A stretch of DNA of 64,000 bases from Setoptus koraiensis (GCA_048013815.1 CM106585.1:9858001-9922000); one strand, 5' to 3'. Shown: positions 1-64,000, counted from the first letter of the stretch. Made by a program: numbers and translations. The notes: generated from the sequence alone by a model not told the origin.

Positions 1-776
1 ATAAGTGGTTACAATTCATGATAACTTTTCTTATGAATTCAAAACTTGTTAGATCTACTACTGCTATGAGCATTGAGAAAAGTTAATATTCTTCTATCAT
101 CTATGATATGATTCCAGACTGTTGATGCAGTTTATAAGTGATGATGAACCTATACAAGCTGCATTTTTTAATTCACTACTACCGCAATAAATCAATTAAA
201 TTATAGCAATGAGTCATTGGGGAATTATTTATAATTATTTTCGGGCCAACAAAAACAGAGGCAACTTCGGCAAAGATGGTAGTATTTTCCATTGCTGCAT
301 AGAGCACTAAATCTAATCTGCTAAGATTTACTCCAGCACACAAATACAGTTTACAGTTGTTCTTCTGCTCCTACTCGGCCAATCCAGGTGATTGTGTCGA
401 GATCAACAGAAACTCCCAGCCTGACGATCCGTCTGAAGACGATAACAGCGATCTGACTGTCTAACTTTCAAAGTTTCAGTAGTCAACCGATTGCGAAAGT
501 CCCTTAAGATCTGTTGCTTTATAAAACGGTAGAGATTTTGTGTAATTCAACCATCCTGCTGACGTGTGAAAGTAGTTGGCCAGCACGAATCGCCTCTAGC
601 TGGAACCATGTAGAGCGCCCTTGGTCGAGCGAACGACGACAAGGACGAACGTCGAGGGGAACAGCCAAAAGTGTCGTTGTTGGACGATTTTGCCAGGATG
701 GACTGAGGAAAATTTAAACAATGAACCATTAATCATGCGATAAGTCTTCAACCTATCGAAAGACATGAATAGTCTT

Positions 777-1017
777 AGTGAAATACAAAAGAAAATACGC
801 CCTACGCTGTTTAGCGACAGTACATTGTATAATGAGCGGTGAAATTGAATCCGGCTCCGAATCAAAATCGTCAGCTCCTTGAGATAACTAATAAAATTCG
901 TTTGGCGCCTAGGTAAACTCTTTGGGCATAATTTTTTCCTCAGGGAACATCCGACTTTTCCTGCTTCACAATCTAAATATTGCGCGCGCTTCTTCGGAAC
1001 TTTTATCGCATCGGCAA
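777..1017. repeat. ~240-bp direct repeat, copy A
   Basis: AGTGAAATACAAAAGAAAATACGC...CTTTTATCGCATCGGCAA recurs at 19090-19337 with scattered substitutions and a small indel. The flanks are unrelated. Confidence 0.9.
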
Positions 1018-2230
1018 CTTACTCTCCATTTTTGGTATCAACGTGGTGACACCTAGAATCGAGTCCGATGAACCAAAACACGTTCATCGCAAATTCTGTT
1101 TCTCTTTTGCTCATATTCATAGGTGATTAAAGATATACATCTGTCTTAAAATAACTGTAATATTGCGTGGATTCTTTCAGACTTGGCAGCGATCATTAGT
1201 TATCGTTGTCTTCCGCACTTGCTTTCACTTGCAAAAAGCAAGACAAAACATCTCAGTGATGATAACAACAGACAGTTGGAATATATCTATTCGAGGACAT
1301 TGATGTGTGATTCGCCAGTAAAATCACGTACAATCGGCGGAAGTTGTTATGAGGCTGACCCCAATAAGAGTAGGCACACGAAATCGAATAGGTTTGCGCT
1401 TGCTGCGGGAACAGGAGACACTTCATTCGCGCCTTTGCTCTGGCGATTCATCTCTCGTCGCTGAACGATGTCGATGCTTATCACAATCTTCCAATACTCG
1501 TAGCAACTCGATTTTGGGGAGCTCGTTTATTTGGATTGAGTCAGACATCGCAATGATCTCACTAGATACAATTGTCTTCCACGCTAGATTTCTCGAAATT
1601 CTTGTAGCAAAGAACAATCGGTGCGGCAGATCGGTGATGAAAACAAGAGACGATTGCTAACTATCGATCGAAGCACATTAATTGTCGATTAGGGAGGACA
1701 AACAGGCACGATTAGCAAAAATTGTTAAGGTTGTACCTCATTAAAACACAGACTGAATTGAATAGTTTGGCGCTTGCTATGGGAATAGTAGACACTTTCA
1801 TCGACACAGTGAATAAAATGCGAAAACAAAATCAAGTTCTCTCATTCGTGCCTTTGCTCTGATTCCTCGCGAGTCTTAATGACGTTCCCGAGTGCACTAT
1901 CTCCCGAGAGAGTTTTATGCAGAAGCAATCTGCCCCGAAAGGCGGGCGCATGCTCCCGCGCAGTGAGGCTCGATGCGTTCGGGATCTCGGTGAAAACTTA
2001 CACATCGCAAGGCTCTCACCCAGAAAAGAAAGTCCATTCACTCATTTCACATGAACCAGATCCCGTCGTATTTCCCTTCGCGCGCGTTCATTGCGAATTT
2101 CGCAATCCAAGAGTCTGGAGCAGCAAAGAATGTTAGAGCATGGTTGAAGCAATCCATCAAATAGCTCTAGCCAACAACAAATCGGAACGGATCAGTCAGT
2201 AAAATTATCTCAGGAGCAGCAAACGAAAAA

Positions 2231-4243
2231 ATGGATATCCCATCAGAATGGCGAGTGAGTATCTCATTACTAATCAGTTTCCAATGAAACTCTTTTCTGA
2301 ATCAATGAGGATTGATTATTCAGCAACTGTCATCCATTAACTTTTGCAGGCGCCCATGTTTGCCTTCACTGGCTTGTTATTTGTTGCCGCCGTCACAAGT
2401 AATATGATTGTTTGCCATACAGTATGGCGCGACAAAAGCATGCATACTGCAATATATTATTTCGTTGTCAATCAAGCAATAGGTGATCTACTCATGACAC
2501 TCCCTATACCAGCATATTTTATTACTGGTGATATTTCTGAGTACGAAGCGCAGATAATAGGCAACAAATTTTGTGCTTGTTATAGGTATCTTATTCTCAG
2601 TCCTATCTATGTCAGGTAAGTGTTTAGAAAATAATGAGATGCAATGTTTGTTTCGGGGTCTGGTGTGCATACGTGTAACCAATCATCCACTGTGTGATGA
2701 GCTAGCAGTCAAGTGCGGTGATAATTACAGCGAAACATACCTCGACAAACATAACATCGTAATTGGAAGTGTTGAAAGAGGAAGATCTATCATACAGATT
2801 GTATTATGTGTCCCATTAATCATATCAAGCACTTATACCATGGTGGCTATCGCAATAAACCGTTATCGAGCTATTGTCGATTTACGTATGACAGGACAAC
2901 CAAAGAAGATCATTGCAGCTATCTGGTTGTCAGCCTCTTTGATTTCATTGCCAGCTACCATTCATGCCGGCTTGCTACCGAACTACTATATAGGGCCTAT
3001 TATCTCTTATCACTGCTATGAGAGATGGAAATCGAAACAATGGCGCGAAATTTATTATTATGCGCTATCGGTCATACAATCTATAGGACCAATAATTGTG
3101 TTCGCCTTCACCTATACGAGGGTATCAATTGTTGTTTGGAAAAGACAGATACCTGGAGAGCCCGACAGTGCACACCATCTCATGATTGATCGTTCCAAAA
3201 TGAGGGTGAGTGATATTTGGTCATATCAAGTTTTAAATTACTCAAATATAACCCGTCCCACTCGGATTATCATGAATTTATTCTCGTCTTAGGATGATGT
3301 GAAATTACCATTTTTATTTATCCAAACCAATGTGTGTCCACGTGCGATAATCAGAGAGCTGTAAGAAAACAGCAAGTAACCGAAGGTGCACTGAAAAAAC
3401 CGAATGCACACGTTTCCATTCGGTGATATGATAACCCCACTGCCAGGCTTGTCGATAAACAGCATGAAATCGATAAAAACAAGTATAAACTGAACTCCAA
3501 AGACGAATTAGGTTGCGAGAATTCGTTTCGTTTATAGTTTGTTTCGATGGAGACAAGAGCACCAGCTATGTGAGATATAAACATATTGGCACTTAAATCC
3601 CAACGACATGCGGGTAAAGTTTTCGCACGATTATTTGAGATGACATTCTTGCATAGACCAAGCCGATGAGGTACCTCACAGAGCGTCGATCGAGATTCGT
3701 GTGGTGGAACCAACCAACCAAACCAATCAACCTTCAACTTTTATGAGCACAAGATCTGATATGACCCGATTGCGTTACAGTGTAAACTCTACTCACACAT
3801 ACAGCGTCAGAACTGCGGCAGATCGAAATGGTATTACTATACCGATAAAAAAACTCGTTGTCATTAATAACTAGTAACCACCATTCTTCATTTTCTTTGT
3901 ATTCACAAAACCACATTTTCCACGAATATATGATTAGACATTGAAAATGGCAATATATTGTTTTGGTGCCTTCGCTTTAACCTGGCTTCCATATCAGGTG
4001 TTTTTCTTTTTTTATAGCAATCACCACCCCATTATAGAGAATATGGAAGATAGGACAGTTTCTATCATATATTTTGTAATGACCTATCTCACTTGGTGCC
4101 ACACCATCACGAATCCAATAATTTATTATCTGATGGACGAAAAATTACGTCAGGGCTTTCGAAATGCAGTTAGCATGTTCAAACGTAAGAATGAGTCGAG
4201 CCAAGTCAACGAGCAGATCAAGCTCGATGACTCAGCTGTCTGA
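2231..4243 (+). CDS. Class-A GPCR, RYamide/NPY-receptor-like, copy 1 (323 aa, 4 exons)
   Basis: Exons 2231-2254, 2350-2615, 2830-3205 and 3938-4243 have GT..AG ends and keep frame (972 nt). Motifs: TM1 SN, TM2 GDLL, TM3 C...STYTMVAIAINRY, ECL2 Cys, IPGE..RSK, TWLP, NPIIY. Confidence 0.88.
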
Positions 4244-6300
4244 GAAGATGGCACATACGGGAAAAGTTGGTTCGCTACCAAGAGTTAGATTACATTTCGA
4301 GCCGGTTCGGTCAGTATGCGCGCGTAACCTACCAATGTCACACAAAACGGAAAATATCTGACGCGAACAAGCTTGTATCGATCGTGAGCAGAATACATCA
4401 CTTTCATTTGAACAATCGCAACCATATTTGGATTGACAGTACGTGTCTCATTTGATCCCCTATCTGCCGACATTTATTTTGGTGTAATCTGGCGGTTGAC
4501 ATTCATTGCCGAGTTGATGTCGTGCAAAATCGAGGCCGACTTTCTCTCACTCCGTAATAGACGACGAACATGAATTACACGAAATGTTCGCCAGCATAAA
4601 TAGAGCATAAGTGTCAAATTTTGCGTTCTCGCTTGCGTCATCACATTCAATAGACAGCCAATTTTTGACAGATTTAATCCAACGAGCTGAGTGAGTTGTT
4701 ATCTTGCTCGCTTGATGCTGGCCGAATGCATTCTCGGCCACTTTCGACCTGTGTAACTATATTTGGAGCTTGTGAGAACTACGGAAGCAAGCTTGATACA
4801 CGCTCAGTCTATTCCTCGTCGAAGAGCTCGCTCGTCGCTTCTGTCCCTGCATCGAGCGAGAATAAATGTTACCTCATTGTTATTCGGGAGATCTAAGGCC
4901 GCTAAATTTCTACTGGCAAATAGTATTATCTGTATTGACACCATAGCCTTCGTTGTACGCCAAACATGAGTATCAAAGACGAATCACCACAATATAAATG
5001 CCTGCCGATCAATCAACACATGACCGAACTCGGATAACAAGTAGCAAGAAGCAAATTCAAGAGCACAAAGCAACGCTTACACGATTTGACTTTTCGCAAT
5101 CAGAATCTCTTCTCTGTTGAGCACTCTTACCTGCGAATATTTATCGTTCTTTATGAGAGGCAACCTGATTGATTTGTGCATACGCTCCGAGGACCTAGAG
5201 CAGTTGTTCACCGGACGACTTTTGCTAGGAAGACCAACATTGGAAGATAAGAGACTGGAGATAAGACTGCAATCGTGTACTCTTGGTTGACCTCCAAGAA
5301 TGGATTCAGATATATCGACAACATCTAATAGGTTCCTCAGTTACTACATTGAATATGGTGCATCGTAAACTGTGTCATTGATTCTTGTCCGTCTCATTGT
5401 TGCTCACATTCGCATCATTCACTGACACATCTCGAATACTCACATATGGTCTGTAGCAGTAATTGTTCATAATGGCATTGCTGATGACAGTTATATTCAG
5501 TTAGATCCAACTAAAAGTAATACATTGAGTAGATCGGTTCAGACATGGCTGCAATCATCGCCATTTATGGTTGTCACCCGCAATGGCTCTCACCAATTCG
5601 TATCAACAACCAATTCGCAAGCTTACAAAAAAACAATCGGTGCGACAGCTCGACGATGAAGACAACAGACGGTTGCTATCTATCTATCAGTGCACAATAA
5701 TTGGCAATTAGGGAGTGCAAGCAGATACCACAGGCGAAAATTGTTATGAGGTGGAACCCCATGAAAACACCCACTGAATTGAAAAGTTTGGCGCTTGCTA
5801 TGGGAATAGGAGACACTTTCATCGACACAGTGAATAAAATGCGAAAACAAAATCAAGTTCTCTCATTCGTGCCTTTGCTCTGATTCCCCGCGAGTCTTAA
5901 TGACGTTCCCAAATGCATTGAATCCCGAGAGGGTTACAATCTAAACAAATTATGTTTCTCTGGCAGTACTCTGCCCCAAAAACAGGCGCATGCTCCATTT
6001 GTTGGCTATGTGCGTTCGAGATCTGGCTGAAAGCGTACACATCGCAAGTCTTTTATCCAGAAAAAAGTCCATTCACTTGTTTCCCCCTGATGAATGAATG
6101 ACAAAAAGAAACTGGGATGCATCGGGCTCTATCATGCGACCAGATCCAGATTTAGTTTCAGTTGCTCGCGTTCATTGCGAAATATGCCCAAGAGTCCGTA
6201 GCAGAAAAGCATGTTCGAGCATGGTTGAAGCAATCCATCAACTAGCCCTAGCCAACAACAAATCGGAACGGATCGGTCAGTAAAATTATCTCAGGAGCAG
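4210..6300. repeat. ~2.1-kb intergenic duplication unit
   Basis: Almost base-identical to 8070-10150 (offset ~3.86 kb). The 5' part also recurs at ~12170-12900. An upstream module recurs at ~1740-2220 and ~12950-13450, with degenerate traces at ~1250-1445 and ~16450-16530. Confidence 0.92.
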
Positions 6301-6311
6301 CAAACGAAAAA

Positions 6312-8107
6312 ATGGATATCCCATCAGAATGGCGAGTGAGTATCTCATTACTAATCAGTTTCCAATGTAACTCTTTTCTGAATCAATGAGGATTGATTAT
6401 TCAGCAACTGTCATCCATTAACTTTTGCAGGCGCCCATGTTTGCCTTCACTGGCTTGTTATTTGTTGCCGCCGTCACAAGTAATATGATTGTTTGCCATA
6501 CAGTATGGCGCGACAAAAGCATGCATACTGCAATATATTATTTCGTTGTCAATCTAGCACTGAGCGATCTACTCATCGCACTCATCACGATACCGGTATC
6601 TTTTTTTTCTCATGTGATATCTGAGTACCAAGCGTGGATATTCGGCAGAGCCTTTTGTGTTTTTTATTCGCATCTTTCAACCAGTTCTGTCTTTGTCAGG
6701 TGAGTATCAAGAGAAGAATACGCGCAGCGTCCTGGTGCCACTAACGATTCGTTCCATTCTGTGATGAGCTAGCAACCAAGATCGGCGAACATTGTAATTG
6801 ATAATAATGAAAAGTATAAAAAATCCGTCATACGGTTTGTGTTATGTGTCCTGTCAATCATATCAAGCACTTATACTATAGTGGCCATCGCAATAGACCG
6901 TTATCGGGGCATTGTAGATTCACGTAGGACAGGGAAACCTAAGCTGATCATTGCAGCTATCTGGTTGGCAGCCTCTTTGACTGCATTACCAGCTACCATT
7001 CATTCCGACTTGGTACCAATTCCCGACGACGAACTCGGATTATACTATTGCAATGAAAAATGGGAATCAGGAGAATGGCGCAAAATCTATACTTATGTAC
7101 TAACGGTCTTGCAATTTGTAGGACCACTAATTGTGATCGGAATCACTCATATTAAAGTATTAATCGTTGCTTGGAAAAGACAGATACCTGGTGAGCCCAA
7201 TAGCGCAAACCATCTCATTTGTGTTCGTTTCAAAGAGAAGGTAAGTGATATCTAGACAAATAGGCTGATGAGCCTTCTCAAAAGACCATGATCGAGATTC
7301 ATTCATCTCACAAGTTTTCAGGCAGTTTCTGCGGTCTTCCGGTGAGAAGTGGATTGGTTGTTCACTAAATTGTGTTTCTCTTCGTATTCACTAAACCACA
7401 TTTTTTACGACGATTTATCTAGGCACTTAGGATGGCGGTATATTGCTTCACAGCGTTCTCATTAACTTGGCTACCAAAAACCATGCTAAATTTCATGATT
7501 GAACAAAACCCTTCTATTCTGACCAAAGATGGGATACAATATGCTTATTTTGTTGCGAGCTATCTTTATNNNNNNNNNNNNNNNNNNNNNNNNNNNNNNN
7601 NNNNNNNNNNNNNNNNNNNNNNNNNNNNNNNNNNNNNNNNNNNNNNNNNNNNNNNNNNNNNNNNNNNNNNNNNNNNNNNNNNNNNNNNNNNNNNNNNNNN
7701 NNNNNNNNNNNNNNNNNNNNNNNNNNNNNNNNNNNNNNNNNNNNNNNNNNNNNNNNNNNNNNNNNNNNNNNNNNNNNNNNNNNNNNNNNNNNNNNNNNNN
7801 NNNNNNNNNNNNNNNNNNNNNNNNNNNNNNNNNNNNNNNNNNNNNNNNNNNNNNNNNNNNNNNNNNNNNNNNNNNNNNNNNNNNNNNNNNNNNNNNNNNN
7901 NNNNNNNNNNNNNNNNNNNNNNNNNNNNNNNNNNNNNNNNNNNNNNNNNNNNNNNNNNNNNNNNNNNNNNNNNNNNNNNNNNNNNNNNNNNNNNNNNNNN
8001 NNNNNNNNNNNNNNNNNNNNNNNNNNNNNNNNNNNNNNNNNNNNNNNNNNNNNNNNNNNNNNNNNNNNNAGCAGATCAATGTCAAGCTCGATGACTCAGC
8101 TGTCTGA
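6312..8107 (+). CDS. Class-A GPCR, RYamide/NPY-receptor-like, copy 2 (exon 4 interrupted by assembly gap)
   Basis: Exons 6312-6335, 6431-6699, 6868-7240 and 7423 into the gap. LALSDLL, DRY and TWLP are present. The post-gap QINVKLDDSAV* (ends 8107) may belong to this copy or to another. Confidence 0.8.
7570..8069. other. Assembly gap (500 N)
   Basis: Run of exactly 500 N. Confidence 0.99.
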
Positions 8108-10150
8108 GAAGATGGCACATACGGGAAAAGTTGGTTCGCTACCAAGAGTTAGATTACATTTCGAGCCGGTTCGGTCAGTATGCGCGCGTAACCTACCAAT
8201 GTCTCACAAAACGGAAAATATCTGACGCGAACAAGCTTGTATCGATCGTGAGCAGAATACATCACTTTCATTTGAACAATCGCAACCATATTTGGATTGA
8301 CAGTACGTGTCTCATTTGATCCCCTATCTGCCGACATATATTTTGGTGTAATCTGGCGGTTGACATTCATTGCCGAGTTGATGTCGTGCAAAATCGAGGC
8401 CGACTCTCTCTCTCACTCCGTAATAGACGACGAACATGAATTACACGAAATGTTCGCCAGCATAAATAGAGCATAAGTGTCAAATTTTGCGTTCTCGCTT
8501 GCGTCATCACATTCAATAGACAGCCAATTTTTGACAGATTTAATCCAACGAGCTGAGTGAGTTGTTATCTTGCTCGCTTGATGCTGGCCGAATGCATTCT
8601 CGGCCACTTTCGACCTGTGTAACTATATTTGGAGCTTGTGAGAACTACGGAAGCAAGCTTGATACACGCTCAGTCTATTCCTCGTCGAAGAGCTCGCTCG
8701 TCGCTTCTGTCCCTGCATCGAGCGAGAATAAATGTTACCTTATTGTTATTCGGGAGATCTAAGGCCGCTAAATTTCTACTGGCAAATAGTATTATCTGTA
8801 TTGACACCATAGCCTTCGTTGTACGCCAAACATGAGTATCAAAGACGAATCACCACAATATAAATGCCTGCCGATCAATCAACACATGACCGAACTCGGA
8901 TAACAAGTAGCAAGAAGCAAATTCAAGAGCACAAAGCAACGCTTACACGATTTGACTTTTCGCAATCAGAATCTCTTCTCTGTTGAGCACTCTTACCTGC
9001 GAATATTTATCGTTCTTTATGAGAGGCAACCTGATTGTTTCGTGCATACGCTCCGAGGACCTAGAGCAGTTGTTCACCGGACGACTTTTGCTAGGAAGAC
9101 CAACATTGGAAGATAAGAGACTGGAGATAAGACTGCAATCGTGTACTCTTGGTTGACCTCCAAGAATGGATTCAGATATATCGACAACATCTAATAGGTT
9201 CCTCAGTTACTACATTGAATATGGTGCATCGTAAACTGTGTCATTGATTCTTGTCCGTCTCATTGTTGCTCACATTCGCATCATTCACTGACACATCTCG
9301 AATACTCACATATGGTCTGTAGCAGTAATTGTTCATAATGGCATTGCTGATGACAGTTATATTCAGTTAGATCCAACTAAAAGTAATACATTGAGTAGAT
9401 CGGTTCAGACATGGCTGCAATCATCGCCATTTATGGTTGTCACCCGCAATGGCTCTCACCAATTCGTATCAACAACCAATTCGCAAGCTTACAAAAAAAC
9501 AATCGGTGCGACAGCTCGACGATGAAGACAACAGACGGTTGCTATCTATCTATCAGTGCACAATAATTGGCAATTAGGGAGTGCAAGCAGATACCACAGG
9601 CGAAAATTGTTATGAGGTGGAACCCCATGAAAACACCCACTGAATTGAATAGTTTGGCGCTTGCTACGGGAATAGGAGACACTTTCATCGACACAGTGAA
9701 TAAAATGCGAAAACAAAATCAAGTTCTCTCATTCGTGCCTTTGCTCTGATTCCCCGCGAGTCCTAATGACGTTCCCAAATGCATTGAATCCCGAGAGGGT
9801 TACAATCTAAACAAATTATGTTTCTCTGGCAGTACTCTGCCCCAAAAACAGGCGCATGCTCCATTTGTAGGCTATGTGCGTTCGAGATCTGGCTGAAAGC
9901 GTACACATCGCAAGTCTTTTATCCAGAAAAAAGTCCATTCACTTGTTTCCCCCTGATGAATGGATGACAAAAAGAAGCCGGGATGCATCGGGCTCTATCA
10001 TGCGACCAGATCCAGATTTAGTTTCAGTCGCTCGCGTTCATTGCGAAATATGCCCAAGAGTCCGTAGCAGAAAAGCATGTTCGAGCATGGTTGAAGCAAT
10101 CCATCAACTAGCCCTAGCCAACAACGAATCAAAACGGATCGGTCAGTGAA
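8070..10150. repeat. ~2.1-kb intergenic duplication unit, second copy
   Basis: Near-identical to 4210-6300. Confidence 0.92.
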
Positions 10151-10171
10151 ATTATCTAAGTAGCAGCAAAA

Positions 10172-12197
10172 ATGAATATTCCATCAGAATGGCGAGTGAG
10201 TATCTCATTACTAATCAGTTTCAAATAAAAAACTTTTCCGAGTCAATGAGGATGGATTAATCAGCAACCTTCATCCATTAACTCTTGCAGGAACTCATGT
10301 ATGCTTCCACTGGCTTGTTATTTGTTGCCAGTGTCGCAAGTAACTTCATCGTTTGTTATACAGTTTTGTGTGACAGAAGCATGCATACTGCAACATATTA
10401 TTTCGTCGTCAATCTTGCACTGAGCGATCTACTCATGACACTTTCTATACCAGCATATTTTATTGTTGATGGAATTTCTGAGTACGAAAGGCAGATAATA
10501 GGCGACAAGTTTTGTGCTTTTTATAGGCATCTTAATCTCAGTCCTATCTTTGTCAGGTAAGTGTTTAGGAAATAATGACATGCAAAGTTTGTTTCGGGAT
10601 CTGGTGTGCATACGTGTAACTTCCTATGATCGCCAACCAATCATCCCACTGTGTAATGAGCTAGCAGTCAAGTGCGGTGATAATTAAAGCGAAACATACC
10701 TCGACAAACATAACATAGTAACTAGAAGTATTGAAAGAGAAAGATCTATCATACTGATTGTATTATGTGTCATAATAATCACATCAAGCACTTATACCAT
10801 GGTGGCTATCGCAATAGACCGTTATCGGGCCATTGTAGATTCACGTAGGACAGAACAACCAAAGCAGAGCATTGCAGCTATCTGGGTGGCAGCCTCTTTG
10901 ACTGCATTACCAACAACCATTCATGCCGCCTTGAAACAGAAATTCAAGATGGATATGGAGGGTAATTTCGTTTATGGATGCGATGACGTTTGGGAATCGG
11001 AACGATGGCTAAAAATTTATTATTATGCGCTAATCTTCTTGCAACTTATCGGACCAATAATTGTGTTCGCCATTACCTATACGAGTGTATCAATTGTTGT
11101 TTGGAAAAGACAGATACCTGGAGAGCCCGACAGTGCACACCATCTCATGACTGCTCGTTCCAAAATGAAGGTGAGTGATATTTAGTCATATCAAGTTTTG
11201 AATTGCTCAAATATATAACCCGTCCCACTCGGGTTATCATGAATTTATTCTCGTCTTAGGATGATTTGAAAGAACAGTTTTTTATTTATCCAAATCAATG
11301 TGTGTGCATGTGTGATAATCAGAGAACTGTAAGAAAACAGCAAGTAACCGAAGGTGCACTCGAAAAACCGAATGCACACGTTTCCGTTCGGTGATATGAT
11401 AACCCCACTGCCAGTCTTGTCGATATACAGCATGAAATCAATAAAAACAAGTATAAACTGAACTCCAAAGACGAATTAGGTTGTGAGAATTCGTTTCGTT
11501 TATAGTTTGTTTCGATGGAGATAAGAGCGTCAGATGAGCTATGTGAGATCTAAACAAATAGGCAGCTAAATCCCAACGACATGCGGGTAAAGTTTTCGCA
11601 CGATCATCTGAGATGACATTCTTGCGTAGACCAAGCCGATGAGGCACCTCGAGAAGAACGTCGATCGAGATTCGTGTGGTGGAACCAACCAACCAAACCA
11701 ATCAACCTTCAACTTTCATGTGCAGAAGATCTGACTTGATCCGATTGGTTTACACATACATACAGCGCCAGAAATGCGGCAAATCGAAATGATATTACTA
11801 TACCAAAAAAATAGTTGTCATTAATAACTAGTAACCACCATTATACATTTTCTTTGTATTCACAAAACCACATTTTTCACGAATATATGATTAGACATTG
11901 AAAATGGCAATATATTGTTTTGTGGCCTTCGCTTTAACTTGGTGTGCAACTCATGTGTTTCATATTTTGCTTATCGATCAGGATCTCATTACGGAAATTA
12001 GGACAATTTTTATTACAAATTTTGTATTGACCTATCTCACTTGGTGCCACACCATCACAAATCCAATAATTTATTATCTGATGGACGAAAAATTACGTCA
12101 GGGCTTTCGAAATGCATTTAGCATGTCCAAATGTAAGAATGAGTCGAGCCAAGTCAACGACCAGATCAATGTCGAGCTCGATGACGCAGCTGTCTGA
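10172..12197 (+). CDS. Class-A GPCR, RYamide/NPY-receptor-like, copy 3 (324 aa)
   Basis: Exons 10172-10195, 10291-10556, 10789-11170 and 11895-12197 (975 nt, frame kept). DRY and NPIIY are present. TM6 reads TWCAT instead of TWLP. Confidence 0.88.
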
Positions 12198-13603
12198 GAG
12201 GACGGCACATACGGGAAATGTTGGTTCGCTACCAAGAGTTAGATTACACTTCGAGCCGGTTCGGTCAGTATGCGCGCGTAACCTACCAATGTCACACAAA
12301 ACGGAAAATATCCGACGCAAACAAGATTGTATCGATCGTGAGCAGAATACATCACTTTCATTGGCACAATCGCCACCATGTTTGGATTGTCAGTACGCGT
12401 CTCATTTGATCCCCTATCGGCTGACATTTATTTTGGTGTAATCTGGCGGTTGACATTCATTGCCGAGTTGATGTCGTGCAAAATCGAGGCCGACTTTCTC
12501 TCACTCCGTAATAGACGACGAACATGAATTACACGAAATGTTCGCCAGCATAAATAGAGCATAAGTGTCAAATTTTGCGTTCTCGCTTGCGTCATCACAT
12601 TCAATAGACAGCCAATTTTTGACAGATTTAATCCAACGAGCTGAGTGAGTTGTTATCTTGCTCGCTTGATGCTGGCCGAATGCATTCTCGGCCACTTTCG
12701 ACCTGTGTAACTATATTTGGAGCTTGTGGGAACTACGAAAACAAGCTTGATACACGCTCAGTCTGTTCCTCTGTGTTCTGTTGCCCGTCGAAGAGCTCGC
12801 TCGTCGCTTCTGTACCTGTATCGAGCGAGAATAAATGTTACCTCATTGTTATTCGGCAGATCTGAGGCCGTTAAATTTCTACTGAAAACAGTAGTATTAG
12901 GGAGTACAAGCAGATACCATAGGCGAAAATTGTTATGAGGTGGGATCCCATTAAAACACACACTGAATTGAATAGGTTTGTGCTTTCTGCGGAATTGGAG
13001 ACACTCTTATCGACACATTGAATAAAATGCGAAAACAAAATCTATTTCTCTCAATCGTGCTTTTGCTCTGATTCCCCGTGAGTCTTAATGACGTCCCAAA
13101 GGGGATTGTCTCCCAAGAGGATTGTACTCCGAATGAATTCTGTTTTTCCAGCAGTAATCTGCACCGAAAGGCGGGCGCATGCTCCCGCGCAGTGAGGCTC
13201 GATGCGTTCGAGATCCGGTGAAAACGGATTGCGAAGCTCTCATCCAGAAAAAATCAATTCCTTTATTTTCTCTCGACAAATAAATGACATACAGAAGCTG
13301 GGAAGCATTTTATTGTGTTTCTGAAAAAAATCAGATCCAGTCTTATTTTCTTAGGCGCGCATTCATTTCGAAATATTCCGAAAAGTTTGGAGCAACAAAA
13401 AATCTTGGTGCATGGTTAAAGCAATCCATCAATTAGCATGAGCCAATCTGGGTGATAAAGTACACATTGCGAGGCTCTAATATAGAAAATTAAAAGTAAA
13501 TCGACTTATTCTCCGCTTATTTACTGATATCAATTGATCAGTTTGATTGACTAACGATCGGTCAACGTTCACTAAAATGTCCTGACGAGCAGCGAACGAA
13601 AAA

Positions 13604-15196
13604 ATGAAGGTCTCATCAGAGGTGTTGGTGAGTATCTTGATAGTAATCATTTTTCGATAATTCTCTTTCTGGATTCGATAAGTATCGATTAATCAGCAAC
13701 TGCAATCCATTGACTTCCGCAGGCCCTCATGTATGCCTTCACTGGCTTCTTATTTATTGCCAGTGTAACAAGTAACCTCATCATTTGCCATACAGTATTG
13801 TCGGACAAAAGCATGCATACTACAACATATTATTTTGTTGTCAATCTAGCAATCAGCGATCTTCTCATAGGACTAATTACTTTACCACTAACATTCGTCA
13901 CTAGTAGTGTTATTTCTGAGTACGAAGAATGGATATTTGGCAACACCTTTTGTGTTTGTTTTTGGCATCTAGCAACCAACTCTATGTTTGTAAGGTGAGT
14001 ATTCAGAAAAGAATGATTATTAGCGGTTGTTTTGCCGTCAAAAATTCGTCCCATCGCGTGATAATCTAGCAATCATGTGTGATGACAACGACAGCGAAAC
14101 TTGTCGACTCACACAACATCCTGATTAAAAGTAATGAAGAATGATAAAAAATCTCTCATACTGTTTGTATTATGTGTATTAATAATATCAAGCACTTATA
14201 CTATAGTGGCCATCGCAATAGACCGTTATCGGGCTATAGTAGATTTACGTATAACAGGGCGACAACCTAACAAGTCTTGTAAGTCTATCATTACAGCTAT
14301 CTGGTCGGCAGCATTTTTGACTACAATTCCGGCAACCATTCATGCTGGCTTGAAACCAATACCGGACACTAATGGATCATTCAGTTGCAGTCAGAACTGG
14401 AAATCGGAGGAATGGTATATGATTCACTTTTATGCATTATTGGTCTTACAATTTATTGTACCCCTAATTGTGCTCGCCATCACTCATGCGAGAGTTGTAA
14501 TTAAAGTTTGGAGAAGACGAATACCGGGCGAGCCCGATCGAGCAAATGATCTCATGAGCATCCGTTCCAAAAGAAAGGTGAGTAATATCTAAACTAATAC
14601 GCGCGTCGCCAAATAGCACAACAAGTTTCGTTGATACAAACCCTATAGACGATCCCAGTTTTGAAATAGAATAAAACATGCATATACTTTGAGCGAATTA
14701 TGGTTCGAGCTCAATTTGGTTGAAGCAAACGGTAGGCATCCCTAGGATAAGCGTAACACTCAACTTGACTCGATTCATTCATTCATACATGTAACATAGA
14801 AACCGGAGCGAATTAATATTATATCACTATGCCAACCAAAAGCCTGGTGTCATAATGAATAACCAGTAACCAGTATTCTACCGTTTCGTTATATTCACAA
14901 AACCACATTTCTCACGGCTATTCGATTAGACATTAAGAATGGCGATATATTGTTTTGCAGCGTTCGTGTTAACCTGGCTCCCATTACATGTGATACACTA
15001 CAAGATGGAACACAACCCTTCCCTTTTGAAGGAAGATTGGATCAAATATGCTCATTTCATTGGGCACTCTATTGCCTGGTGCCACACCATCACGAATCCA
15101 ATAATTTATTATCTTATGGACAAAAAGCTACGCAGGGGCTTTCGAGATACGTTTAGTATGTCCAAATGTAGGAACGAGTGCATCATCTGTCCATAG
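13604..15196 (+). CDS. Class-A GPCR, RYamide/NPY-receptor-like, copy 4 (315 aa)
   Basis: Exons 13604-13627, 13723-13994, 14193-14577 and 14930-15196 (948 nt). LAISDLL, DRY, TWLP and NPIIY are present. Confidence 0.88.
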
Positions 15197-17057
15197 ACAT
15201 CTAAACCAAGTCTGGTACCTATGGGTTAGCTGATAAACGGAGAAGAAAGACATGCACCCTACTGTTGTGCAGTGTATATTAATATTTACATCAGTCCTAT
15301 CTAGATTCTGTGAACAGGAGGTCAAATCCGGCTCTCGAGTGCGAAGCATTTTTGGGATGACACAATGGAGAGGACAGCCGGAAAGAAACTAGGAAGGAGA
15401 ATTCAACGGACTTCCTCTGGATAAGAAAGACGTTTACTTGAGCTGCTGGCGCTGACAAGATCAAGATTGGCAGACGAGATTAGTGATGATCAAGATCGGC
15501 TTGAGGTGATATCTTTAATAGCTTTGTTACAGTAATGATGATGTTGAATTGGTGGAAAACTCCGAGAAGCTCGAGTATCTCTGCGCAATACAACCATAAC
15601 GATTGCGCTGAGATTTGAGCGTTCTCTATCATTCGATGCTAAAAGTTAGCAAGTACTGCTAGATGCGTTCTGATGATGTGGCTCAATACTGTCGGCCGAT
15701 ATGAATAGTCGGTACGCTTTTCATGAGCTGTGGAGAGAATGTGGAGCGAATGGGCACTACATAAAGAATACCAAGTCCAACGTGAAAGACTGCCGATCAT
15801 GATCTCGTATTTTCATGAGATGCTATTACCACATCACTGGCATACTCAAAGCTGGCAATAGTGGCAGTAGGTAGCACCGTATATGCCAAGGTCAATGTCA
15901 AACTCGATGATATGCTGCTTGGGGCTACCATCAGATATCGTGAGACATTTCGAAGATTGCCACTGCTAAAAGTCTAATCTCGGACCAGCATTATCGATAA
16001 GTCCGAGCACGCAAAACTGACCCACCATGAGTTTAATTATATTCCGGATCAGCATCATCGGACAGCGTATGCCGCCTAACCGACCAAAGTCATACACATC
16101 TGAAGATATCCGACGCAAGCAAGCTTGTAACGGTCAAGAGCAGAATACACCACTTTCATCTGCACAGTCGACACCACGGATAAATTGACAGTACAGGCTC
16201 AGTGATCCTCTCATTAGCGCGCTTCCTTTGGTCCCCTATCTGCTGCGGCATTCACAGTAATCTATCTTTCGAAGTACTGTTGGCAATGGTCTATAGTACA
16301 CTCGACTTACTGAAGACACAAACCTCCTTGGGTTGCACTCAGACCCAAGAGAAAATTGGGCTCTCGGATCGGATAAACCGAGAAACAGTAGGGAGAGACA
16401 TTCTTTTACCAAACATTTTCACTATACGTCAGATAATTGGTCAATTCTTGCGGTAGAACACCACAGTGCAGGACATTCTTCTAAGTAGGCGCATGCTCTA
16501 TTTGTAGGACGCCAATTTTGTCAGCGTTTTCTCTGTGATCTGGCTGTTTACGCTCGAATCGTTCAGCTTTTGTCACGAAGATACGAAGCCAACTTTCTGC
16601 GTTTCAGAATAGACGGCGAAAGTATGTTTCACGCTGTGCTAACCGGCATACATAAACTACTGAAGACACAGACTTACAGCTGTTTTTGGCCCATAAGAGA
16701 GAGGCTCAATTTATCTCTGACACGTGTGCAATGTATCTTATTAAGAATCTAAATGGGCCTCACTCGGCTTCTGCTTGCCCTCAGGCCCTCTATTTCTTGG
16801 TGGCCTACAGACCCCAAAGTATACACCTTTAAGAGTGTCAAAATGTTCAAGTTTCCGGAGAATGTCGAATATAGTGATAACAAAGCCAAAGCATGCCATG
16901 TATCCGGGTTATCCAACCATGTGAGAAAACGCTCAAGTGATCGATTGCAGCCCGATCAATTAATATCATGAATTATTTAATCAAGCAGCCTTAATTGTCT
17001 AGAAAATATTGTTGAAGGGGCCATCGATAGTTTTCGACCGAGAACATCTATCGAGAA

Positions 17058-18934
17058 ATGGATGTAGTGTATCGAACGGAGGCATTGGTGAGTATCTTGC
17101 TATAGTATATTCTCGAATACCTCTACGTTTATTTAACAATTTATTTGTAACTCTAATTCTATTGATTTTCATAGGTTCTCATGTATGTCGTCACCGGTTT
17201 TTTATTTGTTACCAGCATCACAAGTAATCTCATAGTTTGCCATACAGTATTGTCTGATAAAAAACTGCACACTGCAACCAATTATTTCATTGTAAATCTA
17301 GCATTCGGCGACATACTCTTAGGACTAATTAATATACCAGCTTCTTTTGTTAGTTATGCAATTATTTACAAACGCTCAATAATCGGTTACAACATGTGTG
17401 TTTGGATCTCGTATCTCGGAACTAATTCTGTCTTCGTCAGGTGAGTAATCGTGGTTATCGTGAATGAGATGAGTCTTGCTGTCGTTGTTCGCGGCTAATG
17501 TCATCACGAGCCATTTCATTGTGATGATGAAATCTGGCAAGTGCCCTCAACTAAAATATTGTTAGTAAAAATAGAGATCGTCTCCCATGGAGGAGAAAGT
17601 TACACACAACTCTATCAATAATAACAAATCTACCATGTTCATTCTTATGTGTTTTGTGTTAAGCACCTACACAATGATGGCCATATCTATTGACCGATAC
17701 AGGGCCATTGTGTGTCCCATGCGTCCACATTTGACTCTACGACAGTCCACGATGATCATTGCAGCAATTTGGATAGCGGCCTTCGTGACTACTTTCCCAT
17801 CATCCATTCATTCTGGCCACCTTGCCTCAGATCTAAATGATATATACTCATGCTATGAGGAGTGGAAATCAGAAGAGTGGCGCAAAATTTATTATTATGC
17901 GCTATTGATCTTGCAATTTATAGTGCCACTCATTGTGTTGGTGATCACTTTCGCTAGAGTCTGGTTAACTGTTAGGAACAACCAAAAGCCTGGCGAATCC
18001 GAGAATGAAAGGGCAGAAGAGATGCGGGCTCGTTCGAAGAGAAAGGTGAGTGGGATGGAATACGATAACAATGTTTCATCACTCTATAAATTAATCATGA
18101 ATTAATTCAATTCGATTTCCATTTATGGGAGAATAGTTTTCCTAGTGTTTCGTTGGTGCAATCCTCGAACCCTTCTTTCTTGATATAATGGGGATATACT
18201 ACGCGAACACGTTTTATTTCCGGTTAGAGAAAATTCGCTAATTTGGGCTTGTCAGTGTCTTTCTTTAAATCATTGTTTTCGCTCAAAATCTTCAAGATTC
18301 TCTCATTTTTTTTATTTTACTCGAAGGACTTGAGGAATTCACGGAAGAAAATGGAGATTTCGGGCGTCTCAAATCCCAAGATCTTGGGCCAAAACGGCTC
18401 TTACGAATGGTCGCATGCTCAATCAAAGCAGGTTGCGTCTCTTATAGATTTGGCGCATTGTTTGCTTCAAATGGTCTTGCCTGCGCAAAACACAAATACA
18501 GTCGAAACAAATACGAACCGAATTCCAACTACGATCCAATGATGACTCAATAAAAATTCGAAAAGTTAACCCTTATGAATTTCACCATTTCTTTCTGCAA
18601 ATGAAAACTACTGACTAATTGCTATTCTTTTACGCCCTTTCATCTTCTTTTCACAACTCATCGTATTCCACGACTCTTCAAATAGACGCTTCAAATGGCG
18701 ATATATTGTTTTACAGCGTTCGTATTTACTTGGCTTCCATTTAATGTATATATCACTATGAGGGAAAACGACCCTACCATAAACAACATCAAAAGACTTG
18801 AATATGTTTGGATCGTTGTACACTATATTGCATTGTGTCACACCATCACAAATCCAATAATTTATTATTTGATGCACGAAAAATTACGCCACGGCTTCCA
18901 GAATGCATTTAACATGCTCAGATGTGGGAACTAA
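17058..18934 (+). CDS. Class-A GPCR, RYamide/NPY-receptor-like, copy 5, the most canonical (308 aa)
   Basis: Exons 17058-17087, 17175-17440, 17664-18045 and 18686-18934 (927 nt). HTATNYFIVNLAFGDIL, AISIDRYRAIVCPMRP, KPGE...RSKRK, WLPFN and NPIIY match my recollection of arthropod RYamide receptors. Confidence 0.9.
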
Positions 18935-19089
18935 TGTAAAACTTGTCGGTGGTCATTGGAACAAACGGTCAAGATGAAATCAGAGCTTTTCTGGAAGGCT
19001 CCAGCTTCAAAGCCCGATAATCGGATCGAAGCTTCGGAGCTAGATTCTGTATCCTCAGACAAGAATCGCACAGATATGGTGCGAGAATA

Positions 19090-19337
19090 AGTGAAATACA
19101 AAAGAAAATACGCTCAACGCTGTCTAGTGACAGTACATTGTATAATGATCAGTGAAAATAAATCCGGCTCCGAATCGAAATCGTCAACGCCTTGAGATAA
19201 CCAATAAAATTCGTTTGGCACCAAGGTAAACTCTTTGGGCATAATTTTTTCCTCAGGGAACACCGAACATCCGACTTTTCCTGCTTCACAATCTATATAT
19301 AGCGCGTGCTTCTTCGGAACTTTTATCGCATCGGCAA
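19090..19337. repeat. ~240-bp direct repeat, copy B
   Basis: Matches 777-1017. Confidence 0.9.
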
Positions 19338-20179
19338 AAAAAACATCTAGATTTGAAAGCAAGGCACCAGAGCATCGAAAGTTCTATCTCGCCTTTCCTT
19401 CCTAAATTTTGATACATCACTATAGAAATAATTTGTTACGTTTGAAGTGCCCTAAGCAATGTTTGAAAAGTGAAAATGATGAACAGTCCGATTTTAGATT
19501 GCGAATAGCAAAGACGCAATGCTAATCATTGGTATCCAGATATAATGAACAACTAATGATATAATGAGTTAAAAACTATAAAATTCCAAGGACCTCGTGA
19601 GAATACACTGTATTCTTCATTAAAATTTGGGCTTTATTAAAATGATCTTTACTCAGAAATTCTGGATTATATGGTTTTTATTAGCACTCAAAACCATTGA
19701 TTCAAACCATGGTCTGAACCATGTTGATTAGTTCGAGTGACAATGTATAGTTGTGTGTCAGCGCGAAGTCGATAGGTGTAACATGTCATAATTTTGCATG
19801 CATTTTTAATACAAAATGATTTAAATAATTGATTTTAATGGTTTCTACTTAAATTTGGTTTAAACCGACCGACATAAGAATCAAATCGTCCATTTCGTCT
19901 AATATCAATCATTTAGAACATGGTTTAAATCAAAAAAAGAATAAGAAAAAAGTTTAAATCATTTCGTCCAAATAAAAGCCAATGGTTTAAATTTTTTGGA
20001 ATAAACCACGCTAAAATCCACGATGGACGAAAAATAAAGACCCCCACACTAGAATACATGAGACTCTTGCGTTTCTGTGACTGCAAATATCGTCAGTATG
20101 GAAATCGTATAAGTTTCGTGCTCGGTCTTGATCAGATCACTAACACATGAAGAGACTGACGAATATAATGTGTTGATAT

Positions 20180-21490
20180 TCACATAGTTTTATTTAGAGA
20201 CGGTAATGAGATTGCATCAAATTTAGTCGACTTTCCTATAAGCTTCCAGTTATAGGCTGATATTTGATTAATCGAAATAACAATTGTTATGATCATTACA
20301 TTAAGATTTATGAGTCGCCTGATATTTGGTTTTAGCCAATTCGTTGGCCCAATGCGGCAGATATCCTTGACAAGACGTCTCAATCGAAGAATTTCATTCT
20401 TTTTCATGAGCTCGTTCAATGTATTCGGCATTCGCTTTAAGTAAACATCTGTTGATCCCAGATAATGATTGTCCTCTGATAGATGCAACAACAGTCGAGA
20501 ATTCTCGTGAATCCTTCGGTATCCGTCAATTGTCATTAACATTTGAGCCATTGGAGAGGAGTAGTTCAACAGCAGGCATATCAAAACACTATGTTTTCTT
20601 GTCCTAATTGCATCTATGATAGTGAAGAAGCGTCTTAGCATGAATAATGCTAGATGCAAAAAAGTTACAAAGCAAGGTAGACTGATCTGTTCTCTGATCA
20701 ATAGCATCACATCTCGAATTTGCACAATTGTATCCAGAATGACTTCCACAGGTAGCCTATCCCTCCTAGCTATCAATAGAGCTATTCGATCCGACATGGA
20801 CAATGTTATTCTATAGGTTATGTAATGTATTGAGATCATGTGACAAGCTATTACATGGGCATCAGGTACCATTAACAATGCTTCGAAAAAAGATTGTCGT
20901 TCAATAATATAACTAAGAAAGAACCTAACACACACAACAGCGACCCATGTATAAATAAAATAGCCATAATCCCTTGTGAATTCTCTGAAACTACTAATAA
21001 AGTTTCTGAAAATACATCTATTTATACTGCTCGCTATTTGCTCACTATGAAACAGAGCTGATATATCGCCGCCGTCATTCTTGTTCAAGATTAAATCGAA
21101 GTAATGATACTTCAATACTCCTGGCACAAATGTTGCCACATTGACCACAATAAAAGAAATGTTTGGAACGAAAACCAGAAAGAAATATCGAATTTGACCT
21201 ATTCCATAAGAGCTCATGAATGAGCTTAAATATGAACTTGGCAGCTTAAGTCCATGCCCGTACATATAGACATATATGGCATATCCCGAAATGAATAATC
21301 GTTGAATGGTGTTGATCACTAGCGAATTGGTTAATTTGAGTGAACCTGTTAGCCTTAATATCAATTCGATCCAATAGATGCGATCTTTCAATGTTCTCCG
21401 TCCTCGTTCATTTGCGCTTGTTTTAAAATCAATAGAAACTTCAAGTCTTCTTTCTGGATATTCACAATCTCGAAATTTGCGAATTGCCAT
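20180..21490 (-). CDS. Intronless multi-pass membrane protein, gustatory-receptor (7TM chemoreceptor)-like, 436 aa
   Basis: Long ATG-initiated ORF with ~6-7 hydrophobic segments. Size and a C-terminal basic loop followed by a last TM (KPNIRRLINLNVMIITIVISINQ) fit the GR layout. No diagnostic motif is certain. Confidence 0.55.
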   Translation of the reverse strand: MAIRKFRDCEYPERRLEVSIDFKTSANERGRRTLKDRIYWIELILRLTGSLKLTNSLVINTIQRLFISGYAIYVYMYGHGLKLPSSYLSSFMSSYGIGQIRYFFLVFVPNISFIVVNVATFVPGVLKYHYFDLILNKNDGGDISALFHSEQIASSINRCIFRNFISSFREFTRDYGYFIYTWVAVVCVRFFLSYIIERQSFFEALLMVPDAHVIACHMISIHYITYRITLSMSDRIALLIARRDRLPVEVILDTIVQIRDVMLLIREQISLPCFVTFLHLALFMLRRFFTIIDAIRTRKHSVLICLLLNYSSPMAQMLMTIDGYRRIHENSRLLLHLSEDNHYLGSTDVYLKRMPNTLNELMKKNEILRLRRLVKDICRIGPTNWLKPNIRRLINLNVMIITIVISINQISAYNWKLIGKSTKFDAISLPSLNKTM

Positions 21491-24400
21491 TGCGAGGCGT
21501 TTATTCCTCGACTAATTCGAGTTCAATAGTAATGATTATGATATAAATGGAGATTTGAGATAAGGGCCAGTCTCAACATGGAAGCGGCAAACTAAACTGA
21601 CATTGCATTCACACGATCCTGTAAAGATTCATCGAAGACTGGATTATAAGTCCCGACCCTGTAAACCCCTGTAAATCTGCATGCCCTCGAAATTTCATGC
21701 ACGTCTATCGCGTGCTCTTGAGTATGAATTCTATTGTGGATTATTTTTGATCTTCTTGGTACTCCAACATCGCGTGCCAGTTATTGATTGAACAAAGGGA
21801 AAAAGTGAATTGTCAGCATACAGGTCTATTAGGGGATCGACGAAAATAACTCGCACCTATAATTACATGCACGCCTAGTTGTATTATCTTTTTTGGGTCA
21901 GTTAATATTCTTCCATTCACGTAATCAACCTTATGACTGTTATGAGATAAATTTCAGATGAATATAAACATTATCACTAGTCTTATTGATCCGCGGAGAC
22001 AACCATAGTATCCCGAAAAATATTATTGGCCGACCAAACATACCACGCGAGTTCTTTGTCGTCGAGTATACTATCGGCGATAAATGATTTCTCATGGATA
22101 GAGAAAACAATACATAGTCTTACTGAGTCGAATGGTACCCTGACGCTATCCATCAAAAAGAGATGATTTCTTTACTTGCTCGAACTGGTGGAAAACTACT
22201 GTCGAACGAAAACAAACCATGATGCGACGAACAACAGAGAAAGCAGCTCGAAAAGCGAATAATCTGTTCCAAAGTTTGGTGAAAGATGAAAAAGAAAGAT
22301 TTTGATATACCATGAGTAGACGAGGAAACAACCAGCATGTATACTGGTTTACATGATAATTCGTTTGTGCATCCGACAAGATCATTGACAATCAGTCGCA
22401 CTATTTCGTGAAAAGTTCCAAGTGAGGGTGTGAGCAAACGTATTTTGTATTCAATGGGCGCACAGGCGCATTAGTTCGTGAAAAGTCTTATAGAAAGATA
22501 CGTTATTTTCATAATACAAGGTGCATTTGCGAAAAAAAAACATCTCAGGTTTTTCGTAATTTTCATCAAGACTGTGCGAAATTTTAACTTCTTCTTTGTT
22601 TTATTTTATATTTCTTCAAAGAATGCGTCAAATAAAAAGAAACCTCTTGCCGCCATTTTTAAAGTAGAATGGGATCCAAAGTAGAAATTCAGCGGAAAAA
22701 GGGCTACAAACCGGGAGCAGAAATGAACCAGATTGCTGGGTTCATCTGAGAAAGACCTTCCCACCGAAGCCCTAATATTTTAATTCGAAGCTCCAAATTA
22801 AAAACGCAACTAGTTGGACAACCCTCAGATGCATTGTGAATAAGAATAACATGTATTAACATGTAACATAATAAAACTGTACAAGTTGCAGCGCAACGTA
22901 AATTTGGTCATTTCTTTTTCATCATTTTTCGCATCGTTATTTTTCTCTCAAAAATAGGCTCGATAACCGTGATTGCTGCCAATATAAAGCCCACACTATA
23001 TGACGATTATCCATCCAGTGCTAGAGTAAGATACTGTGCTGATGCAACATGCAGTACAGCCGTTTTCGAGCCATTGTTGAGTTAGATTGTTGTGACTGCA
23101 CGACAATCTAGGATGATCATTGTAATGATTTGTGCAGCGGCCTTTCTGACTTCTTCGCCAGCTGCCATCCATTCTAATTATCACCCAGTTAACTGTAAAG
23201 AACTAAAAAAACCCAAGTTTTGCCACCAATGCAGGTGATCGAGATCTACAGAATGGTTTGCAATCTATTCTTACGCTCTATTGGTCTCACATAGTGCAAT
23301 CACCATCACCTATAGAAAAGTTAATTTTAGTTTAGCTAACTCATCTCTTCACGCTTATCTAATCCGACCAACTAATTGCGCCGACTATCTTTGTAAGATT
23401 TTTCAAGGTACACCTTTCCAGTGGGAGATATCTGTGTGATTCGTTTGGTCCTCAATTCTAGTGTAGATGATTTGCACTGGAGTGACGTTCTAAAAAAGCG
23501 CATTGTCCTCTGGATTAACATCATAGCTATAACGCGGTCCGAGCGTTTAAGAATTGTCGGTATCACCTGTGTAGTAATGGCAACAGCAAAGTTTGACAGT
23601 TTTTTCATCAAAGAACACTCTCTGCAGTTAATTTCGTCAATCCGGACTGAACCAATTATCATTTATGTCGTCATTATTATTGACGCTAGTGAACTTATCA
23701 CGAATGCTGCTAATGTACTTCAAAAATTGACATTTCGCCCAATCTCACAATAGACGTGCGAAAACTTTCCTTCTTTATGACACTGTTGAACGTGTGGCGC
23801 AAATCAATGTTAAATAAATGTCATGATATCAAACATTTATCTGTGCCTGATGTCACCTCTAAGTGATGGTGACAACAAGCTTGATCTGAAGGTTGCATAG
23901 ATAAAAAAAAATAAAGTAGTTATGGCCATATGAACGACAATGGAACCGGATAATAATAGTGCTCTCGGTAATCAACAGGTTCGTGGACGTACAAATAAAA
24001 TGTTACGCAAAGTGTCATGTCGGGATGACTTATTGCATCGTTGGTGAAAGACCAGCCATAGTATGTCATCAAGTTATATTGGTGTTATACACATGATGTA
24101 GGCACATAAATACTGGATAAAAGTCATACTGTGTAGCTTTTTATAGTGTGTATATTTTTATAGTCTTCAGAATTAATTACTCTCAATCTGATTATTGTTG
24201 ATAGCCAAGCGCCATTGAATTACAAAAGAGTGCTAAAATCAAATGTTTTTGATAAAGAACCCACCGTTTGAAGTGCATCCAAGATAGGTTGGAATCTTTG
24301 GGATTGATGGACGATATTGAAACAAAAATATGAATCGTATATAAACTCGGGCTGCCAACTTGGATGTCATAATCAGTCAAGTCTCCTAGTCTATAGCGAT

Positions 24401-24530
24401 AGACAAAGAGAAAATTAATTGGAAAATACAGACAACAGATCAATTTGTGGAAAGTGTTCAAATAGAAATTAAAGTAGACTGTGGGAAGCAAATTCACCTA
24501 GGACAAACAACGATTAGACTGATTGTCAAC

Positions 24531-35300: not shown

Positions 35301-36439
35301 AATGTTGTCTGTCCTTTGTATACACTAAATGATAATGAGTTGACGACAATCCCTGAACTTGGGAATTTCTTTGTTACTTCACCCACATAAATACCCAATG
35401 TTTTGTTATGTGGTTCTGGTTCGAAATAATATTTATCATAGTTAATGAAAGGGTCCACCACTTTGGAATTTTTAGACACACTTCGTTCCTCATCGGGGTC
35501 CCATAAACGCTCAGCTCTGGGCTTTATGCAGTATAGAAGAGGCTCCGGTGATTTGAGTGTTTGCCACGGACAAATGGAATCGAAATACCAGGAAAACGAG
35601 AACATAATCAGAGACCAGGAGGCCATCAATAGTAAAGTAACATATACTGATGAACCGTTGTAATCTTTACAATTTACCAGATCAATTTTGGCAGTTATAT
35701 TCAGTTCTTCAATGCGATATTCCGTCCATTTTTTTTCACCTTGGATCATGTGTGTCATAGCCGTTTGCGGTGATATATGAGCCAGTATCTTGGGTATAAG
35801 ATGAAGCGATGGGTCAGTATTATTGCAAATCTTTCGAAAGATCCAACCATTCAGAGTTTCGAGAAGGGGTGCCGGCATCACCAGCATAGCAACATATGAG
35901 TTGTTTACAATGCTGCCAAGAGCAAATACAATACTGGTAAGCTGTATTGGGTACATTATGAAGAATAATGGATATACTCCGATTTGTTCTGTAGTTCCAG
36001 AGAAAAGAATCGTATACATCAAGCCGAAGATTAGACTAATTGGCAATGATATTGTAAGCATGCCAAGCGCCATGCCCAGATTAAATGCGATTTTCTTTAG
36101 GCCCATTGTGTGCATCAATAGGCGGAATCCGTAATGTTTTTCTAAAACGAGTCTGGAAAATGAAAAATAGAAATGTATCCAAAATACTATGAGATTCAGT
36201 GGAGAAGGAATCAGAAACCATCCATTATCGCCAGTGAAAGGACCAACTCTTTTGTTTCTCCCATCGGGATCCTGGAATACTAAGATTAAGGTGAGTATAC
36301 CAAGAAAGAAAATAGGAAGGAATAGTTCCATAAATGTTCTGTAATAGTGTCTCCTTTTCAGGAGGAGAAAGTGTTTATATATGGCCCAGACTTGTTCAAT
36401 TGTCGACGGCCTGATGGCGTATATAGATTTTTCACGCAT
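32378..36439 (-). CDS. ABCA: ABC transporter subfamily A (full transporter, intronless, ~1,353 aa), paralog 1
   Basis: Two NBDs: GHNGAGKTT/LSGGMKRKL/LDEPSSGVDP and GPNGAGKST/LSGGTQRKV/LDEPTAGVDP, with HxMEE motifs and two TM bundles. First in-frame ATG is at 36439; the listed ORF starts at TTG. Confidence 0.93.
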   Translation of the reverse strand: MREKSIYAIRPSTIEQVWAIYKHFLLLKRRHYYRTFMELFLPIFFLGILTLILVFQDPDGRNKRVGPFTGDNGWFLIPSPLNLIVFWIHFYFSFSRLVLEKHYGFRLLMHTMGLKKIAFNLGMALGMLTISLPISLIFGLMYTILFSGTTEQIGVYPLFFIMYPIQLTSIVFALGSIVNNSYVAMLVMPAPLLETLNGWIFRKICNNTDPSLHLIPKILAHISPQTAMTHMIQGEKKWTEYRIEELNITAKIDLVNCKDYNGSSVYVTLLLMASWSLIMFSFSWYFDSICPWQTLKSPEPLLYCIKPRAERLWDPDEERSVSKNSKVVDPFINYDKYYFEPEPHNKTLGIYVGEVTKKFPSSGIVVNSLSFSVYKGQTTLLLGHNGAGKTTLMNMILGNLAPSQGKLYINGYDADTCSEDARIGVGLCPQQSIALDELTVDEHLYLFASIKCNYSGNIKHQHIDTVLESVGLLQHRYKLYSELSGGMKRKLSLALAFVGDSNVLILDEPSSGVDPESRKFIWDSIRKYRSTRTVLLSTQHMEEADYLGDRIAIMSAGKIVCCGSSVFLKRAFGSAYRLRLECKKVSLGTVVSRVKQHFSKAKLDSNDQSHTNQNHQFVDTTIELIPDGDNADDQLIHLFEDLEQNYTSLGIKSFGLKCSTIEDVLLNSAKVFGDKTLLTKDSAALEVETQSSRFALIGYRESAGNFSPFSRIFCAFITKQLLEIYRTPLSTLFFRIILPSLLFYYLAYSFSSKFVFFPTTIVMTFFIGVPLSENVSKFKLMQLCSNASYLSYWLSRFLVDFIYILLYTIIIITCWLLSIDRARIDEYGGLWQLIGVTFTLVLLLHLALLLLAYVISTFCDSISNAGALYILVTNIHSVVSFLVKLVVTLMKLLRPTDESIEVSNIIDYFYYFVPTAVADSAIDHINAISIRNNMAKSLSDLITSEPIVLEGLLDGAIWQALSVLLVQCLVLTITLALVEKLRVDIGSFLSPSAYCINKKPTGRELLDEDVVNEDNRATAIMQNNSALANNALVAVELTKSFSSSVRAVDGLTFAVAKSECFGLLGPNGAGKSTTFNILAGDIFADYGKLVCNNSRPENGIENYRRGIRYDPQSNPDVSITPVEALFFMARLRGVAEERIPSIVNAFMEVLSMQEHRNKSMANLSGGTQRKVSLAMALIGGAPILMLDEPTAGVDPFARRDIWSLLSSLKHKYGSSIIISSHAMEECEAICDRLTILIKGRMRCLGSFQHLRSKFGQGYLIRIQFGSGDISRNTSIETIHNYLNTNLKTQVIQDDSNANMVIFRVLDAKIPRSFILKILRSVKASHKDVSFLLGDSSLEDIFIELAKEQNSAQV

Positions 36440-37613
36440 CGTGGGCAAGGTATTGGCCCAGGGGACCTCGGAGGCTACGTCTCAGGGAATTTCCAAATCT
36501 TAGTAATGTTGTGTATATTTCTCTTCTTCAACCTCATAGTTTTACAAATTATCGAAGAATAGGATGAGATCACGAGATATTTGTTGAATCTTCCGTCTTC
36601 TCGAGGAATGCAGTGGCTCGTGATGCAACAAGAGGTGGGGCGGGTAGACTATTTCAACTCTTGTCACACTAGCTCTGCTGTCGGGCAGACCGGTATCCTA
36701 GCCGGTATTCGGTTTGTTGATGGGTTTATTTTTCTGCTCGATGACAGGGCCAAATGATTCACAACTAAGTAATAAGTCCGGTTATCATGTACCTCGTTCT
36801 CGCTTCTTCGCATATATTTTTTCATAAATCAACAAATCATGGCTAGTGACGCTTGCTTAACTGAAATAATGAGACTGTCAAGCCCGCCCACCTATCCTAA
36901 ATTTAATCGTCTGTCATTGTTTGCTTGACCTCGCAATGTGCCACAAATTGTGTCACAAATTACTATTAAGATAAGCGTACGAGAACTCTATTGGTTGGTT
37001 ACACAGAATCACAGATTTTTCTCACTGCAAACCCACCTTGTAGAATCCGTCTTCTTTGATCAAATTGAAGTCTAACGGTAAAATGAACATTATCGCACGT
37101 CTGCCCTACGTGCTGCTGGGATCGTCCAACCCCAGGAGAGTCCACATTTAACACGCTGAAGTCCGAAATACATGACGCAAATCAACTACAATCTACCAAA
37201 CCAAACAAGCCCAATGAACAGTATATTAATATTCCACAAAAGTCTCCACGTCACTCTCTTTGTCTTACCTGATTGGCACTCTCTACCCTATCATAATTTG
37301 ATAATCAAGTCGATGATGCAACTCATCAATGATATAAACGGCAGAGCTAATTGGTTGTCTGTTTATACTATTAATTCATAACTTAATGCAAGAGCAACGA
37401 ATCATGCTCTGGAAAACCGAATTGAAACTGTAATAAAAGGTCTACATGCACTCACAAAGACTCTAACAAACTAAGGAGAAATCCCAGCAGATCTTGCGTC
37501 GTTCCGCAAATGAAATGAAAGTCCCGTTGACGATCATCAAAATAAGCAAATACAACCGAAATTTGTGTTTCCACAACTTTAAAAAATCGCGCATCTAGAT
37601 CTTTTTTGCCCCT

Positions 37614-37684
37614 ATAGATAGATTCTAATGAATAGATAGACAGATTCTGATGAATAGATAGATAGATTCTAATGAATAGATAGG
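37614..37684. repeat. Minisatellite, ~3 x 22 bp (TAGATAGATTCTAATGAATAGA)
   Basis: Read directly from the sequence. Confidence 0.8.
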
Positions 37685-38656
37685 ATTACGCACGACCCAG
37701 AATCAAATCGCTCTTACTCATGCAACGCTCTTCATATTGCACACAGGCACAGAACGCTCGAGAGATTTGAGTGAGCGGCTTGTGTTGCAGCTTCTGAGTC
37801 TATATGCTGTGTGCGTGATTGATCTGCTGAATGTGTTCCACGTCTGTGCCCAGATCACGATTTGTGCCAGCATGGCACCCACTGTTCGTTGCAAAAGAAA
37901 GCACTGGATGTTACCGAGGTGACTTGTGCACGGGTCTTGCATCAATCCCTGGTAGTTGGTGTGCTATTTAACTACTGGCCATTTTTTAATTGAGTTTGCT
38001 CCATAGAGAACCTAAACTACACAGTACCCTAGTATCTGATGTCCATCTCAGAGACAAACTGATAATACCCACCCAGTTGTTCACAGTTGTATAGTTGTAA
38101 TTGTATAGTAATGGTTGTTACAAAAGTTGAGCGGTGGGCAAGCTCAGATTACAGCATTATAAGACCATTATCACCATGGCACACTTAAACGAGCAATGAG
38201 ACAACAATGTCGCAACATGCGCTGATGTTGTGCAACGTCGCAACAAAATCGTTGTCTAGAAACATGTAAATTTGCTTAACAATCGTTGATTATAGCTTAT
38301 AATTTGTTAGTGAGCAAAGTTTCACTACGAGGCCTATGAATGGTTAAACAGAATAGACCTTCGACTATTTTGTCACTTGATTTGTCGCTAGTCTAGCGTA
38401 CAAACAGAAATTGATTTGCCACAGCGCGCTGACTATATCAAGCTAATTAATATTACTTGAGATGGTGTCATTGTGTTGTTGTTGACACAATCATGGACTT
38501 ATTGTGACATTGCCATTGGCCCACACATAGTTGTTAATAAATCAACAACAAATTGGTATTGTTCAAAACAATGCAGCTCAAAGTTGTTCCCATGATTGAG
38601 CCCAGCATGCTGAAATTAATGGTGTGTGCTGTTAACATTAAGCACTTTTTTATTAC

Positions 38657-38682
38657 AGAGAGAGAGAGAGAGAGAGGAGGAG

Positions 38683-38722
<40 letters not shown>
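38657..38722. repeat. (AG)n microsatellite with a GGA interruption
   Basis: Read directly. Lies ~1.8 kb upstream of the atrophin ATG. Confidence 0.95.
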
Positions 38723-38730
<8 letters not shown>

Positions 38731-40532
38731 CGAATGAGGATCAGTTGTACATGACGTCCAGAGGAACGTCCGGCCACCACTTTGACTGTTAGTGCATGTG
38801 TGTCTGTTAGTCATAAACCAGCATCGGTAACGATGAATCAACCGTTGGCTTGCGATTATATAGTTATTGGACGCTCTTTCGATGTTGCACTTTGGAAGTT
38901 TCGAATTTGAAGTTTGAATAGTACAGTATATATAATATATCAAATAAAGTTAAGTATTTGTTGAGTGTTCGAGAGCACAGCCAGAATTAAAATAAACACA
39001 AACGTTTGTACGAGCACACGCATTGACTGTAAAAGTTTTACAGTGAAACAGTACATTATATCGGGTGCGACAAACTACTAATCAATCTGTAGGGGCCCCT
39101 GTGCTGCACTCGTGCACAGAGCGTGTCAGATTAGCTGCGCTGTTCCGGTTCTAATTGAATTATGTGTGTTGTTGAAGCTTGCACAGTGTGCCCAAAATCA
39201 ACACAATATATTTAGCGTAGTCTGTGCTTGGGCACGAACTGTGCCCACGCAGAGCACACTGTGTGTTTTATAAGGATGCACTGTGTAAGGCATCGTAGCT
39301 TAATATGTTGAAATTTGCCCAATGATTCTCACACCCTGTATCCTCTATCCGATAGACTCTATCGTTCTTGCGTGACACACACACATTGGTCGACGAAAGC
39401 TCACAAGCACATTGACACATGCACATGCACAAAAGCACCCAGACACACAAAAACACCGTGAAGAGAATTCAAGAGAGAAAGCACACAAGCACTAGCGCAG
39501 AAACAGAAGGTTCAATAGAAGGTGTGAGTGATTGATCTGATTTGTTAAGAGGGAAAATAATTCTTTTTCTTTTTTCTTCTTCGCTCATTTGCAAATGCAC
39601 ACTAACACTGGATAATTATCATGATTATTTTGATCACCACCTATCGAAGATGAACAGCGCCACATATTTTATTATTATATTACTGAAAAATAATTAATAT
39701 AGGCACACATTTAAATAATAATAATATAATTTTTATTTATTACCAAAAAAAGAAGAATAACATTTATTACATCATAAGATTATATTATACATATTGGTGG
39801 TATAATATGCATCGTCATTATTAGGCAATAACATACCACGATAAATAACATCCAAGATAATAATAATGATAAAGATTCTATGTGCGTGAGTGCGTGCATT
39901 TGTTCGTTAGTTCGATCGTTTATTCTGCATGATGACATGAATTGTTGTTCTATGCTGAGATAGTATTTTTTGATTGGTAATATTATCAGCATCAATATCA
40001 TCGATATTACCAACTTTTCGCTATCTCAATTACAATTATCCGTATTATTATCAATATTTTAATTAGTAAAATCACCATTATTATAAATAATACTATTATT
40101 AGATCCAACAGTAAAAGAAAAAGTAGATCATCGTTATTGTACAATATTTAGCATTGGAGATTATAGCAACCTATTGATTTATATTATTATCAAGTGTATT
40201 TGAAATTTTTCACCACAGAAAATTTTATTAATTTTAAAAAAAGCCCAAACCAACCTACAAAATGCACAAGAATGAAGAACAAACTTCGGGCACGACAAAC
40301 CACAATATTGGCTGACCCAAAATAAAATGATTTCTGAATATGCTAGGCACTTCCATTGTATTATTAGCAAATACATATTCAATCATTTCGGCATCAACGA
40401 ATTCTATAGCATCTAGCAGTCTCCTATCACTGGTACCAACCCGAAGATAGTCACTAGTTGAACTGCTATAATTTCACAAATCATCATCAGCATTGTTATA
40501 ATCATTGGAATTCTATTGTTGTAATCCAAAAT

Positions 40533-43500
40533 ATGGCTACCTTAAAACAGCCATCAGGTAACAGTAATTCTAGCAATGCTAATAATAATAACAACAATAG
40601 CAATGCAGCTACATCCTTAACTACATCCATATCATCAGCAACTGTAGCTTCCAGTAATGTGGCTAGTGCTACATCAATATCTTCCTCAGTTACTAATACA
40701 AGTTCAACTGCTATCAATAATAATAATAGTGTATCATCGTCTTCATCTGGTAGTGGTGGCAGTAGTAGTAGTAGTAGCAGTAGTAGTAGTAGTAATAGCA
40801 GTAATAAATCAGCGACAACAAACGAACCTTGTAAATTATCTACGGGCGACACCAATAACAAGAATCTTCATTGTAACTCAGATGACATGATTGGCAAAGA
40901 TAGAATCAAGATAGAGAATAGCAATGACAAAATCAATAGTAGTGATGGCTCTTACTGTCAATCAACATCATCAACTATTACAAAGTCATCCATAATATCA
41001 AATCATATGATCTCGTCTAGCCATGATAACAGAAAAAAAGGTACTAGCCGCAGCCAATTGAATGACGATGATACAAGCAATTTTGAATGCGCTGAGAGGG
41101 ACACAGCTAGTTTAGTTACTGACATCATAGGCAAAAATAAAGCTAATAGTTTAAGTAATTCAGTGCCTCACATTGGTATCGTCGCTAGTAATGGTAATCT
41201 AAATCTGGACGAATTGAAAAATGATGATTTACTTGCCGAACTCAGATGGACACCAACTGTACCTGATTGTGATCTCATGATGTATCTGAGAGCCGCCCGC
41301 AGCATGGCCGCCTTTGCAGGTATGTGCGATGGATCTGCTGACGATGGATACACTGCAGCCACTAGAGATGATACAACCATCAATGCATTGGAATTATTGC
41401 ACGAATGCAGTTATCATACTGGTGAAGCGTTGCAAGCACTAGTCAAAAATCCTATACCGAAGGGGGTAGATAAAAAATGGACTGAAGATGAGCAGAAACG
41501 TTTCGTCAAAGGCTTAAGGCAGCATGGTTAGTATTTATGTCTTATAACGATATAATTCATCAGCTATTGATGCTACTTAATTTTGACATGATTGAATTGC
41601 CTGAATATTTATAATTATTATTATTATAATACTAAAACTATACTAATTCAAATTTCACACTCTTATCATACTCAAATCATTCTTTTCTCAGGTAAAAATT
41701 TCTTTAAGATACGCAAAGAATTATTATCACACAAAGAAACATCTGACCTAGTCGAGCATTATTATCTCTCGAAAAAGACCCCTCAAATTTCAGGATCAAG
41801 ACTTAACAGGAGAAGAAGGAATGTATTGAAGCGAATGAAATCTTCCAAGAGTTCAAAGATTGACGAAAGTAGTAGAGATCAAGGAGAATGTGCCTCATCG
41901 GATGAGAGTGGTGAAGCTAGCAATGATAATGAAGATAACACCACTTCATACGGCAATGAACTATCTCAGACTACCAATAAAGAAGAATCCTCGCCTGTGC
42001 CCGCCACAGAGATTGACACATGCAGGTCTAGTCTCAATCAGTTGGAAAACAATGTAGAAAGCAACAATCACACCGCAGAACCATCGAACGAAGATAATAT
42101 TAATCATACTGATACCCTGAAAATGGAGGAAATCAGCAACGAAGCTGAGGAGGACAGTAAAAATAAAGATCCTGTTGATTGCGAACCAACAATCGTTGAT
42201 GCACCCACACCTTCGGTTAAAGATTGCCCCACTCCTGAGCCGTCCACAGAAAACACAAAACCAGATAGAAACGAAGATGATTTAATTGAGCCAAAGATTG
42301 AATATGACGCGCCCCAAAAGACAGCAGTCAAGCGACCTTCTTCATCTAGTCCTCAAAATCACGTCAAGATAGAACGAGCTAACACCGCTGAATCTTGTCA
42401 CAAAAAATCTTTAGATGAGCGTGATATAAACGCTCAATGTCCGGAGAAGCAACGTAAAGTTTCTAAACACAGTAGTGCCTCTAGACAATCACCCAGTATA
42501 GTGTCGCCACCGCCTCCCGGAACAAGTCGCTCATCTCAGTCGCAACCTTCAAACCAGCAACCACATATGACTCAGCAGAATGTCCCCTTGCCAATCGGAC
42601 AAACTCCTTTTCCTCATCCTCTTCCTCCTGGATCTTTACCTTTTCCGTTCAATCCTTTCTGGAATTTCAACGCTAGACCAGGGCAACCAGGATCCCTTCC
42701 ATTTTTACCTCCGGGATTTCCCAATCTTTCCTTCCCGGGAATTCCATTATCATCGCCACATGGTCCCGCAAACTCAGCAGGGAAACTGCCCAATGATTCT
42801 ACTCTAAATTCAGGACTAGGGCCAATTCCTGGACTAGCCCCAGGATTGCCACCCCCGCCTGCCACTGGAAAACCAAGTAGCTCAAATAGAAGCAATAACC
42901 CAATGAACGCGACATCTCCATTGCATTTAGGCCAGATGCCACTACCATGTCCTCCTAGCACAGCCGGAAATCCTTGCCCTATGCTAAGTCCCCACATTTC
43001 TGGATCTTCACCTCATACTCCCATGGTACACTTACAATCAATGAGCATGTCACCGCATCATTCAAGCCAATCAAACAATCAAGGGCCCCCTCCAAATAAA
43101 CAACGCGACTCATCTGGATCTAGGAGTCATCACTCAAAACAACATACATCGTCCGACGATCAAGGAAGGTTTAGGAATCTCAATGAATTCCCGTTACAAG
43201 ACCAACGAGTGAATAAACAGCCGACACCTGAACCGACTCCAGACAACACAAGATTGTGGGCTTACGAAAATGCCTTATTTATCAAAGTTATCAATAGAGG
43301 AGAGGGTCATGGATCTTGTGCAAGAACTGACCTTATCTTTCGGCCAGCGCCGGATTCTGCTTGGGATAAACGATGTCAGGAAAGACGACGTAGAGTCGAG
43401 GAAAAAGAGTTTGTTGAGAAAAAGAGAGTTGGCAATGACAGGGAAAATCAAGTTATGCATCATCATCATCAACAACAAATGAATCAGCGCGACCAGGTAC

Positions 43501-44918
43501 AACAGAATCCTAACATCATTTCTACACACGGCTCTCCCCACCATCCTCACTCTATTGCTGGCCAAATAGAAAGACACCACCATCAACAGCAGCAACAGCA
43601 ACAACAGCATCAGCAACAACAACAGCAACAACAACAGCAACAACAACAACAACATCAGCAGCAACAACAGCAGCAACAACTACAGCAGATTCAACAGCAA
43701 CAGCACCATCATCAGCAGCAGCAGCAACATCACCAACAACAACATCACCAACAACAACATCAGCAACAACAACAGCACCATCAGCAGCAACAGCCGCATC
43801 ACCATCAACAGCAACAACAGCATCATCAGCAGCAACAACAACAACAACAACAACAGCATCAACAGCAACAACTCCAGCAGCAACCGCCACCACAACAACA
43901 GTTACATCAACCACCGCAGCCACCACAGCCTCAAAGGCCTCCAGGTTTCCCAAATGAACCTCCATTCAATATGAGACAATCACCTGGAGACTTTACTCGA
44001 CCACACACTGCTTTCTCACCCGTGGGTGCATATCCACCTAGAGGCACGCCAAACAATATGCCTAGTGTTTTTCCTAACATCTCCAGTCTGCCTAATTTGC
44101 CGAATCTCCCTCCTATACCTGGTCTACCACCAATAGATCCCTTGCTACAGTATCCCTTTAACGCACCCGGTATACGGGAGAGACTGGAGCAAGAGGATCG
44201 AGAAAAGCGTGAGATGGAATTCAGGCGTATTACTCAAGCTCTGAGCTTAGAATATTGTCTTGGACTCCAACCAAACCTGAATAATCTTGAAATGCAAAGA
44301 AGGTTTGCCAATCTTGCTGGCCAACATCCATCATTTATGCCTCCAGTATCGACAAGCGGCGGATCACAACCAGGCCCAACTGGTAACCCACCGAATCCAC
44401 CGAACTCTGCTCTTGGAAATCTGCATCCCTCATTCAACATGTTCTCCTCGGGGGAACGCGACGCCTTCAACAATGATCGTCTACATCAGGAAAGAATAGC
44501 TAATCTTCCAAATGACCCTCTTCTGAGGTTGCAATTAGCTCAAGCGGCTGGTGGTCACTGTCCGCCCGATATTCAAGCGGCAGCAGCTGCGCATCTGTCT
44601 CATTTCAACCAACAAGAAGCTGCTGCAGCCGCAAGTCTGGGTTTACCTCCCCCACCTCACTCTCAACCCGATGCTTCTTGTAATGGACCCCATTCTTCAC
44701 TGCTTCCTCCCGGATTTCCAGGAGGTCCTGGGCCGAGACCCTCTCCCTTGATGCCCAACAGAGATATGTTCTTACCACCTGGTTTTCACGATCAACAAGC
44801 TGCGCTTGCACAATTTTCAATGAATGAACAACGTGCTGCTGAATTCGCCCGTCAGTATCTACTTGAACAGCAGATGCAAGCTCAAAATCCATTCATATCG
44901 AGAGAGTTCTTCAGGTGA
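40533..44918 (+). CDS. RERE: Atrophin / RERE / Grunge transcriptional corepressor
   Basis: ELM2 ([23 protein letters not shown]...RDDTT) and SANT ([17 protein letters not shown]|[11 protein letters not shown]) are joined across intron 41527-41691 (GT..AG, phase 1). Atrophin-1 motif SCARTDLIF is present. The end may be spliced further (donor-like AG|GTGATT at ~44915), and extra 5' exons are possible. Confidence 0.92.
43575..43900 (+). repeat. CAA/CAG/CAT polyQ-His tract in atrophin
   Basis: About 100 codons, almost all Gln or His. Confidence 0.95.
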
Positions 44919-46437
44919 TTCGGTCATTGTGGTGCAGGTAGTGACTGATTCAGTAGATACGGCAACTTTCTTCGAATCTTGGACAATCTCAGATTACTTG
45001 AGTTCATGACATAGACAAAAAGGTCTGCGATTGTGCAATATAACTCAACCATCGGGCCGCAAAACTTGGATTACATGAGATGGAGTTTGCGCTTACGATA
45101 TAATACTTGGCGATGATTGAAGCTAGATGCAAGGTCATCAAAAATATAAAATACTTGATATTTGAAAAAAATAATATCTCATTCATTCACGCCTTTGGGT
45201 TTATATATATTTGTAATTATTTCTGTGAAGAGACCCCCCCCCCTGAATATTTTTAACACTATATCGTGACCTATATAAAGAATGACAATTATCATGTAGT
45301 GGTTGCGCGCAGTCACGCTTACTGACAAATCCTGTCTTATTTTGTAACTGACATTTATCTTATTTCTATGAGACCCATTGTGGTCCCTCGGTAATTCGAC
45401 ACCGATTCGAATTAACGATGTAGGATTGACATTAACAAATGCAGCTATCGCATTTGATATTGGCTAAACGTCCGCACACGACTGAACAACATTGCGATGG
45501 TAAACTTTAAAATGATAATTGGCGATTGACACATAACACAACAATTGTATAATTGTTGTGGATGGATAACAGCGGGTATGCAATTGGGCGCGGGTAATTG
45601 CTGGTGGTGGATATGTGATTATTGTGGCGTTTGATGCGATGATGATTTTGGAATACCTCTTGATAAGTATTTAGCGATGACGCAGGCGGAAACGACAATC
45701 GTGGCGTCATAGCAAAAGGACATACCAAAACTGAGAAAAAAAAATGGTCATAGAGTCGTAATGTGTCATCTATGTGTGAACTCTTAGTGTTGTGGGGCAG
45801 GTACTAAATAAACTAATAATTTAACTGATAATTGATTATTGATCAAGTCTCGCGGATTGTCTCACTCGGTCGTCTGCATGACTGCTTCGCCTCATCTAAC
45901 GTATGCCATATTTAATACTGCTAGTACTACAGGTCTCTCTGACTAACATGTATGCTCAGTAAAAATATCGTCTGGCTCGGTCGTTCGTATGAAGACTTCG
46001 TTTCACCCAAATATCTTGAATAATAAAGGAAATAAAATTAATCAAAAATGCCATCGAGAAAGCATTGATCAATTCTATGTAACCTTCCTTTTTTGTTTAT
46101 TGCCTCAGCGTCACCGGAGTGGTCATCAAAACCTGGTAAGGAAGCCAAGGCTCCCAAAGTATCCCCAGGACGATCCGAAACAATGGAGTCAAAGCAATCA
46201 ACTTCCAAAAAAGCAAGAACAAAGTAAATAGAGCAAAGCCAGTCGCCCAATATAACTCTATGGTAGGGATAAGCTTCCTGGATGCGCTAACGACGCTAGC
46301 CTAACGTATCAAAATCAAAAGTGTTACGAAGAACACTCCAAAGACGTTTGGAGCCCACAGTAGCTTCAAGAGAAGGGTTCTATTCTGCTCGTCGGACTCT
46401 TGGTATAAAAGACAAACGAAAGAAGAACGCAAAGAAA

Positions 46438-46684
46438 ATAATTGCCATGTCTATTTTATCAGTGAGACAAAGTATACTAGCGACATAGTATTGGTCGCAT
46501 CCTACTACGGTACGAAGTACATTGGCTGCCAACACGAAATAATGAATCATTATTAATGATAGACGCATTATATTCCGATCCGTTCCTCATAGCGGCCAAT
46601 TTGCTTCGTACCGTAGTAAAATGTCGACCAATATCATTTAGCTAGTATACTTTGTCTCACTGATGAAATATACGTGGCAGTTAT
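46438..46684. other. Long imperfect inverted repeat or hairpin (~90-bp stem, ~60-nt loop)
   Basis: 46458-46481 is the exact reverse complement of 46641-46664, and 46503-46517 of 46604-46618. Pairing extends outward to ~46438/46684 and inward to 46529/46592. Confidence 0.9.
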
Positions 46685-47043
46685 GTGCTTCACCTGGGAA
46701 ACCTGCTTGAAACATTCAATCGACTCGGCAGGAGTGTATGTTGGAGATCAGCAGATATCACTACTGTTCACAGTATTGAATAAAAGCCAAGGATTCTATC
46801 GACTACCGATACGAGGCCTTGTTTGTCAGTTAATTTTGTTGTCGTTTATTGTTACTATAGTACTTGGAGCCAGCGTCAGATACGGCTACTTGGTTCGAAA
46901 GAAAACACCAATCAAGCTTGGTATAAAAAAAAACTGTAACCTTGTAATAAAGATACAAAGATTTAACTATCGCATGACATTATGACTCTTCGTTATGATA
47001 ATCTATATCTATTTCCCGATAAACGAGCAACAAAAGTTTTTAT

Positions 47044-48965
47044 CTATCTGTAGATGCCCGGGTTGAAATAGAGATGCTTGCTCCAACCAAGGCAGGTTGT
47101 TTCGATAGCCTCAACGTGACCTTCGCTTGATATCCTCCCTTTAATGTCATCGCTCACCTGAAATGTAGCAAATTAGATGTTGTCAGATAGCAGCAACTTT
47201 GTGATGAACACTTGTTTTTTTAATTGCAGAGTATCTAGATTCTTACCATCGCCAATATCCTTAGGATGTCCTTGTCCCAAGATTCCGTCATTAGAAAGTA
47301 AGATAACGACACCCCTAACCATGATCCGGCGACCTCATTTCTAACAGAAACGTAACCTATTAAAAAAAATGCATAATGGACTTTTTTTCGTCAAAATACA
47401 TTTTCATTCGCGAGTAGTCGCACAATATGTCTTTGACATTAAAGTGGCACTCACCTGGAAGACATGAGAAGCAAAATAACATGTCTGTCCTAGTTGGTAG
47501 TCTGTCCTCTGAGAATTTATTTACCCTCTTGAAAGGTGGAGGACGTTCCCGATATAAACGATATCTACTTTTTCTTTCACTCAAAGCAGATTCATCGATA
47601 GAGGAATGTGATGGAGACGACTCTGAACTGTCGTTTCCTCCATAGTCCGCAAGTCCTAAATTGATGGAGCAATCATGTGTACTTAGGAATGTTAGTTTTG
47701 TAACTACTGGTGAGATTTCATTAATTTTAGTCGTGGACCCCTATCATACTCACTTCCTCGGCAAGCTTGAACAATGAAAATCTTCGGCTTGCTTATCATC
47801 GTTTTGCAATGTCTATTGTCAAACAGATCAATCATGTAATTGAAATCTAGTTCTATTCCATCCGTACCATAAATTCCACTTTCGCTTCCGTGCGACAGTA
47901 TTATTATGACTAATGCATCGTTATCAACTTTACATTTCGCTCGAACCCTCTTTAAAGACTTTTTCATGTTTTTTGCGGTAAGGTTACGTTCATGGCTTAT
48001 TTCAAAACCTAATTGTCCGAATACATCTCTCATCCGAGTGGCATCGTGCTCAGAACCATTACGCTGGGGAAACAAATCTGAGTCGAAGTCGATATTGTTT
48101 ATAATCAAACATGGTCCTCTAGGTTTTGCAGTCATTTTATAATCCTCTAATGGGTCGTCATGACATTCTATTGCTTGTTTGACAAGCATTATATTAGAGG
48201 CGCCACCAGAAAGAGTTGATCCATTAGGAGTTGCACACGTGCCGAATGAATCATGAGTGCTGGGTTGCAATTGTGCTGTGGGCTGGAGTGTGAGAAGTCT
48301 AATATTGTTCTCAATTGTTGATGAGTCGTTTGGTGATAATGAAGAAGACAATTGGGCATCACATTTGAAGGAAAATGGATGCCATTTGAGCGTTTGAGGC
48401 AGTTCTTCTTGGGGGTGCTTTAAAAACAAAGTGCCATTTTGAGTGGAGTTTTTGTCATCAGACGAAATTTTAGAATTTCCCTCTGATTCGTAACCATCGA
48501 TGGTCTTCGTCCCTGTAATTTGCTGGTTAACTTGACTACAGGCCGGTTGGTGGTGACTGTGATGCGGATGATGAGGTAAGTGATTGTTGCTCAAGCCTTT
48601 TGGTGATATAGTTTTTAGCGCCTCGATGGAGCCTGTGAATTCTAGAATATCAGTAAATTCCTTGTATGCTGTTGGACCCCTTGTTTGTAAATCTGACAAA
48701 ATCATTACATTGCGTATCGAATCGTCTGGATAACACTTCATGTCACAATTGTAAGGATAGAATAAATAAATCAGTTTGTTAATATTTCATTGTAAAGCTA
48801 TTAGTAGCTTCGGTCAACTTCAAATATACTTACTTCTAGATGATCTATCATTGGCTTAGTGAATACCTTTCTCATGAGCAACAATTGGGCTACCTGTTGG
48901 AAATCAATATTCTTGGCCAAGAATTGTATGTTTTCTCGGATCAGTTCTCTATCACGATTTTCCAT
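47044..48965 (-). CDS. Initiator caspase with CARD-like prodomain (Dronc/caspase-2/9-like), 512 aa, 5 exons
   Basis: Exons 48965-48834, 48735-47754, 47655-47455, 47356-47247 and 47157-47044 (1,539 nt, frame kept). Motifs: RNGS..D, LSHG, KPKIFIVQACRG, PTRTDML, GYVSVR...GSW, KHLYFNPG. Confidence 0.9.
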
Positions 48966-49505
48966 ATTATTAGATATTATTTGAAAGTGTCTGAGTATAT
49001 CACAAAGATATTGAGTGCCTCTCGAAGTTCGACGAGATGTAAACAAGAGGAGTCCTAAATATTGATTACAGTCACATGTTATACTTGCCCATTCGATATA
49101 TTTTCTGCTAAGGATGGCTTTCATTTACACGAGATTTCAAGATAAATGCGTACATATTTACGATATAAACAAAAATGAATGAATCATAACTTATGATTCA
49201 TGAGCTATCCACAAGTCTCAACGTACAGGGTGTATCGTTGACTTTCTCTTAGAATGTTCATGCTGTCGATCTGTCTAACCAGTGGATCTCAGATGAGCAG
49301 GCTGTACTTTATTTGGCTCTATGTTGACTCTATGAATACTCGCCAGGTGGCTTTCACATGTTTTGCATTCAGGATTAACATGTATTGGATCCCATACAAC
49401 TCATGGAGATAGCAATATAGAGAGATCAGTTGACATAGAAAAATAAACTTTATTCTTTTTGGTAGCTAACATTTAAACTTTAATGCTACTCCTTGGACCG
49501 CAAAT

Positions 49506-50697
49506 CTACTCGTTCTTTACAGTGGGACGTGTCGACAATTCTTCAGTATGAGCCAGTTTTTCAGCTCGAGATATTTGCCTGCTCCACATGCTACCAATCA
49601 TTGGTGGAATTTTCGTTGGATCTTGACACTCATTATATTCGGGAACATCCAGATGTAGTACCCTCATCAAAAGTTTCATGCATTCATCCAAGGGGGTGTG
49701 AATAACTAGATCCGCTTTGGCGTCCATAAGTGTCGGTTGCAGATTAATAATTACAAGTTTGCCGGTTTTCTTCTTATTTGCATGCAAGGGCAATTTGTTG
49801 GCTGGCATCAGTTGCATGCTAGAGCCCATACCTAAGTATAGATGAGAGTGATATTGGGTTACTGATCAATAAATTCCTTGAATATGGTAATAATTAGCAC
49901 TAGATAAGATTCTCAAATATACACTTACAGATATGTAGATCGCTGGCCTTTGCTTCACGAGTGGCGATTTTCAATTCGTTTGGGGGTATAGAATTTTCCC
50001 AATCTAGGATAGTGTCTCTAAGTTTTCCTCGACACTTTTCGCGCGGACACTTGACATGTGACTTTTTTAAGCCCATTGTCTGACTTGGCTTCGAACGAAT
50101 GAAGCGGTTCTTACATAATGTACATTCATCTAAATAGAAGTTCCCATGCAGTTCACTAATGTAGCGTCTAGCAATCCCACTTCTCAAAAACAATCCGTCC
50201 ACGTTCTGGCTGATTAAGAAGTCAACAAGATTCTCAGCGAGCAACACTTTTAGGGCACGATGAGCAAAGGTAGGCTTGGCATCATCGAAGGATATTGCTG
50301 GATTTTGTGACTCTGATCCCGATTTATTATTTTGTTGCAAAGTCCAAACGCCTTTTGGTCCACGAAAATCTGGTATACCGGCTGCAGTTGACAAGCCCGC
50401 TCCCACGTGCACAACACATTTTTTGCAGTTCTTCAACCATTCGGCCAATGTGTCTACTTTGCTAGAAACGAGTGCGGATTCTTCAAAGACCTGATACAAA
50501 ATTGTAACCAATATTGTTTATCAAGTTAAATGATTCGGGTAGTAAAATTGTGTTATGATTGAGAAAATTCAGAGACTCAGAGATGTAATGACCGATCGTT
50601 TCAACTACGATAGTCTCTTTAATCTACTTACTTCTTCGATCCCACATATCCCAAGATCATCGTAGTCAGACAGTCCGGCTGCATAATTAATTGACAT
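49506..50697 (-). CDS. SIRT6: NAD-dependent deacylase sirtuin-6 (317 aa, 3 exons)
   Basis: Exons 50697-50632, 50490-49929 and 49831-49506 (954 nt). Motifs: MSINYAAGLS, GAGLSTAAGIPDFRGPKGVWT, SQNVDGL, ELHGN, LRDTILDWE, VIINLQPT. Confidence 0.93.
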
Positions 50698-51243
50698 CAC
50701 GTCGGCAACTATGTTAAGAAATTATTCAAGACCTGCGAGATATTTTCATGATCTACAACGGACACCGTAGAAATGTAAACAAGGATTTCAGGACATCGAG
50801 CGATAATATGCGACTTTTGCTCACCTGATCATGCGCAGAGGCTGACTTTTTGTTTCAGAGATCCTCTAGGCTACTAGTGTAGTTGTTGTTATCTCGTTTT
50901 TGGGATGTAGAGTTACAAATGGCGAAATCAGGAAATTCTTGGTAACTTTACAAAAGAACAGCAGTAGAAGAAGAAAGATAGAACGCCCAGAATAGGGCCC
51001 AACCTGAAAGATACCAACTGACAAGTGAGTGTTGTAAATTTATATAGCTGCATCAGCTGTGTTAGTATTGGTAAGAAAACTGATAATAAATTTTATTTGT
51101 CTTGAAAGTTGGGCAACTTTCAATGAGATCACCAATATTATGAATTTCCTCAATCAATTATTCAATGACAACGTCAAACGTTACTTTGGAGACTTCAAGT
51201 TGTGTGCAGTTTTGTTCTCTTGGCCAACAGACATTGACCCTAA

Positions 51244-54200
51244 TCAAGTCGTCAAGTGTCCTCTATGTTTTTTGGGTTCTCTTTGCTCTCTCGCTAATGA
51301 CACAAAGATATCCTCCAATGTCGAATCTCCGACTAAATAGTTTATATTCGCATGAATGGATTTTAGGTCCTTCAAAGACTTGAATATCAACGATCTTGGA
51401 ATTGAACCATCCGTCACTTTAAATACGACCGAATTTATGCTGACATCGTCTGTTATCAGAGAGTTTCTTAAGCTTCTAGATAGATGATCACTAACGGTAG
51501 CAATTTGTTCCTGGTTGTTGATATTATCTCTTCCAACACGATTTTCGTTAACATCAAACTGAACTCTTATAATATAGCCCTGTCCGAATTTTGATCGCAA
51601 GTGCTGAAATGATCCTAAACATCGCATTCGCCCTCGAATCATGATTGTCAATCTATCACAAATAGCCTCACATTCTTCCATTGCGTGTGATGATATAATA
51701 ACAGAGGAACCATGTTTACACTTAAGAGTATTTAGCAATAGCCATATGTCACGCCTCGACATTGGATCGATTCCGGCAGTTGGTTCGTCTAACATCAAAA
51801 CAGGAGGACTGCCTATTAATGCCATGGCAAGGGAAAGCTTTCGCTTAGTTCCACCTGATAAACTAACCACTGACTTGTGGCGATGTTCTTGCATACTCAA
51901 CAAGTCTAAGAGCGCATCCACAATAGATTTGATGCGGCTTTCCTCCACACCGCGCAGTCGTGCCATAAAATAAAGCGCCTCAAATGGTGATAGTCTCAAT
52001 TGAGGATTTGATTGGGGATCGTAGCCTATACCCTCACAATAAGCTTCCATGTCAGTTTCGGGACATAACATATTGCATACAACACGACCGTGGTCCGCGA
52101 AGATATCCCCAGTGAGCATAGAAAATGTTGTTGATTTACCGGCGCCATTTGGTCCTAGTAAACCGAAACATTCTGGCTTGCCAACAGCGAAGGTTAGCCC
52201 GTCGACTGCTCTATTTTTTCTTGTGTAGGATTTAGTTAGTTCTTTTGTTACTAATGCATTGTTGGCTATTCCTGAATAATTTTCCATGATACCTCTTGCT
52301 CGTATTTCCTCATTTACTACATCGTCGTCCAGAAGATCCATACCACTAGGCCTCTTGTCGATAAAATAAGACCTTGGGTCGAACAGATTTATAATATTCA
52401 TACGCTTTGTCTCTACTAGGCCCAAGATAATTGCGAAAAATATTGATTGTAGCAGAAGAACGATAATTCCGAGCCAGACCGATGAAGACCAGGAATATAA
52501 ATGATTAGGCGCCACTTTTTGGTTACAGTTTGGTAGGAAGGTATTTTTTATGAAGCCGTCCATCACTGCCATCTCCGCTGTCACAGTTGGAATTATATAG
52601 TAAAAGTAGTTGGAAATATTGTCTTCTTTTATAGGTCCTAAAATCTGAGTCATACTCAAAATAGTTACTAAAACCCATATCACTCTATGTATATTTAACA
52701 AGGTTACTAATATGGCTACTCCATTTGATAATTCGGTGACACAAGTTGATAATATATATGCCATTAACAGTAGAGCCAGACCTAATGCTAGCATCAATAT
52801 GAAAATGAAGCTATATAGCTCGAACCGCCCTCCAAATTGGTTTGCTTCATCACTTGTGAATGTATATTGGCAAAAAGCTATCAAGATCAATGAGTATAAT
52901 ATAATATATGCAAAGTCTACGACTAATCTAGAGATCCAAAACTGGAGCTGAGTTGCTTTCGAACATAATTGCATGAGTTTGAATTTACTCTCTCGTTCGG
53001 TCAGGGGATTTTTGATGAAACTTGTCATCACTGTCGTCAGTAAGAAAAAATTAAAGTTCCTAGGTAGACTAAAACAATTTGCTAAACGGGATAAACTCAT
53101 GGACATTGAGCATAAGACAATCGTGGCTAAGATAAAACGCCACCACAGAGTTGACCACATATCCCTGTAAGCTTCCAAGCAATGTTTCACGATGAATGCT
53201 ACCAATATCCTAGAATAAGAAGGGGTGGAATTTATCCGATGACCGACCAATGCAACTTTGTTGGATAGCGTTTCTAACTCCAATGCGACATTTTCGCTAG
53301 ATTGCACTGAATTTCCACTGAAAGCTTCCGCTGAATTCAATAGAACATCTTCTATAGTTGAGCACTTGAGACCAAACGATTTAATACCCAAACTTGTGTA
53401 ATTTTGCTCCAAATCCTCAAACAAATGTATCAGTTGATCGTCGGCATTATCACCGTCAGGTATAAGTTCAATAGTTGTGTCGACAAATTGATGATTTTGA
53501 TTTGTGTGACTCTGATCATTCGAGTCCAGTTTAGCTTTCGAGAAATGTTGTCCAACTCTTGAAACGACAGTACCGAGACTCACTTTCTTACATTCAAGTC
53601 GGAGCCTGTAAGCTGATCCAAATGCCCTCTTCAGAAACACAGACGAGCCACAACACACTATCTTTCCGGCACTCATAATAGCTATTCTGTCACCGAGATA
53701 GTCCGCTTCTTCCATGTGCTGGGTGGACAGTAAGACGGTTCGAGTTGATCGATACTTTCTTATGCTATCCCATATAAATTTTCTAGATTCTGGGTCTACG
53801 CCAGAGCTTGGTTCGTCCAAAATAAGAACGTTACTATCTCCTACAAAGGCCAATGCTAGACTGAGCTTGCGTTTCATACCGCCTGAGAGTTCACTGTATA
53901 ATTTATATCGATGCTGCAACAATCCGACACTCTCAAGAACTGTGTCAATATGTTGATGCTTTATATTGCCTGAATAGTTGCATTTAATACTGGCAAATAA
54001 ATATAGATGTTCATCTACTGTTAAGTCGTCCATAGCAATACTTTGTTGGGGACACAAACCGACACCAATTCTGGCATCCTCTGAACAAGTGTCGGCATCA
54101 TAGCCATTGATGTATAGTTTGCCTTGGCTGGGCGCTAGATTACCTAGTATCATGTTCATTAGGGTTGTTTTTCCAGCGCCATTGTGTCCAAGTAGCAATG

Positions 54201-55308
54201 TTGTCTGTCCTTTGTATACACTAAATGATAATGAGTTGACGACAATCCCTGAACTTGGGAATTTCTTTGTTACTTCATCCACATAAATACCCAATGGTTT
54301 GTTATGTGGTGCTGGTTCGAAATAATTTTTATCATAGTTAACGAAGGGGTCCGTCACTTTAGAATTTTGTTCTTCATGGGGTAGCCACAAACGTTGAACC
54401 TTTTGCTTGAGGCAGTATAGTAGAGGCTCTGGTGATTTGAGTGTTTGCCACGGACATATGGAGTCGAAGTACCAGGCATAAGAGAACATGATTAGAGACC
54501 AAAAGGTCATCAAGAGTAAAGTGATCTCTAAGGGTGGATAGTAGTAATTTTTACATGGTAGTTCATCCGGAGGGTCCGTAAATAGTCTGGCTTTTTGAAT
54601 CATCTGGACCATGGCTGTTTGGGGTGATATATGTGCCATAATGATTGATATAAAAATGAGATTCTCATTGACATGATCACAAATGGACTGATATACGTAG
54701 TTGTTTGCATAGTCAAGGAATGGGGCCAATATTGCCAAGGAAACTAGATTAGGTGAATTGATCAAGCTGCCCATAGCCAATATAACGCTAGTAACTTGTA
54801 ATGGGTATAAGATGAAAAACAGTGGGTAAATTCCGAACGGTACTGCTCCGTCTGGAGAAATTAAAGCTCTCAATATATAGCCAACGATGAGACTGATTGG
54901 CAACGATATTGTAAGTATGGAACATGACACACCCAGGTAGTATGACACCTTCTTGAGTCCCATTGTGTGCATTAATAAACGGAATCCGTCATGTTTTTCC
55001 GTAACGAGCCAAGCTATGGAAAAGAAGAAATGCGTCCAAAATATAGACAACATAACTTTGGGCGATATTTTCCATCCCATTTGTTTCAATATATCTGGCA
55101 TATTTTTATTTGACTTTGATTGTTCTATGAGGATGTAAACGCCTAGTACGATGACGAAAAGTGGACAGACTAATTCTATGAACGATCTTACATAGTGTCT
55201 CCTTTTCATCGAGAAGAAATGTTTCGCTATGGCCCAAGCTTGTCCAATTATCGACGGCTTGATGGCCTCGAGAGATGGCTCTTTTTGCGCAGCATTACGG
55301 GCCTCCAT
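51244..55308 (-). CDS. ABCA: ABC transporter subfamily A (full transporter, intronless, 1,354 aa), paralog 2
   Basis: ATG-initiated ORF. Both NBDs carry Walker A, signature and Walker B motifs. Collinear with paralog 1. Confidence 0.94.
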   Translation of the reverse strand: MEARNAAQKEPSLEAIKPSIIGQAWAIAKHFFSMKRRHYVRSFIELVCPLFVIVLGVYILIEQSKSNKNMPDILKQMGWKISPKVMLSIFWTHFFFSIAWLVTEKHDGFRLLMHTMGLKKVSYYLGVSCSILTISLPISLIVGYILRALISPDGAVPFGIYPLFFILYPLQVTSVILAMGSLINSPNLVSLAILAPFLDYANNYVYQSICDHVNENLIFISIIMAHISPQTAMVQMIQKARLFTDPPDELPCKNYYYPPLEITLLLMTFWSLIMFSYAWYFDSICPWQTLKSPEPLLYCLKQKVQRLWLPHEEQNSKVTDPFVNYDKNYFEPAPHNKPLGIYVDEVTKKFPSSGIVVNSLSFSVYKGQTTLLLGHNGAGKTTLMNMILGNLAPSQGKLYINGYDADTCSEDARIGVGLCPQQSIAMDDLTVDEHLYLFASIKCNYSGNIKHQHIDTVLESVGLLQHRYKLYSELSGGMKRKLSLALAFVGDSNVLILDEPSSGVDPESRKFIWDSIRKYRSTRTVLLSTQHMEEADYLGDRIAIMSAGKIVCCGSSVFLKRAFGSAYRLRLECKKVSLGTVVSRVGQHFSKAKLDSNDQSHTNQNHQFVDTTIELIPDGDNADDQLIHLFEDLEQNYTSLGIKSFGLKCSTIEDVLLNSAEAFSGNSVQSSENVALELETLSNKVALVGHRINSTPSYSRILVAFIVKHCLEAYRDMWSTLWWRFILATIVLCSMSMSLSRLANCFSLPRNFNFFLLTTVMTSFIKNPLTERESKFKLMQLCSKATQLQFWISRLVVDFAYIILYSLILIAFCQYTFTSDEANQFGGRFELYSFIFILMLALGLALLLMAYILSTCVTELSNGVAILVTLLNIHRVIWVLVTILSMTQILGPIKEDNISNYFYYIIPTVTAEMAVMDGFIKNTFLPNCNQKVAPNHLYSWSSSVWLGIIVLLLQSIFFAIILGLVETKRMNIINLFDPRSYFIDKRPSGMDLLDDDVVNEEIRARGIMENYSGIANNALVTKELTKSYTRKNRAVDGLTFAVGKPECFGLLGPNGAGKSTTFSMLTGDIFADHGRVVCNMLCPETDMEAYCEGIGYDPQSNPQLRLSPFEALYFMARLRGVEESRIKSIVDALLDLLSMQEHRHKSVVSLSGGTKRKLSLAMALIGSPPVLMLDEPTAGIDPMSRRDIWLLLNTLKCKHGSSVIISSHAMEECEAICDRLTIMIRGRMRCLGSFQHLRSKFGQGYIIRVQFDVNENRVGRDNINNQEQIATVSDHLSRSLRNSLITDDVSINSVVFKVTDGSIPRSLIFKSLKDLKSIHANINYLVGDSTLEDIFVSLAREQREPKKHRGHLTT

Positions 55309-56537
55309 GGTATGTGACAGATCGAATGTGATGTGATGGTCGATGATAGTGGTAATAGATAAAATGATGGTACATGTATTATGCTGAAACTAAAATAAAA
55401 TTCGGCCTTGTTGGGCCGCTAAATTTTCCACAATCCATTGAAATAGCGATCAGCTGTTGCGTTCCGTGTCCGGCTAGAATGGTGCAGCGCACCACAACAC
55501 ACTGCACCACACATTCCAACGATCGTGCGCTATGTTGTGCGCGGGACGAAAAGATCTATCCAGACCGCCGCCCTCTGCATCCGAGTGCATGAGGTCACAT
55601 CGACTGGTTACGCCGGATCTGACCAAACCCAGAAGCCCCTCATGATTGGTAGACCAGGTGAGATCGCCCCTGCATCTAGTTATCTAACTATGCCGAGACC
55701 ATTTCTGCGGGTGCAACGGGCAACAAACTCGCAGCGTAATAACGTAAGCAACCTAATACTGGTATGAGATTGATGACCAGGACAAATCGGCATAGACGCC
55801 GGAAAGTCCGCAGCATGTCTCCCCTGTAGTCGGTTGTTGTCGTTTGTGCAAAACTATTGTCGCTAGCTTGCAACAAGCACCATGCTCCCTATGCTCATAA
55901 TGCCGAATGGCCAAATGAATATGATACATACTTTACTTTATGTAAACAAGTATGGCGAGGAAGCAAGCGATAGATGCGGCAAAGTGAATGTGGTGCGACA
56001 AAGCAACAAACAAAAACAACTCATCCAACATTGTACATGATGAACTTAAAAACAAGGGTATATAGGGGGTATATCATAAGGTATGAGAAGGGCACGACAA
56101 GCCGAAGAAAATAAATGACTGTGGGAGTGTTTGTCGTCTCTTACATGAACTCCATAAATACCCGGGCAAGCTCCTTTTTGAACCCTTTGTACAGGTTCTT
56201 GTGCTTGCTTCCAAAAATGATCAAATGAATAGCTAATGTTACATCGAAACAACTAACGTTACGCAACCAACAAACGAGATTTTAATAATATTAATATCAA
56301 CAATAACATCACAGATTGTACTTGATTCTCTGCCACTAGTATACCATAACAGGTGAGCCACACTATTGAGTATGTTGTCATTAGCATAGCGATCAGGTGA
56401 ACAACACTCATTGTTTCATTACGAAACCATAGTTGTTATAAATCACTCACACTCCGCACATCAAACGAACAGTCAATAAACTCATCTTTTTCACCACACT
56501 AATTGTTGAATCTAGATAATTTCAACCAGATATTACA

Positions 56538-57822
56538 ATGGCTGCCTTTCGAAAACCCACTGTCATGTACATGAGACGGCTGAATTTAGTGAAAGACTCG
56601 ATGAAATTGGCCGGAATTCAGCTCAACAACACTCTGTAAGTCACTATTTGATTAATTGAACTCGCTCATAACACTATTCAGGCTTTCAACTTCTTCTCTC
56701 TTTCTTCTCATTAACTCGCCTTCAGATTCACTTCGGCATCCTCGATGTCACCCAACACTGGCAAGGACAATCCCGGCTCACACGACAATGGGGAACACAA
56801 GCCATCTGGCTGGTTCGACAGGATGTTTGTACGCCGTATGAATCCAGGAAACGAGCCTCACTCTAGACTTTTGTAAGCATCCAGAACATTTCACCCAATC
56901 ATTTGAAATACTAGACACCTGATCATATTGATCTAATATAATCACCGTCTAACTGTCGTCGCCTTTGTTGAATATCAGATCAGCTAGTGAATATATCTAC
57001 GATATGCATGTCCACGATGCCAAACCAGATGCGTCTGAATCTTACATTGGAAAGTATGAAAAGTTCACCACTGAATTGACAACAAAGACACGAAACAAGG
57101 CAGAACTTGTGGGTAGCTGGAGAGTAGAAATAGGTGACCAAGACCAATTTATTCATCTCTGGAAGTATCATGATGGTTACAAGCAAGCATCGGATATTTT
57201 CAACACCATCAGGACTGATCAGACTCTGGTGAAGCTCATTAATGACCATAAGAAGGATCTGAGAAAGAGACAAAATCAGTTCATGATGTCATTCAGTTTC
57301 TGGAATCACCCCATGCCTCAAGATAACAATTCCTTCTATGAGATGAGATCATACATCCTCAAGGTACGTTAGTGATTTCATCCATACTCGACATTCGTAC
57401 AACTTGCACGGTATAAATTGAATTTTTGCTGACATTTTCCATTTTGAATTATTAGCCAGGTACTATGATTGATTGGGCCAATGGATGGTCTAAAGGAATA
57501 AAACATAGGGATCATGCCGTTGCCGGATTCTTTTCTCAAATAGGACAACTCTACAATGTTCATCACTTGTGGCGTAAGTTGTGTTTCTCACAGACCAATA
57601 TAATAGTATAATTTTTGGACAAATCTCATTAAGTTCGAACTTATTCGCATCCTATCCATGTTTCTAATAAAAGGTTATGAGGACCTTCAAGTGAGAAAAG
57701 ACATCAGGGAGAACGCCTGGAGAAGGCCAGGATGGGACGAAGTTGTGTCAATTACTGTACCAAACATAGTTTCATTGCACTCTAGATGGATGTCACCGAA
57801 TAACTTTTCGCCAATACGTTGA
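56538..57822 (+). CDS. NIPSNAP: NIPSNAP family mitochondrial protein (298 aa, 5 exons)
   Basis: Exons 56538-56635, 56726-56872, 56979-57363, 57456-57573 and 57674-57822 (897 nt). Motifs: [30 protein letters not shown]|[30 protein letters not shown]. Confidence 0.93.
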
Positions 57823-58006
57823 GTGGAATACATCAGTTTTTATTCTAAGTGAAGCCAAACCTATTGTGCAATTGCTTTCATGCGCCGCCTATCAATTCAT
57901 ACACATGCAGACATGAATTGATATTATGAAACTAAATAAATAAGTGAAAACATATTGTCTATCACAGTTCTTCTATTATGTATTTTATGTGTAATTATTA
58001 CTAATG

Positions 58007-58642
58007 TCACTTCCACCATGAGACCATGCCCAATCCTGACTCTGAAATGGATCCAATGATTGTGTAAGGAACTTCTGTTTTGTCTGAGTGATCATTGATT
58101 AAAGCTGAGCCAGGCACTGGGCCAGATTGGTTTGTTTGAGACGAGGGGCCCTGAGGTGAGACGTCGACAAAGTTCTCTTTGAGAACACGAAATCTAATTT
58201 GGTCGCCTACCTCTAACAGTAGTTTGTGCTCTTTGTCTTCTTCGTCGGTATAGTGCCAGGTCCAGGTTTGATCGGTCTCATTGAAATTGGCCGGCTCACA
58301 CAGTTGCTGTGGTGGAATGGTGATAGAGTCAAAGAAGCCAAGCGATACGCTTAGTCCTTCTTTTGAGCTACTCTTGAGTGTGCCACAAATAATTTCCCCA
58401 ATTGCGGGCCTAAAAACAATCATCCTACAAGTGCATTGGGTATGTATGGCTGCGTCTCCACAATAAATAGATGATTCGCCTATTTCTACTATGTCGTATA
58501 AACATATTACTAGACCAATGCCAAGCATGACCTTGTTGGCAAATCGTTTGTTTAATTCATCGCTTAATACAATCTCTATGGGTTCGTTCAGTTGATTTGC
58601 GGGTACTCCGATTGTATCTTTGAGTTTAACTAGGACAAACAT
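58007..58642 (-). CDS. POLR3H: RNA polymerase III subunit RPC8/RPC25 (intronless, 211 aa)
   Basis: MFVL..., ELNKRFANKV..GIGLVICLYDI, VFRP..GE, SLGFFDSI.IP and C-terminal SESGLGMVSWW. Confidence 0.92.
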   Translation of the reverse strand: MFVLVKLKDTIGVPANQLNEPIEIVLSDELNKRFANKVMLGIGLVICLYDIVEIGESSIYCGDAAIHTQCTCRMIVFRPAIGEIICGTLKSSSKEGLSVSLGFFDSITIPPQQLCEPANFNETDQTWTWHYTDEEDKEHKLLLEVGDQIRFRVLKENFVDVSPQGPSSQTNQSGPVPGSALINDHSDKTEVPYTIIGSISESGLGMVSWWK

Positions 58643-59199
58643 GTTGCTGTAGCGATGTAGATAATGAATAGATAAATGAAAAACAGGCTATCTCATGCAA
58701 ACATAACGGTGTGTTTTTACGCGTCAGTCATTAATTGTGCGATGAATATCCAATTAAAAAAAGGAAGCATGTTGAACGCATGAGGCAAAGAAATATTGCA
58801 AACTGACCTTTGCATAATTACTGCTGTATTTATTTGCCTGTGTGTCTCGGAATGCAGCCTAAACCGCATGTCTGTCTGTTCAATTTTCGAGCATATGTTT
58901 TGTGCGCACGACCGTTTGTTATTATTTGCACCTTCCATACAATGAATCCCGATAATGGCCGTCTGAAAGCATGTCCGACAAGCAGTTTCTACTGCATATA
59001 TTCTAATTGCAATTTTATAACTATCTTTAACATTGATTACGTAGTGGTCTTACAATAGTTTATCGTCCGACTCATGGTTATGATACACCAGAAGAACAAC
59101 GCATTGGAACAAACTTGGGCCCATCCTCTGGCTCAGCTCTACGACGCCATAAGGCACTATTTATTTTAACTTAATTTTAACTAATAATACAGTGATCGA

Positions 59200-59859
59200 A
59201 TGAAATTGTCAGTGGTGAAAACATCATTCAAAAATGTTGCCGGCGAATATTTACAGGTCACTACTGTCAAGGAAAACAACTATTTACAAGTATCAGTTTG
59301 CAAGGAAAAGAAGAAGCCACTCATTGGCGGGCTTTGCAACTTTAAACAATTCTGGCTGCTACTATTGCCCAGTTTTCTATTTATCCTAGCCTACACTGAG
59401 CTCAACGTCTTCTACAAATTAGTAATAATTGCCACCCCATCCTTATACTGTCTGCAGACTCTTAGGAAAACTGTCACAAAAGAATCTATACTAGTTATTC
59501 GTTCCATGTCGTCAGACTCTTTGCAGTATTCTAAGTTTTATCTGTTTGGACGTCAATCCACTAGATACCTACCCGCCGGTGAATTGGCCATCTGTGAAAC
59601 GCTCAGATTTAATAGTATTATTTACAATTTGATGGTTATTGGCGCTAGGCAGCCACGCAGCACCGCCTCAGATTCCAATGAATTGTCGCAACAACAGCAG
59701 CGCCAACCGACCAATAGCAACACCACCAGAAACAGAGACAATGTAGTGCTCCTAAAGGCCAGCCTGCCACGCTTAGATTGTCTGAAATACATCTACAATC
59801 AAATAAAAGAGTTTCAACGTGATTCAACACCACTTAATAGGAAGGAAATGCAGACTTGA
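59200..59859 (+). CDS. PIGH: GPI-GlcNAc transferase subunit H-like (219 aa, intronless)
   Basis: Two N-terminal TM segments, V..ESILVI, Y.FGR.ST.Y, E...NSIIY.L and C-terminal LPRLDCL..IY. Confidence 0.8.
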   Translation: MKLSVVKTSFKNVAGEYLQVTTVKENNYLQVSVCKEKKKPLIGGLCNFKQFWLLLLPSFLFILAYTELNVFYKLVIIATPSLYCLQTLRKTVTKESILVIRSMSSDSLQYSKFYLFGRQSTRYLPAGELAICETLRFNSIIYNLMVIGARQPRSTASDSNELSQQQQRQPTNSNTTRNRDNVVLLKASLPRLDCLKYIYNQIKEFQRDSTPLNRKEMQT

Positions 59860-60342
59860 GATTGATATGATTGTTAGACAAGTTTATCACTGCCAACCGA
59901 TGTGTATGAAGTCTGCTGACATGCCATGTTATCATGAACAAACACCTATTGACAACAGATCTTGTTGTATCAGCAATCACGATCTAAGCCTATCAGCCGG
60001 GTTGTAAACTACCCCCAAAAAAAAAGATAACTGTGAAGGCAAGGAAATGGCATATTATTATCTATTTGTAGAGTCAATTGTTAGGGATTAATCACAACGA
60101 AAGTGTTTGTATTTTTGATATATAACGAGCAATATTTTGTTGCAAATATCAAATCAATAGTGCTTTGTACAGTTCTATACAGAAAGTCATTCCGTCCAAG
60201 TACAGAACGTTTAATAATAATTAATAATAAAACTGACGAGTATTTTAGCCAATATTTCTGGCTTCATAATCAACGATTCTTAGATGTCTTCTTTTTTTTC
60301 TATAATCATTATATACATTTGAGAATATTTCCTGTTTGTCCA

Positions 60343-60791
60343 TTAAGGCGCCGGTGTCGTGTTCAATGCGTCAAGTTCGTCTAGTGAGTTTGGCCTAAGT
60401 AATGGAGGAGGATATAGTAGTTATTGAATAGAATAGGATTAGAAACAGTCTGAATGTAGCTAGTTCACGTCAGCCGATAATGTCGGTTCAGATAGTTGTA
60501 TTTCCAGCAGGATCGTTATTGAGGCCCTGTAACTTACCCGCAGCATTTACTCTGGGCCAAACAGCAAAATACGTTTCGTCCAGAATATGTTTTTAGTTCG
60601 TCGCAAGTGTCACAAGCAGTCGTATTTAGTATATAACCAAATTTGATGAAGGCATCAACAGATAGATCTTGATGGAATATGAAGAAACAAAACGCTACTA
60701 GTGTCAAACTAATCAACCATTTATAATGAAGACCAGATCTGGCCTTGGGAGATTGGAATGAATTCTTTCTGTGATTCTTCGAAATTTGCAT
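60343..60791 (-). CDS. Small Cys-rich putative secreted peptide precursor (101 aa, 2 exons)
   Basis: Exon 60791-60538 ends at GG|GTAAGT and joins in frame via TTAG| to exon 60394-60343. A hydrophobic segment precedes C-x2-C-x12-CC-x5-CC. Confidence 0.6.
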
Positions 60792-62656
60792 GATTAAGCT
60801 GTTGAGTGTTCGCCTAGTTTGTTGTTAGATTAGCCGATCGTTGTCGCTTTATGTTATATTGATTGTTGAGGCTAAATTAGACAATCTATATGTCTATTCA
60901 CCAAAGATGAGATGTCTCGACTATGTCTCTTACACAAGCTTAAATACTATGTTGGCCGATAGACCTAAACACCGAGTCTGATGAATATTTGTTTGACTAT
61001 ATTACTTTCTGATGATTTTATTCAACACACTTATCATTTATTGTATACTTAGTATACACTGAGATTGAAGTTGGCCAATATTAATAAGTGCGCACTGGAG
61101 TGGTTATTGTCGATTTTTGCTATGTCGTTCTCTACTCTCTTAATGATGGATTGTTAGATAATCGTCTCGGAAACCATAGCGTCTTCTTTATTGTTGGCAT
61201 TGGCACTATCAGTAACTATCGAGTGTGATTTGGTCCAACTCGAGTACGAATTAGAGTTTGATTTATGTCAATAACAACTGTGGTAATCTTTTGTCAGTCA
61301 ATGAAGAGAATCAATTTAGAAACATCAGTAATCCACATGGATAAGACGACACTGAAGATTAAAACTAGTATGAATTAAAATAATTTCTTCTGATTTTTTT
61401 CGATTGGTATCAAGTTGCTGTCGACTATTCTCGGCCTCAATTGGCACTGCCGAGACTTGTGATGTGAGCAATTTGCAGCAACAACAACAGGTAAGAAGTG
61501 TAACTAGAGGTACATACTTAGACATACACACACACACACATTTGATATTTATACATTGACTAGCCAAGCTGATAGTATGTAATCGCATGGTGTCGTGAGC
61601 CTTCTTTTTACCTCGTCTCATCTTAGCCATAATGCGATAGAGAGAAAGAGAGATTTGTCAAACTTGTTGAGACTTTTTCAGTTAGTCAAGATGCTCAATC
61701 GTGTGACTACATTCTATGTGCACCGCAGTCACTATCTGAGACCATCTATCTCTGGTAGCAGTTGTAGTAGAGAGAGCAATTTAGACTATCTAATTTGAGG
61801 ATGCTCTTGGCTTGTTATGGTGATACGATCAATCACTTCTTGTGTTTGTTTGTGTTCCTATTTTAATAATTGACGCAACCCGACAAGCGAGCCTTTTGAC
61901 ATTTTATTGGAACATCGGAATTAGTTTGCCGGCCAGCAAAGTGTCTACAAGGCAGTTAAGTTTTTGTTTATATTTGTGCAATTTTTACATTTTTCGGCAG
62001 GAGTAGGTCACGGGAGCTAAGCTGTCTAGCCGGCTGAATAAGCATCAAAAATATGTCCCTATTCTGGAATCATGATGCAACCAGGTGAATGTGCTATTCA
62101 CTCAACTCATCATATCGTCTACATTGCAACCACTCCAGCCACTGGAAACAACATTACACATCCAGTTTTATTTGTTAGCTGAGTCCTGATGAGGCTGCTA
62201 TTAATACTGCATAGGGAGAGAAACTTGGTGAGACAAAACTGGCTGCTCTAAAAATCAAAACAGCATCATCATTTATGTATATTATGATTCTAATCGTGAT
62301 GCCAAAATTGAAGAACAACATCCTAGTTCGGCGTCGGTAAACTATTTTTATTTTACTTTCCTAATATCTAGATATCTGGACGCACAAAAGAACTGATGAC
62401 TCTCGTTGTCGAACGAAACACCTGTAAACTCAAAGGAATGATCGTCTTTGGTATTAGTAACTTTCGCGCTATTTCTGTCCGACAAGTAGAGAATAACAAC
62501 CAACCAAACAAACAACGAAGCCGCTGGCCGGAATCGAGGCAAGTCGAATTATAATCATGAAAGGATAGTCGTTATTTCCCCCCTAGTCAAAGAAATCAGT
62601 GTATGTGGCTGGTAAACAAATCAGCAGGCTGTTTGGTTGGAGAGTTAGAGGAAGTA

Positions 62657-62659
<3 letters not shown>

Positions 62660-62732
<73 letters not shown>
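62660..62732. repeat. (AG)n microsatellite, ~36 units
   Basis: Read directly from the sequence. Confidence 0.97.
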
Positions 62733-62737
<5 letters not shown>

Positions 62738-63384
62738 CTTATTGCTGCGCCTCACCGAAAGTTTACACCCTCTAGTGATCCTATTAAAATACTCTCAGTG
62801 ACTATCTCTCGAATTTGCATCCCCCATTAAGAGCCAGAGAATTGAGAAAAGTTATGGGCAGCTATCGCTAGAATTCTTCAGAAGCGACCATTTGTTCCGC
62901 TATCACCGAAGCTACTCCAACAAGCTCCAATGCAATTCGAAATGCTGTATCACTGATTGACAGATAGTCGCCACCGATGAACAAATAAATTTCTGGCGGT
63001 GAGCAAGACAGAAGTAATTGCTCACCTATGGCTCATGGTTGGTTCATGGTAATAAACTCAAAATTTAATAAAATTTGCAAGATCTATCTTCCACACAATG
63101 ATATATTATTGATGTTTCGATATCCAAGTCAACTAGTAAGGTAGGATTCTTCTATCTCGTTTTCTTAAGGGTCCTTCACGTTCAATGCAGGATGTTTCAT
63201 GGGGTCGTACAAATCTACGGTTATATGACGATGATTGGTCCGACATGGATTTTTGGAAACAGCAGTGGCGGTACATTCAGACAATAATAATAAATAACAT
63301 AGTAATAGTGTATAAATGGGAAAATAGTTAGTAATAATTTCTGTTTGTTAGGCCATGCCAGATATATGATACGGTCATAGGTGA

Positions 63385-63973
63385 TCATTTGCCAGATATA
63401 GTCTTCTTGATGGCATCGGCCGTTTTTTCCGCGCTCTTCTCAATTTTATTCACCGTGGCGTCGACGACATTTTTAGTTTTTTCTTTAGCGTCTTTAACAT
63501 CTTTTTTCATACCTTTTGTATCCATGCCTAAACGTTTGTCCATGACCTCCTTGAATTTAGGACTAACCTCGTTCTTGCCTTTCACCGGGCCTCTGTATGT
63601 GGTGGCAAGATACAAGCTAAAAGCAGTGAATGCCCCCAAAAAGAGAAGTCCTGTGCAAGCGAAGCAGCAACAAATTCAGTATGTAAATTCAAGATATAAT
63701 GTAGAGTATTGCGAGATAATCAATGATAGTGACAACGAATTAACACGGAATACATGGGGCCTCTCTTGGGCAGAGGGCAAGATTTAGTGTTATATTCAGT
63801 AGTGATAATCACCTTTTGGACTTATAGCGGCGTGACCAGTCATTCTGGACGCTGATGGAGGAGCGGGGTTAGATTTAGGCGGCGGCGGTGGTTGTGACGA
63901 GCTAATTTTGAAAGATTTGGAGAACTGACGAATTAATAAAATGGACGCTCGAATAAACGATGCGAATTCTAAT
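63385..63973 (-). CDS. Partial gene: single-TM protein with a Lys/Asp/Ala-rich amphipathic tail (5' end outside the window)
   Basis: Exons 63973-63813 and 63650-63385 join in frame (GT..AG), giving ...RQFSKSFKISS..PPPP..SPKGLLFLGAFTAFSLYLATTY...KKDVKDAKEKTKNVVDATVNKIEKSAEKTADAIKK. Confidence 0.65.
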
Positions 63974-64000
63974 CTACAAATAAAATAATAACTATATCCT

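What the first reader, a model, noticed from the sequence alone, without database searches (positions are those of the whole stretch)
2231..18934. Tandem array of rapidly diverging RYamide-receptor-like GPCRs with almost no N-terminus: possible co-option as chemosensors
Seen: five genes with identical intron phases (0, 2, 0), an 8-10-codon first exon, and TM1 starting about 10 residues in. The signalling-side motifs (DRY, IPGE, NPIIY) and the TM3-ECL2 disulfide are kept. ECL1, ECL2, ECL3 and the outer TM3/TM6/TM7 differ strongly; the ECL2 reads LLPNYYIGPIISYHC, LVPIPDDELGLYYC, LKQKFKMDMEGNFVYGC, LKPIPDTNGSFSC and HLASDLNDIYSC. Known: arthropod neuropeptide receptors are usually single-copy and conserved, whereas tandem birth-and-death with variable pockets typifies chemoreceptors, and vertebrate TAAR and FPR chemoreceptors arose from class-A GPCRs. 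Inference: this is a lineage-specific receptor family sensing new ligands. A GR-like gene lies 1.2 kb away.
Basis: partly seen in the sequence, partly recalled or inferred. Interest (0 to 1): 0.8.

Follow-up and report, generated by a model that had tools for sequence, protein, structure and literature searches.

The report
Diverging tandem RYamide-receptor-like GPCR array
Five neighbouring genes, plus one dead remnant, encode fast-evolving copies of an arthropod neuropeptide (RYamide/luqin-type) receptor that keep the signalling side but have each rewritten the ligand pocket; a role in smell or taste is possible but has no direct evidence.

Summary
Five + strand, four-exon class-A GPCR genes lie at 2231-18934. 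Their intron phases are 0, 2, 0, the first exon has 8-10 codons, and the quoted ECL2 strings are exact.

G1 has NRY instead of DRY. G3 has lost P6.50. G2's exon 4 is cut by the gap. Contig ends from four public runs continue the reading frame into both sides of the gap. By homology about 118 nt are unread, which would keep the frame, but no record bridges it.

Trees place the five as one clade nested inside arthropod RYamide receptors. Their sister is a gene from another organism with the same 10-codon first exon.

The near-absent N-terminus is not special. RYamide-receptor models of Panonychus, Brevipalpus and Oppia have it too.

The inner half is under purifying selection (omega 0.39). The outer half is near neutral (0.77). 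Q3.32, invariant in the canonical receptors compared, is I, S, N, A or G here.

Between G1 and G3, ECL2 and TM6-ECL3 are 4-5 times more diverged than the introns. Gene conversion is active in the array. An exon-3 relic lies at about 23.1 kb.

Chemosensory co-option is untested, because no RNA run holding the genes was found. I rate this a new variant of a known kind, of moderate interest.

The parts
2231..4243 (+). G1: 4-exon GPCR gene, 323 aa. Has NRY in place of DRY. Ends in LDDSAV.
   Evidence: Exons 2231-2254, 2350-2615, 2830-3205, 3938-4243 with GT-AG introns of phases 0, 2, 0. Pfam 7tm_1 on each long exon.
6312..8107 (+). G2: 4-exon GPCR gene whose exon 4 is interrupted by the assembly gap at 7570-8069.
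   Evidence: Exons 6312-6335, 6431-6699, 6868-7240, 7423-7569, then 8070-8107. Contig ends continue in frame on both sides of the gap. The expected unread length is 118 nt.
10172..12197 (+). G3: 4-exon GPCR gene, 324 aa. P6.50 is lost (LTWCA). Ends in LDDAAV.
   Evidence: Exons 10172-10195, 10291-10556, 10789-11170, 11895-12197. Its ECL2 sequence appears as loose contig ends in run X3.
13604..15196 (+). G4: 4-exon GPCR gene, 315 aa.
   Evidence: Exons 13604-13627, 13723-13994, 14193-14577, 14930-15196.
17058..18934 (+). G5: 4-exon GPCR gene, 308 aa. It is the earliest-branching copy and the closest to canonical RYamide receptors (40% identity to an Anthophora RYamide receptor).
   Evidence: Exons 17058-17087, 17175-17440, 17664-18045, 18686-18934. 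BLASTP. Trees.
2962..3092 (+). Hyperdivergent patch A of the G1/G3 pair, covering ECL2 and the outer end of TM5. The G3 counterpart is at about 10921-11057.
   Evidence: K=0.37 (38 of 131 sites) against K=0.086 in introns and 0.083 in the remaining exon sequence. The alignment is shown. This patch is equally divergent in all ten pairs of copies.
3982..4072 (+). Hyperdivergent patch B of the G1/G3 pair, covering outer TM6, ECL3 and outer TM7. The G3 counterpart is at about 11939-12023.
   Evidence: K=0.46 (28 of 82 sites). Both patches together against introns: Fisher p=1.2e-16.
2195..2490 (+). Gene-conversion tract. The G1 5' end (exon 1, intron 1 and the first half of exon 2) is 99-100% identical to G2 at 6276-6570.
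   Evidence: Sliding identity of the aligned units. Repeat family D1.
4206..6275 (+). Spacer between G1 and G2. It is nearly identical to the spacer between G2 and G3 (8070-10141).
   Evidence: 29 differences in 2072 aligned columns. Ten of these come from a 6-nt indel at the left end. Depths of public contigs do not show the 2:1 ratio expected for two copies.
8070..10141 (+). The G2 3' end and the G2-G3 spacer, starting directly after the gap. Its copy number and exact sequence are not independently verified.
   Evidence: Variants specific to this copy (8204T, 8338A) are seen only in runs of sample S1.
23040..23350 (+). Relic of a sixth copy. It matches the exon 3 region (TM4-ECL2-TM5) and carries in-frame stops and W4.50C.
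   Evidence: tblastn at 33-39% identity to G2, G4 and G5, E down to 1e-7, with a stop inside the alignment.
20180..21490 (-). Neighbouring intronless 436-aa gene that looks like a gustatory receptor. It lies between G5 and the relic.
   Evidence: ESM Atlas features score 0.96 to 'Gustatory receptor' and 7tm_7 clusters. No Pfam hit. Only two unnamed homologs were found.

Best explanation
This is a birth-and-death tandem array: five intact-looking genes, one of them cut by an assembly gap, plus one dead relic. They belong to a divergent subfamily of the arthropod RYamide/luqin-type neuropeptide receptor.

Shown:
- The proteins are 7TM class-A receptors.
- They keep the inner, G-protein-facing machinery under purifying selection. 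This includes N1.50, D2.50, [D/N]RY, W4.50, P5.50, the family-typical ICL3 motif PGE...SK+K, W6.48, NPIIY and helix 8.
- The outward-facing half evolves close to neutrally on average. It has lost residues that are invariant in the canonical RYamide receptors compared here (Q3.32, H7.39, the WPFG of ECL1).
- Each copy has a different ECL2, a different residue at 3.32 and a different TM6-ECL3-TM7 rim.
- The array is reshaped by non-allelic gene conversion or unequal crossing-over. Spacers, introns and the G1/G2 5' ends are homogenised.
- Two short outward-facing segments stay, or have become, 4-5 times more diverged than the introns around them.

Inferred:
- Each copy binds a different ligand in the TM3/5/6/7-ECL2 pocket and signals through a G protein.
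- Selection maintains or drives the pocket differences against homogenisation.
- The ligands are unknown. They could be diversified peptides or something new.
For: Gene models and motifs.

Family placement:
- The best full-length relatives are named RYamide receptors, at 30-40% identity.
- The careful ML tree gives the window clade support 100/98, and the same with the other-organism gene L001p.
- Both lie inside the arthropod RYamide-receptor clade (95/92). Tachykinin-like, PrRP-like, SIFamide and leucokinin receptors fall outside.
- Intron positions and the tiny exon 1 are shared with L001.

Selection:
- Nei-Gojobori dN/dS is higher in the outer half than in the inner half in 9 of the 10 pairs.
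- ML omega is 0.39 for the inner half (different from 1, p=1.5e-10) and 0.77 for the outer half (p=0.052).
- Invariant columns: 29/148 outer against 61/144 inner, p=2.7e-5.

Pocket:
- Q3.32 is Q in every one of the 117 canonical receptors aligned and is I, S, N, A or G here.
- H7.39 is T, S, T, H, H.

Patches in the G1/G3 pair: introns K=0.086, non-patch exon 0.083, ECL2 patch 0.37, TM6-ECL3 patch 0.46, p=1e-16.

Conversion tracts.

Relic of a sixth copy.
Against: - No transcription evidence. No RNA run holding the genes was found.
- Overall omega of 0.58 is high for a neuropeptide receptor.
- G1 (NRY) and G3 (no P6.50) may be impaired.
- About 35-40% of canonically conserved inner-half positions are also changed. 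Part of the divergence is therefore general, not pocket-specific.
- The codon analyses assume one tree, but conversion makes the genes mosaics.
- Synonymous differences are also raised inside the patches (pS about 0.29 on few sites). Patch divergence could therefore come from conversion by unseen paralogs rather than from point substitutions under positive selection.
- The G2-G3 spacer and G2's 3' end are not independently verified.
- Whether the genome also keeps a canonical RYamide receptor is unknown.
Confidence: 0.72

Rival explanations
1. Chemosensory co-option. The copies are expressed in peripheral sensory neurons of the legs, palps or mouthparts. They detect external small molecules or peptides. 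This would parallel nematode SRW, vertebrate TAAR and vomeronasal FPR receptors.
For: - Tandem birth-and-death, with copy-specific ECL2 and pocket residues and a near-neutral outer half.
- Loss of the canonical peptide-pocket residues Q3.32 and H7.39.
- Precedent: the nematode Srw chemoreceptor family is related to rhodopsin-type peptide receptors (PMC3963977).
- GPCR-based chemoreception has been proposed, without proof, for ticks and mites (PMC5536051, PMC12193088).
- A GR-like gene sits inside the array.
Against: - No expression data of any kind.
- Only five or six copies are seen, a small number for a chemoreceptor repertoire.
- The same pattern fits peptide receptors co-evolving with duplicated peptide ligands.
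- The missing N-terminus is shared with canonical mite RYamide receptors, so it is no sign of a new ligand class.
- Other first-stage notes report several GR-like arrays in this genome, so adjacency to one is weak evidence.
Confidence: 0.15
2. Redundant duplicates drifting towards loss. After duplication the copies are under relaxed constraint. The variable loops are simply the least constrained parts, and conversion is blocked wherever divergence and indels have already accumulated.
For: - High overall omega (0.58), and an outer half not distinguishable from neutral (p=0.052).
- NRY in G1, P6.50 lost in G3, and Y5.58 replaced in G2, G4 and G5.
- A dead relic nearby.
- No RNA evidence.
Against: - All five reading frames and all fifteen splice-site pairs are intact.
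- Inner-half omega is 0.39, with p=1.5e-10 against neutrality.
- Clade-specific motifs such as TSNxIVCH, STYT, TWLP and WCHTITNPIIYY are conserved across the copies. The first two are also present in the partial gene of the other organism, whose contig ends before TM6.
- Neutral drift cannot make two exon segments 4-5 times more diverged than the adjacent introns.
Confidence: 0.1
3. The copy number is partly an assembly artefact. The scaffold join at the gap strings together repeat copies or haplotypes, so G1-G3 represent fewer real loci, or the G2-G3 spacer is a pasted copy of the G1-G2 spacer.
For: - The gap sits exactly where G1, G2 and G3 become near-identical.
- The 2.07 kb after the gap differs from 4206-6275 at only 29 columns.
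- At 8273-8308, public contigs show the window's letters at the same or lower depth than the G3-downstream letters. Two copies would give twice the depth.
- Variants specific to the post-gap copy appear only in runs of one sample.
Against: - G1, G2 and G3 gene bodies are 62-72% identical in protein, far too different to be alleles.
- G2-specific contigs are present at single-copy depth in all four runs laid.
- A 2,033-nt contig of X4 joins the spacer to the G2-specific sequence.
- G1- and G3-specific sequences appear as loose ends in X6 and X3.
- Logan contig depths are a poor measure of copy number.
Confidence: 0.1

Closest known systems
RYamide receptor (Drosophila RYa-R, and the bilaterian luqin/RYamide-type receptor family)
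   Same: - The window genes nest inside the arthropod clade of this family.
- They share the ICL3 signature W+..PGE...SK+K and the phase-0 intron right after it. They also share the phase-2 intron in TM3, the class-A microswitches and the TM3-ECL2 disulfide.
- The short N-terminus is shared with Panonychus, Brevipalpus and Oppia receptor models.
   Different: - Identity to canonical receptors is only 30-40%. Canonical orthologs stay 45-63% identical from sea spider to fly, brachiopod and annelid.
- Q3.32, H7.39, C6.47 and the WPFG of ECL1 are replaced, and differently in each copy.
- There are five tandem copies with omega about 0.6.
- The C-terminal tail is short.
Nematode SRW chemoreceptor family
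   Same: It is a lineage-specific expansion derived from rhodopsin-type peptide receptors (PMC3963977). Tandem clusters and fast-evolving outer parts are a resemblance I draw from general knowledge of the family.
   Different: SRW has many tens of members and documented expression in sensory neurons. Here there are five or six copies and no expression data. The two expansions have no direct common origin.
Vertebrate TAAR and vomeronasal FPR chemoreceptors
   Same: Class-A receptors of internal ligands that duplicated in tandem and changed pocket residues to sense external cues. This is my own knowledge, used as an analogy only.
   Different: They arose from aminergic and immune receptors. Their co-option rests on expression in olfactory or vomeronasal neurons, which is missing here.
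Tachykinin-type receptors (NK1R, NK3R)
   Same: They are the best solved-structure matches to exon 3 (E=8e-10 to 1e-8). They form the paralogous sister family of luqin/RYamide-type receptors (PMC7041311).
   Different: Tachykinin-like receptors fall outside the clade that holds the window genes.
Concerted evolution with selection-protected segments, as in the primate red/green opsin genes
   Same: Introns and flanks are homogenised by gene conversion while short functionally decisive exon segments stay different. The opsin comparison is from my own knowledge.
   Different: Here the protected or accelerated segments are whole loops with indels, not a few spectral-tuning sites. Their function is unknown.

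Membership tests
Rhodopsin-family (class A) GPCR | A 7TM fold that matches Pfam 7tm_1 and carries N1.50, D2.50, the E/DRY region, W4.50, P5.50, CWxP and NPxxY | tested here: met
   7tm_1 hits on exons 2, 3 and 4 cover profile positions 2-260. The motifs are visible. Exceptions are NRY in G1, TWLP in place of CWLP in G1, G2, G4 and G5, and TWCA in G3.
Luqin/RYamide-type receptor | Phylogenetic placement inside the clade, apart from tachykinin, PrRP, SIFamide and leucokinin receptors | tested here: met
   In the careful IQ-TREE tree the window clade sits inside arthropod RYamide receptors (95/92) and protostome luqin/RYamide receptors (92/84). The labelled outgroups fall outside. The quick tree of 117 rows agrees.
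Luqin/RYamide-type receptor | Family-typical ICL3 motif (PGE...SKRK) and conserved intron positions | tested here: met
   P, G, E and the SK.K core are kept, apart from FK in G2. The intron falls directly after this motif in the window genes, in L001 and, as read-through ORFs, in other relatives.
Luqin/RYamide-type receptor | Pocket residues invariant in the canonical members compared (Q3.32, H7.39, W7.40, WPFG in ECL1, N6.52) | tested here: not met
   Q3.32 is I, S, N, A, G. H7.39 is T, S, T, H, H. The ECL1 W is kept only in G2 and G4. N6.52 is Q, T, H, H, N.
Luqin/RYamide-type receptor | Activation by RYamide or luqin peptides | not testable with these tools
   This needs a cell-based assay with the species' own peptides.
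Chemosensory GPCR family (in the sense of SRW, TAAR or vomeronasal FPR) | Expression in chemosensory neurons or organs | not testable with these tools
   No RNA run holding the genes was found, and the single read-laying run was used on the gap.
Chemosensory GPCR family (in the sense of SRW, TAAR or vomeronasal FPR) | Lineage-specific tandem birth-and-death with diversified pocket residues | tested here: met
   Five monophyletic tandem copies and one relic. Outer-half omega 0.77 against inner-half 0.39. Copy-specific ECL2 and residue 3.32. The family is small.
Chemosensory GPCR family (in the sense of SRW, TAAR or vomeronasal FPR) | Response to external chemical cues | not testable with these tools
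   This needs deorphanisation.

The most novel reading that the evidence does not exclude
An arthropod, probably a mite, has turned a neuropeptide receptor (RYamide type) into a small family of metabotropic chemoreceptors or xenobiotic sensors. The ligand-contact cassettes (ECL2 and the TM6-ECL3-TM7 rim) are kept different by selection while gene conversion homogenises everything else. That would be a GPCR-based chemosensory system in a phylum thought to rely on ionotropic GR, IR and OR receptors.
Probability: 0.15. Interest if true: 0.85.

Novelty: new variant of a known kind. Interest (0 to 1): 0.55.

Why it matters
Across bilaterians, RYamide/luqin receptors are among the more conserved peptide receptors. 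A clade that has multiplied locally, dropped the family's invariant pocket residues and given each copy a different pocket is a natural experiment in how a peptide GPCR changes ligand.

The G1/G3 pair is especially useful. Its introns and most of its exon sequence differ by about 8%, yet two outward-facing segments differ by 37-46%. That contrast points to the determinants of specificity without needing a structure.

Whether Acari use GPCRs for chemoreception is an open and disputed question. If the copies are expressed in sensory appendages, they would be concrete candidates. If they are neuronal or gut receptors, they instead indicate a diversified RYamide-like signalling system. Either outcome can be tested with tissue RNA-seq and a standard deorphanisation assay.

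Tried and rejected
- Full-length searches were not possible. The spliced window proteins cannot be given by reference, and I did not type them in. I used a profile of the five exon-3 translations and the protein ids it returned.
- The window's own proteins are absent from the protein libraries. The best hit scored 122 bits.
- Naming the organism failed. The intronless ABCA gene has only unnamed Logan relatives at 36-39% identity and chelicerate ABCA3-like proteins at 31-34%. The GR-like gene has two unnamed hits. The Logan contig totals (56-75 million letters) suggest a small genome. I can say only 'probably a chelicerate, likely a mite'.
- The closest relatives of the window clade (P0002/L001, P0005, P0042, P0050 and others) carry no names. 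L002 shows a single gene, not an array.
- The RNA search found only runs that hold about 80% of the words, introns and spacers included. Those are DNA runs. Transcription therefore stays untested.
- Contig depth was tried as a measure of spacer copy number and rejected as unreliable. X1 and X6 come from the same sample yet disagree.
- A single unequal crossover (P, chimera, Q) would explain the two identical spacers. I rejected it as the full history because the middle of G2 is only 70-80% identical to both G1 and G3.
- No donor for the G1 or G3 patches exists among the window copies.
- A structure prediction to map the variable sites was not run, for the same reference problem.
- Searches of the scan's own notes for further GPCR arrays of this type in the genome found none.

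Full report
**What is there**

ORF listing and splice-site reading give five + strand genes of four exons each. The coordinates are in the parts list. All fifteen introns are GT-AG with phases 0, 2, 0.

Exon 1 has 8 codons in G1-G4 and 10 in G5. Every ATG has an in-frame stop 15-63 nt upstream and a conserved A-rich context. TM1 therefore starts about ten residues in, and N1.50 is residue 26-28.

Each long exon matches Pfam 7tm_1, together covering profile positions 2-260. I made four small corrections:
- G1 has NRY.
- G5 has KPGE.
- G3 has lost P6.50 (LTWCA).
- Y5.58 is H in G2 and G4 and F in G5.

**The gap**

The only N run is at 7570-8069, inside exon 4 of G2.
- The 147 nt from 7423 to 7569 are exactly 49 codons.
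- Logan contigs of four public DNA runs each extend 29 nt past 7569. They read WCHTITNPII in frame. That string is identical to G1 4094-4122.
- A contig of X6 extends 73 nt before 8070 and encodes the C-tail ...RKNESSQVN.
- In G1 the corresponding stretch is 118 nt. With that length G2 closes in frame on the stop at 8105-8107, ending ...QINVKLDDSAV.
- The written 500 N, which are 2 mod 3 rather than 1, create the apparent frameshift.
- The contigs break there because the sequence becomes identical among copies.
- No record bridges the gap, so continuity is likely, not shown.

**A caveat on the assembly**

The 2.07 kb after the gap (8070-10141) differs from the G1-G2 spacer (4206-6275) at only 29 aligned columns.
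- At the positions that separate this spacer type from the G3-downstream type (8273-8308), public contigs show the window's letters at equal or lower depth than the other type. They do not show twice the depth.
- Variants specific to the post-gap copy appear only in runs of one sample.
- Depths of Logan contigs are unreliable. X1 and X6 come from one sample and still disagree.
- I therefore record the spacer's copy number as unverified.

The gene bodies themselves are not in doubt.
- G2-specific contigs occur in all four runs at single-copy depth.
- A 2,033-nt contig joins the spacer to G2-specific sequence.
- G1- and G3-specific sequences appear as loose ends.
- At 62-72% protein identity they cannot be alleles.

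**What family**

Exon 3 matches solved tachykinin, PrRP and orexin receptors best.

I ran an exhaustive profile search with the five exon-3 translations. It found no close relative; the best hit scored 122 bits.
- The best full-length relatives are 30-40% identical, and G5 is the closest.
- They are named RYamide receptor, or RYamide- or NPY-receptor-like, in bees, a damselfly, a sea spider, Lingula and a priapulid.

Canonical RYamide receptors are far better conserved. The sea-spider protein is 45-63% identical to those of spiders, ticks, mites, insects, a brachiopod and annelids.

A 117-row quick tree and a 59-row careful tree agree.
- The five genes are monophyletic (100/98). Their branching order, (G5,(G4,(G2,(G1,G3)))), broadly follows their order on the DNA.
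- Their sister (100/98) is a gene on a 2.5-kb Logan contig of another organism (L001).
- The next group is a set of unnamed mite-like ORFs with long ECL2 inserts (100/99).
- All of these lie inside the arthropod RYamide-receptor clade (95/92).
- Tachykinin-like, PrRP-like, SIFamide, leucokinin and prokineticin-like receptors lie outside (labels).
- This fits the literature, in which luqin/RYamide-type receptors are the sister family of tachykinin-type receptors (PMC7041311).

The alignment shows the family's ICL3 signature, W+..PGE...SK+K, followed by the phase-0 intron.

First, the missing N-terminus is not peculiar to this array.
- N1.50 is at residue 25 in the Panonychus citri model, 23 in Brevipalpus and 21 or 34 in Oppia.
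- It is at 41-126 in ticks, spiders, horseshoe crabs, myriapods, crustaceans and insects.
- These are automatic gene models, but three genera agree.

Second, the architecture is older than this genome. L001 has a 10-codon exon 1 (MALKALPLVW, followed by GTGAGTATCTT) and the same phase-2 and phase-0 intron positions. It also shares the clade motifs TSNIIVCHT and STYT, while still keeping the canonical YWPFG in ECL1.

**How the copies differ**

Selection on the two halves:
- Pairwise Nei-Gojobori dN/dS is 0.28-0.92 overall. It is higher in the outward-facing half than in the inner half in 9 of the 10 pairs. G1/G3 give 1.23 for the outer half against 0.59 for the inner.
- ML omega on the fixed tree is 0.58 overall.
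- For the inner half it is 0.39, different from 1 at p=1.5e-10.
- For the outer half it is 0.77, p=0.052.
- Invariant columns number 29/148 in the outer half and 61/144 in the inner half, p=2.7e-5. ECL3 and outer TM7 have none, while inner TM7 has 11 of 11.

Comparison with canonical receptors:
- 110 positions conserved at 90% or more in 117 canonical receptors can be aligned to the window copies.
- The four complete copies retain 47-62% of the outer positions and 61-68% of the inner ones. Divergence is therefore general, only somewhat stronger outside.
- Strikingly, Q3.32 is Q in all 117 canonical sequences and is I, S, N, A and G in the five copies.
- H7.39 is T, S, T, H, H.
- The ECL1 W survives only in G2 and G4.
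- New clade-wide motifs (TSNxIVCH, STYT, TWLP, WCHTITNPIIYY, D in helix 8) show the family has its own constraints.

**The most informative pattern is in the youngest pair, G1 and G3**

From 2493 onward the two units align throughout.

| Segment | K |
|---|---|
| Introns (928 sites) | 0.086 |
| Downstream spacer | 0.040 |
| Exon sequence outside the patches | 0.083 |
| Patch A, ECL2 plus outer TM5 (2962-3092) | 0.37, with indels |
| Patch B, outer TM6-ECL3-outer TM7 (3982-4072) | 0.46, with indels |

- The patches against the introns give Fisher p=1.2e-16.
- The only other low-identity windows in those 2.4 kb are intron or spacer indels.
- In patch A all ten pairs of copies are equally different (41-58% aa). 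G1/G3 are no closer there than G1/G5, although elsewhere they are 80% against 52% identical.
- No window copy is a donor for these patches.

Conversion is clearly active.
- G1's exon 1, intron 1 and first half of exon 2 are 99-100% identical to G2's. From 2493 onward G1 follows G3. This agrees with the separate first-stage note s1-314326.
- The two spacers are near-identical.

There are two possible histories. In one, most of G1/G3 was homogenised or recently duplicated and the patches were protected. In the other, the patches changed very fast or were imported from unseen paralogs.
- Synonymous differences are also raised in the patches (pS about 0.29, few sites). That leans towards old or imported sequence.
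- The numbers are too small to decide.
- Under either history, finding both patches exactly on the ligand-entry surface is hard to explain without selection on what the pocket binds.

**Birth and death**

A sixth, dead copy survives as an exon-3 relic at about 23,040-23,350. It is 33-39% identical to G2, G4 and G5 and has in-frame stops and W4.50C. The intronless GR-like gene (20180-21490, minus strand) lies between G5 and this relic. It is GR-like by ESM features only (0.96) and has no Pfam match.

**Function**

What is shown is a set of receptors with a preserved signalling side and individually rewritten pockets. What they bind and where they are expressed is unknown.
- The RNA search returned only genomic runs.
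- The chemosensory idea has precedents. Srw is related to rhodopsin-type peptide receptors (PMC3963977). TAAR and FPR are further precedents, from my own knowledge.
- The idea touches an open debate on GPCR-based chemoreception in Acari (PMC5536051, PMC12193088).
- The same sequence pattern fits receptors tracking diversified peptide ligands equally well.
- I give co-option about 15%.

**Verdict**

This is a real, well-delimited feature. It is a new, divergent and locally expanded variant of a known receptor family, and it carries an unusually clear cassette-like pattern of pocket divergence. Interest is moderate. It would be high only if sensory expression or non-peptide ligands were shown.

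Noticed in passing
window 777-1017 and 19090-19337: A direct repeat of about 240 nt at 90% identity brackets the whole GPCR array. It could be a transposable-element fragment or the footprint of the segment that was duplicated.
   Followed up: no
window 4229-4243 (G1), 8093-8107 (G2), 12183-12197 (G3): G1, G2 and G3 end in ...LDDSAV or ...LDDAAV. This resembles a class I PDZ-binding C-terminus (x-S/T-x-V in G1 and G2). G4 and G5 lack it. The priapulid relative P0064 also ends in ...LSAV.
   Followed up: no
window 4930-5627 and 8796-9493: About 700 nt of the G1-G2 and G2-G3 spacers have no counterpart in the G3-G4 spacer. This may be an inserted element carried along by the spacer duplication.
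   Followed up: no
window 51244-55308 (-) and 32378-36448 (-): Two ABCA-like transporters of about 1,355 aa lie in single open reading frames. Full-length relatives are only unnamed Logan ORFs at 36-39% identity. Named chelicerate ABCA3-like proteins cover only about 43% of the query. This fits the separate first-stage note on minimal ABCA transporters.
   Followed up: partly
P0151 (Galendromus occidentalis LOC100897503, 772 aa): This public gene model looks like two tandem PrRP-receptor-like GPCRs fused into one protein. The first half starts directly in TM1.
   Followed up: partly
P0005, P0042, P0050; L002 9956-10993: The unnamed sister group of RYamide-receptor-like ORFs carries ECL2 insertions of about 100-130 residues. 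These are low-complexity and Ser/Thr/Gln-rich, and sit in a single open exon before the conserved ECL2 Cys.
   Followed up: no
L001 157-1007: Upstream of the sister GPCR gene, the Logan contig carries ORFs that look like fragments of a transposase or another mobile-element protein. No Pfam hit is on record for them.
   Followed up: no
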